The translations under genes and the position numbers were made by a program. 64,000 nucleotides of DNA from positions 29,277-93,276 of the forward strand of contig JAUCBJ010007195.1 in NCBI GenBank assembly GCA_032718475.1. The letters are read 5' to 3'. The DNA comes from Nemertoderma westbladi (taxonomy: Eukaryota; Animalia; Xenacoelomorpha). Within the stretch, counting starts at the first letter, position 1. Each line of letters opens with the position of its first letter. Shown here one piece after another: positions 1 to 64,000 of the stretch. The notes beneath the pieces were generated by a model that saw only the letters and a program-made list of their open reading frames with translations, did no database searches and had not been told where the DNA came from.

Positions 1-3000
1 TTAATTCTAACTATAACACACAAACTAACCTTAATTCTAACTATAACACACAAACTAACCTTTACTCTAACTATAACACACAAACTAACCTTAATTCTAA
101 CTATAACACACAAACTAACCTTAATTCTAACTATAACACACAAACTAACCTTAATTCTAACTATAACACACAAACTAACCTTAATTCTAACTATAACACA
201 CAAACTAACCTTAATTCTAACTATAACACACAAACTAACCTTAATTCTAACTATAACACACAAACTAACCTTTACTCTAACTATAACACACAAACTAACC
301 TTAATTCTAACTATAACACACAAACTAACCTTAATTCTAACTATAACACACAAACTAACCTTAATTCTAACTATAACACACAAACTAACCTTAATTCTAA
401 CTATAACACACAAACTAACCTTTACTCTAACTATAACACACAAACTAACCTTAATTCTAACTATAACACACAAACTAACCTTAATTCTAACTATAACACA
501 CAAACTAACCTTAATTCTAACTATAACACACAAACTAACCTTAATTCTAACTATAACACACAAACTAACCTTAATTCTAACTATAACACACAAACTAACC
601 TTAATTCTAACTATAACACACAAACTAACCTTAATTCTAACTATAACACACAAACTAACCTTAATTCTAACTATAACACACAAACTAACCTTTACTCTAA
701 CTATAACACACAAACTAACCTTAATTCTAACTATAACACACAAACTAACCTTAATTCTAACTATAACACACAAACTAACCTTAATTCTAACTATAACACA
801 CAAACTAACCTTAATTCTAACTATAACACACAAACTAACCTTATTCTAACTATAACACACAAACTAACCTTATTCTAACTATAACACACAAACTAACCTT
901 AATTCTAACTATAACACACAAACTAACCGTAATTCTAACTATAACACACAAACTAACCTTTACTCTAACTATAACACACAAACTAACCTTAATTCTAACT
1001 ATAACACACAAACTAACCTTAATTCTAACTATAACACACAAACTAACCTTAATTTTAACTATAACACACAAACTAACCTTAATTTTAACTATAACACACA
1101 AACTAACCTTAATTTTAACTATAACACACAAACTAACCTTTACTCTAACTATAACACACAAACTAACCTTAATTCTAACTATAACACACAAACTAACCTT
1201 AATTCTAACTATAACACACAAACTAACCTTAATTCTAACTATAACACACAAACTAACCTTAATTTTAACTATAACACACAAACTAACCTTAATTCTAACT
1301 ATAACACACAAACTAACCTTAATTTTAACTATAACACACAAACTAACCTTTACTCTAACTATAACACACAAACTAACCTTAATTCTAACTATAACACACA
1401 AACTAACCTTAATTCTAACTATAACACACAAACTAACCTTAATTCTAACTATAACACACAAACTAAGCTTTACTCTAACTATAACACACAAACTAACCTT
1501 AATTTTAACTATAACACACAAACTAACCTTAATTCTAACTATAACACACAAACTAACCTTTACTCTAACTATAACACACAAACTAACCTTAATTCTAACT
1601 ATAACACACAAACTAACCTTTACTCTAACTATAACACACAAACTAACCTTTACTCTAACTATAACACACAAACTAACCTTTACTCTAACTATAACACACA
1701 AACTAACCTTAATTCTAACTATAACACACAAACTAACCTTAATTCTAACTATAACACACAAACTAACCTTTACTCTAACTATAACACACAAACTAACCTT
1801 AATTTTAACTATAACACACAAACTAACCTTTACTCTAACTATAACACACAAACTAACCTTAATTTTAACTATAACACACAAACTAGCCTTAATTCTAACT
1901 ATAACACACAAACTAACCTTAATTTTAACTATAACACACAAACTAACCTTTACTCTAACTATAACACACAAACTAACCTTAATTCTAACTATAACACACA
2001 AACTAACCTTAATTCTAACTATAACACACAAACTAACCTTAATTCTAACTATAACACACAAACTAACCTTTACTCTAACTATAACACACAAACTAACCTT
2101 TACTCTAACTATAACACACAAACTAACCTTTACTCTAACTATAACACACAAACTAACCTTAATTCTAACTATAACACACAAACTAACCTTAATTCTAACT
2201 ATAACACACAAACTAACCTTTACTCTAACTATAACACACAAACTAACCTTTATTCTAACTATAACACACAAACTAACCTTTACTCTAACTATAACACACA
2301 AACTAACCTTAATTATAACTATAACACACAAACTAACCTTAATTCTAACTATAACACACAAACTAACCTTTACTCTAACTATAACACACAAACTAACCTT
2401 AATTCTAACTATAACACACAAACTAACCTTAATTCTAACTATAACACACAAACTAACCTTAATTCTAACTATAACACACAAACTAACCTTAATTCTAACT
2501 ATAACACACAAACTAACCTTAATTCTAACTATAACACACAAACTAACCTTAATTCTAACTATAACACACAAACTAACCTTAATTCTAACTATAACACACA
2601 AACTAACCTTTACTCTAACTATAACACACAAACTAACCTTAATTCTAACTATAACACACAAACTAACCTTAATTCTAACTATAACACACAAACTAACCTT
2701 TACTCTAACTATAACACACAAACTAACCTTAATTTTAACTATAACACACAAACTAACCTTAATTTTAACTATAACACACAAACTAACCGTAATTCTAACT
2801 ATAACACACAAACTTACACACACACAACACAACACACACACATAACTAACCTTAATCTAACTTTAACACACAAACTAACCTTAATTCTAACTATAACACA
2901 CAAACTAACCTTAATTCTAACTATAACACACAAACTAACCGTAATTCTAACTATAACACACAAACTAACCTTAATTTTAACTATAGCACACAAACTAACC

Positions 3001-6000
3001 TTTACTCTAACTATAACACACAAACTAACCTTTACTCTAACTATAACACACAAACTAACCTTAATTATAACTATAACACACAAACTAACCTTAATTTTAA
3101 CTATAACACAAAAACTAACCTTAATTTTAACTATAGCACACAAACTAACCTTTACTCTAACTATAACACACAAACTAACCTTTACTCTAACTATAACACA
3201 CAAACTAACCTTAATTATAACTATAACACACAAACTAACCTTAATTTTAACTATAACACACAAACTAACCTTAATTCTAACTATAACACACAAACTAACC
3301 TTAATTTTAACTATAACACACAAACTAAGCTTAATTCTAACTATAACACACAAACTAACCTTAATTTTAACTATAACACACAAACTAACCTTAATTTTAA
3401 CTATAACACACAAACTAACCTTAATTTTAACTATAACACACAAACTAACCTTTACTCTAACTATAACACACAAACTAACCTTTACTCTAACTATAACACA
3501 CAAACTAACCTTAATTCTAACTATAACACACAAACTAACCTTAATTCTAACTATAACACACAAACTAACCGTAATTCTAACTATAACACACAAACTAACC
3601 TTAATTTTAACTATAACACACAAACTAACCTTAATTTTAACTATAACACACAAACTAAACTTAATTCTAACTATAACACACAAACTAAGCTTTACTCTAA
3701 CTATAACACACAAACTAACCTTAATTCTAACTATAACACACAAACTAACCTTTATTCTAACTATAACACACAAACTAACCGTAATTCTAACTATAACACA
3801 CAAACTAACCTTAATTCTAACTATAACACACAAACTAACCTTAATTTTAACTATAACACAAAAACTAACCTTAATTTTAACTATAACACACAAACTAACC
3901 TTAATTCTAACTATAACACACAAACTAACCGTAATTCTAACTATAACACATCACAAACTAACCTTTACTCTAACTATAACACACAAACTAACCTTAATTC
4001 TAACTATAACACACAAACTAACCTTTACTCTAACTATAACACACAAACTAACCTTAATTCTAACTATAACACACAAACTAACCTTAATTCTAACTATAAC
4101 ACACAAACTAACCGTAATTCTAACTATAACACACAAACTAACCTTAATTTTAACTATAACACACAAACTAACCTTAATTTTAACTATAACACACAAACTA
4201 AACTTAATTCTAACTATAACACACAAACTAAGCTTTACTCTAACTATAACACACAAACTAACCTTAATTCTAACTATAACACACAAACTAACCTTTATTC
4301 TAACTATAACACACAAACTAACCGTAATTCTAACTATAACACACAAACTAACCTTAATTTTAACTATAACACACAAACTAAGCTTAATTCTAACTATAAC
4401 ACACAAACTAACCTTAATTTTAACTATAACACACAAACTAACCTTAATTTTAACTATAACACACAAACTAACCTTAATTTTAACTATAACACACAAACTA
4501 ACCTTTACTCTAACTATAACACACAAACTAACCTTTACTCTAACTATAACACACAAACTAACCTTAATTCTAACTATAACACACAAACTAACCTTAATTC
4601 TAACTATAACACACAAACTAACCGTAATTCTAACTATAACACACAAACTAACCTTAATTTTAACTATAACACACAAACTAACCTTAATTTTAACTATAAC
4701 ACACAAACTAAACTTAATTCTAACTATAACACACAAACTAAGCTTTACTCTAACTATAACACACAAACTAACCTTAATTCTAACTATAACACACAAACTA
4801 ACCTTTATTCTAACTATAACACACAAACTAACCGTAATTCTAACTATAACACACAAACTAACCTTAATTCTAACTATAACACACAAACTAACCTTAATTT
4901 TAACTATAACACAAAAACTAACCTTAATTTTAACTATAACACACAAACTAACCTTAATTCTAACTATAACACACAAACTAACCGTAATTCTAACTATAAC
5001 ACATCACAAACTAACCTTTACTCTAACTATAACACACAAACTAACCTTAATTCTAACTATAACACACAAACTAACCTTTACTCTAACTATAACACACAAA
5101 CTAACCTTAATTCTAACTATAACACACAAACTAACCGTAATTCTAACTATAACACACAAACTAACCTTTACTCTAACTATAACACTCAAACTAACCTTAA
5201 TTCTAACTATAACACACAAACTAACCGTAATTCTAACTATAACACACAAACTAACCTTAATTTTAACTATAACACAAAAACTAACCTTAATTTTAACTAT
5301 AACAACACAAACTAACCTTAATTTTAACTATAACACACAAACTAACCTTTACTCTAACTATAACACACAAACTAACCTTAATTCTAACTATAACACACAA
5401 ACTAACCTTAATTCTAACTATAACACACAAACTAACCTTAATTTTAACTATAACACACAAACTAACCTTTACTCTAACTATAACACACAAACTAACCTTA
5501 ATTCTAACTATAACACACAAACTAACCTTAATTCTAACTATAACACACAAACTAACCTTAATTCTAACTATAACACACAAACTAACCTTTACTCTAACTA
5601 TAACACACAAACTAACCTTTACTCTAACTATAACACACAAACTAACCTTTACTCTAACTATAACACACAAACTAACCTTAATTCTAACTATAACACACAA
5701 ACTAACCTTAATTCTAACTATAACACACAAACTAACCTTTACTCTAACTATAACACACAAACTAACCTTAATTCTAACTATAACACACAAACTAACCTTT
5801 ACTCTAACTATAACACACAAACTAACCTTAATTTTAACTATAACACACAAACTAACCTTAATTCTAACTATAACACACAAACTAACCTTAATTTTAACTA
5901 TAACACACAAACTAACCTTTACTCTAACTATAACACACAAACTAACCTTAATTTAACTATAACACACAAACTAACCTTTACTCTAACTATAACACACAAA

Positions 6001-9000
6001 CTAACCTTTACTCTAACTATAACACACAAACTAACCTTAATTCTAACTATAACACACAAACTAACCTTAATTCTAACTATAACACACAAACTAACCTTTA
6101 CTCTAACTATAACACACAAACTAACCTTTACTCTAACTATAACACACAAACTAACCTTTACTCTAACTATAACACACAAACTAACCTTAATTCTAACTAT
6201 AACACACAAACTAACCTTAATTCTAACTATAACACACAAACTAACCTTAATTCTAACTATAACACACAAACTAACCTTTACTCTAACTATAACACACAAA
6301 CTAACCTTAATTCTAACTATAACACACAAACTAACCTTTACTCTAACTATAACACACAAACTAACCTTAATTCTAACTATAACACACAAACTAACCTTAA
6401 TTCTAACTATAACACACAAACTAACCTTAATTCTAACTATAACACACAAACTAACCTTTACTCTAACTATAACACACAAACTAACCTTAATTCTAACTAT
6501 AACACACAAACTAACCTTAATTCTAACTATAACACACAAACTAACCTTACTCTAACTATAACACACAAACTAACCTTAATTCTAACTATAACACACAAAC
6601 TAACCTTAATTCTAACTATAACACACAAACTAACCTTTACTCTAACTATAACACACAAACTAACCTTAATTCTAACTATAACACACAAACTAACCTTAAT
6701 TCTAACTATAACACACAAACTAACCTTAATTCTAACTATAACACACAAACTAACCTTTACTCTAACTATAACACACAAACTAACCTTACTCTAACTATAA
6801 CACACAAACTAACCTTTACTCTAACTATAACACACAAACTAACCTTAATTCTAACTATAACACACAAACTAACCTTAATTCTAACTATAACACACAAACT
6901 AACCTTTACTCTAACTATAACACACAAACTAACCTTAATTCTAACTATAACACACAAACTAACCTTAATTCTAACTATAACACACAAACTAACCTTTACT
7001 CTAACTATAACACACAAACTAACCTTAATTCTAACTATAACACACAAACTAACCTTAATTCTAACTATAACACACAAACTAACCTTAATTCTAACTATAA
7101 CACACAAACTAACCTTAATTCTAACTATAACACACAAACTAACCTTAATTCTAACTATAACACACAAACTAACCTTAATTCTAACTATAACACACAAACT
7201 AACCTTTACTCTAACTATAACACACAAACTAACCTTAATTCTAACTATAACACACAAACTAACCTTAATTCTAACTATAACACACAAACTAACCTTAATT
7301 CTAACTATAACACACAAACTAACCTTAATTCTAACTATAACACACAAACTAACCTTAATTCTAACTATAACACACAAACTAACCTTTACTCTAACTATAA
7401 CACACAAACTAACCTTAATTCTAACTATAACACACAAACTAACCTTAATTCTAACTATAACACACAAACTAACCTTAATTCTAACTATAACACACAAACT
7501 AACCTTAATTCTAACTATAACACACAAACTAACCTTAATTCTAACTATAACACACAAACTAACCTTAATTCTAACTATAACACACAAACTAACCTTAATT
7601 CTAACTATAACACACAAACTAACCTTAACTCTAACTATAACACACAAACTAACCTTAATTCTAACTATAACACACAAACTAACCTTAATTCTAACTATAA
7701 CACACAAACTAACCTTAATTCTAACTATAACACACAAACTAACCTTTACTCTAACTATAACACACAAACTAACCTTTACTCTAACTATAACACACAAACT
7801 AACCTTAACTCTAACTATAACACACAAACTAACCTTAATTCTAACTATAACACACAAACTAACCTTAATTCTAACTATAACACACAAACTAACCTTTACT
7901 CTAACTATAACACACAAACTAACCTTAATTCTAACTATAACACACAAACTAACCTTACTCTAACTATAACACACAAACTAACCTTAATTCTAACTATAAC
8001 ACACAAACTAACCTTAATTCTAACTATAACACACAAACTAACCTTAATTCTAACTATAACACACAAACTAACCTTTACTCTAACTATAACACACAAACTA
8101 ACCTTAATTCTAACTATAACACACAAACTAACCTTAATTCTAACTATAACACACAAACTAACCTTAATTCTAACTATAACACACAAACTAACCTTTACTC
8201 TAACTATAACACACAAACTAACCTTAATTCTAACTATAACACACAAACTAACCTTAATTCTAACTATAACACACAAACTAACCTTAATTCTAACTATAAC
8301 ACACAAACTAACCTTAATTCTAACTATAACACACAAACTAACCTTTACTCTAACTATAACACACAAACTAACCTTAATTCTAACTATAACACACAAACTA
8401 ACCTTTACTCTAACTATAACACACAAACTAACCTTAATTCTAACTATAACACACAAACTAACCTTAATTCTAACTATAACACACAAACTAACCTTAATTC
8501 TAACTATAACACACAAACTAACCTTAATTCTAACTATAACACACAAACTAACCTTAATTCTAACTATAACACACAAACTAACCTTTACTCTAACTATAAC
8601 ACACAAACTAACCTTAATTCTAACTATAACACACAAACTAACCTTAATTCTAACTATAACACACAAACTAACCTTAATTCTAACTATAACACACAAACTA
8701 ACCTTAATTCTAACTATAACACACAAACTAACCTTAATTCTAACTATAACACACAAACTAACCTTAATTCTAACTATAACACACAAACTAACCTTAATTC
8801 TAACTATAACACACAAACTAACCTTAATTCTAACTATAACACACAAACTAACCTTAATTCTAACTATAACACACAAACTAACCTTAATTCTAACTATAAC
8901 ACACAAACTAACCTTAATTCTAACTATAACACACAAACTAACCTTAATTCTAACTATAACACACAAACTAACCTTACTCTAACTATAACACACAAACTAA

Positions 9001-12000
9001 CCTTAATTCTAACTATAACACACAAACTAACCTTAATTCTAACTATAACACACAAACTAACCTTAATTCTAACTATAACACACAAACTAACCTTAATTCT
9101 AACTATAACACACAAACTAACCTTAATTCTAACTATAACACACAAACTAACCTTAATTCTAACTATAACACACAAACTAACCTTAATTCTAACTATAACA
9201 CACAAACTAACCTTAATTCTAACTATAACACACAAACTAACCTTAATTCTAACTATAACACACAAACTAACCTTAACTCTAACTATAACACACAAACTAA
9301 CCTTAATTCTAACTATAACACACAAACTAACCTTACTCTAACTATAACACACAAACTAACCTTAATTCTAACTATAACACACAAACTAACCTTACTCTAA
9401 CTATAACACACAAACTAACCTTAATTCTAACTATAACACACAAACTAACCTTTACTCTAACTATAACACACAAACTAACCTTACTTCTAACTATAACACA
9501 CAAACTAACCTTAATTCTAACTATAACACACAAACTAACCTTAATTCTAACTATAACACACAAACTAACCTTAATTCTAACTATAACACACAAACTAACC
9601 TTAATTCTAACTATAACACACAAACTAACCTTTACTCTAACTATAACACACAAACTAACCTTAATTCTAACTATAACACACAAACTAACCTTTACTCTAA
9701 CTATAACACACAAACTAACCTTTACTCTAACTATAACACACAAACTAACCTTTACTCTAACTATAACACACAAACTAACCTTAATTCTAACTATAACACA
9801 CAAACTAACCTTTACTCTAACTATAACACACAAACTAACCTTTACTCTAACTATAACACACAAACTAACCTTAATTCTAACTATAACACACAAACTAACC
9901 TTTACTCTAACTATAACACACAAACTAACCTTACTTCTAACTATAACACACAAACTAACCTTAATTCTAACTATAACACACAAACTAACCTTAATTCTAA
10001 CTATAACACACAAACTAACCTTAATTCTAACTATAACACACAAACTAACCTTAATTCTAACTATAACACACAAACTAACCTTTACTCTAACTATAACACA
10101 CAAACTAACCTTTACTCTAACTATAACACACAAACTAACCTTAATTCTAACTATAACACACAAACTAACCTTAATTCTAACTATAACACACAAACTAACC
10201 TTAATTCTAACTATAACACACAAACTAACCTTAATTCTAACTATAACACACAAACTAACCTTTACTCTAACTATAACACACAAACTAACCTTAACTCTAA
10301 CTATAACACACAAACTAACCTTTACTCTAACTATAACACACAAACTAACCTTAACTCTAACTATAACACACAAACTAACCTTTACTCTAACTATAACACA
10401 CAAACTAACCTTAATTCTAACTATAACACACAAACTAACCTTTACTCTAACTATAACACACAAACTAACCTTTACTCTAACTATAACACACAAACTAACC
10501 TTTACTCTAACTATAACACACAAACTAACCTTAATTCTAACTATAACACACAAACTAACCTTTACTCTAACTATAACACACAAACTAACCTTAATTCTAA
10601 CTATAACACACAAACTAACCTTAATTCTAACTATAACACACAAACTAACCTTTACTCTAACTATAACACACAAACTAACCTTTACTCTAACTATAACACA
10701 CAAACTAACCTTAATTCTAACTATAACACACAAACTAACCTTAATTCTAACTATAACACACAAACTAACCTTTACTCTAACTATAACACACAAACTAACC
10801 TTAATTCTAACTATAACACACAAACTAACCTTAATTCTAACTATAACACACAAACTAACCTTTACTCTAACTATAACACACAAACTAACCTTAATTCTAA
10901 CTATAACACACAAACTAACCTTAATTCTAACTATAACACACAAACTAACCTTTACTCTAACTATAACACACAAACTAACCTTTACTCTAACTATAACACA
11001 CAAACTAACCTTTACTCTAACTATAACACACAAACTAACCTTTACTCTAACTATAACACACAAACTAACCTTTACTCTAACTATAACACACAAACTAACC
11101 TTAATTCTAACTATAACACACAAACTAACCTTAATTCTAACTATAACACACAAACTAACCTTTACTCTAACTATAACACACAAACTAACCTTTACTCTAA
11201 CTATAACACACAAACTAACCTTTACTCTAACTATAACACACAAACTAACCTTTACTCTAACTATAACACACAAACTAACCTTAATTCTAACTATAACACA
11301 CAAACTAACCTTTACTCTGACTATAACACACAAACTAACCTTTACTCTGACTATAACACACAAACTAACCTTTACTCTAACTATAACACACAAACTAACC
11401 TTTACTCTAACTATAACACACAAACTAACCTTTACTCTAACTATAACACACAAACTAACCTTAATTCTAACTATAACACACAAACTAACCTTTACTCTGA
11501 CTATAACACACAAACTAACCTTAATTCTAACTATAACACACAAACTAACCTTAATTCTAACTATAACACACAAACTAACCTTTACTCTAACTATAACACA
11601 CAAACTAACCTTTACTCTAACTATAACACACAAACTAACCTTTACTCTAACTATAACACACAAACTAACCTTTACTCTGACTATAACACACAAACTAACC
11701 TTTACTCTAACTATAACACACAAACTAACCTTTACTCTAACTATAACACACAAACTAACCTTAATTCTAACTATAACACACAAACTAACCTTAATTCTAA
11801 CTATAACACACAAACTAACCTTTACTCTAACTATAACACACAAACTAACCTTTACTCTGACTATAACAAACAAACTAACCTTTACTCTAACTATAACACA
11901 CAAACTAACCTTTACTCTAACTATAACACACAAACTAACCTTTACTCTGACTATAACACACAAACTAACCTTTACTCTAACTATAACACACAAACTAACC

Positions 12001-15000
12001 TTAATTCTAACTATAACACACAAACTAACCTTTACTCTAACTATAACACACAAACTAACCTTAATTCTAACTATAACACACAAACTAAGCTTAATTCTAA
12101 CTATAACACACAAACTAACCTTTACTCTAACTATAACACACAAACTAACCTTTACTCTGACTATAACACACAAACTAACCTTTACTCTAACTATAACACA
12201 CAAACTAACCTTTACTCTAACTATAACACACAAACTAACCTTTACTCTGACTATAACACACAAACTAACCTTTACTCTAACTATAACACACAAACTAACC
12301 TTAATTCTAACTATAACACACAAACTAACCTTTACTCTAACTATAACACACAAACTAAGCTTTACTCTAACTATAACACACAAACTAACCTTTACTCTAA
12401 CTATAACACACAAACTAACCTTTACTCTAACTATAACACACAAACTAACCTTTACTCTAACTATAACACACAAACTAACCTTTACTCTAACTATAACACA
12501 CAAACTAACCTTAATTCTAACTATAACACACAAACTAACCTTTACTCTAACTATAACACACAAACTAACCTTAATTCTAACTATAACACACAAACTAACC
12601 TTTACTCTAACTATAACACACAAACTAACCTTAATTCTAACTATAACACACAAACTAACCTTTACTCTAACTATAACACACAAACTAACCTTTACTCTAA
12701 CTATAACACACAAACTAACCTTTACTCTAACTATAACACACAAACTAACCTTTACTCTAACTATAACACACAAACTAACCTTAATTCTAACTATAACACA
12801 CAAACTAACCTTTACTCTAACTATAACACACAAACTAACCTTAATTCTAACTATAACACACAAACTAACCTTAATTTTAACTATAACACACAAACTAACC
12901 TTTACTCTAACTATAACACACAAACTAACCTTTACTCTGACTATAACAAACAAACTAACCTTAATTCTAACTATAACACACAAACTAACCTTAATTCTAA
13001 CTATAACACACAAACTAACCTTTACTCTAACTATAACACACAAACTAACCTTAATTCTAACTATAACACACAAACTAACCTTAATTCTAACTATAACACA
13101 CAAACTAACCTTTACTCTAACTATAACACACAAACTAACCTTAATTCTAACTATAACACACAAACTAAGCTTAATTCTAACTATAACACACAAACTAACC
13201 TTTACTCTAACTATAACACACAAACTAACCTTTACTCTGACTATAACAAACAAACTAACCTTTACTCTAACTATAACACACAAACTAACCTTTACTCTAA
13301 CTATAACACACAAACTAACCTTTACTCTGACTATAACAAACAAACTAACCTTTACTCTAACTATAACACACAAACTAACCTTAATTCTAACTATAACACA
13401 CAAACTAACCTTTACTCTAACTATAACACACAAACTAAGCTTTACTCTAACTATAACACACAAACTAACCTTTACTCTAACTATAACACACAAACTAACC
13501 TTAATTCTAACTATAACACACAAACTAACCTTTACTCTAACTATAACACACAAACTAACCTTAATTTTAACTATAACACACAAACTAACCTTTACTCTAA
13601 CTATAACACACAAACTAACCTTTACTCTGACTATAACAAACAAACTAACCTTTACTCTAACTATAACACACAAACTAACCTTAATTCTAACTATAACACA
13701 CAAACTAACCTTAATTCTAACTATAACACACAAACTAACCTTTACTCTAACTATAACACACAAACTAACCTTAATTCTAACTATAACACACAAACTAAGC
13801 TTAATTCTAACTATAACACACAAACTAACCTTTACTCTAACTATAACACACAAACTAACCTTAATTCTAACTATAACACACAAACTAACCTTAATTTTAA
13901 CTATAACACACAAACTAACCTTTACTCTAACTATAACACACAAACTAACCTTTACTCTAACTATAACACACAAACTAACCTTTACTCTAACTATAACACA
14001 CAAACTAACCTTTACTCTAACTATAACACACAAACTAACCTTAATTCTAACTATAACACACAAACTAACCTTTACTCTAACTATAACACACAAACTAACC
14101 TTAATTCTAACTATAACACACAAACTAACCTTTACTCTAACTATAACACACAAACTAACCTTTACTCTGACTATAACAAACAAACTAACCTTTACTCTAA
14201 CTATAACACACAAACTAACCTTAATTCTAACTATAACACACAAACTAACCTTAATTCTAACTATAACACACAAACTAACCTTTACTCTAACTATAACACA
14301 CAAACTAACCTTAATTCTAACTATAACACACAAACTAAGCTTAATTCTAACTATAACACACAAACTAACCTTTACTCTAACTATAACACACAAACTAACC
14401 TTAATTCTAACTATAACACACAAACTAACCTTAATTTTAACTATAACACATCACAAACTAACCTTTACTCTAACTATAACACACAAACTAACCTTAATTC
14501 TAACTATAACACACAAACTAACCTTAATTTTAACTATAACACATCACAAACTAACCTTTACTCTAACTATAACACACAAACTAACCTTAATTCTAACTAT
14601 AACACACAAACTAAGCTTAATTCTAACTATAACACACAAACTAACCTTTACTCTAACTATAACACACAAACTAACCTTTACTCTGACTATAACAAACAAA
14701 CTAACCTTTACTCTAACTATAACACACAAACTAACCTTAATTCTAACTATAACACACAAACTAACCTTTACTCTAACTATAACACACAAACTAACCTTAA
14801 TTCTAACTATAACACACAAACTAAGCTTAATTCTAACTATAACACACAAACTAACCTTTACTCTAACTATAACACACAAACTAACCTTAATTCTAACTAT
14901 AACACACAAACTAACCTTTATTCTAACTATAACACACAAACTAACCTTAATTCTAACTATAACACACAAACTTACACACACACAACACAACACACACACA

Positions 15001-15305
15001 TAACTAACCTTACTCTAACTATAACACACAAACTAACCTTTACTCTAACTATAACACACAAACTAACCTTTACTCTAACTATAACACACAAACTAACCTT
15101 TACTCTAACTATAACACACAAACTAACCTTTACTCTAACTATAACACACAAACTAACCTTTACTCTAACTATAACACACAAACTAACCTTAATTCTAACT
15201 ATAACACACAAACTAACCTTAATTCTAACTGTAACACACAAACTAACCTTAATTCTAACTATAACACACAAACTAACCTTAATTCTAACTATAACACACA
15301 AACTA
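1..15305. repeat. 30-bp tandem satellite (ttaattctaactataacacacaaactaacc), ~510 units, running off the window start; intronic in the FN3 gene
   Basis: Directly visible 30-bp periodicity with variants ttaattct/tttactct/ttaatttt/gtaattct and occasional 1-nt indels. Confidence 0.98.
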
Positions 15306-18300
15306 GATATATGTTTAATTCGGTCAAGCCGACAAATATAAGGTTAGATATGAGCACTGTACTGCACGTTAAATATAGATTTAAACACAACATATTAATA
15401 TTAAATGGCATCATAATAATACAAAAGATTAAAATGTTGCTTTGCACAACAAGTTGGCGAGTAAAAAGGCGCCCCGCGGCACAGCGCCAACAACAAGTAA
15501 AATGTCTATATATTTAATCATATAAGATCATATAAAATGACGAATTACAATATTAACAATTATTGTAGACATAAAACCCATAATATTATAAGTACAATTC
15601 AGCATCTTAAAATGTGCTAGGCACAGGGGCATTTCTTAATAAAATCAGGTTTTTATTTACATTATTGGGTATTAAAAATCGGTGAGTTTGTTTCATTTGG
15701 GTCCTCGTTCAGAAGTTCAGTATGTTTACTGAAATACTGTATGATCCTGTCGTGTTTTTGATTAAAAGTGATGTTTGAGATCTTATAAGTGTTCCTAATG
15801 AAATTCAAGTTAATTGTCTCCAGGCAGGTTAATTTTCCCATGTCAAGACGAGATGCAATTCCTTTTTTATCAAATCTGGATGTCAGCATTGTCATTAGCG
15901 CCGGCATTGCACACCTACTGCTGGTTAGGTGATAGGCACTGCCGACTCCTTTATATCTTTGTCGTTTATTCAGTTGCATGGTGATAAGTAGGGTGGTTTG
16001 TACCGGTGGAATGGGACATTTATATATGTTGATTAAAGTCCCTATGGCATGAGTTAGGGCCAGCTTAGAAAGTGAGTTGGAGTTAAATAGGTTGTAAATG
16101 GTTGTGTTGTTTACGTACGTCCCCAAGGATAGTAGTCCCCGAAGTTGTTTGCGGTAATGCACCTCCAGATGATGTATTTGTGTGTCTGACATCCCTCCTA
16201 TGTAGAACTTAAGACCATATAGGATGGCGGGTATGGCGACCATTCTCCAGAGGTAAGCCACGGTGTCGATATCCAGGTTTTGTACTGACCATCCATTTTT
16301 ATGGAAAGCTCCACCTATCGCGGATATCACCCTGATGCATTTGCTTGAGAGATTATTGAACTTGTTTTTGGTTATTTCCACACCCAAAAATTTAATTGAG
16401 TCTGACTCAGGGACCAGTACACCATTAATTTTGATGAAAGTTGTGGGAGATTTTTGTGATGTGTGCATCCAGTTGGATTTAGAGGGTTCAATTTTCAAGT
16501 TTAAGGTGTTTGCTTCCGATATCGCGATGCTAACCATTGACTCCATGTCTGATTGAGTGGTAGTTAACAAAATTATGTCATCAGCGTAACATAGTGCTCC
16601 TAACCATGTGGATGTAATCCAACAACCTAGTCCAGACTCCTCTAATTTCGTGAGAATATTGCAGGTGTAGATGTTAAAAAGTGTTGGTGATAATAGTGAT
16701 CCCTGTTTCACCCCCTTATCAATTTCAATTGGACCGTCATAAATGATTCCGTTAAACTTGAGGTATATCATGGAGACAGAGTAGTAATCAATCAGGGTTA
16801 GAAGTATGTGAGAGTTAATTTTGCCTTTCAATTTATTGAATAAAATGTTGTGGTTTACTTCGTCAAATGCAGATGATATATCGAGTTTGCAAATGTAAAG
16901 TGGTGATCCACCCTGATTGAAATATTCCATACATTCTAGTATACAAGCAATCACCATGTCAGTCCCAGCCTTTTTTTTGTATCCACATTGGTAGTTACTT
17001 GTGAGTCCCTGTGTGTTGACCTCTGTGAGGAAATTATTCAGTACAGTGTACTTATATACCTTTGCTAGTAGGCTGACAATGGAAATTGGTCGATACGAGT
17101 TCAGTTGTAATGTATTCCTCTTGTTGCCCTTATATATGTACGTTGTGATTGTCTTTCCAAATGACGTTGGAACCTTACCAAGCCGGAAGCAACAGTTGAG
17201 TATATTACTCAGTAGAAGTGTTGTTTTGTCTGGATCAGTATGGAGCAGGTGTTCAACCGTCAGAGAATTTATATCTGGAGACTTTCGCCTGGCCAAGTGC
17301 CTCACCGCTAGTTTAATTACGTCAGGTGACACTGTAGGAATGCTCTCCTGTTGACTCAATTTTAGAACTTCCATTCTAATTGTGTCCGTTTGTGTGTTAC
17401 CGTTTGTGCTGTGGTTCATGTTAGCCGAACAGATATGTGAGTTTGTTATCGATTCCTGTACGGATCTCGGTATTCTTTGCGGCCCTTTCTTCTTGAAGAA
17501 GTCCCACAACTTGTGTGGGTCATGTCTATGGTTCATTGCAGCATGTCGTAAGTTGTGCTGTATCTTTTCCTTTACAAGGTGATTGTGTAACCGACGTATG
17601 AGTTTCTTTGCCTCCTTGAATGTTTCCCATTTTTTACCTTTGGCGGGAGCGTTTGTTTCACAGAGTTCCAAATATTAAATAAGTCTTTTGTTGTTTTAGT
17701 TCTTTCTTTGAGTGTCTTCGACTGTATCCATGTCTTTTTAGACTTTTTTATATCTACCCTCATAAGTTTCGGTATGTGATGTGATGCTGCTGTGTTTAAA
17801 ATTTGTTCGAGATCACATGATACAGAGTTGAGGTTTTCCTGTGTCCATGCCAGACTATCCAGTCCATATTTTAGACTAAGGTTCTGCAGCCCTTGGTCCA
17901 CCTCTTGTTTGTAATCTTCTAGATTATTTTTACTTGCTTTGTCCCATCGATGCCTTGAGATAGTTATTGTGGCCTTCTTTGGTATAACATCATCTTCTGA
18001 TTTGCTACCTATCAATATTTGCATCGTAGCATGTATCGGACTATGATCTGATAAATTTTCAACTAGATCCTTTTTTACTATTTTTCCAGAAATAGTGGGA
18101 GCTATGTGGGTTGGAACTACAATATGATCTATGTACGACACTGGATTATTGTTCCTATAGAATGTGTAGCATGGTCCCGAGAAGGAGTTCCAAGTGTCTA
18201 CCGCAGCAAGGTCATTTGATTCTAAAAGGGTACTGAACTGTTTACCTCGACAGGTGGCATTATATCTATTATATCTGTTTCCCTGCATGTCTCCAATGTC

Positions 18301-18731
18301 GGCATTCGCATCCATCAACAGTATAGGTATTGAGTGTTGATTCCCATGGAGTATCCCCTCAATTTTTCCTAGAAAGTCATCGTATGTAGAATTGGCCTTA
18401 CTGGAGTCAGGGCCATAACATGAGAGAGCTGTGTATTGTTGTTCCCTGTTTATAAGGTTAAATGTGGCCCCCACGATATTGTCGCCGCTCTCAACTCTTG
18501 TATAGTTGTGGATGATTGATTTACGTAGGAAGAGGGCTGTCCCTCCAGCTCCTCTGGCGCGGTAGGGGTTGCCCATTAAATCACTAGTGAGTGACTCACA
18601 GTAGAATTCATTGTGGAATGACATTAGCAGGTCTTTAGACTCAATATCATTGAGCCAGTGTTCCTGTATTCCCACAATATCACAATCTGTTAAGATGTTG
18701 TATAAGTAACTGGCTGAGTTTTTGAATCCGT
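15306..18731 (-). mobile_element. 5'-truncated non-LTR retrotransposon (APE endonuclease + RT; RTE-X/CR1-L2-like, clade uncertain) inserted in the satellite
   Basis: Endonuclease motifs GIQEHWL, MDANA, SYIDHI and SDHSPI; RT motifs YRPISIVS, LDISSAFD, GVKQGSLLSPTLF, YADD and FLGV. 3' UTR ends near ATTAAA with no poly(A). The sequence aacta flanks both ends (15301-15305, 18732-18736). Confidence 0.93.
15662..18730 (-). pseudogene. LINE ORF2 (endonuclease-RT), N-terminally truncated, with one frameshift near 17670
   Basis: The endonuclease lies in the frame of ORF 17572..19212 and the RT in ORF 15662..17671. The frames switch around ...KDLFNIW / ELCETNAP... Confidence 0.85.
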
Positions 18732-21546
18732 AACTAACCTTTACTCTAACTATAACACACAAACTAACCTTAATTCTAACTATAACACACAAACTAACCT
18801 TAATTCTAACTATAACACACAAACTAACCTTAATTCTAACTATAACACACAAACTAACCTTAATTCTAACTATAACACACAAACTAACCTTAATTCTAAC
18901 TATAACACACAAACTAACCTTAATTCTAACTATAACACACAAACTAACCTTAATTCTAACTATAACACACAAACTAACCTTTACTCTAACTATAACACAC
19001 AAACTAACCTTAATTCTAACTATAACACACAAACTAACCTTAATTCTAACTATAACACACAAACTAACCTTTACTCTAACTATAACACACAAACTAACCT
19101 TAATTTTAACTATAACACACAAACTAACCTTAATTTTAACTATAACACACAAACTAACCGTAATTCTAACTATAACACACAAACTTACACACACACAACA
19201 CAACACACACACATAACTAACCTTAATCTAACTTTAACACACAAACTAACCTTAATTCTAACTATAACACACAAACTAACCTTAATTCTAACTATAACAC
19301 ACAAACTAACCGTAATTCTAACTATAACACACAAACTAACCTTAATTTTAACTATAACACAAAAACTAACCTTAATTTTAACTATAACACACAAACTAAC
19401 CTTTACTCTAACTATAACACACAAACTAACCTTTACTCTAACTATAACACACAAACTAACCTTAATTATAACTATAACACACAAACTAACCTTAATTTTA
19501 ACTATAACACACAAACTAACCTTAATTCTAACTATAACACACAAACTTACACACACACAACACAACACACACACATAACTAACCTTAATCTAACTTTAAC
19601 ACACAAACTAACCTTAATTCTAACTATAACACACAAACTAACCTTAATTCTAACTATAACACACAAACTAACCGTAATTCTAACTATAACACACAAACTA
19701 ACCTTAATTTTAACTATAACACAAAAACTAACCTTAATTTTAACTATAACACACAAACTAACCTTTACTCTAACTATAACACACAAACTAACCTTTACTC
19801 TAACTATAACACACAAACTAACCTTAATTATAACTATAACACACAAACTAACCTTAATTCTAACTATAACACACAAACTAACCGTAATTCTAACTATAAC
19901 ACACAAACTAACCTTAATTTTAACTATAACACAAAAACTAAACCTTAATTTTAACTATAACACACAAACTAACCTTTACTCTAACTATAACACACAAACT
20001 AACCTTTACTCTAACTATAACACACAAACTAACCTTAATTTTAACTATAACACACAAACTAACCTTAATTTTAACTATAACACACAAACTAACCTTAATT
20101 TTAACTATAACACACAAACTAACCTTTACTCTAACTATAACACACAAACTAACCTTTACTCTAACTATAACACACAAACTAACCTTAATTCTAACTATAA
20201 CACACAAACTAACCTTAATTTTAACTATAACACACAAACTAAGCTTAATTATACATATAACACACAAACTAACCTTAATTCTAACTATAACACACAAACT
20301 AACCTTAATTCTAACTATAACACACAAACTAACCGTAATTCTAACTATAACACACAAACTAACCTTAATTTTAACTATAACACACAAACTAACCTTAATT
20401 TTAACTATAACACACAAACTAAGCTTAATTCTAACTATAACACACAAACTAACCTTAATTCTAACTATAACACACAAACTAACCTTAATTCTAACTATAA
20501 CACACAAACTAAGCTTTACTCTAACTATAACACACAAACTAAGCTTAATTCTAACTATAACACACAAACTAACCTTAATTATAACTGTAACAAACAAACT
20601 AACCTTAATTCTAACTATAACACACAAACTAACCTTTACTCTAACTATAACACACAAACAAACCTTAATTTTAACTATAACACACAAACTAACCTTAATT
20701 CTAACTATAACACACAAACTAACCTTAATTCTAACTATAAGACACAAACTAACCTTAATTCGAACTATAACACACAAACTAACCTTAATCTAACTTTAAC
20801 ACACAAACTAACCTTAATTCTAACTATAACACACAAACTAACCTTAATTCTAACTATAACACACAAACTTACACACACACAACACAACACACACACATAA
20901 CTAACCTTAATCTAACTTTAACACACAAACTAACCTTAATTCTAACTATAACACACAAACTAACCTTAATTCTAACTATAACACACAAACTAACCGTAAT
21001 TCTAACTATAACACACAAACTAACCTTAATTCTAACTATAACACACAAACTAGCCTTAATTCTAACTGTAACACACAAACTAACCGTAATTCTAACTATA
21101 ACACACAAACTAACCTTAATTCTAACTGTAACAAACAAACCAACCTTAATTCTAACTGTAACAAACAAACTAACCTTAATTCTAACTGTAACAAACAAAC
21201 TAACCTTAATTCTAACTGTAACACACAAACTAACCGTAATTCTAACTATAACACACAAACTAACCTTAATTCTAACTGTAACAAACAAACCAACCTTAAT
21301 TCTAACTGTAACAAACAAACTAACCTTAATTCTAACTGTAACAAACAAACCAACCTTAATTCTAACTGTAACACACAAACTAACCTTAATTCTAACTGTA
21401 ACACACAAACTAACCTTAATTCTAACTATAACACACAAACTAACCTTAATTCTAACTATAACACACAAACTAACCTTTACTCTAACTATAACACACAAAC
21501 TAACCTTAATTCTAACTGTAACAAACAAACTAACCTTAATTCTAAC
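18732..21546. repeat. Continuation of the 30-bp satellite (~94 units), more diverged toward the exon at 21535
   Basis: Same unit. Variants ctgtaac and acaaacaaac concentrate at 21060-21530. Confidence 0.97.
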
Positions 21547-22277
21547 ACTGTCAACTTCCAAATTTACTGTACAGCCGTGTTGTTTCCCATTAACGAGGAT
21601 CCGGTAACCAAGGGAAACGGTATCGTCATCGGGCGATCGACCAACCGGGGTCCAATGAATAGTGGCGTTGAGTACGCCGGTAGAATCCTCAAGAAGTACC
21701 AAAGATTCCTCCAACTGTTGATCCAGATCAACCAAAGTGTGAGCGAGTTTGTTTAACTGGAAGTCAGACAGTCGAAATGTTAATAAGTAATGATTATAAT
21801 AATTATTGATAAAGATACTTTCTGGTAATATACTATCAAATAATATAGTAACAAATTTATACAATTAATATAGAACTTATCAATGATACAACCTTACATA
21901 TTATTCATTATACAAGCGCATTACGCTGCTATTTTGCCTGTCTTAATAATTTTAGGCCTACAAAGAATATCCGTAGATTAACACTCCGTAAAACAAGCGA
22001 CGCTAAACTTTTGGCATATAAATGGACAGTAAGGAATAATAAAGCTTACCTGTACATCTTGTTGGGTACTGCTAGCCACTCTCTGGTCGTGTTTATGGAA
22101 CTCTATCTCCCGCAGTATTTGGTCCCGTTTATTGACTATGTCGCTAGTAGATTGCTCCAACGCCAACCTCTCATCTACACCATGTACCTCCACAGTGATG
22201 TCGGGTGGTGTAGCTAATATGGCCGGTTTCAATCCACATAGTCTCTCGCTATCTATTGGTCCCGGCACTCCATAAGC
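21535..22277 (-). CDS. Two FN3-gene exons (coiled-coil segment followed by an FN3 domain)
   Basis: Phase-0 exons of 228 and 222 nt. The junction reads QQDVQ/LNKLAHTL, and the second exon ends DSVRIK|GTTAGT. Confidence 0.85.
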
Positions 22278-25200
22278 CTATTGTAATTAAATACGTATCA
22301 CGTCTTATTATAATACTACTCGGAATGTTGAAATTAAGAAACTTAATTTCATGTGGTCAAAAACATAACAAAGGGATCATAAAAGCTCGAATAAGTTTTT
22401 GAGTTTATTTTTTCACTTTTTCCATTATGGTAAAGGAGCGGGTTACAGTGCAGTCAGTACTATTTAACCAAAACAATAGACTAATTTCCCTTTATAATGT
22501 GTATTCACTCTCCTCTTGAGACCTTTTATATCTTCATGAGCAACACCAACAACCCTCTCTCTCCCTGCACTGCAAATTATGTTATGAATGATTGTATGGT
22601 AGATGCTATGACATTGTATGAGACATGAGACAGGGTATGAGACATGATATGAGACATTGGATTAACACTTGGTAATTAAAGTGAATCCGTGTTTTTTTAC
22701 CAAATTCCGGATTAAGTAAACATATGAATCCGTGTTTTAGTTTTACACTTCATCCAGTGTTGAGCTTAATATATGAATGCGTGATTAAACACCGCTCCGG
22801 ATCTTAAACATAAATACACCCAGTTTCGGATTCAGTAGATTTAGTGTATCAGTATCACTATGCAGGGCTCCACGGATTACACCTAGTAATAGTGTATCAG
22901 TATCACTATGCAGGGCTCCACGGATTACACCTAGTAATAGTGTATCAGTATCACTATGCAGGGCTCCACGGATTACACCTAATCAGTATCACTATGCAGG
23001 GCTCCACGGATTACACCTAATAATAGTGTATCAGTATCACTATGCAAAATCTAGAAAAAAATCGCCTCCGCTTTGCAGGACATTGCATTCGCCGTGAGAA
23101 CCAGCCAGTGCATAATCTTGCACTTTGGCAGCCTCATGGAGTGAATAAGCATGGTGGACAGCCCATGACTTTCTTGAGACGCATCTTAAAGGACACCGGC
23201 CTTAAAGATGCGGATGATCTAGCAAATGTCATGGGTGATAGGGAGTTGTGGCGGTGCAATTTTGTTGACAAGCCGGCACAGCATTCTTAAAAATGCAGCT
23301 GCAATGCAGCATGCCGATCCTAGATCATTATGCAGGGATCCACGGATTACACCTAGTAATGTAAATTCTATCGAGTTCCATAGGAACAATAATAAATGAT
23401 AGTATGCAGATCCCGATCCGCGTTATTTACCATCCTTTCAAATATTTTTATCAATAATTTTTATCAAATATTATCATTGTTAAATTTGAATATAAAATTA
23501 ATATGAACTCCACATACTATACAAAACATACTATTAATATAATTATAAAATATCAGTTGCTTACAAATTTAGCGAATATATAATTATAATAATTGCACTT
23601 ATTAATTATTATTATTATTATTAGTAATTAAATATTTCATAAACGAAAAATAACGTAAAATAGAAAGAAAACTAACACCATAAGACCATACTGAAAAACA
23701 CTGACCAGGGATAATTTACCAACCTGACCGATAAAAGTTTATGGTGGTGAAAAAGAATGTACCTCGCTGGTAGAACCATGGATCGCTGGTAGAACCATGG
23801 ATCGCTGGTAGAACCATGGATCGCTGGTAGAACCATGGATCGCTGGTAGAACCATGGATCGCTGGTAGAACCATGGATCGCTGGTAGAACCATGGATCGC
23901 TGGTAGAACCATGGATCGCTGGTACAATATTATTTACCAACGTTGGTTAATTAGTATAGTTAACTATCAAATATTTATACAATTGCGAATTAATTAATAA
24001 AATTATTAAGTATAAATGATTAATTAAATATAAATAGCCTTTACTATAAACAATACAGATAAAAAGGTATAGAAATAAAGTTACTTGGTATAAATAGAAA
24101 AGTTGCAAAAAAATAGTAACGCCTTTCAAATAAACTTGAAGCACAAAAGTTTAATTAGTAAAAACAAATTAAATGTAGAAAACGTGTTCAATGGAGTTTT
24201 ACATGTAAATAAAATAAAATTATATAAAATAAACAGCGGAAAGTTATTGCAAGGTAGAGGAGGAGTCGGTTTCCTCGCTGGGTGTTAGACTAAAGGGGAG
24301 TTGGTAATGGGAGTTAGCAACGAGACTGGAGACATGGATGGGGCCGTACGGGGACTTCTGGGACAGACTCACTTGTTGTTTGGCGGCGCACTGAAGCAGG
24401 AAGTTGAACGTAAGGGCGGCCGACATGCGGGAGTTCCTAGAAGGTTGACAGAACTCGGAGAACAGCGTCGGAACGGCGGAGCGCAACGAGGAACGGATGT
24501 TGGAATCGGCGAGAACTTTAGCGTGGCGGTAGAACTTCGGGTCGAAGGAACTGGAGGTGGAGAAACGCGACCGACTCGATAACATAGACGACTGCTGGAC
24601 GGAGGAGTCGGACTCGCGTTGCTCAGCAACCAGACTAGGTCTACCCATCTCTATATCGGGGACCTGGGGGACCGAGGTATCTGTAACCATGGCAACCTCT
24701 GATATATCCCGGAAGTATTCCGTCCCCGGAACAATGCCGGAAGTGCCGGTCACCGAATCCTGGAGGGACTCCCGGAGCTGGCCCAACATCCCCTCCACCG
24801 CCGGGCCCAAAGTGTCCGACTTCTCGGACAACCCGGACACCCGTCTGTCCGACTCGGCGAGCGAGGCGTCCGGGACGATGTGGCCGCTGCGCTGCGGCTC
24901 GACGGACGTCTCTAGCGAGCGGAAGGGCTCCGGGAGCGACAGATCCGCGGTGCGGTTCCGTTCGGTAGGGGGTGCTGGACCCAGCGGCAGGGTCGCTGTC
25001 CCTGGGACGCCCGGTCGACGGCCCCACAGCCGTCCGTGCAGCTCCCCGGAGAGCCCCGGCAGTCGGCGACTTGGGCCCCCCATATCGATCCTCCCGGACT
25101 CTCGGAGTCCCACGGCCGTGTCGTCCACGAATATGTCGCTGGGATGCCAACATATTCCCTCAGAGTGGCCGATGTTAAACTTAAGCGTGGCGACAGGCAG

Positions 25201-28200
25201 GGAAATGACGTTGTCTACGCGGAGCTTCCGCTTACGGGGCCTAGGCGGGCCGACCGCTGGGGCGGCCTGGGGAGCTAACCCGTCGGTTTGGGGAGCTAAC
25301 CCGTCGGGTTGGGGAGCTAACCCGTCGGGTTGGGGAGCTAACCCGTCGGGTTGGGGAGCTAACCCGTCGGGTTGGGGAGCTAACCCGTCGTGTTGGGGAC
25401 CTAACCCATCACCTTGGGGACCTAACCCATCGGGTTGGGGAGCTAACCCGTCGGGTTGAGGGGCTAACCCGTCGGGTTGAGGAGCTAACCCATGGGGACC
25501 CATCTCCCCTTGCCCAGGCACATCGGTATCCATAACGACGGGTACGGACTGCTCAACCCCTCCTTCCAGTACAACCGGCCCCTCCCCGGAGACCGCTGTG
25601 AGTCTTGCAGACTCGTTGGCGCCGCGAGAAAGACCCAACGAGCCAGCCAACCCGCGGGGCCCCTCTACGGCGACGTCGGACTCCGAAGTGGCTCCCGGCG
25701 TCGCCAACCGCTTGCGTTTACCGTCGCCGGGGGGGCCGGAGTCTGGGGGGATGGGCCGCTTCCGTCTGCCGGGTTCCCTGGTGGGTGGTCCCTCGGGAAC
25801 CACTCCTGGGGGGCCCTCGTCGGGAACCGGTGCCCCCTCCGTACGGCGGCCCCCTTCCCCCTCCCTACGGCCCCCTTCCCCCTCCATACGGCCCCCTTCC
25901 CCCTCCCTACGGCCCCCTTCCCCCTCCTTACGGCCCCCTTCCCCCTCCTTACTGCCCCCTTCCCCTACCTTACCGCCCCCCTTCCACCCCTCCACCACCG
26001 AATCCCTACTAACCATCTCCTCGTACCCAAACGATGCCAACTGCTGGAGGAACTGTTCCTCTCGTTCCGCAAACGACAGATGTTCGTCGCCGAAGGTCTC
26101 GGGCCCGAACACTGACTCGGGGGCGAGGGCCGGTGGTTCCAGCAGGGTGATGCTCCGTATATCCTGCACGACAGTGCGGTCCGCGGCGTCCGGGCGGGGT
26201 ATCAGCGCGGGTCCGAGGTCCGGAAACCCATCCCCGGAGCCCCGGAGCTGCCGACTCACCTCCCGCAGGAACGGGTCGTTATCCGCGTCGAACAGCATCC
26301 CGAAGGCCGCCTCCAACTCGATGTGGTCGTCCGGTATGTTTATACAATGGCCGCCACCCAACGCATCCGCGTTCAGGTTGACCAGCTGTTGGTCCCGTCT
26401 GGCCGATGTTATCGAGACCATGCGATAAACTCCCTTGCGAGCCTTCAAAGCGTCTTCGTGAAGACGAATCATCTGGTATTCGTAAACCCGAACGATCCCG
26501 CCGTATAGAATAGCAGCTAATCGCAACGACATTTTCCCCTTCGGGCTTAAATTCCCTCTGCTTAACTCCACGTGAATACCCTGGAGGTATTTCAGAACTT
26601 CCACGCAGGAAGTAGAAATGGAACTTTTCAAGAAATTACGAAATATATTCGGTTGTTTGTTCTGAGCCTCTTTGTATGTCAACCGGTGGATTCCGGCGTA
26701 CCAAAATATACCCAGGGGGGTGTGCAACGAACATATCTTATTCTCCCAAAACATTACGTAACTGATCGTATGGCAGTATGGTGAACACAACGCAAAAGTT
26801 TTAACACAAAAATATTAAAGATTAAACAACAAAAACAAATAAACACAAACCAAATAACGTTAACTAAAAAAACTCTAAAGAAAATAACCTATTTAATTCA
26901 AAATTTAACTAGGCCTACCGTAAACCCTTTGATCCAACTCTTAAAATAAAACAGGAGGAAATCCCGATATCGTGTCTGGCCGGGCAAATTGATGGATGCA
27001 AGAAAGTTTCAGTTATGAGTTAAATACATAGGCCAAAGATTACCGGTAGGCCTAGGCCTACCGGTATGCTTGTCCAGATGTCGTTAATAAAGTGAAAGGT
27101 TACATGGATGATAAACGCTTGGATAGAAACAAAACAATAAACAAAAGTCAATAGGTATAGGCCTACTTACATCATGAAGAATCAGGATAAATCTATCGGT
27201 GCCGGTAGCGTCATACTGGCAAATTTAAACAACGAAACGAACGTCTGATAGTTGGAAACTGATAGTAAATTGATAGGTGAATTGTTACCGGTAGCGGTAG
27301 GGCAAGAGGAGCCAGTCGCCATGCGGTACGGGAACGGTAGGCTAGAGTGGATTCGGTAGAATGCCGCATGAGGGGAAATGTGACGACAGATGTTCATGAC
27401 ATAACATAGTAGAAAGATTAAAGTAAAGGGTATTATAGAAAGTAACGTTGAACGATAAATTTAATTCCTTCTTGAGTAAACTCTACAGCGTCAGGCGGTA
27501 GTCCGCCGAATATGAAGCTATTAAGTACGTACTGCCGGTGCCGGTGCGGGGTCTTAAATTATTGCCCATCAAGTAGACATCCCTCATCCTTTCCGCTTCA
27601 TCATATTGTGCGACTCTAATCTCTCTTCACAAAGTTAAATTAGATGTGGTGGAAATAAACTGACCCGCCCTAACCGTAAACTTTATTCTCATCGACAATC
27701 AGTGCGTGCGGCTGTCTCTGCTCAGTCGGAGGGTTGTCTAGTTGGTCATGTAGAAAACTTATGAGTCTAGGTTTCTGAGATCAGCTGACAGCTGATCTCA
27801 TCGTTTACGAAATTTTACCACATTGCCTGCATTACCATTAAGTAAATTATAAGTTTTATACTGTTTTATACTAGGATGCTAGGCGTTGCACGCGGTAGCA
27901 TCTTATGGCCAAAACCTAGCTCTACCCTACAGACCCGAAGGATGACTCACTTGATGGCCTTAGCTATCGTAGAAAAGATCTACCTGTGATTGATCGCGGC
28001 CAACTGGTTGTTGAGAGGAAAGAGGGAGGTTAACCCATGAGATTCCTGAAACCTCCAGTCCAGTACAAGAAGATAATGCAATGGCTGGTCGCACCAAGGA
28101 CAACGAGTATAGTAAATGTTTTGGGTGATTTTGGTAGAAAATTTTATTGTGATCAATAATCCAAATGATAACCGACTTGAATAATTGAGGATTTTGTATA

Positions 28201-31200
28201 AATTGAAATTAAAAAATTGACACCAGCAACTGTTAAGGCAATTCTTCCGATTGCTTCCATATATTATTATACTGTAGTAATTAATTTTCTGTTGAAAATG
28301 ATTACAATTAAACTTACATAACCGGAATCCCCATCTTTATGGCACACTTTTATGACCATTTCATTTCAGTGACACCTCACATATATTTGCTGGAGACGAT
28401 TGTTTGAAATGTAGTTATTGAATGTTTTGGTTGGAAGTATAATTTAATACACACATTGCAATTGTGGAAAGTGTTCGCGGTATTTCAACTTTCCATAACG
28501 CGAGTTGAATATTTTTGTATTTTATTAAAATTGATTATTCCGATATTACTACTGGGTGCGGGACCATGGGTTTTGGGCACATTCAATAAACTGGGGGCGA
28601 TTTATGGGCGAACTTTGGGGCAACTTACAGGGTACGGGAATAATTTCATAGTTATAAGGGCCAGGGGGGATGGAAAATGCAAGCAGTATTCAGGTTAGCC
28701 TGAGTACTATTAGGCCCTGGCCAACTTCCTGCTGCCTGTAGGGGTGGATTTGGTAATGTGCCAGGCCTAAAGGACAAGGACTGCCCTTAGCGGTCCCTGG
28801 CCAACGGCAGCTACTACGAGCCTGAAAAGGACTCGGAACGCTGACTGCTTGTGTCAGGGATTTGCGACGGGCACCGACGGCCCCTTAGTAGCCAAGCCGT
28901 TCTGGGTCTCGATGATCGAACCCCGGGGTTCGTGAGGGGTGGAGTGGACACGCGAACAGGTGGCCAACTTAAGACTGCCCCCTGACCTAAGCCGTACTGG
29001 TTCTCGATGACCGATCCCTTCGGGGTTCGTGAGGGGTGGGACGGACATGCGAAAGGGCTGGCCACAGGACTGGTTTGACAAGGACTGCCCTTAGCGGTCT
29101 CGGGTCAACTGCGGCTACTACGAGCCTGAAAAGGACTCGGAACGCTGACTGCTTGACTGTGATTTGCGACGGGAACCGACGACAGACCCCTTAGCCAAGC
29201 CGTTCTGGTTCTCGATGATCGTTCCCTTCGGGGTTCGTGAGGGGTGGAACGGACACGCGATGGGGTCGAAAGACAAAGGACTAGACCCGACTAGACTCTA
29301 CTGGCCTACCGACTGTTCGGAGCAGTTTCTCGGCTGCCGAAGCAACTACGAGCCTGAAAAGGACTCGGAAAGCCTAGGTGGTTGGGTTTCTGTGATGAAC
29401 TGACGGACCCCTAGCCAAGCCGTTCTGGTTCTCGATGACCGATCCCTTCCGGGTTCGTGAGGGGTGGAACGGACACGCGAACGGGTCCACCGACACGACA
29501 GACTCCTAGCCAAGCCGTACTGGTTCTCGATGACCGAACCCTTCGGGGTTCGAGAGGGGTGGTACGGATACGCGACAGAGTCTACCGACTGGACCGACCC
29601 TTAGCCAAGCCGTGCTGGTTCTCGATGATCGTTCCCTTCGGGGCTCGTGAGGGGTGGAACGGACACGCGACAGGGTCGACCGACACCGACACTACGGCAC
29701 TAAGACTGGGACTGAGGGAAAATCTGGGGAACATTAGGTAGGCTAAAATTCTGAGCGAACAGCGGGTTATTAAATAATATACCGTAGGGATTTATATTAT
29801 CGTGTATACTTATTGTGAATATTTGGTGTATATTGATTTGGGGAAGCCCAAAATTATTCTTAATCAGGTTTGCAACTATAGGAAGTTACATTAAAGAGTA
29901 TATCCAACTAATGCAGCTTTTCTCAACCGCAAACTTGCATCTTAGAAATATTCCCTCCCCACAATCAATATCCGGTGACTGGCCGGGGCTCGGTGGTCTG
30001 TTAAGTCACGTCTCCAGCATCGGCGTTTTTCCCCTTGGTGTAGGAATAACGGCAACAAAATTAAGAATAATTATATGGTTAATTTTGACCGGGTGTCAAA
30101 ATTAAGAATAATTAACGTGGTTAATTTTGACAGGGTGTCAAAATTAAGAATAATTATCGCGGTCAACTTCAACTGGTGGAAGTTGAGAATCCTTCAATAC
30201 TCTTCAAAAACTCTCTACGTGCTTGCCAGCACCCACTACGAGGAAACTCTGGTATTTGAGTTGAGACAAAGTCGTGGTTTAATTAAACAACAAACTCGAT
30301 CTAACCAACTCGTAGTCGGCAGATCACAATTCGGGAGAGTTGTTAACAGGGAATGGAAGTATCGATCACACCCATTGATATAATTCAAGTTGAGCCAGGA
30401 ATCTGGCACGTCGAAGTTGAGGTACAAGGAACGAACGTTGGACGATTCAGGATTACTGTTCGGGTGGTCCAAGCTGAGTACAATACCTACGAGGAACTGT
30501 TTTACGACATCGCGTATCTCGCCATCGAGGAGGCCTTACAATGACCACAAATAACATATCCGATACCGACGAGATGGATCACCACACAGACTCGGAAGCC
30601 GACGAGGTCCCAAACGTCAAGAACATGACCCGTCGGTTAGGGGCTCTTAAAGGCGGAGTAACCCGAGCGTATCAACGGATGGAGAAACAACTCAAGGGAG
30701 TCAAAACCCCCCTCAATGAGGTACAAACTCAGCTTCAAAGTATCCGAAATATCCTACAGCGGTACGAAAGAATGATACAGGCGTACCAAGAGCTCGTTCC
30801 TCCCACCGATCAGGAAAACTACCCCAAGCTGGAAGAACACGTTGTACATCTAGATGGGTTCCGCAAACAACACCGGAGGACCCTCAGCCTGGTGAGAGGC
30901 TATGAGGAACAGTATTACAAGAGGGCTGAAAGAACAGACGCGGAATCAGTACGATCCTCCAGCATCAGGACAGGAGTACATCACAAGAGAATGGGGTCCA
31001 CCAGAAATCAGCACTCCAGCGCTAGGAGCGAGATATCCGGCTCAGCGCGCAGCTCTCAAGGGGCGCCGCCACTCCGAGACCAACTGAGAGAACGGAAGGC
31101 ATTAGCCCTCAAAGCTCGGATGGAAGATGAGTATATTCAACTGCAAGCCGAGCAAGATGTACTAGCCGCCGAAACACAAAGGCGAGAGGCCGAACAAGCG

Positions 31201-34200
31201 GCCGAACGACAGGCCGAACAACGCGAACAGGAGGCCGAACAACATAGACGAGAGGCCGAACGACAGGCCGAACAACGCAAACAGGAGGCCGAACAACGCA
31301 AACAGGAGGCCGAACAACATAGACGAGAGGCCGAACGGCAGGCCGAACAACATAGAAGAGAGGACGAACGACAGGCCGAACAACGCAAACAGGAGGCCGA
31401 ACAACGCGGACGAGAGGCAGAACGAGAGATCGAACAACGTAAATGGGAAGCGGAAATGCGTAAACAACACGCCGAGGCCCAAGCAATTCTCATCCACAAA
31501 AAGAATGCGGATATTGCAAAACTCGCAGAATACGAAGCCGCACTTATCGAACGAGATATTCAACTCTACGAGGACTGGGAAAGGGATATAGATCAGGAAT
31601 ATGAACCAATTCCGGTACCGGAGTTAGAAAAGTCATTTACACCAACAGCGGCGAAACCTCCGAAACCCGAGATTCCGCCTACCAAACAGTCTACGCTATC
31701 GGCACAAGCCCCGGTGTTCCATCCCCCACCGGCTACGCTAAAGAATGAGGAACCCTATTTCCCATCCAACACCACGACAGCGAGTGTACCCAAGTACGAG
31801 CCTGAAAAGGACTCGGAACGGGACGCCACTCCCCGATCAAACAACCCATTTACATCAACACCACAAACTCGCAGCCGCGTCATTATTAAAACTCCACCTA
31901 CTATTGATCCATCAAGTATGGGAGTGAGTGCCAATAACTATAACCCTCCGAGTCACTCTAGTTCAGACAACGTCAGCATCATCCGGGCGTTGGAGAACCG
32001 CCTTGCCATGCCAAAGATGGAGATTCGCACCTTCGAAGGAGATCCCGTCGATTACCTCAGATTCAAGAAACGGTTCTTTGCGCAGATCGGATCAACGGAC
32101 ATAGCCGACGCACAGAAATTGGTATATTTATCGCAATACCTGGGTGACAAGCCACGCAGAATTGTTGCATGTTTTGAGGGAGGTTCTCATGAGGCATACT
32201 ATGACGCATGGAAAACTCTAGATAAAAGATACGGAAATACCGGAACTATAATTAATAAAACTCTAGAGAAACTGATACAAGACGCGGGATCACTAGGGGA
32301 CCCACAGAACCTCCAGGAATTCTCAGATTCCATGAAGGATGCCTACTACACTCTGAAACCCTTAAATAAGGAGGACCAGGTGAACAACATTCTAAACCTC
32401 CGACAGATCGCCCGGAAGTTCCCCGGATGGCTGCAAAGTAAGTGGGCCTATAAATGCGTAGATCTCCGGCGCAGACATCCAGATCAAGATCCCAGCTTCC
32501 TCGAAATGTCGGCATTCCTGGACGATATCTCCGAAGCCATGAATGACTCGATGTTCTCGAAACAAAGTCTCGCCAAGTTGGACGCAATGGAGAGCAATTA
32601 CCAGAGCAGGGCACCCACTCCAAACCCAAGATTCCGCCCTACTCCTGTGAGTGCGATGGCCATCAGTATGGCTGAGGACTCGGATGACGAGGATTACGAG
32701 GAACCGACCTCAGCAGAAGAATGGGCATGCTACCTAGCGAATTGGGCACCCGAAAGGGAAGGCACCACAGCCTCCCCTATATGTCTCTTCTGTGGGGAGA
32801 AACACAAAGTGGAATTCTGCAGAAAGTTTCAGTTCGCCGAACTCGTCCCACGCTTCGAGGCGATAATGAAACACCGAGGATGCTTCCGGTGTCTTGGAAC
32901 AGGTCACTATGTTCGGGAGTGCGACCAAAGATCATGCTGTACTGTCTGTAACGACCAACGCCATCACACGCTCCTCCATATCCCCGCGAACTTCGATTTT
33001 ACTACCCTCCCCTTTCGGATCGAAGCCAGGCGAAGAGGAGAAACAAACCACATCTTCAAAGGAACCCGGACAACCCAACGGAGAGAAACCAACCCGTTTA
33101 AGATCTCCACCAATACACCACAAGTAACCAATATTTCGGCCACGATTAATCTTATAAATCGCCGCTACATGGTTTTCGCAAAGGTAATCCCAGTGAGGAT
33201 CCAAGGAGTCGGCAAATCTTTGACGACACTCGCGTTCCTCGATAACGGGTCTGACGGAACCATCATCGACCGGGATTTCCTCGAGCAACTCGGCCTAGAA
33301 TATGAACCTTGTAAACGGCCCATACAAACCATCACCGATAACAGAGAGGTAGAGTCTGGGGAGGTGCAACTCCAGATGGAAGGAGTGATGAAGGGCTACG
33401 AAACGGCTAAGTTAACCATAAAGAACGCCTTGGTACACACAGACCTCCGGGTGCGGTTCCGACAATCAGCCGAGTACGCCCCCCTCATACAATTGGACCG
33501 GGACGATGTAGACCTGAGGTGTCCGCAGTTGGACGTAAACCGTATCACCCTACTGATCGGACTTGATACACCGGAACTACACATCCCCACAGGAGATATC
33601 GCCCGATCTATAAACCAGGATGACGGATTTTATGCTGAACGAACAATAATGGGATGGACACTCTGCGGCATTAAGGAGGAAACTACGGACACCTATACCT
33701 ACCTTCCTAAATGTCAGATTAAAGAGAATGTAACCTCTGTGGGTTATTGCTCAGTTTCGGATCTTGACGAGGATTTGTTTCTGGAAACAGAGAAAACCCA
33801 ACGAGAGATGACGAAATATTTTAATTTGGAGACCCAAGAGTTCGCGGAAAAGGACGAAAACCCATCCGAAGAGGACCAATATTGTATGGACGTTCTCGAC
33901 CAGGCCACGTTTAAAGACGGACATTGGCGCGTACCCATGCTTTGGTGGATAATAAGGTTATTGATGATAATAATGATGTTGATAACATTGACACCATTAA
34001 TTGGAGAGCACGGACTAATCTGCCGTAATACCCGGATGGCGAACGCCTCAGTTGAGTCCCTCACTCCTAACCACTTACTGGGGAGACCCAAAACCCACCT
34101 CCTCCCGGAAACCATGTTCCCGGATCCCAACGAGATCGCGAAACATACAAACTGGAAAAAGGCCCAAGCGTTGGCAGCGCATTGGTGGAGGATTTGGGCC

Positions 34201-37200
34201 CAGGAATATCTCATAACCCTCCGGACCAGGAGGAAATGGAACAACACCCACCGGAACGTCGCAGTTGGCGACATGGTACTAGTTAGAGAAGATCTCAAAG
34301 ACCGCGTTCACTGGCCTGTGGCGCGGGTCGTGACCATACACCCAAGCAAAGACGGACTTGCGAGGACTGTGACGATACGAACGAAAGCGGGCCACTACCA
34401 ACGCCCCATCCAGAAGCTGTGCCTTCTTGAAGGCAATGACAGTGGTGATTCTACAAGAGGTGATAAGTTCCCTACGGATCCTGCTGCAGACATTGGTGAC
34501 AATTATAAATGCGTTTAAACCCTTTCTCATCATGTTGACAAACTCTTATTAACTGTGATTTATCGACAATGAGTTATGGACCCCCCTTAAACCAACTGTA
34601 ACCACGCAATGGTATTTGTGTTTCCTCGTGTGTTATGTGGAGTCCAGCATCACCCTGCAGATGTTTCGACTGACGCAGGGTCGTTTATGCATTGTTTACC
34701 CTGATTTTGGTCATCAGGACCTACGATATTGGATTATTGGAAATGGAAAAGATTTGAAGTGGAATTCATTGTATTCATTGCAGTATGTTATGTTGTCCGT
34801 TGCGTGCGCAGTTCGGGGCGTAGGCGGTGTAACGAGTCCAGCTGTAGATCCCGGATTGCCGCGCAACACCCCCTCTATCCCGTTATTCTGGTGGGTCCAT
34901 GGTGCATCCACATGACTTCGACGATAGAGGGTTTTATGTTTCTCAGTCGCGTTATTCTGGTGGGACCGTTGCGTGGATTTTGGGGCGTAGGCGGTGTAAC
35001 GAGTCCAGCTGTAGATCCCAGAATGTTGCGTAACCCCATCCCACATGACTTCGTCGACTGAGCTTTATGTTGTTGGGAGTGTTATTCTGGTGGGTCCCTG
35101 GTGCACCCACGTGACTTCACTCCTAGCGTCTTCATTGTCCGTTACGTGCGCAGTTTGGGGCGTAGGCGGTGTAACGAGTCCAGCTGTAGATCCCAGATTG
35201 CCGCGTAACACCCCTTCCACGACAAAGATTAACCAAAGAAAATGATTCAATATAGTTGGAAATGATGAAAAGGATCAGACAACTCTGCTATAAACCTGAA
35301 TGATGACGCGTATACTGATGAAAATGAAATGATGCGCACCCTGGTGCTGCGCTTATAACAATGATGATAGCCGGGGGGCTATAAACCCAATGATGATGTG
35401 GAAATAAATAAATGTGAAATAAATGGTGGAACTAAATGTGTTGAAATATGTGGAAATAAATGAAATGAGATGAAATAATAATGAAATGAAAAAAGACAAA
35501 AAAAAGGTATAAAAGAGGTCAAAGAAAAGAATTGGAAAAAAAAGGACAAAAAAGTCATAAAAAACTGGTTGGATATTATGTATAGCTATAGTAACTGTAA
35601 ATGCTGAATGTATTAGCAATAAGATGATAGATGCCTATATAGCAATGTTATTGAATAAACTGAATTAAATAAAAAACTGAATTATTCTGCTATCGCTATA
35701 GTTTCAGACTTTCTGGACTTATAATTAACTGAACTAATTTGTAACGGATATAATCGTAAATATGGACCCAAATCGCCAAATTATCGGCGAATTACGTAAC
35801 ACGGTAGATCTACTGGAATATTCGCAACCCGGATCCCCTGACTTTGATACAAATTGGAACATTCTGCTAAATGAGAACGTACGAGAAATTAAATTCACCG
35901 GGCGTGAGGGACCGGATTCTAAGAATCTACGAGCCCTCCGGTTAGCCGATGCTACTACGAGCCTGAAAAGGACTCGGAACGCAAAGGCAACCGGAGGGGA
36001 CGATTCGTCGTTTTGGGAAACGTTCCGGCAGAGCGTCTACAGATCCCGATGTTTGATCTACGACAACGAGGGAAACGCGACGCCCACCTCGAAGGCGATT
36101 ACGTTGGCGAGATGTCAGAGCTTCGTCGACGACAAGAGTACGTACCTCGCCCACTGGGGAAACCTGTCGGAGTGTACGGCGACGCTTCGAGAGGAACGCG
36201 TATCGATTATACAAAACCGCGACGACTACCAGGAAAAGTACGGGGCGAAAGAATACGGTCGATCCTTAGTCGTCGTCCTCGGAACCCTGGACGGTTTGGT
36301 ACTGGTGTGCCGAATATTCCCGACACCCAGACATGAAGTGCAGGCAGCCGGAGCGATCTGGTTGCTGCCTACGGATATCCAAAAGATCCTCTTCGACTTC
36401 GACGTCATTAAAATCGGGTCGGATATCAAGGCGGACGTCCGGAACGATTACGCGAACGCTCCCGCAGGAAGAAACCGACGAAACGACCTCAACGCACTTA
36501 GCCATTGCATCGATACTCAAACGCTGCTAGCCTGGTTACGATTCGCCGAGTTCATGCGAGGATTCCAAGAAGTGAGACCGACGAAATCCGGGATCGGCTA
36601 CCTCGCTGTGCTCAACGGCGGTATCGACTTCAAACCCCAGAAATTCCGGGACTATAATAAAATATACGGCGGATACCCGGGATTAGAGATAAAGAGCGAG
36701 CGAGAGGGTCGATGGAAGGACGTCGATCGGAAGTGGACGATACACCAAAGGTGGGAGAATCCCGATCGACGGAGCTATATCTACGTCGTTATGGAATGCT
36801 ACACCGTCGCTAAGTTTATCTGCAAGACTCTAGATAACCTCATCAAGGCGGTCCCCCTTTCCTTCGTCGACTACGACTGGAACGAGGTTATAAACCACGC
36901 GTTTAAAGCGGTCGAGAACATTACACCGGGAGAATCAAAAACGCCCGCCGTTATCGATTCCTGGGACGAGAGCGGACCTTACGACATCCCTACGATTACC
37001 GAACTTCTCGGTGCGGAGGAGCCTCTGATCTCCTCGGAAGGGGAAGAGATATGGCTAAACGAGGGTGTTCTACTCTCCACCCCGAAGCGACAACTCGAAC
37101 CGGAGGCCGCGTATGGACCGGCCGCCAAACGGGTTGCCTCGGCCGAACCGATAAAGAGAGCAGGCGTCTACACCCCACGCGGCTCCGGTAGCCCCGCGAG

Positions 37201-40200
37201 AGAGGTAGCCACTACGGCTGCATTGAGCGACTTCGGCGACATATGCCAACGGTTATCCCCGTATCCTTTCCCGGGTGGCGAAGATTGGTCGTCGGAGATC
37301 CCGAGTACCAGCCACCAACGGACCCGCTCAGCGATACTGGTCGAGGAGGGACCCAGCGATGCGCCGACACCCGATGATCTCCTCGGTATCCCTACGTCGA
37401 AAACCCCGGCACCTCTTCGCCGACCAGCGGTAGCTACTACACCCGCCGTTCCTCAGGACCCTATGCGACTAACCCGTTGGTACGCCGAGCAAACTGAATG
37501 GATCCACCGCCAGAAACGGTCGTCCGAGTTGAGACCATCGGGACATAAAGAGGGTTATCGGAGCGAAAACATACTACGCAAGAGCCCAGCATTCCGCGGG
37601 CTACCGATCACCGAGAATATTCCGAAGAGCGACCGACGACTCGAATACTACGCCGGCGTTCCGATTCCGATATTCCCCGGTCGGGAGATGCAGTTGGAGG
37701 TATGCGACGACTGCGGTTCGGAGCAGTGCCCACGCAGCAGAAGGAATCGGGTTACCGATTCTTGCCTCCAGCTCCTTGGGATACTCTATTGCCCATACTG
37801 CGCGATATCGGGCCACGACGTTTCGGTCTGTCCGATCCTTTATAACCTCTGCACCAAGTGCGGTTTCCGTGGACATTCCGCTAGCCCCCGCTGCTATATT
37901 AAATGTCCAACCAAAGACGTTACCGCTATGGGCAATATGGTCATGTTTGAGACATACGCAAACAGCCATTTAAAGACCAAGTTTCGGAGAAACGCTCGGA
38001 ATATCGCGCAGGAGATGGCGTGCGGATATTTCTCCTTCCCGGAACGCCTCCACACGTCGGCCTCGCTACCCTTCCATTACGTGGATCTGCTACTGAGCGC
38101 CGGATTATTCGGTCCATTCGAAGTTATTAGACGATTATATTCGTATAAAGAGGAGTTCGGTGACGGAGAATGGTTCCTAGAGGCACGCAACTCCGAGTTG
38201 GAAAGACGAACCGACATGATCCCGATGCCTTCGAAAGGAAGAGCCGCCAGGAGACAAGCCGAAGCGTTACTCACGATGGATGTTGACGCTCCTCTACCAG
38301 CCATAGCGATCGATGAGAGTCGACGGGCGAAGAGACGGAAGGCGTATCAGAAAAAGAAATAGTGGATTGGGATATTCCAGGAACATTTATCGAACATTTA
38401 TTTTTATACAAACTCTAGGCCAAATTAATTAAAACTATGCAATATTAAATTTGGGATTTTTATATTGGGAATGACCTACGCAAACTCAATCGACCGACAG
38501 ACTTCACGAAGGTCATTGGGGGGGACTGTTCGCGGTATTTCAACTTTCCATAACGCGAGTTGAATATTTTTGTATTTTATTAAAATTGATTATTCCGATA
38601 TTACTACTGGGTGCGGGACCATGGGTTTTGGGCACATTCAATAAACTGGGGGCGATTTATGGGCGAACTTTGGGGCAACTTACAGGGTACGGGAATAATT
38701 TCATAGTTATAAGGGCCAGGGGGGATGGAAAATGCAAGCAGTATTCAGGTTAGCCTGAGTACTATTAGGTCCTGGCCAACTTCCTGCTGCCTGTAGGGGT
38801 GGATTTGGTAATGTGCCAGGCCTAAAGGACAAGGACTGCCCTTAGCGGTCCCTGGCCAACGGCAGCTACTACGAGCCTGAAAAGGACTCGGAACGCTGAC
38901 TGCTTGTGTCAGGGATTTGCGACGGGCACCGACGGCCCCTTAGTAGCCAAGCCGTTCTGGGTCTCGATGATCGAACCCCGGGGTTCGTGAGGGGTGGAGC
39001 GGACACGCGAACAGGTGGCCAACTTAAGACTGCCCCCTGACCTAAGCCGTACTGGTTCTCGATGACCGATCCCTTCGGGGTTCGTGAGGGGTGGGACGGA
39101 CATGCGAAAGGGCTGGCCACAGGACTGGTTTGACAAGGACTGCCCTTAGCGGTCTCGGGTCAACTGCGGCTACTACGAGCCTGAAAAGGACTCGGAACGC
39201 TGACTGCTTGACTGTGATTTGCGACGGGAACCGACGACAGACCCCTTAGCCAAGCCGTTCTGGTTCTCGATGATCGTTCCCTTCGGGGTTCGTGAGGGGT
39301 GGAACGGACACGCGATGGGGTCGAAAGACAAAGGACTAGACCCGACTAGACTCTACTGGCCTACCGACTGTTCGGAGCAGTTTCTCGGCTGCCGAAGCAA
39401 CTACGAGCCTGAAAAGGACTCGGAAAGCCTAGGTGGTTGGGTTTCTGTGATGAACTGACGGACCCCTAGCCAAGCCGTTCTGGTTCTCGATGACCGATCC
39501 CTTCCGGGTTCGTGAGGGGTGGAACGGACACGCGAACGGGTCCACCGACACGACAGACTCCTAGCCAAGCCGTACTGGTTCTCGATGACCGAACCCTTCG
39601 GGGTTCGAGAGGGGTGGTACGGATACGCGACAGAGTCTACCGACTGGACCGACCCTTAGCCAAGCCGTGCTGGTTCTCGATGATCGTTCCCTTCGGGGCT
39701 CGTGAGGGGTGGAACGGACACGCGACAGGGTCGACCGACACCGACACTACGGCACTAAGACTGGGACTGAGGGAAAATCTGGGGAACATTAGGTAGGCTA
39801 AAATTCTGAGCGAACAGCGGGTTATTAAATAATATACCGTAGGGATTTATATTATCGTGTATACTTATTGTGAATATTTGGTGTATATTGATTTGGGGAA
39901 GCCCAAAATTATTCTTAATCAGGTTTGCAACTATAGGAAGTTACATTAAAGAGTATATCCAACTAATGCAGCTTTTCTCAACCGCAAACTTGCATCTTAG
40001 AAATATTCCCTCCCCACAATCAATATCCGGTGACTGGCCGGGGCTCGGTGGTCTGTTAAGTCACGTCTCCAGCATCGGCGTTTTTCCCCTTGGTGTAGGA
40101 ATAACGGCAACAGAAAGGTTTTTCAATTATATTAAGATACTGGTACAACTAGGAATTTAAGATTGATATTGATGTAATGGTATGTTATTTAATTAATTTT

Positions 40201-43200
40201 AAAAATTAATTTAACTGTAGAAACCTTCATTAGTGTTACGATAGAGCAAACTTTATCACTTATTGACACCGGGGCCCTCTTCCATTTAGAATTATAGTCA
40301 GTAAAAATGGGGGATCAAAAATCGCATTGTTTTTGAATTTTTAAATTCATGATACGGTAAGAATTGGGCCTCAAAATCCTCAATGATGTCAGTTGGGCGC
40401 TCTCTAGCGCCCATGTGAAGAATACCAGGATTTCCGCCCATGTGAAGAATACCAGGATTTCACTTTTCGGTCGACGGAATTATAATATATGACGATTTTT
40501 TATTTTCTTAAATTAACCTTTATTAAGTGTTTTTTAGCGCTTATTTCTGTCTTATAACCTGTACATATACTAATTCGTTTATTGTTTTGGTTAGATTCAG
40601 CCCTTCTGTAACCTGTGTTTTTAGTGAAAACCTGGTATTCTTCACATGGGGGTAACAGCAAAGTGAAATATAACGGCAGAAAGTCTGGTATTCTTCGCAT
40701 GGGCCCAGTTGGGCATTATTGGTCGGATTATTGCTGACAACCGTACTACATACATACCCAAAGGAGTCGAATATTTGTTTCATACACAGGATTTCTGTTG
40801 CTACTCGAACGACTGCCAGTACAGTGTAACCAAACATTGTTAGTATAGCAGTATAGTGTAACCAATGAAAGAGCTGCCTTCTAATCTGTTTGTTCGGAGG
40901 GAAATTCAAGAGGAATTTAGAAACACCAAAAATGTGTTTTAACTCAGTCTGTTCTGGGTGTCAGTTGTCTGGTTGACAGGGTGTTGATGGGGATGCCTGG
41001 TGGTTTTTATATTGCTCTTTGGTCGTGGACTTACTTATCTTGGTACCGGTAGCGGACATCTATACTAAGAAAAAAAGCGAGGATTTCATGTCCTCTTACT
41101 AGGGCATTCCTATGTTTGTGTTAGTAGAGACCCACATTTTTGATAGCGTGCTGAGCTGATGCAATTAGTCTGCCACTCTGCCAGCAGCTTTACATGTGGT
41201 GTGGTTTGCAGTTGGCGTGGTAATGTCACGATTGTGTTTTTGGTGAGTGGAAGGGGAAGTAGTACCGTCAATATGAAATGGGAAGTAGAATAGGCATAAA
41301 TCACATTCATAATATATGATAAACCAGTTGCGAAGTACCGGCAGTAGCAGTCCGGTGCGGTAGGCAGGTACCGTATGTGGGTATGTAGTTCAAGAACATG
41401 ATATGCTCACTCGTTTAATTGACCGGTATAATTAATGGATTTCATAGCTGATCTCTTTATAAAATATCGAAGAAAACGCGACTATCTAGAAGACAAGTGT
41501 TCCTCGTCCATTAACTCTTTGTACTCAAAGATAATTCCAGAGGATTCCGATAACATAGGAGAGATATATCGGCACCATACATCCCGTGCGATACAATATT
41601 TAAACCCTTCCTGGGCACAGGAAACAGTTCCCCGACCAACTATTACAAACATAAGTGAGCAGTTAAGTCGAGCTAAACAGACCCGCGTATATGAGACGGC
41701 AACCCAACCCCAATTCATTACGGGATTCCTCAGCGTTTTCTTCCTCACATATTACAAGAAACATTTTCGCGTCCAAACCTTTGCGAGTTTCGGGACGGGC
41801 GTGGCGTTAGGAGCCGTGTTTTACTCAAAGATCATCGTTCGGTCGTACGAGCGGGTCACGTCTTACATAACATTTGGTAACCTGGGAATGGGACCCGATG
41901 ATTACAGGGACGCCTGGAGATACGCAAAGAAAGTAAGAAGTGGAACGCAATAATAAAAATCAGTGAATAAAATATAATTTTTATTTGTAATTATTCGAAA
42001 TAATCGGAGATATTTTTCGCTCGCTCGCTGTAACTTACGTAATAATGTTAAGGAGATTTGTTTTCCCTGTTAGAACTAAACCGATTCGTCATAAATTCAG
42101 TAACTTTAGTAATATAACCGGCCTTTCGACCCAAACTCGTGGTGTTAGTCGTTTTATACCTTTGAAGATTCAATTTCTCGGTGCAGTAGGAAAATTATCC
42201 TTTTCAACCGGTACAAACAAAACCGGAAGTAAGGCGGACAATGCATCCACTCCAGACCCGGACGATGCATCCACCCCAGAACCGGAGGATAACACTGACA
42301 CGGCCGATGACTTTACCGATGATCGCGAGGTTGATGACGATGGAACTATTTACCGGAACCCGACCGGCAACCAGCCCTGGTGGCATCCGTGGCGCAGCGC
42401 CCGCTGGAAGGATTCCGAATGGCCGGAAGATAAACTCCGGCCCCCGGACGCCGAGTTCGACCGACTGCAGGACACCTACACGGAGCTGAACGAGGGAAGC
42501 TGGACGTCCACGGACCCGTTCGACTACAGATGGTTCCAGGAAACGATGAAGAAAGATAAGGTGAGATAGTTGGAGAGAAGTGAGATGGGGTGGTCTGGTC
42601 TGGTCTCGTTGTTTCATAACTTGGTACCGGTAATGAATGTAGTGGAAGTGATTGACACAAATATAATTATCCATCTACTAATAGCCCCTACAAATATTTT
42701 CATATTTTTTGAAATCTGATAATTAAAATTATTAATTGTGCGTGCTGCGTATTAATGTGCGTATTAATACGTCCTGTTATGTACCACCACTCCCTTAGGC
42801 TCACTACAAGTTCTTGATACTACATGCCTATATTAAATGTCCCATTAATAGTATATGTATCTTCTCCATTAGGTTGTTATATTTATAAAAGGAACCCCCA
42901 GCCATCCCCTATGTCGCTTCTCCCATGCCCTTGTCAACGTAATGGACCTACACGGAGTGCCTTATAAGAGTTACGATGTTCTATCTGATTATAAACTCCT
43001 CGAGGGAATTAAACGATATTCTATGTGGCCAACCACTCCAATGGTGAGTCAGATAGGGAGGGAGGTGGGGTGGGTGGCAGATAGGGCGGGAGGTGGGTGG
43101 CAGATAGGGAGGGAGGTGGGTGGCAGATAGGGCGGGAGGTGGGTGGCGGATAGGGAGGGAGGTGGGTGGCGGATAGGGAGGGAGGTGGGTGGCGGATAGG

Positions 43201-46200
43201 GAGGGAGGTGGGTGGCAGATAGGGAGGGAGGTGGGTGGCAGATAGGGAGGGAGGTGGGTGGCAGATAGGGAGGGAGGTGGGTGGCAGATGGGAGGGAGGT
43301 GGGTGGCAGATAGGGCGGGAGGTGGGTGGCAGATAGGGAGGGAGGTGGGTGGCAGATAGGGCGGGAGGTGGGTGGCGGATAGGGAAGGAGGTGGGTGGCG
43401 GATAGGGAGGGAGGTGGGTGGCGGATAGGGAGGGAGGTGGGTGGCAGATAGGGAGGGAGGTGGGTGGCGGATAGGGAGGGAGGTGGGTGGCGGATAGGGA
43501 GGGAGGTGGGTGGCGGATAGGGAGGGAGGTGGGTGGCAGATAGGGAGGAGGTGGGTGGCAGATAGGGAGGGAGGTGGGTGGCAGATGGGGAGGGAGGTGG
43601 GTGGCAGATAGGGATGGAGGTGGGTGGCAGATAGGGATGGAGGTGGGTGGCAGATGGGGAGGGAGGTGGGTGGCAGATAGGGAGGGAGGTGGGTGGCAGA
43701 TAGGGAGGGAGGTGGGTGGCGGATAGGGAGGGAGGTGGGTGGCAGATAGGGAGGGAGGTGGGTGGCAGATAGGGAGGGAGGTGGGTGGCGGATAGGGAGG
43801 GAGGTGGGTGGCAGATAGGGATGGAGGTGGGTGGCAGATAGGGATGGAGGTGGGTGGCAGATAGGGAGGGAGGTGGGTGGCAGATAGGGAGGGAGGTGGG
43901 TGGCAGATAGGGATGGAGGTGGGTGGCAGATAGGGAGGGAGGTGGGTGGCAGATGGGGAGGGAGGTGGGTGGCAGATGGGGAGGGAGGTGGGTGGCAGAT
44001 AGGGAGGGAGGTGGGTGGCAGATAGGGAGGGAGGTGGGTGGCGGATAGGGAGGGAGGTGGGTGGCGGATAGGGATGGAGGTGGGTTGCAGATAGGGAGGG
44101 AGGTGGGTGGCAGATAGGGAGGGAGGTGGGTGGCGGATAGGGAGGGAGGTGGGTGGCAGATAGGGAGGGAGGTGGGTGGCAGATAGGGAGGGAGGTGGGT
44201 GGCGGATAGGGAGGGAGGTGGGTGGCAGATAGGGATGGAGGTGGGTGGCAGATAGGGATGGAGGTGGGTGGCAGATAGGGAGGGAGGTGGGTGGCAGATA
44301 GGGAGGGAGGTGGGTGGCGGATAGGGAGGGAGGTGGGTGGCAGATAGGGATGGAGGTGGGTGGCAGATAGGGAGGGAGGTGGGTGGCAGATGGGGAGGGA
44401 GGTGGGTGGCAGATAGGGAGGGAGGTGGGTGGCAGATAGGGAGGGAGGTGGGTGGCGGATAGGGAGGGAGGTGGGTGGCAGATAGGGAGGGAGGTGGGTG
44501 GCGGATAGGGAGGGAGGTGGGTGGCAGATAGGGATGGAGGTGGGTGGCAGATAGGGAGGGAGGTGGGTGGCAGATGGGGAGGGAGGTGGGTGGCAGATGG
44601 GGAGGGAGGTGGGTGGCAGATAGGGAGGGAGGTGGGTGGCAGATAGGGAGGGAGGTGGGTGGCAGATAGGGAGGGAGGTGGGTGGCGGATAGGGAGGGAG
44701 GTGGGTGGCGGATAGGGATGGAGGTGGGTTGCAGATAGGGAGGGAGGTGGGTGGCAGATAGGGAGGGAGGTGGGTGGCGGATAGGGAGGGAGGTGGGTGG
44801 CAGATAGGGAGGGAGGTGGGTGGCGGATAGGGAGGGAGGTGGGTGGCAGATAGGAATGGAGGTGGGTGGCAGATAGGGATGGAGATGGGTGGCAGATAGG
44901 GAGGGAGGTTGGTGGCAGATAGGGAGGGAGGTGGGTGGCAGATAGGGAGGGATGTGGGTGGCAGATAGGGATGGAGGTGGGTGGCAGATAGGGAGGGAGG
45001 TGGGTGGCAGATAGGGAGGGAGGTGGGTGGCGGATAGGGAGGGAGGTGGGTGGCGGATAGGGAGGGAGGTGGGTGGCGGATAGGGAGGGAGGTGGGTGGC
45101 GGATAGGGAGGGAGGTGGGTGGCAGATAGGGATGGAGGTGGGTGGCAGATAGGGAGGGAGGTGGGTGGCAGATAGGGAGGGAGGTGGGTGGCAGATAGGG
45201 AGGGAGGTGGGTGGCGGATAGGGAGGGAGGTGGGTGGCAGATAGGGAGGGAGGTGGGTGGCAGATAGGGAGGGAGGTGGGTGGCAGATAGGGAGGGAGGT
45301 GGGTGGCAGATAGGGAGGGAGGTGGGTGGCAGATAGGGAGGGAGGTGGGTGGCAGATAGGGAGGGAGTTGGGTGGCAGATAGGGAGGGAGGTGGGTGGCA
45401 GATAGGGAGGGAGGTGGGTGGCGGATAGGGAGGGAGGTGGGTGGCAGATAGGGAGGGAGGTGGGTGGCAGATAGGGAGGGAGGTGGGTGGCAGATAGGGA
45501 GGGAGGTGGGTGGCAGATAGGGAGGGAGGTGGGTGGCGGATAGGGAGGGAGGTGGGTGGCGGATAGGGAGGGAGGTGGGTGGCAGATAGGGAGGGAGGTG
45601 GGGGCAGATAGGGAGGGAGGTGGGTGGCAGATAGGGAGGGAGGTGGGTGGCAGATAGGGATGGAGGTGGGTGGCAGATAGGGAGGGAGGTGGGTGGCAGA
45701 TAGGGAGGGAGTTGGGTGGCAGATAGGGAGGGAGGTGGGTGGCAGATAGGGATGGAGGTGGGTGGCAGATAGGGAGGGAGGTGGGTGGCAGATAGGGAGG
45801 GAGGTTGGTGGCAGATAGGGAGGGAGGTGGGTGGCGGATAGGGAGGGAGGTGGGTGGCAGATAGGGAGGGAGGTGGGTGGCGGATAGGGAGGGAGGTGGG
45901 TGGCGGATAGGGAGGGAGGTGGGTGGCAGATAGGGAGGGAGGTGGGTGGCAGATAGGGAGGGAGGTGGGTGGCAGATAGGGAGGGAGGTGGGTGGCAGAT
46001 AGGGAGGGAGGTGGGTGGCAGATAGGGAGGGAGGTGGGTGGCAGATAGGGAGGGAGGTGGGTGGCAGATAGGGATGGAGGTGGGTGGCAGATAGGGAGGG
46101 AGGTGGGTGGCAGATAGGGATGGAGGTGGGTGACAGATAGGAATGGAGGTGGGTGGCAGATAGGGATGGATGTGGGTGGCAGATAGGGATGGAGGTGGGT

Positions 46201-49200
46201 GGCAGATAGGGAGGGAGGTGGGTGGCGGATAGGGAGGGAGGTGGGTGGTGGATAGGGATGGAGGTGGGTGGCAGCAGATAGGGATGGAGGTGGGTGGCAG
46301 ATAGGGAAGGAGGTGGGTGGCAGATAGGGAGGGAGGTGGGTGGCAGATAGGGAGGGAGGTGGGTGGCAGATAGGGAGGGAGGTGGGTGGCAGATAGGGAT
46401 GGAGGTGGGTGGCAGATAGGGAGGGAGGTGGGTGGCAGATAGGGAGGGAGGTGGGTGGCAGATAGGGAGGGAGGGAGGTGGGTGGCAGATAGGGAGGGAG
46501 GTGGGTGGCAGATAGGGAGGGAGGTGGGTGGCAGATAGGGATGGAGGTGGGTGGCAGATAGGGAGGGAGGTGGGTGGCAGATAGGGAGGGAGGTGAGTGG
46601 CAGATAGGGAGGGAGGGAGGTGGGTGGCAGATAGGGAGGGAGGTGGGTGGCAGATAGGGAGGGAGGTGGGTGGCGGATAGGGAGGGAGGTGGGTGGCAGA
46701 TAGGGAGGGAGGTGGGTGGCAGATAGGGATGGAGGTGGGTGGCAGATAGGGAGGGAGGTGGGTGGCAGATAGGGAGGGAGGTGGGTGGCAGATAGGGATG
46801 GAGGTGGGTGGCAGATAGGGAGGGAGGTGGGTGGCAGATAGGGAGGGAGGTGGGTGGCAGATAGGGATGGAGGTGGGTGGCAGATAGGGAGGGAGGTGGG
46901 TGGCAGATAGGGAGGGAGGTGAGTGGCTCATAACGCAACCAAATGAAACCCTATACAGGGGAAATCGACGCAAATAACAGCTGATTACCCTGAAAAATGA
47001 AACTGTTACCTGTGCTGTTGACTTTAGTTTATTGTTTTGGTTATAGTAACAGTCACTGCAAACTGCTTTCCATTAACTAATATCATTAATTTATTATTAC
47101 CATTGTTATTTCGTCTCAAACTCTGAAATGAATTTCCGTATTGGTAGAGGTAGAGCGACATGTAGTTTGTGCTGTCTGCATCAGCTGTGATGAATGACTT
47201 ACTGTTAGGCCTACCTCAGCATGACCTTAAGTAGAAAACGGTACAATCATAGTGAAATAATAACGTTCTTGATTTCAGCCCGTGATATATATAGCACCCG
47301 ATAGCCCTTCATTGAGTTTACATTATTTCACGGCGTATTTCACGCAGAGTTGAAAATAAAAGTAGTCAATTCAGTTTATTCAGTAGAATGTTTCTATTAA
47401 TCTTCAGGTTTACTTTGACGAAGAGTTTATGGGCGGTTCGGATGAGATCCTGGACCTGCACACGACCTCGGATATCTTTATCGAGCTCACCAAGATCGGT
47501 GTCCGGTCACGGCTGCAAGAGGGCGAGGTTCCTACCGAGTACTTGGAGGAAGAAGATCAGATCGCTAAGAATTAGTGATTAATCACGGCGCCGCGGCTTT
47601 TAGTGAAAGTAAATACGGAACTATTTCGGGACATCGGCAAAACATTGTACTAAAAGCTAACTCATTAATATAAGATTATTTAATTATATTGTTGGACTTG
47701 ATTAATAACATGGTTAATAATGTGGCAGTAGCTGCATAAAAAATAGTCGAAAATAATTACCAAATATTTATTTTCGTTCGGCGTTCGCCAGTGGTTTACT
47801 AATATCAATTCGCGGTTTTCAAATGACCAACAGTAACAACTTTGCTTACCGGTACCGATGTTTCCATAAAATTATACCCAATTCGGTACATTCATTTAGT
47901 CAAAAGTCTGAAATACAATTTGCGAGGGGGGACTCATCAGTTCTCCAGTCTCTCGGTAGACGGAGACTACAACGGTTGGTTAGTGGCGCTCAAAGGCGTC
48001 ATGAACGTGTACATAGATACTAACAAACAACATGTTAATATGACATTGTAAAGATAAACAGTCAGAAATATATGTAAATATGAATAGTTAATATTCAGAG
48101 TATATGAGAATAAAACCATTTGAAACTTACATAAACAGTAAGATGAATAGCGTAGGTGCATTCTGGGTCTAGATGGGTGATTTCTGCCTCAGATACATCA
48201 GGTTGGAATGGTCCATGGGTCACTGGTTTACTGGAATCCTGGTTTTCTGAATAACTTTCATTTATATGGATCAGCTGAAAATATAACCAATACAAATATA
48301 GCAATAAATTATTGTTCTAGCTAATAGTTAAAATGTATTATTTAGTAATGTTTTAAATTCCTAATATTGTGATTTTAATAATGCTAATTGTATGGATGGT
48401 TCCTGATCACGGTCAGGGGTGCCTTTATAGTCAGGAGCTTATTCGAGTAAATTTAATTAAAAAGCCGTAACACATACCTTATAATGGTCCAATTGCACTC
48501 CATGGCCGTAAACTTCTACGGGCGACCAACCAATCCGCAGCGAGTGTCGTTTTGTTGTGGGCAGCCTTCGTAGTTTAGGGGCAATCAACCCCGGCCAATA
48601 GATATCCAGCGTTTCAGATATATGGCTATGTAGTCGCTCATTGGTTGATGCGGCTTGAATTCCAAACATATATCGCTCACAGGGTTGGCCCTAAACGAGG
48701 GGGAGTGGATATAAATGGAAAACTAAAAGCCAAAGAGGCTTAACAGAATTAAAGTAATATCAGAATTACGACATTATTTCCCTGGAGATACTGTGTAATA
48801 TTGTATTTCACTTACATCAGTAAACACGAACGATGTAGCTTCTCTTGGGAGAGTTTCTATAACATTTCCATTAATGTAAACCTTGTATCCTTCTACAACA
48901 GCATCCACTGCGTCAGAAATCGTGTCCCAAGCTAATGTCGCAGATTCCCAAGTAGACGATCTAAAGAGGTCGGAGTATGTAATGATATCTAATGGTGTAA
49001 AAAACAGACACATTCTAAAGGGCGAGACGCAAAATAAATAAATTTAAGTTTTGGTTAAACAAACCTTAGTTGGACTTGTGGTGTGTCCAATGGTGCTGTA
49101 GTCAGCACTGTGAGCTGTTTGGATTTAGCTGTTGCTTGCTGTTGGGCGTCGAGTGACAGCAGTCGTATAAAGTGGTTGGTACCGGGAGTGCAGTCCGCGA

Positions 49201-52200
49201 TGCAGTGGTTACTGTCGAACCCCAGAAGCTGTTTCTCCTTCACCTAAACATCAACCACATACTACTGATTTTGGGTTCGAGAAGAAATGCTTCATCCTCT
49301 ATTCATACAATTTATGAAATATTGCACTTTAGAGGATAGGTCTAATTAAGGACAATGTACAGTGTACACCACGTCAGAAAATCTCACCAACAGTCAGAAA
49401 ACAGTCCCAGATAGTCTGACAACAGTCAAGGGTTTCAAAAAACTTCTGATTATCAAAATGATTCCTTTAATTCGAAATAATCAAAATAATAACAGCTGAT
49501 AAGCCGTAACAAAGGAAATTACGTGATTCTATACCGTACTGCAGTAGGCCTACTGAACCGATGCGATACAGTTGTTTAACACTATTATGGAATCCGGGAA
49601 CGGCAAGGATATTTATCTGATCTCTTCTGAAAGTCCAAATAACCTGCCAACGGCTATAATAAGCATTATAAAATCAACATTAGTTTGTGATACCGACACA
49701 AGTCAACACCTTGACCTTGCCGTTCTCGAATTCCATAATATTGTGTTCAAAAACTGTATCGGTTCGGTAGGCCTACTGCAATATGGTATAGAATAACGTA
49801 ATTTCCTTAGTTACGGCTATCAGCTGATATTATTTTGAGTATTTCGAATATAAGGAATCATATTTAGATAATCGGAAATTTTTTGAAGCCCTTGACCTGT
49901 TGTTGAGTTTTTCTGACTGTTGGTAGTAGGTTTTTTGACTGTTGTCCCCAATGTAGTATTGTCCTTAATTAGACCTATCCCACTTTAGCGAGACAAAAAT
50001 TAACTGTATTACAATGAATATGATTCCCCTAACATAGACATTCCTATAACACCAACATCATACTGCATAAAACAATAATAATGAAAAGGGCCAAAGCAAA
50101 GGGGGTGGGGTTTTTATATCGGGTTTGCGATGGATCGTGAATCGTGATTGGTAATCTGTGTGGAAGCAGGTGTGGTAGGAAAAAAAACCAGAAACACTGG
50201 TTTAGGGATGATGCAAATGGTAGAAATAGGGTAACACGCACAAATAAACTCCTTAAATAGGAAGAAATATGGTAACACGCACAAATAAACTCCTTAAAGA
50301 GGAATAAATAGGATAACACGCACAAATAAACTCCTTAAATAGGAAGAAATATGGTAACACGCACAAATAAACTCCTTAAAGAGGAATAAATATGGTAACA
50401 CGCACAAATAAACTCCTTAAATAGGAAGAAATATGGTAACACGCACAAATAAACTCCTTAAAGATGAATAAATATGGTAACACGCACAAATAAACTCCTT
50501 AAAGATGAATAAATATGGTAACACGCACAAATAAACTCCTTAAAGAGGAATAAATATGGTAACACGCCCAAATAAACTCCTTAAATAGGAATAAATATGG
50601 TAACACGAACAAATAAACTCCTTAAATAGGAATAAATATGGTAACACGCACAAATAAACTCCTTAAATAGGAAGAAATATGGTAACACGCACAAATAAAC
50701 TCCTTAAAGAGGAATAAATAGGATAACACGCACAAATAAACTCCTTAAATAGGAAGAAATGCACAAATAAACTCCTTAAATAGGAAGAAATATGGTAACA
50801 CGCACAAATAAACTCCTTAAAGAGGAATAAATATGGTAACACGCACAAATAAACTCCTTAAATAGGAAGAAATATGGTAACACGCACAAATAAACTCCTT
50901 AAAGATGAATAAATATGGTAACACGCACAAATAAACTCCTTAAAGAGGAATAAATAGGGTAACACGCACAAATAAACTCCTTAAAGAGGAATAAATATGG
51001 TAACACGCCCAAATAAACTCCTTAAATAGGAATAAATATGGTAACACGCACAAATAAACTCCTTAAAGAGGAATAAATAGGGTAACACGCACAAATAAAC
51101 TCCTTAAATAGGAATCAATAGGGTTAAAGCCGTTACACACGCTCCTAAACCCAAATAGACTCCTTTAACTAGGAAGAAATAGGGTTACACACAAAATAAT
51201 AGGAATAAATAGGGTTACACACACAAATAATAGGAATAAATAGGGTTACACACACAAATAATAGGAATAAATAGGGTTAAACACATAAATATAATTATTT
51301 ATTACATGGAAAAAAAAAAATCATTTTTTTTCAGAATTTTTTTTCATTATTTTCGAGGCATTTTATTTACCGAGCGTCAGCGAGGGTCGAGATAATATTG
51401 AAAAAAGAATGATCTACGTTTTTTTCCCATGTAATACGTAATTTTATTCTTAAATTGGTACTTTTTTGTTGCTAAATTCTTTAATAGAACATAGCGATTT
51501 ACTACAGTACAGTAGTGTTACAAAATAAATTGAACTGTAGTATTTTACTATATTGCTTCCATAGTTACTGCGATTCTAATTATTGTACACTTCAACTCAT
51601 AATGCTGCCTTACTCAATGTTACAATAATTTAGTGTTCTCGAATATTTATTACGTAACTAGAGAGCCGCTTAACTACATAAACCAATATTGGATATTGAG
51701 TTCCGTTTTGGAGTACGCCGCGCAGACACTAAAGTTACAATAACTTTTGATTGTGTGAATGGATTTTGCTCAAATTACGTGCAAACCTTTTCTACGATGC
51801 TCTTTCAATATATGTAATAAAATTTAAGAAATTCCACCAAAAATATTTTACTTTACATATTTGGCCGGGGAAAAAAGTAAAATCATTGCAATCCTATGAG
51901 TTACTTTTTTTCCCTAGGGAAAAAGTGAAACTTTTTCTCCCGATTTTTGGTTATATTCGAGCGAAAAAGTAACAATTTAAGAATAAAATACTTTTTTTAT
52001 TTTTAAAGAATTTTTTTTTGCAATAGGAAGAAATGGGGTTACACCCGCAAATAATAGGAATAAATAGGGTTACACACAAATAATAGGAATAAATAGGGTT
52101 ACACACACAAAATAATAGGAATAAATAGGGTTACACACACAAATAATAGAAGAAATAGGGTTACACACACATAATAGGAATAAATAGGGTTACACACAAA

Positions 52201-55200
52201 ATAATAGGAATAAATAGGGTTACATACACAAATAATAGGAATAAATAGGGTTACATACACAAATAATAGGAATAAATAGGGTTACATACACAAATAATAG
52301 GAATAAATAGGGTTACATACAAAATAATAGGAAGAAATGGGGTTACACACAAAATAATAGGAATAAATAGGGTTACACATACAAATAATAGGAATAAATA
52401 GGGTTACATACACATAATAGGAATAAATATGGTTACACACAAAATAATAGTAATAAATAGGGTTACACACACATAATAGGAATAAATAGGGTTACACACA
52501 AAATAATAGGAATAAATAGGGTTACACACAAATAATAGGAATAAATAGGGTTACACACAAAATAATAGTAATAAATAGGGTTACACACAAAATAATAGGA
52601 ATAAATAGGGTTACATACACAAAATAATAGGAATAAATAGGGCTACACACACAAATAATAGGAATAAATAGGGTTACATACAAAATAATAGGAATAAATA
52701 GGGTTACATACACAAATAATAGGAATAAATAGGGTTACATACACAAATAATAGGAATAAATAGGGTTACATACAAAATAATAGGAATAAATAGGGTTACA
52801 TACACAAATAATAGGAATAAATAGGGTTACACACAAAATAATAGGAAGAAATAGGGGTTACACACAAAATAATAGGAATAAATAGGGTTACACACACATA
52901 ATAGGAATAAATAGGGTTACACACAAAATAATAGTAATAAATAGGGTTACACACACATAATAGGAATAAATAGGGTTACACACAAAATAATAGTAATAAA
53001 TAGGGTTAAACACAAAATAATAGGAATAAATAGGGTTACATACACAAAATAATAGGAATAAATAGGGCTACACACACAAATAATAGGAATAAATAGGGTT
53101 ACATACAAAATAATAGGAATAAATAGGGTTACATACACAAATAATAGGAATAAATAGGGTTACACACAAAATAATAGGAATAAATATGGTTACATACAAA
53201 ATAATAGGAAGAAATGGGGTTACATACACAAAATAATAGGAATAAATAGGGTTACACACAAAATAATAGGAATAAATAGGGTTACATACAAAATAATAGG
53301 AATAAATAGGGTTACACACAAAATAATAGTAATAAATAGGGTTACACACACATAATAGGAATAAATATGGTTACACACAAAATATAGTAATAAATAGGGT
53401 TACACACACATAATAGGAATAAATAGGGTTACACACAAAATAATAGTAATAAATAGGGTTACACACAAAATAATAGGAATAAATAGGGTTACATACACAA
53501 AATAATAGGAATAAATAGGGCTACACACACAAATAATAGGAATAAATAGGGTTACACACAAATAAAAGGAAGAAATGGGGTTACACACAAAATAATAGGA
53601 GGAAATAGGGTTACACACAAATAATAGGAAGAAATAGGGTTACATACACAAAATAATAGGAATAAATAGGGTTACATACACAAAATAATAGGAATAAATA
53701 GGGCTACACACACAAATAATAGGAATAAATAGGGTTACACACAAATAAAAGGAAGAAATGGGGTTACACACAAATAATAGGAATAAATATGGTTACATAC
53801 AAAATAATAGGAAGAAATGGGGTTACACACAAAATAATAGGAATAAATAGGGTTACATACACAAATAATAGGAAGAAATAGGGTTACACACAAATAATAG
53901 GAAGAAATAGGGTTACATACAAAATAATAGGAATAAATAGGGTTACATACACAAAATAATAGGAATAAATAGGGTTACATACACAAATAATAGGAATAAA
54001 TAGGGCTACACACACAAATAATAGCAATAAATAGGGTTACACACAAATAAAAGGAAGAAATGGGGTTACACACAAAATAATAGGAGGAAATAGGGTTACA
54101 TACACAAATAATAGGAAGAAATAGGGTTACACACAAATAATAGGAAGAAATAGGGTTACATACACAAAATAATAGGAATAAATAGGGTTACATACACAAA
54201 ATAATAGGAGGAAATAGGGTTACATACACAAATAATAGGAATAAATAGGGTTACACACAAATAATAGGAAGAAATAGGGTTACATACACAAAATAATAGG
54301 AATAAATAGGGTTACACACACAAATAATAGGAATAAATAGGGTTACATACACAAATAATAGGAATAAATAGGGTTACATACACAAATAATAGGAATAAAT
54401 AGGGTTACATACAAAATAATAGGAATAAATAGGGTTACATACACAAATAATAGGAATAAATAGGGTTACACACAAATAATAGGAAGAAATAGGGTTACAT
54501 ACACAAAATAATAGGAATAAATAGGGTTACACACAAATAATAGGAAGAAATAGGGTTACATACACAAATAATAGGAATAAATAGGGTTACACACAAATAA
54601 TAGGAAGAAATAGGGTTACATACACAAAATAATAGGAATAAATAGGGTTACATACACAAAATAATAGGAATAAATAGGGTTACACACACAAATAATAGGA
54701 ATAAATAGGGTTACATACAAAATAATAGGAATAAATAGGGTTACACACACAAATAATAGGAATAAATAGGGTTACATACAAAATAATAGGAATAAATAGG
54801 GTTACACACAAAATAATAGGAATAAATAGGGTTACATACACAAAATAATAGGAATAAATAGGGCTACACACACAAATAATAGGAATAAATAGGGTTACAT
54901 ACAAAATAATAGGAATAAATAGGGTTACATACACAAATAATAGGAATAAATAGGGTTACACACAAAATAATAGGAATAAATAGGGTTACATACAAAATAA
55001 TAGGAAGAAATGGGGTTACATAGACAAAATAATAGGAATAAATAGGGTTACACACAAAATAATAGGAATAAATAGGGTTACATACAAAATAATAGGAATA
55101 AATAGGGTTACACACAAAATAATAGTACATAATAAATAGGGTTACACACACATAATAGGAATAAATAGGGTTACACACAAAATAATAGGAATAAATAGGG

Positions 55201-58200
55201 TTACACACAAATAATAGGAATAAATAGGGTTACACACAAAATAATAGGAATAAATAGGGTTACATACACAAATAATAGGAATAAATAGGGTTACACACAC
55301 AAATAATAGGAATAAATAGGGTTACACACAAATAAAAGGAAGAAATGGGGTTACACACAAAATAATAGGAGGAAATAGGGTTACACACAAATAATAGGAA
55401 GAAATAGGGTTACACACAAAATAATAGGAATAAATAGGGTTACATACACAAAATAATAGGAATAAATAGGGATACATACACAAATAATAGGAATAAATAG
55501 GGTTACACACAAATAATAGTAATAAATAGGGTTACACACAAAATAATAGGAATAAATAGGGTTACATACACAAAATAATAGGAATAAATAGGGTTACACA
55601 CACAAATAATAGGAATAAATAGGGTTACACACAAATAAAAGGAAGAAATGGGGTTACACACAAAATAATAGGAGGAAATAGGGTTACACACAAATAATAG
55701 GAAGAAATAGGGTTACATACACAAAATAATAGGAATAAATAGGGTTACATACACAAAATAATAGGAATAAATAGGGTTACACACACAAATAATAGGAATA
55801 AATAGGGTTACACACAAATAATAGGAATAAATAGGGTTACACACAAATAAAAGGAAGAAATGGGGTTACACACAAAATAATAGGAGGAAATAGGGTTACA
55901 CACAAATAATAGGAAGAAATAGGGTTACATACACAAAATAATAGGAATAAATAGGGTTACATACACAAAATAATAGGAATAAATAGGGTTACACACACAA
56001 ATAATAGGAATAAATAGGGTTACACACAAATAATAGGAAGAAATGGGGTTACACACAAATAATAGGAATAAATAGGGTTACACACAAATAATAGGAATAA
56101 ATAGGGTTACACACAAATAATAGGAAGAAATGGGGTTACACACAAAATAATAGGAAGAAATAGGGTTACATACACAAATAATAGGAAGAAATAGGGTTAC
56201 ACACAAATAATAGGAAGAAATAGGGTTACATACACAAAATAATAGGAATAAATAGGGTTACATACACAAAATAATAGGAAGAAATAGGGTTACATACACA
56301 AATAATAGGAATAAATAGGGTTACACACAAATAATAGGAAGAAATAGGGTTACATACACAAAATAATAGGAATAAATAGGGTTACACACAAAATAATAGG
56401 AGGAAATAGGGTTACACACAAATAATAGGAAGAAATAGGGTTACATACACAAAATAATAGGAATAAATAGGGTTACACACACAAATAATAGGAATAAATA
56501 GGGTTACACACAAATAATAGGAAGAAATAGGGTTACACACACAAATAATAGGAATAAATAGGGTTACATACACAAATAATAGGAATAAATAGGGTTACAC
56601 ACACAAATAATAGGAATAAATAGGGTTACACACAAATAAAAGGAAGAAATGGGGTTACACACAAAATAATAGGAAGAAATAGGGTTACATACACAAATAA
56701 TAGGAAGAAATAGGGTTACACACAAATAATAGGAAGAAATAGGGTTACATACACAAAATAATAGGAATAAATAGGGTTACATACACAAAATAATAGGAAT
56801 AAATAGGGTTACATACACAAATAATAGGAATAAATAGGGTTACACACAAATAATAGGAAGAAATAGGGTTACATACACAAAATAATAGGAATAAATAGGG
56901 TTACACACACAAATAATAGGAATAAATAGGGTTACATACACAAATAATAGGAATAAATAGGGTTACACACACAAATAATAGGAATAAATAGGGTTACATA
57001 CAAAATAATAGGAATAAATAGGGTTACATACACAAATAATAGGAATAAATAGGGTTACACACAAATAATAGGAAGAAATAGGGTTACATACACAAAATAA
57101 TAGGAATAAATAGGGTTACACACAAATAATAGGAAGAAATAGGGTTACATACACAAATAATAGGAATAAATAGGGTTACACACAAATAATAGGAATAAAT
57201 AGGGTTACATACACAAAATAATAGGAATAAATAGGGTTACATACACAAAATAATAGGAATAAATAGGGTTACACACACAAATAATAGGAATAAATAGGGT
57301 TACATACAAAATAATAGGAATAAATAGGGTTACACACACAAATAATAGGAATAAATAGGGTTACATACAAAATAATAGTAATAAATAGGGTTAAACACAA
57401 AATAATAGGAATAAATAGGGTTACATACACAAAATAATAGGAATAAATAGGGTTACACACACAAATAATAGGAATAAATAGGGTTACATACACAAATAAT
57501 AGGAATAAATAGGGTTACATACACAAATAATAGGAATAAATAGGGTTACACACAAAATAATAGGAATAAATAGGGTTACATACAAAATAATAGGAATAAA
57601 TAGGGTTACACACAAAATAATAGGAATAAATAGGGTTACACACAAAATAATAGGAATAAATAGGGTTACATACAAAATAATAGGAATAAATAGGGTTACA
57701 CACAAAATAATAGAGAATAAATAGGGTTACACACACATAATAGGAATAAATAGGTTACACACAAAATAATAGGAATAAATAGGGTTACACACACAATAAT
57801 AGGAATAAATAGGGTTACACACAAAATAATAGGAATAAATAGGGTTACATACACAAATAATAGGAATAAATAGGGTTACACACACAAATAATAGGAATAA
57901 ATAGGGTTACACACAAATAAAAGGAAGAAATGGGGTTACACACAAAATAATAGGAGGAAATAGGGTTACACACAAATAATAGGAAGAAATAGGGTTACAC
58001 ACAAAATAATAGGAATAAATAGGGTTACATACACAAAATAATAGGAATAAATAGGGTTACATACACAAATAATAGGAATAAATAGGGTTACACACAAATA
58101 ATAGTAATAAATAGGGTTACACACAAAATAATAGGAATAAATAGGGTTACATACACAAAATAATAGGAATAAATAGGGTTACACACACAAATAATAGGAA

Positions 58201-61200
58201 TAAATAGGGTTACACACAAATAAAAGGAAGAAATGGGGTTACACACAAAATAATAGGAGGAAATAGGGTTACACACAAATAATAGGAAGAAATAGGGTTA
58301 CATACACAAAATAATAGGAATAAATAGGGTTACATACACAAAATAATAGGAATAAATAGGGTTACACACACAAATAATAGGAATAAATAGGGTTACACAC
58401 AAATAATAGGAATAAATAGGGTTACACACAAATAATAGGAAGAAATGGGGTTACACACAAAATAATAGGAGGAAATAGGGTTACACACAAATAATAGGAA
58501 GAAATAGGGTTACATACACAAAATAATAGGAATAAATAGGGTTACATACACAAAATAATAGGAATAAATAGGGTTACACACACAAATAATAGGAATAAAT
58601 AGGGTTACACACAAATAATAGGAAGAAATGGGGTTACACACAAATAATAGGAATAAATAGGGTTACACACAAATAAAAGGAATAAATAGGGTTACATCAC
58701 AAATAATAGGAAGAAATGGGGTTACACACAAAATAATAGGAAGAAATAGGGTTACATACACAAATAATAGGAAGAAATAGGGTTACACACAAATAATAGG
58801 AAGAAATAGGGTTACATACACAAAATAATAGGAATAAATAGGGTTACATACACAAATAATAGGAATAAATAGGGTTACATACACAAATAATAGGAATAAA
58901 TAGGGTTACACACAAATAATAGGAAGAAATAGGGTTACATACACAAAATAATAGGAATAAATAGGGTTACACACAAAATAATAGGAGGAAATAGGGTTAC
59001 ACACAAATAATAGGAAGAAATAGGGTTACATACACAAATAATAGGAATAAATAGGGTTACACACACAAATAATAGGAATAAATAGGGTTACACACAAATA
59101 ATAGGAATAAATAGGGTTACACACACAAATAATAGGAATAAATAGGGTTACATACACAAATAATAGGAATAAATAGGGTTACACACAAATAAAGGAAGAA
59201 ATGGGTTACACACAAAATAATAGGAATAAATAGGGTTACACACAAATAATAGGAATAAATAGGGTTACACACAAAATAATAGGAATAAATAGGGTTACAT
59301 ACACAAATAATAGGAATAAATAGGGTTACACACACAAATAATAGGAATAAATAGGGTTACACACAAATAATAGGAAGAAATAGGGTTACACACAAAATAA
59401 TAGGAGGAAATAGGGTTACACACAAATAATAGGAAGAAATAGGGTTACACACAAAATAATAGGAATAAATAGGGTTACATACACAAATAATAGGAATAAA
59501 TAGGGTTACATACACAAATAATAGGAATAAATAGGGTTACACACAAATAATAGGAATAAATAGGGTTACACACAAAATAATAGGAATAAATAGGGTTACA
59601 TACACAAAATAATAGGAATAAATAGGGTTACACACACAAATAATAGGAATAAATAGGGTTACACACAAATAATAGGAAGAAATGGGGTTACACACAAAAT
59701 AATAGGAAGAAATAGGGTTACATACACAAATAATAGGAAGAAATAGGGTTACACACAAATAATAGGAAGAAATAGGGTTACACACAAAATAATAGGAATA
59801 AATAGGGTTACATACACAAAATAATAGGAATAAATAGGGTTACATACACAAATAATAGGAATAAATAGGGTTACACACAAATAATAGGAAGAAATAGGGT
59901 TACATACACAAAATAATAGGAATAAATAGGGTTACATACACAAATAATAGGAATAAATAGGGTTACATACACAAATAATAGGAATAAATAGGGTTACACA
60001 CAAAATAATAGGAATAAATAGGGTTACACACAAAATAATAGGAATAAATAGGGTTACATACACAAATAATAGGAATAAATAGGGTTACACACAAAATAAT
60101 AGGAATAAATAGGGTTACATACACAAATAATAGGAAGAAATAGGGTTACACACAAATAATAGGAAGAAATAGGGTTACACACAAAATAATAGGAATAAAT
60201 AGGGTTACATACACAAAATAATAGGAATAAATAGGGTTACATACACAAATAATAGGAATAAATAGGGTTACACACAAATAATAGGAATAAATAGGGTTAC
60301 ACACAAAATAATAGGAATAAATAGGGTTACATACACAAATAATAGGAATAAATAGGGTTACACACACAAATAATAGGAATAAATAGGGTTACACACAAAA
60401 TAATAGGAATAAATAGGGTTACATACACAAATAATAGGAATAAATAGGGTTACACACAAAATAATAGGAATAAATAGGGTTACACACAAAATAATAGGAA
60501 TAAATAGGGTTACATACACAAATAATAGGAATAAATAGGGTTACATACACAAATAATAGGAATAAATAGGGTTACACACACAAATAATAGGAATAAATAG
60601 GGTTACATACACAAATAATAGGAAGAAATAGGGTTACACACAAAATAATAGGAATAAATAGGGTTACACACACAAATAATAGGAATAAATAGGGTTACAC
60701 ACAAAATAATAGGAATAAATAGGGTTACACACAAATAATAGGAATAAATAGGGTTACATACACAAATAATAGGAATAAATAGGGTTACATACACAAATAA
60801 TAGGAATAAATAGGGTTACACACACAAATAATAGGAATAAATAGGGTTACACACAAAATAATAGGAATAAATAGGGTTACACACAAATAATAGGAATAAA
60901 TAGGGTTACATACACAAATAATAGGAATAAATAGGGTTACACACACAAATAATAGGAATAAATAGGGTTACATACACAAATAATAGGAATAAATAGGGTT
61001 ACACACACAAATAATAGGAATAAATAGGGTTACACACACAAATAATAGGAATAAATAGGGTTACACACAAAATAATAGGAATAAATAGGGTTACATACAC
61101 AAATAATAGGAATAAATAGGGTTACACACAAAATAATAGGAATAAATAGGGTTACATACAAAATAATAGGAATAAATAGGGTTACACACACAAATAATAG

Positions 61201-63875
61201 GAATAAATAGGGTTACACACAAATAATAGGAATAAATAGGGTTACACACAAAATAATAGGAATAAATAGGGTTACACACAAATAATAGGAAGAAATAGGG
61301 TTACATCACAAAATAATAGGAATAAATAGGGTTACACACAAAATAATAGGAATAAATAGGGTTACACACACAAATAATAGGAATAAATAGGGTTACACAC
61401 ACAAATAATAGGAATAAATAGGGTTACACACAAATAATAGGAATAAATAGGGTTACATACACAAATAATAGGAATAAATAGGGTTACACACAAAATAATA
61501 GGAATAAATAGGGTTACATACAAAATAATAGGAATAAATAGGGTTACACACACAAATAATAGGAATAAATAGGGTTACATACACAAATAATAGGAAGAAA
61601 TAGGGTTACACACAAAATAATAGGAAGAAATAGGGTTACACACAAAATAATAGGAATAAATAGGGTTACACACAAAATAATAGGAATAAATAGGGTTACA
61701 CACAAAATAATAGGAATAAATAGGGTTACACACAAAATAATAGGAATAAATAGGGTTACACACAAAATAATAGGAATAAATAGGGTTACATACACAAATA
61801 ATAGGAATAAATAGGGTTACACACAAAATAATAGGAATAAATAGGGTTACATACACAAATAATAGGAATAAATAGGGTTACACACACAAATAATAGGAAT
61901 AAATAGGGTTACACACAAAATAATAGGAATAAATAGGGTTACACACAAATAATAGGAATAAATAGGGTTACATACACAAATAATAGGAAGAAATAGGGTT
62001 ACACACAAAATAATAGGAAGAAATAGGGTTACACACAAAATAATAGGAAGAAATAGGGTTACACACAAAATAATAGGAAGAAATAGGGTTACACACAAAA
62101 TAATAGGAATAAATAGGGTTACACACAAAATAATAGGAATAAATAGGGTTACACACAAAATAATAGGAATAAATAGGGTTACACACAAATAATAGGAATA
62201 AATAGGGTTACATACACAAATAATAGGAATAAATAGGGTTACACACACAAATAATAGGAATAAATAGGGTTACACACAAAATAATAGGAAGAAATAGGGT
62301 TACACACAAAATAATAGGAATAAATAGGGTTACACACAAAATAATAGGAATAAATAGGGTTACATACACAAATAATAGGAATAAATAGGGTTACACACAA
62401 ATAATAGGAATAAATAGGGTTACATACACAAATAATAGGAATAAATAGGGTTACACACAAATAATAGGAATAAATAGGGTTACACACAAAATAATAGGAA
62501 TAAATAGGGTTACACACAAAATAATAGGAATAAATAGGGTTACACACAAAATAATAGGAATAAATAGGGTTACACACAAAATAATAGGAAGAAATAGGGT
62601 TACACACACAAATAATAGGAATAAATAGGGTTACACACAAAATAATAGGAATAAATAGGGTTACACACACAAATAATAGGAATAAATAGGGTTACATACA
62701 CAAATAATAGGAATAAATAGGGTTACACACAAAATAATAGGAATAAATAGGGTTACATACACAAATAATAGGAATAAATAGGGTTACACACAAAATAATA
62801 GGAATAAATAGGGTTACACACAAAATAATAGGAATAAATAGGGTTACACACAAAATAATAGGAATAAATAGGGTTACACACACAAATAATAGGAATAAAT
62901 AGGGTTACACACACAAATAATAGGAATAAATAGGGTTACACACAAAATAATAGGAATAAATAGGGTTACACACAAAATAATAGGAATAAATAGGGTTACA
63001 CACACAAATAATAGGAATAAATAGGGTTACACACACAATAATAGGAATAAATAGGGTTACACACACAAATAATAGGAATAAATAGGGTTACACACAAAAT
63101 AATAGGAATAAATAGGGTTACATACAAAATAATAGGAATAAATAGGGTTACACACAAAATAATAGGAATAAATAGGGTTACACACAAAATAATAGGAATA
63201 AATAGGGTTACATACACAAATAATAGGAATAAATAGGGTTACATACACAAATAATAGGAATAAATAGGGTTACACACACAAATAATAGGAATAAATAGGG
63301 TTACATACACAAATAATAGGAATAAATAGGGTTACACACACAAATAATAGGAAGAAATAGGGTTACATACACAAATAATAGGAATAAATAGGGTTACACA
63401 CAAAATAATAGGAAGAAATAGGGTTACACACAAAATAATAGGAATAAATAGGGTTACACACAAAATAATAGGAATAAATAGGGTTACACACAAAATAATA
63501 GGAATAAATAGGGTTACACACAAAATAATAGGAATAAATAGGGTTACATACACAAATAATAGGAATAAATAGGGTTACACACAAAATAATAGGAATAAAT
63601 AGGGTTACACACACAAATAATAGGAATAAATAGGGTTACACACAAAATAATAGGAAGAAATAGGGTTACACACAAAATAATAGGAAGAAATAGGGTTACA
63701 CACAAAATAATAGGAAGAAATAGGGTTACACACAAAATAATAGGAATAAATAGGGTTACACACAAAATAATAGGAATAAATAGGGTTACACACAAAATCA
63801 TTGAGTACTTACAATCGGTATATAAGCTTCCGAACATTCAGAGCTTTCGGAATCAGTATCCTTTTGGGTGAGGTA
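21535..63875 (-). CDS. Multi-exon FN3-repeat protein gene (partial). Exons in transcription order: 63813-63875, 49065-49243, 48816-48960, 48478-48690, 48131-48274, 22050-22277, 21535-21756
   Basis: All exons have AG/GT boundaries with compatible phases and join into one open frame. FN3-type patterns include ATLAWD...GYKVYING, LRIGWSP...DHYKL, LDPECTYAIHL and ATIHWTP...GYRILVNG. Further exons between 22277 and 48131 cannot be excluded. Confidence 0.8.
22842..23046. repeat. ~48-bp minisatellite (tagtgtatcagtatcactatgcagggctccacggattacacctagtaa), about 4 copies, plus a further part-copy at ~23324-23360
   Basis: Directly visible tandem copies. Confidence 0.85.
23047..23323 (+). mobile_element. 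3'-terminal fragment of an RTE-type LINE
   Basis: Translation RLRFAGHCIRR...LALWQP...KDTGL...MGDRELWR matches the typical RTE ORF C-terminus. It is flanked by atca(c/t)tatgca. Confidence 0.7.
23764..23924. repeat. 19-bp minisatellite (tcgctggtagaaccatgga), ~8.5 perfect copies
   Basis: Directly visible. Confidence 0.95.
24244..26754 (-). CDS. rec8: Rad21/Rec8-family alpha-kleisin (meiotic cohesin Rec8-like), ~836 aa, essentially a single coding exon
   Basis: N-terminal Rad21/Rec8 domain MFW...LGIFWYAG...SLRLAAILYGGIVRVY...LHED and C-terminal winged helix SAALTFNFLLQ...LSQKSPYGPIHV. ExxR sites are present. ATG at 26754, acceptor CAG at 26762-26764 and donor GTAAGT at 27170 suggest a 5' intron. 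Rec8 versus Rad21/Rad21L is inferred from divergence. Confidence 0.85.
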   Translation of the reverse strand: MFWENKICSLHTPLGIFWYAGIHRLTYKEAQNKQPNIFRNFLKSSISTSCVEVLKYLQGIHVELSRGNLSPKGKMSLRLAAILYGGIVRVYEYQMIRLHEDALKARKGVYRMVSITSARRDQQLVNLNADALGGGHCINIPDDHIELEAAFGMLFDADNDPFLREVSRQLRGSGDGFPDLGPALIPRPDAADRTVVQDIRSITLLEPPALAPESVFGPETFGDEHLSFAEREEQFLQQLASFGYEEMVSRDSVVEGWKGGGKVGEGGSKEGEGGRKEGEGGRREGEGGRMEGEGGRREGEGGRRTEGAPVPDEGPPGVVPEGPPTREPGRRKRPIPPDSGPPGDGKRKRLATPGATSESDVAVEGPRGLAGSLGLSRGANESARLTAVSGEGPVVLEGGVEQSVPVVMDTDVPGQGEMGPHGLAPQPDGLAPQPDGLAPQPDGLGPQGDGLGPQHDGLAPQPDGLAPQPDGLAPQPDGLAPQPDGLAPQTDGLAPQAAPAVGPPRPRKRKLRVDNVISLPVATLKFNIGHSEGICWHPSDIFVDDTAVGLRESGRIDMGGPSRRLPGLSGELHGRLWGRRPGVPGTATLPLGPAPPTERNRTADLSLPEPFRSLETSVEPQRSGHIVPDASLAESDRRVSGLSEKSDTLGPAVEGMLGQLRESLQDSVTGTSGIVPGTEYFRDISEVAMVTDTSVPQVPDIEMGRPSLVAEQRESDSSVQQSSMLSSRSRFSTSSSFDPKFYRHAKVLADSNIRSSLRSAVPTLFSEFCQPSRNSRMSAALTFNFLLQCAAKQQVSLSQKSPYGPIHVSSLVANSHYQLPFSLTPSEETDSSSTLQ
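25268..25492 (-). repeat. 21-bp coding repeat (PDGLAPQ, ~11 copies) within the kleisin
   Basis: Visible in both DNA and translation. Confidence 0.9.
25844..25980 (-). repeat. 21-bp coding repeat (EGEGGR[R/K/M], 5 copies plus degenerate ones) within the kleisin
   Basis: Visible in both DNA and translation. Confidence 0.9.
28472..30057 (+). repeat. 5' LTR (1586 bp)
   Basis: Direct repeat of 38527-40112; only two substitutions noticed (near 28715 and 28945). Confidence 0.96.
28770..29680 (+). ncRNA. Array of structured RNA modules in the LTR: 6 kink-turn/UUCG hairpins, 3 loop-E/GAAA hairpins and 2 GACTGC-CCTTA-GCGGTC hairpins (repeated at +10055 in the 3' LTR)
   Basis: Repeated units with compensatory stem changes (ccgttc/gaacgg vs ccgtac/gtacgg; gaccc/gggtc vs gactc/gagtc). 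Structure is inferred by eye. Confidence 0.6.
30353..30544 (+). CDS. 63-aa upstream ORF overlapping the gag start (ATGA)
   Basis: ATG start and protein-like amphipathic pattern. Its stop TGA overlaps the gag ATG at 30541-30544. Confidence 0.45.
   Translation: MEVSITPIDIIQVEPGIWHVEVEVQGTNVGRFRITVRVVQAEYNTYEELFYDIAYLAIEEALQ
30541..34518 (+). CDS. BEL/Pao Gag-protease fused in frame to the integrase C-terminal region (internally deleted polyprotein, 1325 aa)
   Basis: DUF1759-like FEGDPVDYLRF...KLVYLSQYL...AWKTLDKRYGN; three Cys/His knuckles (CLFCGEKHKVEFC, CFRCLGTGHYVREC, CTVCNDQRHHTLLH); protease AFLDNGS; C-terminus LTPNHLLG...WAQEYL...VGDMVLV...WPVARV...DGLARTV...RPIQKLCLL. No RT DD motif. 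Confidence 0.92.
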   Translation: MTTNNISDTDEMDHHTDSEADEVPNVKNMTRRLGALKGGVTRAYQRMEKQLKGVKTPLNEVQTQLQSIRNILQRYERMIQAYQELVPPTDQENYPKLEEHVVHLDGFRKQHRRTLSLVRGYEEQYYKRAERTDAESVRSSSIRTGVHHKRMGSTRNQHSSARSEISGSARSSQGAPPLRDQLRERKALALKARMEDEYIQLQAEQDVLAAETQRREAEQAAERQAEQREQEAEQHRREAERQAEQRKQEAEQRKQEAEQHRREAERQAEQHRREDERQAEQRKQEAEQRGREAEREIEQRKWEAEMRKQHAEAQAILIHKKNADIAKLAEYEAALIERDIQLYEDWERDIDQEYEPIPVPELEKSFTPTAAKPPKPEIPPTKQSTLSAQAPVFHPPPATLKNEEPYFPSNTTTASVPKYEPEKDSERDATPRSNNPFTSTPQTRSRVIIKTPPTIDPSSMGVSANNYNPPSHSSSDNVSIIRALENRLAMPKMEIRTFEGDPVDYLRFKKRFFAQIGSTDIADAQKLVYLSQYLGDKPRRIVACFEGGSHEAYYDAWKTLDKRYGNTGTIINKTLEKLIQDAGSLGDPQNLQEFSDSMKDAYYTLKPLNKEDQVNNILNLRQIARKFPGWLQSKWAYKCVDLRRRHPDQDPSFLEMSAFLDDISEAMNDSMFSKQSLAKLDAMESNYQSRAPTPNPRFRPTPVSAMAISMAEDSDDEDYEEPTSAEEWACYLANWAPEREGTTASPICLFCGEKHKVEFCRKFQFAELVPRFEAIMKHRGCFRCLGTGHYVRECDQRSCCTVCNDQRHHTLLHIPANFDFTTLPFRIEARRRGETNHIFKGTRTTQRRETNPFKISTNTPQVTNISATINLINRRYMVFAKVIPVRIQGVGKSLTTLAFLDNGSDGTIIDRDFLEQLGLEYEPCKRPIQTITDNREVESGEVQLQMEGVMKGYETAKLTIKNALVHTDLRVRFRQSAEYAPLIQLDRDDVDLRCPQLDVNRITLLIGLDTPELHIPTGDIARSINQDDGFYAERTIMGWTLCGIKEETTDTYTYLPKCQIKENVTSVGYCSVSDLDEDLFLETEKTQREMTKYFNLETQEFAEKDENPSEEDQYCMDVLDQATFKDGHWRVPMLWWIIRLLMIIMMLITLTPLIGEHGLICRNTRMANASVESLTPNHLLGRPKTHLLPETMFPDPNEIAKHTNWKKAQALAAHWWRIWAQEYLITLRTRRKWNNTHRNVAVGDMVLVREDLKDRVHWPVARVVTIHPSKDGLARTVTIRTKAGHYQRPIQKLCLLEGNDSGDSTRGDKFPTDPAADIGDNYKCV
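34790..35227 (+). repeat. Three copies each of two interleaved repeat modules between the ORFs (probable structured RNA)
   Basis: ggggcgtaggcggtgtaacgagtccagctgtagatccc at ~34815, ~34982 and ~35157; gttattctggtggg...ccac(a/g)tgacttc at ~34882, ~34951 and ~35081. Confidence 0.8.
35762..38362 (+). CDS. Extra retrotransposon ORF (866 aa): N-terminal DEDDy/WRN-EXD-like 3'-5' exonuclease fold, disordered linker, C-terminal Cys/His zinc knuckles
   Basis: Intact 2.6-kb ORF. LPTDIQKILFDFDVIKIGSDIKADV...CIDTQ...KSGIGYLA resembles WRN/EXD exonuclease motifs. CPYCAISGHDVSVC and CTKCGFRGHSASPRC are knuckles. No signal peptide or TM segment is apparent. Confidence 0.75.
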   Translation: MDPNRQIIGELRNTVDLLEYSQPGSPDFDTNWNILLNENVREIKFTGREGPDSKNLRALRLADATTSLKRTRNAKATGGDDSSFWETFRQSVYRSRCLIYDNEGNATPTSKAITLARCQSFVDDKSTYLAHWGNLSECTATLREERVSIIQNRDDYQEKYGAKEYGRSLVVVLGTLDGLVLVCRIFPTPRHEVQAAGAIWLLPTDIQKILFDFDVIKIGSDIKADVRNDYANAPAGRNRRNDLNALSHCIDTQTLLAWLRFAEFMRGFQEVRPTKSGIGYLAVLNGGIDFKPQKFRDYNKIYGGYPGLEIKSEREGRWKDVDRKWTIHQRWENPDRRSYIYVVMECYTVAKFICKTLDNLIKAVPLSFVDYDWNEVINHAFKAVENITPGESKTPAVIDSWDESGPYDIPTITELLGAEEPLISSEGEEIWLNEGVLLSTPKRQLEPEAAYGPAAKRVASAEPIKRAGVYTPRGSGSPAREVATTAALSDFGDICQRLSPYPFPGGEDWSSEIPSTSHQRTRSAILVEEGPSDAPTPDDLLGIPTSKTPAPLRRPAVATTPAVPQDPMRLTRWYAEQTEWIHRQKRSSELRPSGHKEGYRSENILRKSPAFRGLPITENIPKSDRRLEYYAGVPIPIFPGREMQLEVCDDCGSEQCPRSRRNRVTDSCLQLLGILYCPYCAISGHDVSVCPILYNLCTKCGFRGHSASPRCYIKCPTKDVTAMGNMVMFETYANSHLKTKFRRNARNIAQEMACGYFSFPERLHTSASLPFHYVDLLLSAGLFGPFEVIRRLYSYKEEFGDGEWFLEARNSELERRTDMIPMPSKGRAARRQAEALLTMDVDAPLPAIAIDESRRAKRRKAYQKKK
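38527..40112 (+). repeat. 3' LTR (1586 bp)
   Basis: Direct repeat of 28472-30057, preceded by the PPT and followed by the TSD. Confidence 0.96.
40399..40705. mobile_element. MITE-like element (~307 bp) with repeated inverted subterminal motifs
   Basis: cccatgtgaagaataccagg occurs twice on the left and its reverse complement twice on the right. A 9-bp flanking direct repeat cagttgggc lies at 40390-40398 and 40706-40714. Confidence 0.6.
41435..41953 (+). CDS. 172-aa single-exon protein of unknown function with two hydrophobic segments
   Basis: ATG-TAA ORF with higher GC than its flanks and AATAAA signals at ~41952 and ~41966. Confidence 0.6.
   Translation: MDFIADLFIKYRRKRDYLEDKCSSSINSLYSKIIPEDSDNIGEIYRHHTSRAIQYLNPSWAQETVPRPTITNISEQLSRAKQTRVYETATQPQFITGFLSVFFLTYYKKHFRVQTFASFGTGVALGAVFYSKIIVRSYERVTSYITFGNLGMGPDDYRDAWRYAKKVRSGTQ
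42045..47575 (+). CDS. glrx5: Monothiol glutaredoxin (GLRX5-like, probably mitochondrial), ~284 aa; exons 42045-42560, 42873-43043, 47408-47575
   Basis: The spliced product reads KKDK/VVIFIKGTPSHPLCRFS...GIKRYSMWPTTPM/VYFDEEFMGGSD. Both introns are GT-AG and phase 0. The N-terminus is basic and resembles a transit peptide. Confidence 0.85.
43050..46927. repeat. 23-bp G-rich satellite (cagatagggagggaggtgggtgg), ~168 units, in GLRX5-like intron 2
   Basis: Directly visible; begins 6 nt after the donor site. Confidence 0.98.
48131..49243 (-). CDS. Cluster of four FN3-gene exons separated by short introns
   Basis: Exon lengths 179, 145, 213 and 144 nt. Junctions read QLR/SSTWES, VFTD/GQPCERY and DHYK/LIHINE. 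Confidence 0.88.
49334..49980. mobile_element. Foldback MITE (MULE-like), 647 bp, with ~200-bp imperfect terminal inverted repeats
   Basis: Ends GGATAGGTCTAATTAAGGACAAT...ATTGTCCTTAATTAGACCTATCC with long internal inverted similarity. The flanking direct repeat is cactttag(a/c). Confidence 0.85.
50220..51122. repeat. 41-bp satellite (ggtaacacgcacaaataaactccttaaataggaagaaatat), ~22 units
   Basis: Directly visible. Confidence 0.95.
52022..63797. repeat. 29-32-bp satellite (aaataataggaataaatagggttacacac[a]), ~390 units; a few units also at 51170-51290
   Basis: Directly visible; length varies in the (ac)n/a tract. Confidence 0.98.
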
Positions 63876-64000
63876 CTATAGGTTAATAAATAATATGTAA
63901 CGTATTTTGGGGCAACGACATACTGAGGCTGCTCATCTTAAATGTCACAAATTCCAAACGCGTTCCATAATGTTAAATGAAAATGTTACTGGCCATTTCA

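Follow-up and report, generated by a model that had tools for sequence, protein, structure and literature searches.

The element at positions 28472-40112 of the window, the whole 64,000-nt stretch of DNA analysed here, raises the question of whether an accessory protein and arrays of repeated RNA modules form one system in a BEL/Pao retrotransposon. All features described below lie on the plus strand, apart from the target-site duplication, which has no strand. The copy is bounded by LTRs of 1586 nt with TG...CA ends (5' LTR 28472..30057, with a predicted U3 at 28472-29851 and R/U5 at 29852-30057; 3' LTR 38527..40112). The U3/R boundary was placed from a primer segment discussed below and an ATTAAA at 29890. 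The two LTRs differ at 2 of 1586 nt, and the 5-bp duplication GAAAG occurs at 28467..28471 and again at 40113-40117, which confirms the very young age proposed in the initial annotation. The open gag-protease frame and the open 866-aa second frame described there were likewise recovered.

Membership in BEL/Pao (Belpaoviridae) is consistent across structural and coding features. The LTR ends, the target duplication and a G-rich polypurine tract ahead of the 3' LTR (38518..38525) are all present, as are a Pao-type gag, a protease and an integrase C-terminal domain (the DUF5641 tail of ORF1). All 17 gag-protease relatives have PF05380 or PF03564, and in 16 of them these Pao domains occur with pol or the gag domain PF03564 stands alone. 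The LTRs are longer than the 0.2-1.2 kb reported for BEL/Pao (PMC3118150).

ORF1 (1325 aa; 30541..34518) encodes a DUF1759 gag (E 4.5e-15) with three zinc knuckles, an aspartyl protease and the DUF5641 tail (E 1e-28). A domain search of this frame detected no RT, RNase H, Peptidase_A17 or integrase core. The absence of RT, RNase H and integrase core had been noted before and is real, but it is not a design feature. In an alignment with a full-length relative, residues 1135 and 1171 correspond to its residues 1124 and 2041, so that about 900 codons are gone at a junction around 33927-34050. Five contigs in each of two runs (X1 and X2) diverge from the window sequence at 33927. The domains that an autonomous BEL/Pao element requires (RT, RNase H and integrase core) are thus missing from the window copy, and they are present in L004, a relative that also bears the second frame. 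Summed contig depth in X1 and X2, which does not equal copy number, reaches about 15,000-46,000 over the element versus 26-31 in the left flank. The window copy is an internally deleted, non-autonomous member of a very abundant BEL/Pao family. Full-length family members would mobilise it in trans.

Priming probably departs from the usual BEL/Pao arrangement, as the LTR end is not followed by a primer site for a tRNA. The predicted primer-binding site (30060..30072) begins 2 nt past the LTR and is the exact complement of a 13-nt LTR segment (29852..29864), the predicted self-primer and 5' end of the RNA. A second copy of the site occurs at 30101-30113, as part of a tandem array of 42-nt units, each with a hairpin. 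Complementarity of this kind between LTR and primer site arose in 3 of 5000 block shuffles. A tRNA-type TGG is absent at the primer-site position, and ARAGORN found zero tRNAs. In a 350-nt fold, the primer pairs with the two sites at probabilities of 0.33 and 0.56; when the folded stretch is extended to 690 nt, pairing drops to about 0.2. A primer built by splicing was rejected as unnecessary because the 13-mer is contiguous, and neither ATTAAA (29769 or 29890) would place a cleavage site at the primer end.

This signature, which the initial annotation had missed, resembles that of Tf1-type elements, in which the primer site complements a segment of the element's own LTR rather than a tRNA. 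Here the site also adjoins the LTR end. Self-priming is described for Tf1, Tj1 and sushi and predicted for the Tcn1 and TAR lineages in PMC4600332 and PMC6317226. The systems covered there belong to Ty3/gypsy and Ty1/copia, whereas the window element is BEL/Pao, has a 13-nt match and carries its primer sites in tandem. Reverse transcription would accordingly be primed by the 5' end of the element's own RNA. Unlike the window element, the relative L005 carries a primer site of the tRNA type, with TGG. The locus is a further candidate for priming independent of tRNA, and our literature searches returned no such report for this superfamily. Those searches, which ran outside supplements and Repbase/GyDB and could miss the spelling with a slash, found neither an exonuclease ORF, nor self-priming, nor RNA module arrays in BEL/Pao. 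Older work on nematode Cer elements is said to mention an exonuclease-like extra domain.

The second open frame, ORF2 (866 aa; 35762..38362), stands where some BEL/Pao elements carry env, but its product is exonuclease-like with zinc knuckles. It consists of an exonuclease-like domain (about aa 145-390), an acidic and proline-rich linker, a Cys domain that spans aa 648-780 and has its CCHC knuckles at 677 and 697, and a basic tail. The window protein itself has zero Pfam matches, and word-based searches with it retrieved no relatives; only a full HMMER scan did, with seven relatives at E 4e-14 to 3e-4. A profile made without the window protein matches its aa 158-860 at E 4e-48. In three of five loci (L003, L004 and L005), the relatives lie downstream of BEL/Pao pol, which contradicts a recent capture of a host gene, one of the outcomes named in advance as fatal to the original idea. 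Searches of viral and prokaryote contigs found no ORF2 relatives.

The domains of these relatives, DEDD-like in the exonuclease part, support the proposed exonuclease-like and zinc-knuckle character of the gene, with the exonuclease assignment drawn from matches beneath cutoff. The corresponding domain of L004 matches PF01612 weakly (E 9e-4, beneath the Pfam cutoff). An Atlas search placed 24 of 30 matches in the WRN-like/PF01612 set, the best at 0.91, with 161 of 256 features in common against the tool's mark of 170. The same search with the Cys domain stayed below 0.9 (DUF8363, zf-CCHC) and serves as a lead only. For the relative P0003, a match to HIV nucleocapsid was obtained (E 1e-4). PDB sequence searches gave weak zinc-knuckle matches and EXD2 at E 1.6. 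AlphaFold produced two models of poor quality (pLDDT 30 and 41), and fold searches with them yielded no usable match. Taken as a family, ORF2 and its relatives represent an unnamed BEL/Pao accessory protein that joins an exonuclease-like domain to a conserved zinc-knuckle domain without a Pfam model.

Catalytic residues set the window protein apart. The ExoI DxE motif is kept in P0003, P0004, L001, L003 and L004 and is lost in the window ORF2, which at aa 225 still has an ExoII-like D and at aa 340-345 a Y...E. The motif set of an active DEDDy enzyme (ExoI DxE, ExoII D, ExoIII YxxxD/E) is therefore incomplete. As the first catalytic motif is gone, ORF2 is likely an RNA binder, and it is predicted to serve as an RNA-binding adaptor with weak catalysis or none. 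EXD1 and Maelstrom offer precedents as inactive DEDD folds that bind RNA, according to PMC5408684. The same paper describes DEDDy exonuclease ORF3s in the bdelloid rotifer elements Juno/Vesta and Athena/Terminons, which also place a DEDD-type accessory frame after pol. Those ORF3s, likened here by description, sit in Ty3/gypsy-like and Penelope-like elements with their catalytic residues kept (DEED), in contrast to a BEL/Pao frame fused to a conserved multi-knuckle Cys domain and deprived of ExoI.

Repeated RNA modules form the other half of the question. The initial annotation counted three hairpin families spread over the LTR, both ORFs and the region between them. The repeats are real, but there are four families, and only one of them enters the ORFs. 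Module A is a hairpin with a GAAA cap above an A(C/G)UA/GAA internal loop, and its closing stems are specific to each copy. Three copies lie in the 5' LTR (28800-28852, 29104-29156 and 29332-29384) and recur in the 3' LTR at +10055, one lies in the gag linker of ORF1 (31780..31832) and one in the N-terminal extension of ORF2 (35941..35993). The gag and ORF2 copies stand in different reading frames and keep the same 24-nt core, and two common variants in other copies of the element (31808 and 35955) preserve or tighten the motif.

Module B is confined to the LTRs, with six copies in each and zero elsewhere in the element. In the 5' LTR it spans 28880..29683, with starts at 28880, 28977, 29185, 29405, 29500 and 29595, and the U3 of the 3' LTR holds the same three A and six B modules. 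It forms a long hairpin with a GAUGA/GA element. In all six copies this element fits a kink-turn pattern, in which a 3-nt bulge between two helices leads into tandem GA/AG pairs; module A fits a loop-E pattern. Kink-turns and loop-E motifs are known platforms for host proteins. The kink-turn register of module B is 3.6-5.6 kcal/mol costlier than the best fold under a folding model that contains no kink-turn term, and an alternative Watson-Crick register is lower. A reading of module B as SECIS was rejected, as its upper helix is short and lacks the apical AA of SECIS.

Modules C and D are restricted to a domain of about 440 nt (34785..35225) between the two ORFs and occur nowhere else in the element. 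Module C has three copies (34796-34872, 34965-35039 and 35138-35214) and module D three cores (34882-34919, 34951-35052 and 35081-35118). The second D copy bears the second C copy as its apical arm.

Whether these repeats act as RNA can be judged from their stems. Closing stems vary between copies, each pairs with its own partner, and the cores stay fixed. Own flanks paired better than swapped flanks in A (2 of 120 permutations), B (2 of 720) and C (1 of 6), and better than shuffled flanks in A (1 of 2000) and in B, C and D (0 of 2000 each), for copies that are paralogues and core limits that were set after the copies had been inspected. The D closing stems reach -12.0, -12.6 and -13.1 kcal/mol with their own partners versus -0.6 to -7.0 kcal/mol otherwise. 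In-register covariation is small, with 1 of 9 pairs in A (91 of 500 shuffles), 2 of 26 in B and 3 of 25 in C. The earlier description of the modules as structured thus stands for own-flank pairing and for matched stem changes among copies, but not for bulk folding energy. Windows of a fixed 120 nt fold no better than their shuffles (mean z of U3 modules, -0.04), and z-scores are weak for several individual copies of B, C and D. These natural stem swaps in four compact modules reveal which letters matter.

The missing bulk excess would suit a reading in which the LTR repeats are DNA enhancer arrays, or neutral duplications from template switching, and fold incidentally. Enhancer repeats are usual in U3, where A and B are predicted to lie, and array length is labile among copies (a joint at 38939-39562 in X2 and X4; contig 25 of X6, a run that may derive from RNA). 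This explanation appears improbable, however. Closing stems that differ wholly in sequence still pair with their own partners, a complete C module has been grafted into D as an arm, and for the tested A and B copies the folding advantage over shuffles is greater when the plus strand is folded than when the minus strand is. Lability itself may reflect expansion and contraction of the arrays via template switching between modules. Alternatively, one or more modules, most plausibly C, may release small decoy RNAs, either as self-cleaving ribozymes or as folds that block an exonuclease. Its fixed core of about 37 nt within variable stems would agree with this, and RNA viruses have arrays of structured 3' UTR modules. 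Nevertheless, an Rfam search returned nothing at E <= 1 save a chance snoRNA match and nothing at gathering score, and cores of hammerhead, twister, pistol and HDV, judged by eye against consensus patterns, were not evident. We regard this reading as very improbable. Exact patterns of A, B and C had 0 matches in viral_contigs.

The reading we prefer, with a probability of roughly 55%, combines a deleted BEL/Pao copy, self-priming, a spliced ORF2 and four RNA folds that act as protein-binding signals. Transcription would begin near 29852 and end after the 3'-LTR equivalent of the ATTAAA at 29890, about 20 nt past 39945. With the primer segment as RNA start, A and B fall in the predicted 3' UTR and would make a 1.4-kb array on both messages. 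A candidate splice acceptor (TTTCAG, 35702..35707) lies 54 nt upstream of the ORF2 start, and L004 has a strong pyrimidine tract with CAG 2 nt ahead of its ORF2 ATG. ORF2 is likely translated from a spliced message, with its predicted junction at 35707, and C and D would sit in its intron and tag unspliced genomic RNA only. The four folds likely bind proteins that act on RNA export, stability and packaging.

Rev/RRE, Rec/RcRE, the CTE and the RSV direct repeats are the retroviral systems for comparison. Likenesses include a structured domain, about 440 nt long, within a predicted intron, repeated 3' elements and a basic-tailed accessory protein whose message is predicted to be spliced; C and D are located where an RRE-like element would be, as had been suggested. 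The window modules differ in having no sequence or Rfam match to these systems.

A circuit of the Rev/RRE kind, in which ORF2 binds the modules and co-evolved with them in this lineage after nuclease loss, draws on several of these features. ORF2 has CCHC knuckles and a basic tail, its ExoI motif has disappeared here but survives in relatives without arrays, and C and D lie upstream of the candidate acceptor with module A within the ORF2 message. The proposed check, however, went against a dedicated pair. None of the five ORF2-bearing loci, which are distant (about 17-26% protein identity) and partly decayed or truncated, carries modules A-D or comparable arrays. ORF2 and the arrays therefore do not co-occur across the sampled clade, and the pairing is not conserved at this depth. 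We consider such a circuit rather unlikely. Still less probable is the fuller history in which the lineage converted its inherited exonuclease accessory gene to a dead-nuclease, zinc-knuckle RNA adaptor, evolved arrayed sites in intron and 3' UTR, and dropped the tRNA primer. If true, an invertebrate retrotransposon would have independently invented a Rev/RRE-like circuit, perhaps causing its burst to very high copy number. Binding of the modules by ORF2 would provide a retrotransposon counterpart of Rev/RRE and make the role of DEDDy ORF3s testable.

The modules may instead be signals for host factors or Gag, comparable to the CTE or the RSV direct repeats, with ORF2 serving another purpose, for instance to trim or shield the ends of RNA or to counter silencing by small RNAs. 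The arrays are younger and less widespread than ORF2, and the kink-turn-like B and loop-E-like A recall host-protein platforms. Processing of 3' ends has been proposed for DEDDy ORF3s (PMC5408684). On the other hand, this leaves the retention of module A inside both ORFs unexplained, and module B has a fold of lower energy than its kink-turn register. We hold it as a serious possibility, somewhat short of an even chance. As for the main binder, host factors (L7Ae-type kink-turn, export or loop-E binders) are a tentative first choice, ORF2 comes close behind, Gag nucleocapsid is unlikely, and no binder or some other is unlikelier still.

Variation among copies of the family extends to the coding regions, with 11 synonymous and 11 non-synonymous changes among the 22 coding variants shown, from 649 variants listed in all. 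Per-site depth is also low at 32625-32667, away from the deletion junction.

The BEL/Pao element spans window positions 28472-40112 and is very young, as the initial annotation held, with two 1586-nt LTRs differing at 2 positions and a GAAAG target duplication. A G-rich tract precedes the 3' LTR. Both reading frames are open as described: ORF1 (30541-34518) encodes Pao gag, protease, and a DUF5641 tail, and ORF2 (35762-38362) encodes 866 aa. A Pao-type domain (PF05380 or PF03564) is present in 17/17 gag-protease relatives found. The RT, RNase H, and integrase core is indeed absent from this copy, but its absence reflects a deletion. ORF1 residue 1135 corresponds to residue 1124 of a full-length relative and residue 1171 to its residue 2041; the in-frame loss thus amounts to about 900 codons and takes in this whole core.

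Family copies were examined by comparing contigs of four sequencing runs (X1, X2, X4, and X6) over 27500-41500. Summed contig depth in X1 and X2, which is not a copy number, reaches ~15,000-46,000 across the element versus 26-31 in the left flank and shows that the element belongs to a very abundant family. At the first deletion junction (33927), five contigs in each of X1 and X2 depart from the window sequence, and the junction stretch also occurs in X1, X2, and X4 with other letters. Hence, more than one copy carries the junction, and pol is missing from some members of the family. Per-site depth at the junction is low (~700-1,500) but also low at 32625-32667, and thus gives no share of deleted copies. 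RT and integrase are likely provided in trans by full-length members. LTR arrays differ in length, as shown by joints at 38939-39562 in X2 and X4, and contig 25 of X6 skips most modules; such changes would arise through template switching. Depth over gag in X4 is just ~27-44. This run shares its organism code with X1 and X2, yet its gag depth is ~30-40 versus ~20,000, on a scale not adjusted to single-copy level, and its contig is ~5% divergent; the burst was possibly limited to some populations. The element is also embedded in, or adjacent to, a second repeat of very high copy number (28120-28471 and 40113-40704; depth up to ~160,000) that contains inverted and 27-nt tandem repeats, and runs X1, X2, and X4 all have joints that bypass the element.

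ORF2 has no Pfam match. A full HMMER scan found seven relatives, whose shared Cys-rich domain contains two CCHC knuckles plus an additional pair of Cys residues, and a metagenome contig scan confirmed five loci among 46 pattern matches. The relative lies directly 3' of BEL/Pao gag-pol in L003, L004, and L005, and pol is intact in L004 (Peptidase_A17, E 1.5e-45); no gag-pol accompanies the gene in L001, and the L002 contig is short. Judged by this gene order, ORF2 is a BEL/Pao accessory gene, and a recent host capture is not borne out. A profile built from the seven relatives, leaving out the window protein, matches ORF2 aa 158-860 at E 4e-48. The N-terminal half is exonuclease-like: PF01612 matches the L004 relative at E 9e-4, under the cutoff, and 24 of 30 matches in an Atlas similarity search fall in a WRN-like set (best 0.91). 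The ExoI DxE motif is kept in the relatives P0003, P0004, L001, L003, and L004. By register, the window ORF2 lacks it through a ~20-residue gap or substitution, while ExoII- and ExoIII-like acids persist. One X4 contig crosses this region with no large insertion, so the window copy is not alone in having the short form. The window protein is predicted to bind RNA and to be weak or inactive as a nuclease. A clear splice acceptor lies 2 nt upstream of the ORF2 ATG in L004 and a candidate at 35702-35707 in the window; ORF2 is therefore likely translated from a spliced message. AATAAA at 28585 and 38640, early in U3, could terminate this message ahead of the A/B array and yield a module-free isoform.

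Two distant loci deserve separate mention. L001 7996-11182 holds a DxE-intact relative between degenerate direct repeats, with no gag-pol in 16.6 kb and with segments of repeat copied in inverted orientation immediately upstream, and is possibly an ORF2-only non-autonomous element. In L002 79-2022, the relative P0005 has a duplicated Cys domain and a shortened exonuclease-like domain.

Repeated modules occur in the LTR, in both ORFs, and between them, as initially described, but they form four families (A-D) rather than three, and only A enters gag and ORF2. Module A has a 24-nt core, with three copies per LTR plus one in gag and one in ORF2, in different frames. Its predicted fold places a GAAA-capped hairpin above an A(C/G)UA/GAA internal loop, which we take to resemble loop E (folding z of -3.3, -2.0, and -3.1 in three copies tested). 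Module B has six copies per LTR, and its GAUGA/GA element fits a kink-turn in 6/6, although an alternative register is 3.6-5.6 kcal/mol lower. Modules C and D, three copies each, form a ~440-nt domain downstream of ORF1, in which D2 bears C2 as its arm. The strongest evidence of structure is that closing stems vary between copies, yet each pairs with its own partner. Own pairing was equaled in 2/120 flank permutations for A, 2/720 for B, and 1/6 for C, and by shuffled flanks in 1/2000 for A and 0/2000 each for B, C, and D. The proposed structure is supported to this extent, but in-register covariation is sparse among these paralogous copies, and fixed windows over the modules gave no folding excess. 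Rfam returned no match for them.

Co-occurrence of ORF2 and modules did not extend to the relatives. None of the five ORF2 loci gave a hit below E 0.5 to covariance models of A, B, and C, and arrays comparable to A-D, with D lacking a model, were absent there. Because these loci are distant from the window element and partly decayed or truncated, the comparison rules out clade-wide co-occurrence and leaves room for a recent partnership. We place a dedicated ORF2-module circuit at a probability of about 0.22. Host factors are the leading, still tentative, candidates for reading the modules; ORF2 comes close behind, Gag is less likely, and some other reader, or none, is the least likely. C/D, in the predicted intron, would mark genomic RNA for export or packaging, and A/B, in the predicted 3' UTR, would act on every message.

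A tRNA-type TGG primer site is absent after the 5' LTR, and a self-priming signature, which the initial annotation does not mention, stands in its place. Two bases past the LTR end, 30060-30072 matches LTR 29852-29864 as a perfect 13-nt complement, a length reached in 3/5000 block shuffles. The element RNA likely primes its own reverse transcription. Folded from 29852, the primer duplex forms beside a long hairpin, with pair probabilities in 350 nt of 0.33 at the first site and 0.56 at the repeat, and ~0.2 in 690 nt. Use of 29852-29864 as self-primer implies that transcription would start near 29852, placing the A/B array in U3 and hence in the 3' UTR; a TATA-like word lies at 29829 and ATTAAA at 29890. 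A TGG site of the tRNA type in the L005 relative shows that ORF2 does not go with one priming mode. At 30057-30158, 42-nt tandem units each recreate CA, AA, and the primer site, with an 11-bp hairpin covering the point where the following site begins. Priming at an incorrect position may have produced these units; joints in run contigs show that their number differs among copies.

A primer site complementary to the element's own LTR segment is described for Tf1 and Tj1 (PMC4600332) and predicted for Tcn1 and TAR (PMC6317226). DEDDy ORF3s of untested function have been reported in rotifer Ty3/gypsy-like and Penelope-like elements (PMC5408684; repeated in PMC5718144, PMC6431247, and PMC6338049), whereas the host of ORF2 is BEL/Pao. 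BEL/Pao LTRs are given as 0.2-1.2 kb, with occasional env (PMC3118150), in contrast to 1586 nt here. In the literature searched, a scope outside Repbase, GyDB, older subscription papers, and supplements, BEL/Pao elements were not reported to carry an exonuclease ORF or module arrays or to prime themselves, and nothing further on this came from passages of PMC3601003, PMC13524379, PMC11662393, PMC4408406, PMC2656454, PMC5443660, and bioRxiv 10.1101/2021.11.23.469668. Other groups provide a precedent for each component; neither the combination nor the ORF2 protein family appears to have been described.

The region lies among large satellite arrays with repeat units of 30, 23, 41, and 30/61 bp (1-21546, 43059-46927, and 50224-63798). 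Non-LTR retrotransposon frames, endonuclease-like and RT-like by eye, lie within 30-bp satellite at 15662-19227 (-). A stop-to-stop frame of 856 residues with 7-residue repeats occupies 24244-26814 (-), and 41435-41953 (+) holds a 172-aa ORF with no Pfam match.

Follow-up and report, generated by a model that had tools for sequence, protein, structure and literature searches.

The long terminal repeats (LTRs) of a BEL/Pao retrotransposon in the 64,000-nucleotide stretch of Nemertoderma westbladi DNA analysed here (the window) carry an array of nine repeat units of two kinds, predicted to fold as hairpins and ordered B-A-A-B-A-B-A-A-A along the LTR, and by analogy with the viral elements RcRE and CTE we tentatively suggest, at somewhat less than an even chance, that this array binds several protein molecules close to the RNA's 3' terminus and would thereby serve the export and protection of the RNA.

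The element is a BEL/Pao LTR retrotransposon with LTRs, a target-site duplication, a polypurine tract and DUF1759, aspartyl protease and DUF5641 domains in one ORF (Pfam E-values of 4.6e-15, 6.5e-5 and 1e-28 respectively), and it spans about 11.6 kb with an array-bearing LTR at each end (Table 1). The two LTRs show 2 differences in 1586 nt and no Pfam match to a reverse transcriptase (RT), RNase H or integrase core was found in ORF1, and so we take the element to be young and non-autonomous. The sole homolog of the ORF1 region from a protein search, P0004 (24% identity), is a full Pao-type polyprotein with a Pao peptidase A17. In DNA runs from three studies the contig depth of the LTR was far above that of the flanks, which, depth not being equal to copy number, is in line with an abundant family. 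The array block has a GC content of 0.59 compared to 0.41 and 0.35 on its two sides. No related locus was retrieved by searching with ORF2 or with alignments of it, and all covariation described below is among paralogous units of this one element.

Table 1. Features of the element and their positions in the window (z, folding relative to shuffles)
Feature	Position	Strand	Remarks
Target-site duplication	28467-28471 and 40113-40117		5 nt
5' LTR	28472..30057	+	TG...CA, 1586 nt
TATA-like site (candidate)	28653..28658	+	TATAAG, directly upstream of the array
Module B1	28782..28873	+	long stem, internal loop, bulged A, GAAA hairpin; core 28815-28838; z -6.6
Module A1	28880..28964	+	degraded, no UUCG; z -0.4
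Module A2	28977..29058	+	weak; z +0.9
Module B2	29086..29175	+	core 29119-29142
Module A3	29185..29267	+	basal stem, YUA/GAN loop, 2-bp helix, 4x4 loop, inner stem, K-turn-pattern bulge, UUCG cap; z -2.6
Module B3	29315..29401	+	core 29347-29370; flanking stem unrelated
Module A4	29405..29488	+	UUCC cap; z -2.2
Module A5	29500..29583	+	sole compensatory inner-stem change; z -3.1
Module A6	29595..29678	+	z -1.3
ATTAAA (candidate)	29769..29774	+	directly past the array; possible alternative poly(A) signal
Predicted self-primer, putative R start	29852..29864	+	perfect complement of the PBS
ATTAAA	29890..29895	+	putative poly(A) signal closing a short R
Primer-binding site (PBS)	30060..30155	+	three copies, at 30060, 30101 and 30143; begins 2 nt past the LTR end
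ORF1	30478..34518	+	BEL/Pao Gag (DUF1759), zinc knuckle, protease, DUF5641
Module B4	31795..31818	+	core inside ORF1, reads YEPEKDSE
Module D	34799..35210	+ only	three copies, cores at 34817, 34984 and 35159; covarying flanking stems
ORF2	35762..38362	+	866 aa; 3'-5' exonuclease-like domain, Cys/His zinc-knuckle-like region, basic C-terminus
Module B5	35934..35998	+	inside ORF2; core 35956-35979, reads TTSLKRTRN; own long stem; z -7.0
Polypurine tract	38518..38525	+	
3' LTR	38527..40112	+	same array (~38745-39775); the copy expected at the RNA 3' end

Elsewhere in the window, an uninterrupted reading frame of 856 aa at 24244-26814 (minus strand) matches the Rad21/Rec8 N-terminal domain (E 7.6e-6) and has a 7-aa internal repeat, while a LINE-type endonuclease and reverse transcriptase lie in two overlapping frames at 15662-19227 (minus strand), between satellite blocks. 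Long strand-skewed tandem repeats fill 1-15500, 19200-21800, 43000-47000 and 52000-64000; those on the left have a period of 30 nt, those at 43-47 kb form a G-rich block and those on the right an A-rich one.

The six units of about 85 nt that we call module A were found at the places given for them in the preliminary description, with their GAU bulges at 28911, 29006, 29214, 29434, 29529 and 29624, and a covariance model, built from the very units that it later counted, found exactly six per LTR (12 matches at E<1e-23, the next at E 0.81, in 15000-52000). They had been described by one consensus with a UUCG cap; all six exist, but A1 and A2 are degraded, and the cap is present in A2, A3, A5 and A6 but is UUCC in A4 and has no UUCG in A1. 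Relative to shuffles A3-A5 fold better, A6 is marginal, and A1 and A2 fold no better. The linkers are variable and ACCGAC-rich as described (eight occurrences in 28690-29720, a count without a chance control), but three of them contain a second conserved hairpin.

Covariation of the basal stem was borne out, as pairing each 5' flank with its cognate 3' flank gave the lowest summed duplex energy of all 720 permutations (rank 1, for both 8- and 12-nt flanks); a cruder tally of pairs in register gave no significant result for these flanks (90 and 67 of 720 permutations being as high) because loop size varies between units. In the alignment 89.9% of cells were paired compared to 33-56% for slid partners, which 0 of 500 shuffles equalled, this alignment having seven rows (the six units and the 3' LTR copy of A1) of units that are kin, with a structure drawn from the same sequences. 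Two-sided changes were seen in 5 of 27 pairs, four of them within the basal helix, and the inner-stem covariation claimed earlier came down to one two-sided change, in A5, at a pair that is broken in A2 and A6. Across A2-A6, 15 of 71 core positions vary compared to 10 of 12 in each flank (a figure inflated by register shift) and the flanks are still paired. A YUA-GC/GC-GA basal loop lies under all six A units, in altered form in A2, and also under B1 and B2. Predicted folding of the array favours the plus strand by 56 kcal/mol, whereas in each of three coding stretches taken as controls it favours the minus strand. The cognate basal stems, the second and third covarying modules described below and the plus-strand UUCG and GAAA caps together support the earlier view that the structure is under selection at the RNA level.

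Among the family variants listed, an inner-stem T>A at 29204 is met at its partner 29248 by A>G and not by the compensatory A>T, but these contig tables are unphased, pool the six A units and in one case give 40 of 131 rows, and they are not a test of covariation. A contig from run X5, which we only guess to be RNA, connects 28901 directly with 29615, extending 430 and 433 nt to either side of the joint, and so represents an LTR with one B and one A; from such contig joints the number of units seems to vary among family copies. Comparison with Rfam, proposed earlier as a check, returned nothing in 28000-30500 at E<=5 except two chance-level small-RNA matches, and modules A, B and D match no Rfam family. 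The exact A pattern had 0 matches in viral contigs, and a looser pattern gave 120 single matches there which we judged to be chance, since none folds like an A unit by eye and the best blastn alignments to the element were of 26-29 nt at E 0.005.

A kink-turn (K-turn) had been proposed for module A, and its sequence pattern (3-nt bulge, tandem G.A/A.G, C and NC helices) does fit all six units, which share with standard K-turns of the box C/D and U4 type the C-G at -1b,-1n in every case, but the register required is not the predicted fold. With RNAalifold as with folding of the single sequences, a slipped helix, offset by two bases and leaving a 5-nt AUGAY bulge, comes out ahead; relative to it the K-turn register is inferior by 0.8 kcal/mol in A1 and by 4.0-6.0 kcal/mol in A2-A6, and the pair probabilities of the K-turn C-helix are approximately 0 in all six units. 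Nearest-neighbour models score neither sheared pairs nor protein binding and have no term for a K-turn. Besides this stabler predicted Watson-Crick rival, A differs from standard K-turns in having no guide sequences or terminal C/D pair and in sitting in an LTR. The pattern arose in 15 of 5000 shuffles of A3 and has one other weak match in 22000-43000 on both strands, and the six matches amount to one chance event rather than six because the units share one ancestor. The breaks seen (A1 column 36, A5 column 65 and the family variant at 29238), which are few, affect only pairs unique to the slipped register. Box C/D K-turns fold only on binding of the 15.5K protein (PMC5579392, in excerpt), and we consider it about an even chance that A adopts a K-turn, probably only when a protein induces it.

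Other identities for A were tried and rejected. A SECIS pattern of AUGA/GA core, 11-12 bp helix and apical AA has 0 matches in the array and the ORFs stop at TAA (ORF1) and TAG (ORF2), not UGA; a pseudoknot of the 5' AGCCA with UGGUU could form but is without covariation and is broken in A1 and A2. The strict pattern of the 11-nt tetraloop receptor has 0 matches in the element, and the likenesses considered, to the twister ribozyme, group II intron domain 5 and the sarcin-ricin loop, did not survive any strict test.

Module B, the second hairpin, has a GAAA cap, a bulged A and a 24-nt core which is identical at five sites (0 expected), three in the array and one inside each ORF, where the two copies are read in different frames. 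The flanks of the B copies differ in sequence, yet their cognate pairing ranks 2 of 120, and the long flanking stem is formed by B1, B3 and B5 but not by B4. No compensatory change was seen in the core, and its perfect identity fits recent copying or a DNA-level site equally well. One stem pair of B1 is changed on both sides (28821 C>A and 28830 G>A) to a mismatch at 42-66% of contig depth (X1, X3 and X4, among the variants listed), the two changes occurring together in the X5 contig, and this counts against strict pairing at that position. The B pattern had 0 matches in metagenome contigs.

Module D lies between the ORFs, after the ORF1 stop, and shows two-sided changes in 3 of 25 pairs among its three copies, which fold on the plus strand only (z of -4.3, -2.1 and -4.6 compared to -0.5, +1.1 and -0.3 on the minus strand). 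Seven nt of the D loop could pair with the 3' strand of B, a complementarity that 2.8% of shuffles also showed and that was noticed after the fact. The stretch 35262-35400 contains four RTGATGA motifs resembling box C, a number reached in 45 of 2000 shuffles, and two CTGA motifs resembling box D, with an Rfam match to sR3 at E 0.56; these may represent additional K-turn sites, uORFs of the start-stop type or simply low complexity. They are followed at 35403-35673, between D and ORF2, by seven A(A/T)TAAA hexamers, counted in an A-rich region without a chance control, at which a separate ORF1 mRNA might terminate, D then being the structure at its 3' end.

The placing of the array in the transcript depends on the PBS, of which the 13 nt at 30060-30072 are a perfect complement of 29852-29864 in the LTR and which lacks complementarity to the CCA end of a tRNA. 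Of some 8,400 internal positions, only the three PBS copies give a 13-mer complementary to the LTR, and a match of even 12 nt arose neither in 5000 shuffles of the LTR nor in 20000 of its AT-rich end. Contig joints were seen to drop PBS copies. In Tf1 a PBS of 11 nt is complementary to a site within the LTR instead of to a tRNA (PMC7175516, in excerpt), and the 13-nt complement points to self-priming of the Tf1/Sushi type, with the differences that the PBS is triplicated here and that the element is BEL/Pao. Self-priming has been described or proposed for Tf1, Sushi and Tcn1 of Ty3/gypsy and for TAR, Houba and Osr-1 of copia (PMC6317226, in excerpt), and none was found for BEL/Pao in the open-access literature searched.

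By the Tf1 analogy the complement at 29852-29864 would mark the RNA 5' end downstream of the array, and so the array would lie in U3 and only at the RNA 3' end, which speaks against the long R region at both RNA ends suggested in the preliminary description. As noted there, the TATA-like site at 28653 and the ATTAAA at 29769 do bracket the array closely, and an additional transcription start may lie near the former; the TATA-like site nearest to the predicted start is only 23 nt before 29852. The U3 of the 3' LTR belongs to every full-length LTR-element RNA, so it had been a mistake to treat a location in U3 as untranscribed and hence contrary to a role for the RNA structure.

ORF2 putatively combines a domain like that of DEDDy-type exonucleases with zinc knuckles. 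Its residues 80-385 gave a language-model match to a 3'-5' exonuclease (Atlas 0.93; 24 of 30 matches in PF01612 clusters) and three distant homologs were found (E 2e-6 to 7e-4), while no direct Pfam or PDB match was obtained for ORF2 and a protein search with the whole ORF2 and with its C-terminal region gave 0 matches. A fold search had EXD2 in its top rows at E ~1, starting from a poor model of ORF2 (pLDDT 31 and 36 for the two models). In a 4-sequence alignment the first catalytic motif is DxE in the homologs and D-D-Y in ORF2, and is thus apparently incomplete, while the later D and Y-x3-E are present. One protein, P0005, has both the exonuclease-like domain, with the first catalytic motif intact, and a Cys/His-rich C-terminal region as in ORF2, suggesting that this two-domain layout represents an undescribed family of mobile-element accessory proteins. 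The bdelloid LTR retrotransposons Juno and Vesta likewise have an extra ORF after pol, the DEDDy-type exonuclease ORF3, and the activity of such ORFs in bdelloid LTR elements is undemonstrated (PMC5408684, in excerpt). They differ in belonging to other clades than BEL/Pao, and ORF2 adds zinc knuckles and has the apparently incomplete first motif; no LTR array is mentioned for the bdelloid elements in that excerpt.

In the reading that we favour, transcription would start near 29852, the first 13 nt of the RNA would prime reverse transcription and the array, as U3, would be read only from the 3' LTR. Each unit would fold locally with its variable basal stem insulating an invariant head, on a YUA/GAN-type basal loop common to eight of the nine hairpins. 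Module A would offer its invariant GAUGA bulge to a host L7Ae-family protein such as 15.5K/Snu13 and become a K-turn on binding, while B would be bound by an element-encoded protein, most simply ORF2 with its exonuclease-like fold and zinc knuckles. More copies would give higher avidity, which may be selectable in a non-autonomous element that borrows RT and integrase, and RNA with a bound array would be exported and protected.

A close parallel is RcRE, a structured U3 element 433 nt long to which the accessory protein Rec binds (PMC11379458, in excerpt). Like the array as predicted here, it is a large structured RNA in U3 at the RNA 3' end with an accessory ORF just upstream, the U3 position of the array being predicted from the PBS. 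RcRE is, however, one folded domain rather than a modular tandem array, ORF2 is exonuclease-like and not Rev-like, and the function proposed here is a prediction. The CTE elements (the MPMV CTE and the RSV direct repeats) similarly recruit a host factor through stem-loops at the 3' end whose internal loops are conserved (PMC3856414, in excerpt), whereas our array has no sequence match in Rfam, its candidate ligand is of the L7Ae family and not NXF1, and it has 6+3 copies.

Transcription might instead begin at 28653 and yield either a structured non-coding RNA of about 1.1 kb ending at the ATTAAA at 29769, which as a stand-alone RNA made from every LTR copy could be a decoy soaking up host RNA-binding or silencing proteins, or else a long R or leader. 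The GC-rich folded block begins about 35 nt past the TATAAG at 28653 and ends about 50 nt before that ATTAAA, which has a GU-rich stretch behind it, and the LTR is abundant in the DNA runs of three studies, but use of that ATTAAA would truncate the full-length RNA ahead of R, the primer complement of 13 nt ends at 29852, as it should if the RNA begins there, and the B copies inside the ORFs would be unexplained, so we regard these two versions jointly as unlikely. The recurrence of B along the whole RNA, in ORF1, ORF2 and U3, would suit dispersed packaging or RNP-assembly signals for the Gag zinc knuckles, multiplied by a defective element to capture the particles and enzymes of an autonomous relative, as would the finding of a young element without RT, RNase H and integrase core, and the 4x4 loop of A, which presumably resembles a GAAA-tetraloop receptor, could with the GAAA end of B fold or dimerise the RNA. 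This too is improbable, however, as the strict receptor pattern is absent from the element, a U3 array would also be present on any ORF2 subgenomic RNA and could not discriminate the genome, and packaging signals are mostly at the 5' end.

Tandem repeats are common in retroviral U3 (PMC3601003, in excerpt), and the units could be DNA-level U3 enhancers or neutral products of reverse transcriptase switching templates at hairpins, a process that also makes inverted repeats perfect and can pass for covariation; the decay of two of the six A units, the apparently variable unit number and the B core without compensatory change are on the side of this explanation. We nevertheless think it decidedly unlikely, given that three unrelated modules each hold invariant loops on divergent, still-paired stems, that the G-U pairs and the UUCG and GAAA caps are strand-specific and that a long stem surrounds B within the ORF2 coding sequence. 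In retrozymes the tandem structured units of the LTRs are reportedly ribozymes, and on this precedent one of the modules might be a self-cleaving ribozyme giving unit-length RNAs. Unusual hammerhead permutations are on record (PMC10085705, in excerpt), but hammerhead CUGANGA cores number 0 in the array on both strands, the Rfam comparison gave only its two chance-level small-RNA matches, and cutting in U3 would separate the RNA from R, all of which makes a ribozyme very improbable.

In a bolder reading, which we consider rather doubtful, the element would be a modular RNA scaffold of three new motifs, its K-turn hairpins hijacking the 15.5K/snoRNP route by which the host assembles and exports RNPs and its GAAA hairpins docking on these or binding ORF2, with self-primed reverse transcription. 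Were this scaffold reading true, the element would provide, each for the first time, a tandem K-turn array occurring naturally on the RNA of a mobile element and a BEL/Pao element that primes itself, with the array possibly also released from U3 as a stand-alone decoy RNA.

Arrays of K-turns bound by L7Ae are a tool of synthetic biology, and the open-access literature searched yielded neither K-turn arrays nor similar modular arrays in the LTRs of retrotransposons, so that within this literature a natural K-turn array on a mobile element would be new. The self-priming predicted here would extend this mode to BEL/Pao as a third LTR superfamily. Little is known of how the unspliced RNA of invertebrate LTR retrotransposons leaves the nucleus and how these elements evade silencing, and here candidate RNA sites and a candidate protein partner occur together in one young element, where they are accessible as RNAs of 60-90 nt.

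Follow-up and report, generated by a model that had tools for sequence, protein, structure and literature searches.

A 24-nucleotide hairpin, module A, is repeated without change through a non-autonomous BEL/Pao LTR retrotransposon, and it is constrained as nucleic acid, with RNA structure as the most likely target. The 24-mer has eight exact matches, all on the + strand (28815, 29119, 29347, 31795, 35956, 38870, 39174 and 39402), in the window, which is the whole 64-kb stretch of DNA analysed. Three lie in each LTR, one in gag and one in ORF2, the last two in different reading frames, which bears out the identity across LTR, gag and ORF2 that an earlier note had claimed. Allowing up to three mismatches added no match and 100 shuffles gave none. 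Because the three copies in the 3' LTR depend on those in the 5' LTR, the independent copies number five.

The BEL/Pao element and its four module types

28472-40112, + strand: non-autonomous BEL/Pao LTR retrotransposon, with a 5-bp target duplication, GAAAG, on each side
28472-30057, + strand: 5' LTR, 1586 bp, TG...CA
28815-28838, + strand: module A copy 1, with GAAA tetraloop, bulged A and loop-E-type loop; folding z -4.76 on the + strand and -1.39 on the - strand
29119-29142, + strand: module A copy 2, a tandem duplicate of copy 1, with flanks matching at 30 of 40 positions
29347-29370, + strand: module A copy 3, folding z -3.27
30541-34518, + strand: ORF1, with gag (DUF1759, zinc knuckle), aspartic protease and DUF5641 fused in frame
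31795-31818, + strand: gag copy of module A, within the Pro/Ser/Thr-rich linker that precedes DUF1759, with an extrahelical G and a modest outer stem
35762-38362, + strand: ORF2, 866 aa, with a DEDDy exonuclease-like domain, a linker and a Cys/His zinc-knuckle cluster
35956-35979, + strand: module A in ORF2, in the N-terminal extension before the exonuclease-like domain, folding z -5.94
38518-38525, + strand: polypurine tract
38527-40112, + strand: 3' LTR, with module A at 38870, 39174 and 39402 and six copies of module B (about 38943-39725); probable 3' UTR

The TG...CA LTR pair, the target-site duplication and the polypurine tract are those of a BEL/Pao element. The two LTRs differ at two of 1586 sites (28715 and 28945), and the element is a young, recent insertion. 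ORF1 matches the Pfam families DUF1759 gag (E 4.6e-15), aspartic protease (E 6.5e-5, just below the curated cut-off) and DUF5641 (E 1e-28), and its Gag is intact, zinc knuckle included. A Pfam search of the element found neither a reverse transcriptase nor Peptidase_A17, both of which are expected of an autonomous BEL/Pao element, so this copy is non-autonomous. No tRNA genes were found within the 64-kb window.

Besides module A, three further types of repeated module are newly recognised here.

28888-29670, + strand: module B, six copies (28888, 28983, 29191, 29411, 29506 and 29601), with a k-turn-like loop
34815-35194, + strand: module C, three copies (34815, 34982 and 35157), with an invariant 38-nt core and long stems
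34882-35118, + strand: module D, three copies (34882, 34951 and 35081), with an internal-loop motif and copy-specific outer stems

All six copies of module B have the k-turn layout of PMC3884654, in which two helices are joined through a three-nucleotide bulge and then G-A and A-G pairs; here the bulge is GAU, the pairs are tandem GA/AG and four of the six copies have a cUUCGg cap. The descriptor, which was built from these same six copies, had no matches in 20 shuffles. The covariation score of the module B stem was reached in 236 of 500 shuffles, the copies being too alike. When flanks were swapped, the own flanks paired best in all three copies of module D and in two of the three copies of module C, a weak result; the second copy of module D encloses the second copy of module C. 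Modules B, C and D follow the design of module A, an invariant loop on variable stems, and the GNRA, UUCG, loop-E and k-turn motifs are all on the sense strand. Modules A and C show a weak 7-nt complementarity to each other (80 of 2000 shuffles). Rfam covariance models had no match on modules A to D. Likenesses of module A to lambda boxB or the U6 stem-loop, and of module B to SECIS, found no Rfam support.

Fold and constraint of module A

The seven core pairs of module A are each predicted with a probability of 0.98 or more in 17 out of 20 folds in context, in agreement with the hairpin proposed for the 24-mer. The exceptions are the copy at 29119, with 0.79-0.80 for all seven pairs at 30-nt flanks and 0.96-0.98 at 60-nt flanks, and the gag copy, whose outermost pair has 0.34 at 60-nt flanks. 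The internal loop of 5 x 4 nucleotides and the copy-specific closing stems below it both match the earlier description. By sequence and predicted fold, all five copies have A-N-U-A opposite G-A-A between the helices. The predicted loop thus fits the sarcin-ricin/loop-E layout, as had been suggested, but the extrahelical G of that suggestion is found only in the gag copy and the other four copies have C. An extrahelical C is the form described for loop E of PSTVd (PMC6633198). Module A shares with the loops of rRNA and of the PSTVd central conserved region, as far as they are described in the available part of that source, the A-N-U-A opposite G-A-A, the C-G pair closing above and the variable bottom pair. 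It differs in its cap, a bulged stem of 7 bp that ends in a GAAA loop instead of a direct tetraloop, and in being repeated through a retroelement, and its geometry is a predicted one.

The core is invariant in 24 of 24 columns and the flanks in 4 of 40, with a pairwise flank identity of 10-20 in 40 apart from the tandem pair. Three of the four pairs of the closing helix change on both sides and 94.5% of the cells are paired. The covariation score of this helix was equalled in 1 of 500 shuffles, a control that covers five independent copies and is not a probability. The seven core pairs never vary and therefore give no covariation support. That the core stays fixed while the flanks vary and the closing stem covaries speaks for selection on RNA structure rather than for recent copying, and supports the earlier note in placing the constraint on the nucleic acid.

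The ORF2 copy caps a long copy-specific stem (about 35926-36009); its 25-nt flanks pair at -32.3 kcal/mol, as good as at none of 2461 other positions in ORF2. The flank pairing of the gag copy is weak, being equalled at 156 of 3858 positions with 15 nt and at 1138 of 3838 with 25 nt. The own flanks were the best pairing in only three of the five copies, and the minus strand folds about equally for the two copies within ORFs (z -5.29 and -2.43). The 24-mer is read as YEPEKDSE in gag (residue 419 counted from the ATG at 30541) and as TSLKRTRN in ORF2 (residue 65 counted from the ATG at 35762), both in linkers outside the conserved domains, and its third frame contains a stop.

The ORF2 protein, the transcript start and related loci

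Judged by sequence, ORF2 is a member of a family that combines a DEDDy exonuclease with zinc knuckles and is similar to TbRND, EXD2 and Egalitarian. Pfam gave no match on ORF2 itself, and the DEDDy homology comes through the family profile, which matches TbRND (E 2.7e-6), EXD2 (E 1.1e-4) and Egalitarian (E 1.1e-3); a match to a Werner-like cluster (0.91) is a lead only. TbRND has the same exonuclease and zinc-knuckle layout, but all three are host proteins and the similarity is weak. Motif I (D-x-E) is present in five of seven aligned relatives and absent or degenerate in ORF2, in a gappy alignment; its loss would suit a protein that only binds. The structure model of ORF2 is of low confidence (pLDDT 44.8, and 30.5 for the single-sequence fold), and Foldseek found nothing with it at E 0.001 or better. 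Egalitarian has a motor-linking role. Among PDB titles, it appears in complex with localisation stem-loops. LTR elements offer one precedent, a DEDDy ORF3 that contains Zn (PMC5408684); it belongs to the bdelloid elements Juno and Vesta, which are Ty3/gypsy-like, whereas ORF2 sits in BEL/Pao, has a separate C-terminal zinc-knuckle cluster and lacks motif I. The available part of PMC5408684 does not mention RNA arrays such as those of the present element.

Word-index searches with ORF2 gave no match and an exhaustive search gave seven proteins; the family is also found in other BEL/Pao elements. The gag search gave four proteins of 21-25% identity, too distant for DNA comparison. From 46 candidates, a 4-sequence alignment yielded five loci with ORF2 relatives (L001-L005), in which the covariance model of module A had no matches; in the window it recovered the eight copies and one weak match (37426-37492, E 0.082). 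Thus the protein family does not travel with the hairpin. Descriptors for loop E and k-turns found three and one matches in the five loci, scattered and near shuffle level, and no comparable module arrays were seen there, L005 being the only one with an inspectable LTR pair. A degenerate pattern of the 24-mer had no matches in metagenome, viral and prokaryotic collections.

Three candidate sites relate to priming and splicing.

29852-29864, + strand: candidate self-primer, a 13-nt complement of the primer-binding site; putative transcript 5' end
30060-30072, + strand: candidate self-priming primer-binding site, 2 nt past the LTR, with repeats at 30101 and 30143
35702-35707, + strand: candidate ORF2 splice acceptor

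Between the LTR and 8442 internal positions, complements of at least 12 nt were found only at the three post-LTR repeats, pointing to 29852. Self-priming is recognised by an LTR complement of at least 10 bp that starts 0-5 bp after the LTR (PMC6317226, in the part available), and the complement here measures 13 bp, at offset 2. The self-primer of Tf1 forms the 5' end of its RNA (PMC7175516). The element resembles Tf1/Sushi, as described in parts of both sources, in the 13-nt complement to a site 2 nt past the LTR and in having no TGG within 5 nt of the LTR. It differs in the triplicated site, and those parts report self-priming for Ty3/gypsy and some Ty1/copia lineages, not for BEL/Pao. The related locus L005 has a TGG-type primer-binding site and no self-primer. 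The candidate self-primer would place the start near 29852, so that the LTR arrays would lie in the 3' UTR and not in the leader, and a full-length RNA is predicted to carry five copies of module A, in gag, in ORF2 and three in the 3' UTR. Modules C and D lie in a putative intron that would be removed in the splicing of ORF2; at L004 the related ORF is preceded by a pyrimidine tract ending in CAG.

Possible roles of the modules

We tentatively propose, at somewhat below even chances, that an RNA-binding protein, most likely the ORF2 product, docks on the dispersed copies of module A for export or transport to assembly. One protein would bind the hairpin, with its loop-E and GNRA parts, in the element RNA and carry this RNA out of the nucleus, and the RNA would then be delivered to the site of particle assembly. 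As the element has no reverse transcriptase, it must meet helper enzymes in trans, and extra copies of such a handle would then be an advantage. We infer the choice among export, transport and packaging. An element-encoded export protein has a precedent in CERV of C. elegans Cer1 (PMC10309623); for it, HIV Rev/RRE and the MPMV CTE, the available part of that source presents an encoded protein or structured RNA as proposed exporter of genomic RNA. The likeness to these systems is one of proposed role, and unlike them the present element has many identical small hairpins and not one large element.

Packaging through the Gag zinc knuckles, own or helper, with sites multiplied by competition for particles, is an unlikely alternative reading of module A that nevertheless draws on an intact Gag. 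GNRA hairpins are established nucleocapsid sites in retroviruses. Scattered sites may also contribute to Ty packaging (PMC4974528, in part). If the ORF2 RNA is spliced, however, four of the five copies would be on the spliced RNA too, and modules C and D, in the putative intron, would make a better genome-only signal. Recruitment of stabilising or shielding host proteins, in which the 15.5K/L7Ae family would read the k-turns, and RPL5 or another loop-E reader would read module A, is rather unlikely as the main explanation, and is compatible with docking of the ORF2 product. It gains from the k-turn consensus in every copy of module B, from the binding of RPL5 to the PSTVd loop with the same extrahelical C (PMC6633198, in part) and from the ORF2-relative loci without module A, but host readers of loop E and k-turns recognise shape and alone would probably not fix all 24 bases, stem included.

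Regulation of translation by a long structured leader, starting near 28683, and by hairpins within the ORFs is a distinctly improbable reading; the translational control that the earlier note had considered is weakened, as far as it would act from a leader, by the candidate self-primer. A TATA-like stretch at about 28652 does stand just upstream of the GC-rich array (59% GC, 28690-29720) and the ORF2 copy lies about 190 nt past its start codon, but the only LTR complements of at least 12 nt point to a later start if the self-primer is the RNA 5' end, as it is in Tf1, and an ATTAAA follows at 29890. We give equally little weight to neutral spread of a U3 enhancer word at the DNA level, by template switches or gene conversion, with the hairpin incidental. 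Copying did occur, since the ORF2 copy and LTR copies 1 and 2 share 32 nt, so that the identity described for the 24-mer holds but extends beyond it in these copies. Tandem repeats are common in U3 (PMC3601003), and fixed 120-nt windows across the LTR array have ordinary folding energies (z -1.5 to +1.7). Against this, identity ends at the loop edges, each flank, though diverged, still pairs with its own partner and the motifs all share the sense strand. That the modules belong to a self-cleaving ribozyme like those of retrozyme LTRs is a very remote prospect: the hairpin ribozyme has loop-E-type loops (PMC8403530, in part), but scanning 28000-40500 against Rfam with E up to 5 found no ribozyme, and its single weak match, to a C/D snoRNA, lies elsewhere.

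A wider scheme, quite unlikely as a whole, is that the BEL/Pao family runs its own RNA transport, with ORF2 as an Egalitarian/RNase D-like nuclease with zinc knuckles turned reader of the identical loop-E hairpins in both genes and the 3' UTR, a host snoRNP-type protein on the k-turns and self-priming. If true, it would be an analogue of Rev/RRE made of entirely different parts. Searches of open-access full text, judged from their listings, showed no report of k-turn or loop-E arrays in an LTR element or of BEL/Pao self-priming, which argues for novelty to a limited degree. The candidate self-priming site would put BEL/Pao among the self-priming groups, and ORF2 suggests what the unexplained extra DEDDy ORFs of retroelements might do and brings BEL/Pao into their range. 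The cis-acting RNA signals of LTR retrotransposons, those of Ty1 and Ty3 included, are described as poorly defined in the available part of PMC4974528. This element repeats its own signals and so flags them, offering four small testable RNAs and a candidate partner.

The repeated hairpin and its element

The 24-mer hairpin called module A occurs exactly eight times in the window, every time on the + strand, which bears out the claim of an earlier note that an identical 24-mer is shared by the LTRs and both ORFs. No further near-matches with up to three mismatches were found in the window, and none in 100 shuffles. Three of the eight are 3' LTR duplicates, leaving five independent copies. The LTRs, which differ at 2 of 1,586 sites, are:

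28472-30057, + strand: 5' LTR, TG...CA
38527-40112, + strand: 3' LTR, TG...CA, with a polypurine tract just before it

GAAAG is found on both sides of the element. ORF1 carries DUF1759, zinc knuckle, aspartic protease and DUF5641 domains, and no Pfam match to RT or Peptidase_A17 was detected in it. The element (28472-40112) is a young, non-autonomous BEL/Pao element, and we infer that a helper must have supplied its mobilisation. Around 33940-34040, where the pol core is lost, a short filler of hydrophobic codons keeps the ORF1 reading open, and a 21/33-nt repeat array in gag (31143-31475) encodes an E/R/Q/A-rich coiled-coil-like stretch. An AT-rich spacer (35230-35700) has four ATGATGA and two CTGA words with a weak Rfam C/D snoRNA match (E 0.81), as well as five AATAAA and several TATA words; it may serve as a poly(A) site or internal promoter, or encode a C/D-like RNA. 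A Rad21/Rec8-like kleisin gene, made up of a single ORF that contains a repeat (24247-26814, minus strand, Pfam E 7.6e-6), lies 1.7 kb from the insertion. Positions 1-22000, 43000-47000 and 52000-64000 of the window show extreme strand skew over long stretches and are probably tandem repeats.

The gag copy in ORF1 reads YEPEKDSE and the ORF2 copy TSLKRTRN, as had been claimed, and both fall in linkers outside conserved domains. The predicted fold, a 7-bp core above a 5 x 4 internal loop, agrees with the hairpin on an internal loop proposed before. PMC6633198 describes the sarcin-ricin domain as an S-strand carrying an extrahelical base (C in the PSTVd version), together with a U-A handle and two pairs, sheared at the top and variable at the bottom. 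By sequence and predicted fold all five copies fit this layout, that of the loop-E/sarcin-ricin motif suggested before; the extrahelical base is C in four copies, and only the gag copy has G there.

Each LTR holds six copies of module B, in which a GAU bulge precedes tandem GA/AG pairs; this matches the k-turn consensus of PMC3884654, with a descriptor derived from those same six copies. cUUCGg caps four of the six, and covariation in the stems does not exceed that of shuffles (236 of 500 as high). A second AGUA/GAA loop lies at the base of copy 1 (28888-28960), of which the other copies keep part only. Modules C and D have three copies each between ORF1 and ORF2. The stems of module D are clearly copy-specific (own flanks best in 3/3) and those of module C weaker in the flank-swap test (2/3). 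Module C (34815-34852) also contains a 7-nt complement of the module A 3' arm, equalled in 80 of 2,000 shuffles.

Candidate self-priming and the ORF2 family

No TGG lies in the 5 nt next to the LTR end. Positions 30060-30072 are the exact 13-nt complement of 29852-29864, and of 8,442 internal positions, those at this site and its two repeats are the only ones complementary to the LTR over at least 12 nt; the three 13-mers lie inside a 42-nt duplicated hairpin region (30058-30160). When 29848-30100 is folded, the two stretches are predicted to pair at 0.79-0.98, a value that falls to 0.54-0.67 once 100 bases are added. Self-priming, according to PMC6317226, is recognised by an LTR complement to a site just after the LTR, which is what is found here, and PMC7175516 describes the Tf1 primer as the first 11 bases of its RNA. 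On sequence grounds the two stretches make up a candidate site for Tf1-like self-priming, here in a BEL/Pao element. Priming as in Tf1 would place the transcription start near 29852 and the arrays in U3, so that they would be read in the 3' UTR only, with five module A copies per genomic RNA. An ATTAAA lies at 29890, downstream of the candidate self-primer.

ORF2 has no Pfam match. An exhaustive search gave seven relatives at 29-34% identity, whose common features are a domain at the N-terminus and a Cys/His cluster; in P0003, the relative at locus L002 (79-2022), the zinc cluster is in duplicate. The family profile matches TbRND (E 2.7e-6), EXD2 (1.1e-4) and Egalitarian (1.1e-3), and EXD2 is top-ranked, below significance, for a low-confidence structure model. 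The D-x-E motif I is present in five of the seven aligned relatives and that stretch is missing from ORF2 here; therefore its product, judged from sequence, probably does not act as a nuclease. Bdelloid LTR elements are known to carry DEDDy extra ORFs of unknown function (PMC5408684).

Five loci with ORF2 relatives were compared. Pfam-confirmed BEL/Pao genes lie upstream of the relative in two (L004 and L005), the tested ORFs of L003 have no Pfam match, and the Pfam test of locus ORFs showed no retroelement context in L001 and L002. The L001 relative sits between ~100-nt direct and inverted repeats (8070-8484, 10567-11182), with no gag/pol seen nearby, and may belong to another element type. 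An LTR pair is visible only in L005, which has a TGG-type primer site without a self-primer. Neither a match to the module A covariance model nor repeats comparable to the arrays were found in these five distantly related loci, so the arrays are not general to ORF2-bearing elements. The degenerate 24-mer pattern had no match in metagenome, viral and prokaryotic collections.

Probable selection on module A and its possible reader

All 24 core columns are invariant, as are only 4 of the 40 columns in the flanks (borders set after the fact, Fisher p 8e-14), and flank identity is 10-20 of 40 per pair, except 30 of 40 in the tandem pair. In three of the four closing-helix pairs both partners change. 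The covariation score was reached by 1 of 500 shuffles, a fraction that the tool cautions is not a probability. The seven core pairs vary in no copy; because the paired bases are fully invariant, a sequence-specific reading is suggested. The long stem of the ORF2 copy is matched by none of 2,461 other ORF2 positions (25 nt, z -5.94). The outer stem of the gag copy is modest (156 of 3,858 positions as good at 15 nt, 1,138 of 3,838 at 25 nt), own flanks are the best pairing partners in only three of five copies, and the minus strand of both in-ORF copies folds about as well. Folding energy is not unusual in fixed 120-nt windows across the LTR array, and is unusual in windows centred on module A. 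The earlier note's constraint on the nucleic acid is supported, most likely as one on RNA structure: the invariant core, varying flanks and both-side stem changes speak for it, the modest gag stem and minus-strand folding against.

The ORF2 copy and LTR copies 1 and 2 have 32 nt in common, therefore copying took place. This real copying is what a neutral or DNA-level origin would predict, but the flanks have diverged since and the core has stayed unchanged, which makes such an origin improbable; module A is probably a selected RNA structure that would bind protein. Control of translation from a 5' leader, for which a TATA-like stretch near 28652 speaks, is likewise improbable, as the candidate self-primer would put the start near 29852 and the arrays in the 3' UTR.

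Docking for RNA export or transport is the favoured, tentative reading of module A. The ORF2 product would read the hairpins. Their presence in each ORF and in the 3' UTR would tag RNA whether spliced or not, and export or transport accounts for this more readily than packaging of the genome alone. The ORF2 product is the likeliest reader in view of its kinship with Egalitarian and of CERV, a precedent for a proposed element-encoded export role (PMC10309623). A packaging signal read by Gag is unlikely, since spliced RNA would be tagged too and modules C and D, which the inferred intron would contain, appear better candidates than module A for a genome-only signal. Reading of the modules by host proteins is quite unlikely, and ribozyme parts are extremely so, as Rfam has no match to module A, B, C or D.

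Every single part has precedent, and searches of open-access full text did not bring up the combination. The module A arrays are a real feature, and their absence from the relatives counts against an ancient pairing of ORF2 and hairpin, but not against a family-specific one.

Follow-up and report, generated by a model that had tools for sequence, protein, structure and literature searches.

LTR retrotransposons have been regarded as adding little beyond env. The bdelloid LTR retrotransposons Juno and Vesta and the Athena/Terminon retroelements carry an ORF3 of the DEDDy exonuclease type, with catalytic residues described as intact, DEDD being changed to DEED, and, in the available text, with a Cys-His-Cys motif in two families as the only further motif (Rodriguez, Kenefick and Arkhipova 2017, PMC5408684). 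The RNase D of Trypanosoma brucei (TbRND, PDB 7C42) is described as a cellular mitochondrial enzyme in which the exonuclease domain is followed, after a 28-residue linker, by four canonical CCHC knuckles in tandem; the knuckles supply RNA binding to the exonuclease, and the enzyme trims small guide RNAs (PMC7797062). The active site of EXD2 is reported to be built across a swapped dimer (PMC6648332). Egalitarian binds RNA stem-loops via its DEDDy domain with the catalytic residues dispensable, according to the available text (bioRxiv 2025.08.03.668247), and together with EXD1 it is a precedent for a non-catalytic, RNA-binding DEDDy fold. The ICTV profile of the Belpaoviridae gives LTRs of 0.2-1.2 kb, a Gag-PR order, DUF1759, DUF5641, a polypurine tract, a tRNA primer site and a third gene that is env-like only (PMC8742986).

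The window, a stretch of 64,000 nucleotides from Nemertoderma westbladi contig JAUCBJ010007195.1, contains a young, non-autonomous Bel/Pao LTR element at positions 28472-40112 (Table 1). The element is assigned to Bel/Pao by its TG...CA LTR pair, target duplication, Bel/Pao-type Gag, protease and integrase tail. ORF1 encodes a Bel/Pao Gag (DUF1759, E 4.5e-15; CCHC) and an aspartic protease, and jumps in frame near 33950-34050 from the protease side to the integrase C-terminus (DUF5641, E 1e-28). It also matches loci carrying Peptidase_A17, and complete relatives align to it only in gag/protease and the integrase tail (tblastn and BLASTP). Neither Pfam nor tblastn found reverse transcriptase (RT), RNase H or the integrase core at any place in the window, and the element is therefore a non-autonomous derivative. 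Because the LTRs differ at just 2 of 1586 nt, the insertion is recent. A simple motif scan of the 488-nt leader after the 5' LTR, run without a host tRNA set, found no tRNA-like primer-binding site, and no tRNA genes were found in the window. The LTRs, Gag-PR order, DUF1759, DUF5641, polypurine-like tract and third gene position agree with the Belpaoviridae profile, whereas the 1.6-kb LTRs, the missing pol core, the lack of a recognisable tRNA primer site and an exonuclease-knuckle third gene depart from it.

Table 1. Features of the element and of its extra ORF (positions in the window).
Feature	Positions	Strand	Basis or remark
Left target-site duplication	28467..28471	.	5 bp, repeated at 40113-40117
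5' LTR	28472..30057	+	1586 bp, TG...CA
Hairpin B array	28882..29685	+	~88-nt unit, present six times in each LTR
ORF1 (gag-pol), 1325 aa	30541..34518	+	Pfam; tblastn and BLASTP against complete relatives
Hairpin C	34793..35217	+	~83-nt unit, present three times between ORF1 and the extra ORF
Extra ORF (ORF3 type), 866 aa, intronless	35762..38362	+	env position
Hairpin A core, 24 nt, within extra ORF	35956..35979	+	identical copies elsewhere in element
DEDDy-type exonuclease domain, ~residues 116-364, ExoI segment missing	36107..36853	+	alignment, profiles, structural matches
In-frame gap (approximate site), ~15-20 codons, removing ExoI helix and strand	36233..36256	+	anchor spacing, two aligner settings
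ExoII Asp225	36434..36436	+	aligns with EXD2 Asp171
ExoIII Tyr341-x3-Glu345	36782..36796	+	alignment; Tyr-x3-Glu also in P0002, P0003
Three zinc-knuckle-like motifs, Cys648-Cys711	37703..37894	+	alignment; profile matches
Helical domain past knuckles, conserved, family-specific	37919..38161	+	alignment, model
Basic C-terminal tail	38321..38359	+	sequence
G-run, polypurine-tract-like	38518..38524	+	just ahead of 3' LTR
3' LTR	38527..40112	+	pairs with 5' LTR

The extra ORF sits between the end of gag-pol (34518) and the start of the 3' LTR (38527). The earlier note had described an intact frame in the env position without membrane features, and both statements hold. The frame has zero internal stops, compared with a longest open frame of 278 codons when this DNA was shuffled 1000 times, and the four motifs quoted in that note (KIGSDIKAD, IDTQ, SGIGYL and YVVME) are located at residues 217, 250, 276 and 341. 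The most hydrophobic 19-mer comprises residues 168-186, with a Kyte-Doolittle value of 2.08; such a value alone could pass for a transmembrane helix. Because these residues align with two core strands of the relatives' exonuclease domain and are modelled as two strands (a beta-hairpin), no transmembrane segment is supported. An env glycoprotein was rejected as the identity of the ORF: there is no Pfam match, the only hydrophobic stretch is the exonuclease beta-hairpin, and the protein is accounted for by other domains.

Single-sequence Pfam and PDB searches with the extra ORF gave no match, and a word-index protein search with it returned 0 matches; the same kind of search returned one match with an 8-row alignment and five with the zinc alignment. 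Human EXD2 is matched by the family profile of the exonuclease part at E 4e-6. Among the relatives, L007 passes the Pfam cut-off for DNA_pol_A_exo1 (PF01612), another (P0019) carries PF01612 in precomputed Pfam annotation, and a leave-one-out profile of the relatives scores the extra ORF at 66.6 bits, the match starting just past ExoI. The exonuclease model is poor (mean pLDDT 52.9; residues 21-74 below 50), and Foldseek against the PDB found no match at E 0.001, the best being EXD2 at E 0.59. With VIA-align, the top 50 of 48,161 chains were all DEDD-fold domains, 46 of these alignments beginning at model residue 67-73, past the gap. The best match was Nibbler (Z 6.8, within the range that the tool calls common; rmsd 3.9, 140 aligned). 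Further rows include a second Nibbler EXO row (Z 6.2), Egalitarian (Z 5.4), EXD1 (Z 5.1) and TbRND (Z 5.1), and the small-RNA proteins are separated by no more than about 1 Z unit from WRN, ISG20 and the proofreading domains of polymerases. The Atlas gave PF01612 clusters at 0.92. By fold, the extra ORF belongs to the DEDDy/DnaQ-like 3'-5' exonuclease superfamily (WRN/EXD2/Nibbler-like), as had been proposed from the sequence; profiles and VIA-align both recover the RNase H-like/DEDD fold. EXD2, WRN-exo and Nibbler (Mut-7) of PF01612 are the best profile and structural matches and align at the ExoII and ExoIII positions, whereas the extra ORF lacks partner domains, be it a helicase, a transmembrane segment or another, and in this copy also the ExoI segment. 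Its identity as a Bel/Pao ORF3-type gene with an EXD2/Nibbler-like DEDDy domain and three knuckles, with ExoI lost, is highly probable.

The earlier note had found ExoI not obvious and, reading ExoIII as YVVME, suspected a pseudo-nuclease. ExoI was not seen here either, but the cause is an in-frame gap and not divergence: anchor spacing across ExoI is 25 residues in the extra ORF against 40-57 in all nine relatives compared, both columns of the ExoI Asp-x-Glu are gapped while the Asp is present in 9/9 relatives of alignment A8, and the gap was recovered under a second aligner setting. Acidic residues 154-158 were rejected as an ExoI substitute, as they align with the start of the preceding helix in the relatives, and the model also places them in a helix. 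Since about 15-20 ExoI-bearing residues are missing in frame, this copy is predicted to be nuclease-dead. The ExoIII Glu, found where Tyr-x3-Asp is expected, is itself no sign of decay, since P0002 and P0003, the relatives nearest to this ORF, have it too and both keep ExoI. With a central strand gone, the domain may just be unfolded. No DEDDy domain wholly lacking the ExoI strand was found in the literature searched; Egalitarian, according to the available text, keeps its catalytic residues and the whole fold (bioRxiv 2025.08.03.668247).

Tetrads in the family are DEDD or DEDE. The acidic tetrad is kept by 8 of the 11 relatives whose domain could be scored (in one of them depending on the alignment), so catalysis appears to matter in most of the family. 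The other three (P0004, P0006 and P0015) have lost catalytic residues, with open frames and an intact zinc module. None of the nine inner branches of the exonuclease tree is well supported, so independent losses are not proven; the zinc-part tree was also poorly resolved (good support for 2 of its 13 inner branches), a duplicate (P0018) and a shortened sequence (P0021) being left out of both trees.

In the metagenome loci, a small and zinc-motif-biased sample, the homologue lies directly downstream of a Bel/Pao integrase in six of nine; one further homologue lies between LTR-like repeats and two loci begin at a contig edge. Four loci (L004-L007) are RT-bearing and keep the tetrad, and one (L001) is pol-less and has lost ExoII. 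Over the exonuclease, linker and zinc parts of the L006/L007 pair, pN is 0.15-0.20 and pS 0.63-0.77, which shows purifying selection on this pair. An ordinary host gene was rejected because of the upstream integrase in six loci and the selection on the pair, and the earlier proposal of a transposon-borne accessory gene is borne out by the window and by these loci alike. Most of the relatives were picked up by way of the zinc module (the best stretch in 6 of 7 matches of one search; zinc patterns for contigs), so its apparently better conservation is partly ascertainment. Scans of viral contigs confirmed none of 602, 34 and 4 pattern matches.

The zinc knuckles reported earlier are present as three motifs, with 10 Cys/His ligands invariant in 14/14 aligned rows and profile matches to the knuckles of TbRND, Lin28 and HIV NC, but only the second is a canonical CX2CX4HX4C. 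In the first, Cys replaces His and the loop is longer; in the third, the last spacer has 5 residues. In the PDB the whole-family profile matches TbRND (7C42) best, by virtue of the knuckles (E 4.4e-5), and the exonuclease-only profile scores it at E 0.6, far below EXD2. In contrast to TbRND, the extra ORF has three motifs, a low-complexity linker of about 280 residues between exonuclease and knuckles, an extra helical domain and no ExoI, and the similar layout was probably reached independently.

With the bdelloid ORF3, compared here by description only since bdelloid sequences were absent from the search returns, the extra ORF shares a separate non-env position behind pol, a DEDDy-type domain, the absence of a membrane segment and a young element. 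It differs in its Bel/Pao host (the lineages named in the available bdelloid text are Juno, Vesta, TelKA and Mag, with Bel/Pao not among them), in tetrads that are DEDD or DEDE together with an ExoI-less copy, and in the triple knuckle and helical domain (PMC5408684). An exonuclease ORF3 is thus already known from bdelloid Gypsy-like elements; no Bel/Pao family combining an EXD2/Nibbler-like domain with a triple knuckle was found in the literature searched. This would be a second LTR superfamily with an exonuclease ORF3, now with a predicted built-in RNA-binding module, although the surprise is lowered because most relatives look catalytically intact and bdelloid DEDDy ORF3s are described. Natural active-looking and dead versions, purifying selection and candidate RNA sites in one element provide a matched protein set, with which it can be asked if RNA-processing or anti-silencing factors are encoded by retrotransposons themselves. 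What is surest about this one copy is more modest, a predicted lack of catalysis in a protein that may be a passenger.

The best explanation, given a probability of roughly 0.4, is that this copy would serve the element's own RNA solely as a binding helper. In intact relatives, as in TbRND, single-stranded RNA may be held by the knuckles and its 3' end passed on to a two-metal site, so that element RNA would be trimmed or protected; in this element the binding role may be retained, with structured repeats in the LTRs, gag and the extra ORF as candidate sites. The 24-nt core of hairpin A has identical copies starting at 28815, 29119, 29347, 31795 (gag), 35956, 38870, 39174 and 39402, in codon phase 0 in gag and 2 in the extra ORF. 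Folding z-scores of hairpin B were not significant for five copies folded singly, and Rfam gave no credible family for the hairpins over 28300-40300. The hairpins to which the earlier note had tied the protein are real, but the hairpin A core was absent from 9/9 relative loci at up to 5 mismatches, and comparable repeats were not found in L004-L007, the four fuller relatives, whose LTRs lie mostly beyond the contig ends. The link between ORF and hairpins is circumstantial.

Counter-defence, including the silencing suppression suggested in the earlier note, is an unlikely role, in which intact members would degrade or trim host piRNAs or siRNAs or double-stranded element RNA, and dead members would sequester these RNAs or poison a host EXD/Nibbler-type partner, as the swapped-dimer site of EXD2 would allow (PMC6648332, available text). 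The nearest folds are small-RNA pathway proteins, the guide-trimming TbRND has the identical domain order, arenavirus exonucleases are described as suppressing innate signalling (PMC7968707), and an element that dropped RT would still profit from a suppressor acting in trans. However, the Nibbler and EXD1 rows are tied with those of WRN, ISG20 and proofreading domains, and the bdelloid DEDDy ORF3, in the available text, has no clear link with copy number, the elements still being small-RNA-covered (PMC5408684). Similarly unlikely is a decayed passenger, the working gene sitting in an autonomous parent, with the gap as neutral damage in a derivative where the protein is idle. Most of pol is gone from the same element, in which no tRNA-like primer site is seen either, the loss of a core strand is drastic, each gap would be in frame by chance in one case out of three, and a young element has had little time for stops. 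Yet no stop or frameshift interrupts the 2191 codons of its two ORFs, which have at least two gaps between them; ExoII, ExoIII and every invariant zinc ligand are still there, and catalytically degenerate but open relatives exist. Because the insertion is recent and both ORFs are in frame across the gaps, an inherited deletion appears to fit better than damage after insertion.

An extension of the RNA-binding reading is improbable: a widespread exonuclease-zinc-knuckle RNA effector toggling between active trimmer and dead binder, which here would be a Rev-like trans-acting regulator of a loop-E-type hairpin (in the LTRs, gag and its own coding sequence) and let the pol-less element control RNA export, stability or shielding from small-RNA silencing. 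Very improbable is a family of DNA enzymes that, ahead of strand transfer or integration, would proofread cDNA or trim it at its 3' ends, with the knuckles like a second nucleocapsid and the role lost here along with RT; EXD2 and WRN act on DNA, the knuckles resemble retroviral NC, nidovirus ExoN is described as proofreading (PMC7968707), and this element lacks both ExoI and RT whereas the four RT-bearing relatives keep the tetrad, but the extra ORF is separate from gag-pol with no packaging signal known, the paired loss involves one element and the pol-less L001, too few, and the keeping of the ORF here is left unexplained.

For the model of the zinc and helical part, Foldseek against the PDB and BFVD found no match at E 0.001, and the best VIA-align Z of 2.3 indicates neither a new nor a different fold. 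The best Atlas value for this part is 0.86, to DUF8363, a lead only. The basic C-terminal tail is a possible nuclear-localisation or RNA-binding patch.

The extra ORF (ORF3), which occupies the env position of a Bel/Pao LTR element, is an intronless frame of 866 codons; the longest open frame in 1000 shuffles was 278, in keeping with the earlier note's account of an intact gene. The four motifs quoted there were located at residues 217, 250, 276 and 341. Searched as a single sequence, the product gave no match in Pfam or among PDB sequences. The ICTV Belpaoviridae profile assigns env-like genes to this position, and its host range would suggest an animal host (PMC8742986). A membrane protein was not supported, in line with that note, because the highest-hydrophobicity 19-mer (residues 168-186, score 2.08), the only hydrophobic candidate, falls on two strands in the core of the exonuclease domain.

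The DEDDy (WRN/EXD-like) fold was recovered at family level. A 10-row family profile matched human EXD2 at E 4e-6, and a profile from which the window sequence had been left out scored the extra ORF at 66.6 bits. The protein of the metagenome locus L007 passed the Pfam PF01612 cut-off (one of seven ORF3 stretches scanned), and the database relative P0019 carries a precomputed PF01612 annotation. The AlphaFold model was weak (mean pLDDT 52.9), and its Foldseek search ranked EXD2 first, at a non-significant E of 0.59. With VIA-align (48,161 chains) all of the best 50 rows were DEDD-fold domains, and among these 50 Nibbler EXO led (Z 6.8, rmsd 3.9, 140 aligned), followed by WRN and At5g06450 (Z 6.2). 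Values of Z below 8 are middling, but the uniform DEDD list is in agreement with the sequence evidence.

A linker of ~280 residues, rich in Pro, Ser, Thr and Ala, precedes the zinc module, in which all 14 aligned rows share ten Cys/His ligands. The best PDB match of the whole-family profile was trypanosome RNase D (TbRND) via its knuckles (E 4.4e-5), followed by Lin28 and HIV NC, and the zinc knuckles noted earlier are thus upheld. The layout resembles that of TbRND, in which the exonuclease is followed by CCHC knuckles that provide RNA binding and raise cleavage (PMC7797062, available text). Structural searches with the helical part after the knuckles gave no match. Ascertainment accounts for part of the zinc module's apparent better conservation over the exonuclease, since the module was the route to most relatives.

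Catalytic positions were assigned with Asp108, Glu110, Asp171, Tyr242 and Asp246 of EXD2 as a guide (PMC6648332, available text). ExoII of the extra ORF is Asp225 and ExoIII is Tyr341/Glu345. ExoI, previously described as not obvious, is missing outright in the alignment with nine relatives: under two aligner settings the gap spans both ExoI columns, and 25 residues separate the anchors versus 40-57 in all nine relatives (44 in P0002 and P0003, the two closest). In two-metal DEDD chemistry, catalysis is abolished when both ExoI carboxylates are lost. With both missing, the window protein is predicted to be a pseudo-nuclease, as had been suspected; the ExoIII Glu is not itself the sign and is a subfamily trait, because the two closest relatives share it. 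The full acidic tetrad (the four acidic residues of the three motifs) is present under both alignments in 7 of the 11 different relatives whose domain could be scored and under one of the two in L009, and one or more catalytic residues are lost in three (P0004, P0006, P0015). This count leaves out P0007, which has the zinc module and an N-terminal part without a score. The P0009 and P0010 clusters have no exonuclease domain, perhaps through truncation.

A phmmer search of 1.84 billion representatives yielded seven proteins at E up to 0.001, and the zinc-module search five, among them P0013 and P0018, which duplicate loci already found. No informative names were present among the protein relatives. 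The metagenome scan confirmed nine loci (L001-L009) of 245 pattern matches. The homologue lies directly behind a complete Bel/Pao pol (Peptidase_A17, RVT_1, DUF5641) on the same strand in L004, L005, L006 and L007. L003 and L008 are degraded, and there an integrase tail immediately precedes the homologue (tblastn E 3e-4 and 4e-11). L001, where diverged direct repeats flank a homologue without pol, may be an LTR derivative that carries ORF3 alone; the homologue ORFs of L002 and L009 begin at the contig edge. Because Bel/Pao pol parts adjoin upstream at six of nine loci, the homologues are element genes, and an ordinary host gene was rejected. These six loci represent about three lineages: L004/5 (99% identity), L006/7 (88% in pol) and L003/8 (similar to each other), with pol identity of only ~30% between the first two.

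The dN/dS comparison proposed earlier revealed purifying selection on the extra gene between L006 and L007. For the exonuclease part, where dS is saturated, pN was 0.20 and pS 0.77; dN/dS was 0.10 in the zinc part and 0.08 in pol. The L004/L005 pair differs by 5 non-synonymous and 4 synonymous changes, too few for a selection estimate. The lone stop codon between gag and pol in L006 and L007 suggests read-through.

The element has two LTRs of 1586 bp with TG...CA ends, identical 5 bp on either flank and, ahead of the 3' LTR, a run of G. The domain set of ORF1 marks it as Bel/Pao. In ORF1, similarity to complete relatives is confined to gag/protease and the tail of the integrase. RT, RNase H and the core of the integrase are missing, which makes the element a young non-autonomous derivative. 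The frame is uninterrupted across the pol junction near 33950-34050. The LTRs differ at 2 positions, and by rough estimate the coding sequence (6.6 kb) should have gained only a handful of substitutions since insertion; at least two frame-preserving gaps thus more likely arose before it. This favours an inherited gapped form and is no proof of selection on it. No tRNA-like primer site was found in the leader after the 5' LTR. A 13-nt leader/LTR complementarity, reached by 1 of 2000 block shuffles in a post hoc test, resembles Tf1-type self-priming, which is not known from Bel/Pao elements.

Features of the window and of the related loci
Feature	Position	Description
Kleisin ORF	24244-26754 (-)	Rad21/Rec8-like, 836 aa, intronless, 21-nt tandem repeats
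LTR retrotransposon	28472-40112	Contains extra ORF
Hairpin A core	28815, 29119, 29347, 31795, 35956	LTR copies also at +10055
LTR repeat	28882-29685	Structured-looking; six ~88-nt copies in each LTR
Complementary segments	30060-30072 and 29852-29864	13 nt, perfect; first begins 2 nt past 5' LTR, second LTR-internal, ~25 nt behind TATA-like hexamer
Leader repeat	30056-30163	42-nt unit with palindrome, 2.6 tandem copies, from last bases of LTR
ORF1	30541-34518	DUF1759 Gag, CCHC knuckle, aspartic protease, DUF5641 (Pfam)
Pol-gap filler	33946-34050	~100 nt, AT-rich, preserves frame; Gag-protease fused to integrase C-terminal domain
Inter-ORF repeat	34793-35217	Three ~83-nt structured-looking copies, 38-nt invariant core
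Extra ORF	35762-38362 (+)	
Zinc module	residues 648-711	Three knuckle-like motifs; conserved helical domain next
Short ORFs	41435-41953, 42045-42569 (+)	172 and 174 aa, downstream of element; no Pfam match
Satellite arrays	1-15305, 18732-21546, 52022-63798	30-bp units
Satellite array	43059-46927	23-bp units
L001	8070-11133	Lone exonuclease-knuckle gene flanked by diverged direct repeats; neither gag nor pol in the vicinity
L002	124-2022	Degenerate exonuclease; zinc-plus-helical module duplicated
L006, L007	3132-3134, 1577-1579	Lone stop codon between gag and pol, both in one frame

In intact family members the knuckles would bind RNA and the exonuclease would trim 3' ends, and the window copy may retain RNA binding alone, acting on the element's own RNA. 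The probability of this proposal as a whole is put at roughly 0.42. Egalitarian, whose DEDDy domain binds stem-loops independently of catalysis (bioRxiv 2025.08.03.668247, available text), is a precedent for such binding in the window copy. The earlier interpretation stands as to an accessory transposon gene with DEDDy domain and knuckles and a predicted pseudo-nuclease; the silencing suppressor that it also offered is rather unlikely. A decayed passenger is an equally unlikely reading of the window copy.

Binding to the element's hairpins was likewise considered. Hairpin A has a 24-nt core that recurs unchanged at three sites in each LTR, at one in gag (codon phase 0) and at one in the extra ORF (phase 2). 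The fold comprises a GAAA cap, an internal loop closing the hairpin and an outer helix; folding z is -2.9 to -3.6 in three of four folded copies and -1.1 in the fourth, and two-sided changes occur at three of four outer-helix pairs (five copies compared). These features point to selection on RNA structure. The internal loop resembles a loop E/sarcin-ricin motif, and an Rfam search gave no family. The core was not found in any of the nine related loci at 5 mismatches, nor were comparable repeats within the sequenced parts examined of L004-L007. Hairpin A could be a protein site or a piece of an undescribed structured RNA, and a hairpin-binding regulator is a doubtful role for the extra ORF product. 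A family role in cDNA trimming or proofreading is very improbable.

In bdelloids, Terminons and the elements Juno and Vesta are described as carrying DEDDy ORF3s whose residues are intact and for which no role has been demonstrated (Rodriguez et al. 2017, PMC5408684, available text), as restated in the accessible portions of two reviews (PMC6431247, PMC6338049); the extra ORF differs in its Bel/Pao setting and missing ExoI. The term 'exonuclease' was not found in the main text, as available, of the Bel/Pao survey PMC3118150, and the available part of PMC3985635 links no exonuclease to Bel/Pao. No exonuclease or exonuclease-knuckle ORF in Bel/Pao was found in the literature covered, Repbase and subscription journals being outside its scope. 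The gene represents a Bel/Pao exonuclease-zinc-knuckle accessory family, of which the window member is a predicted pseudo-nuclease.

The kleisin ORF lies 1.7 kb upstream of the element, and long satellite arrays flank the gene-bearing island.
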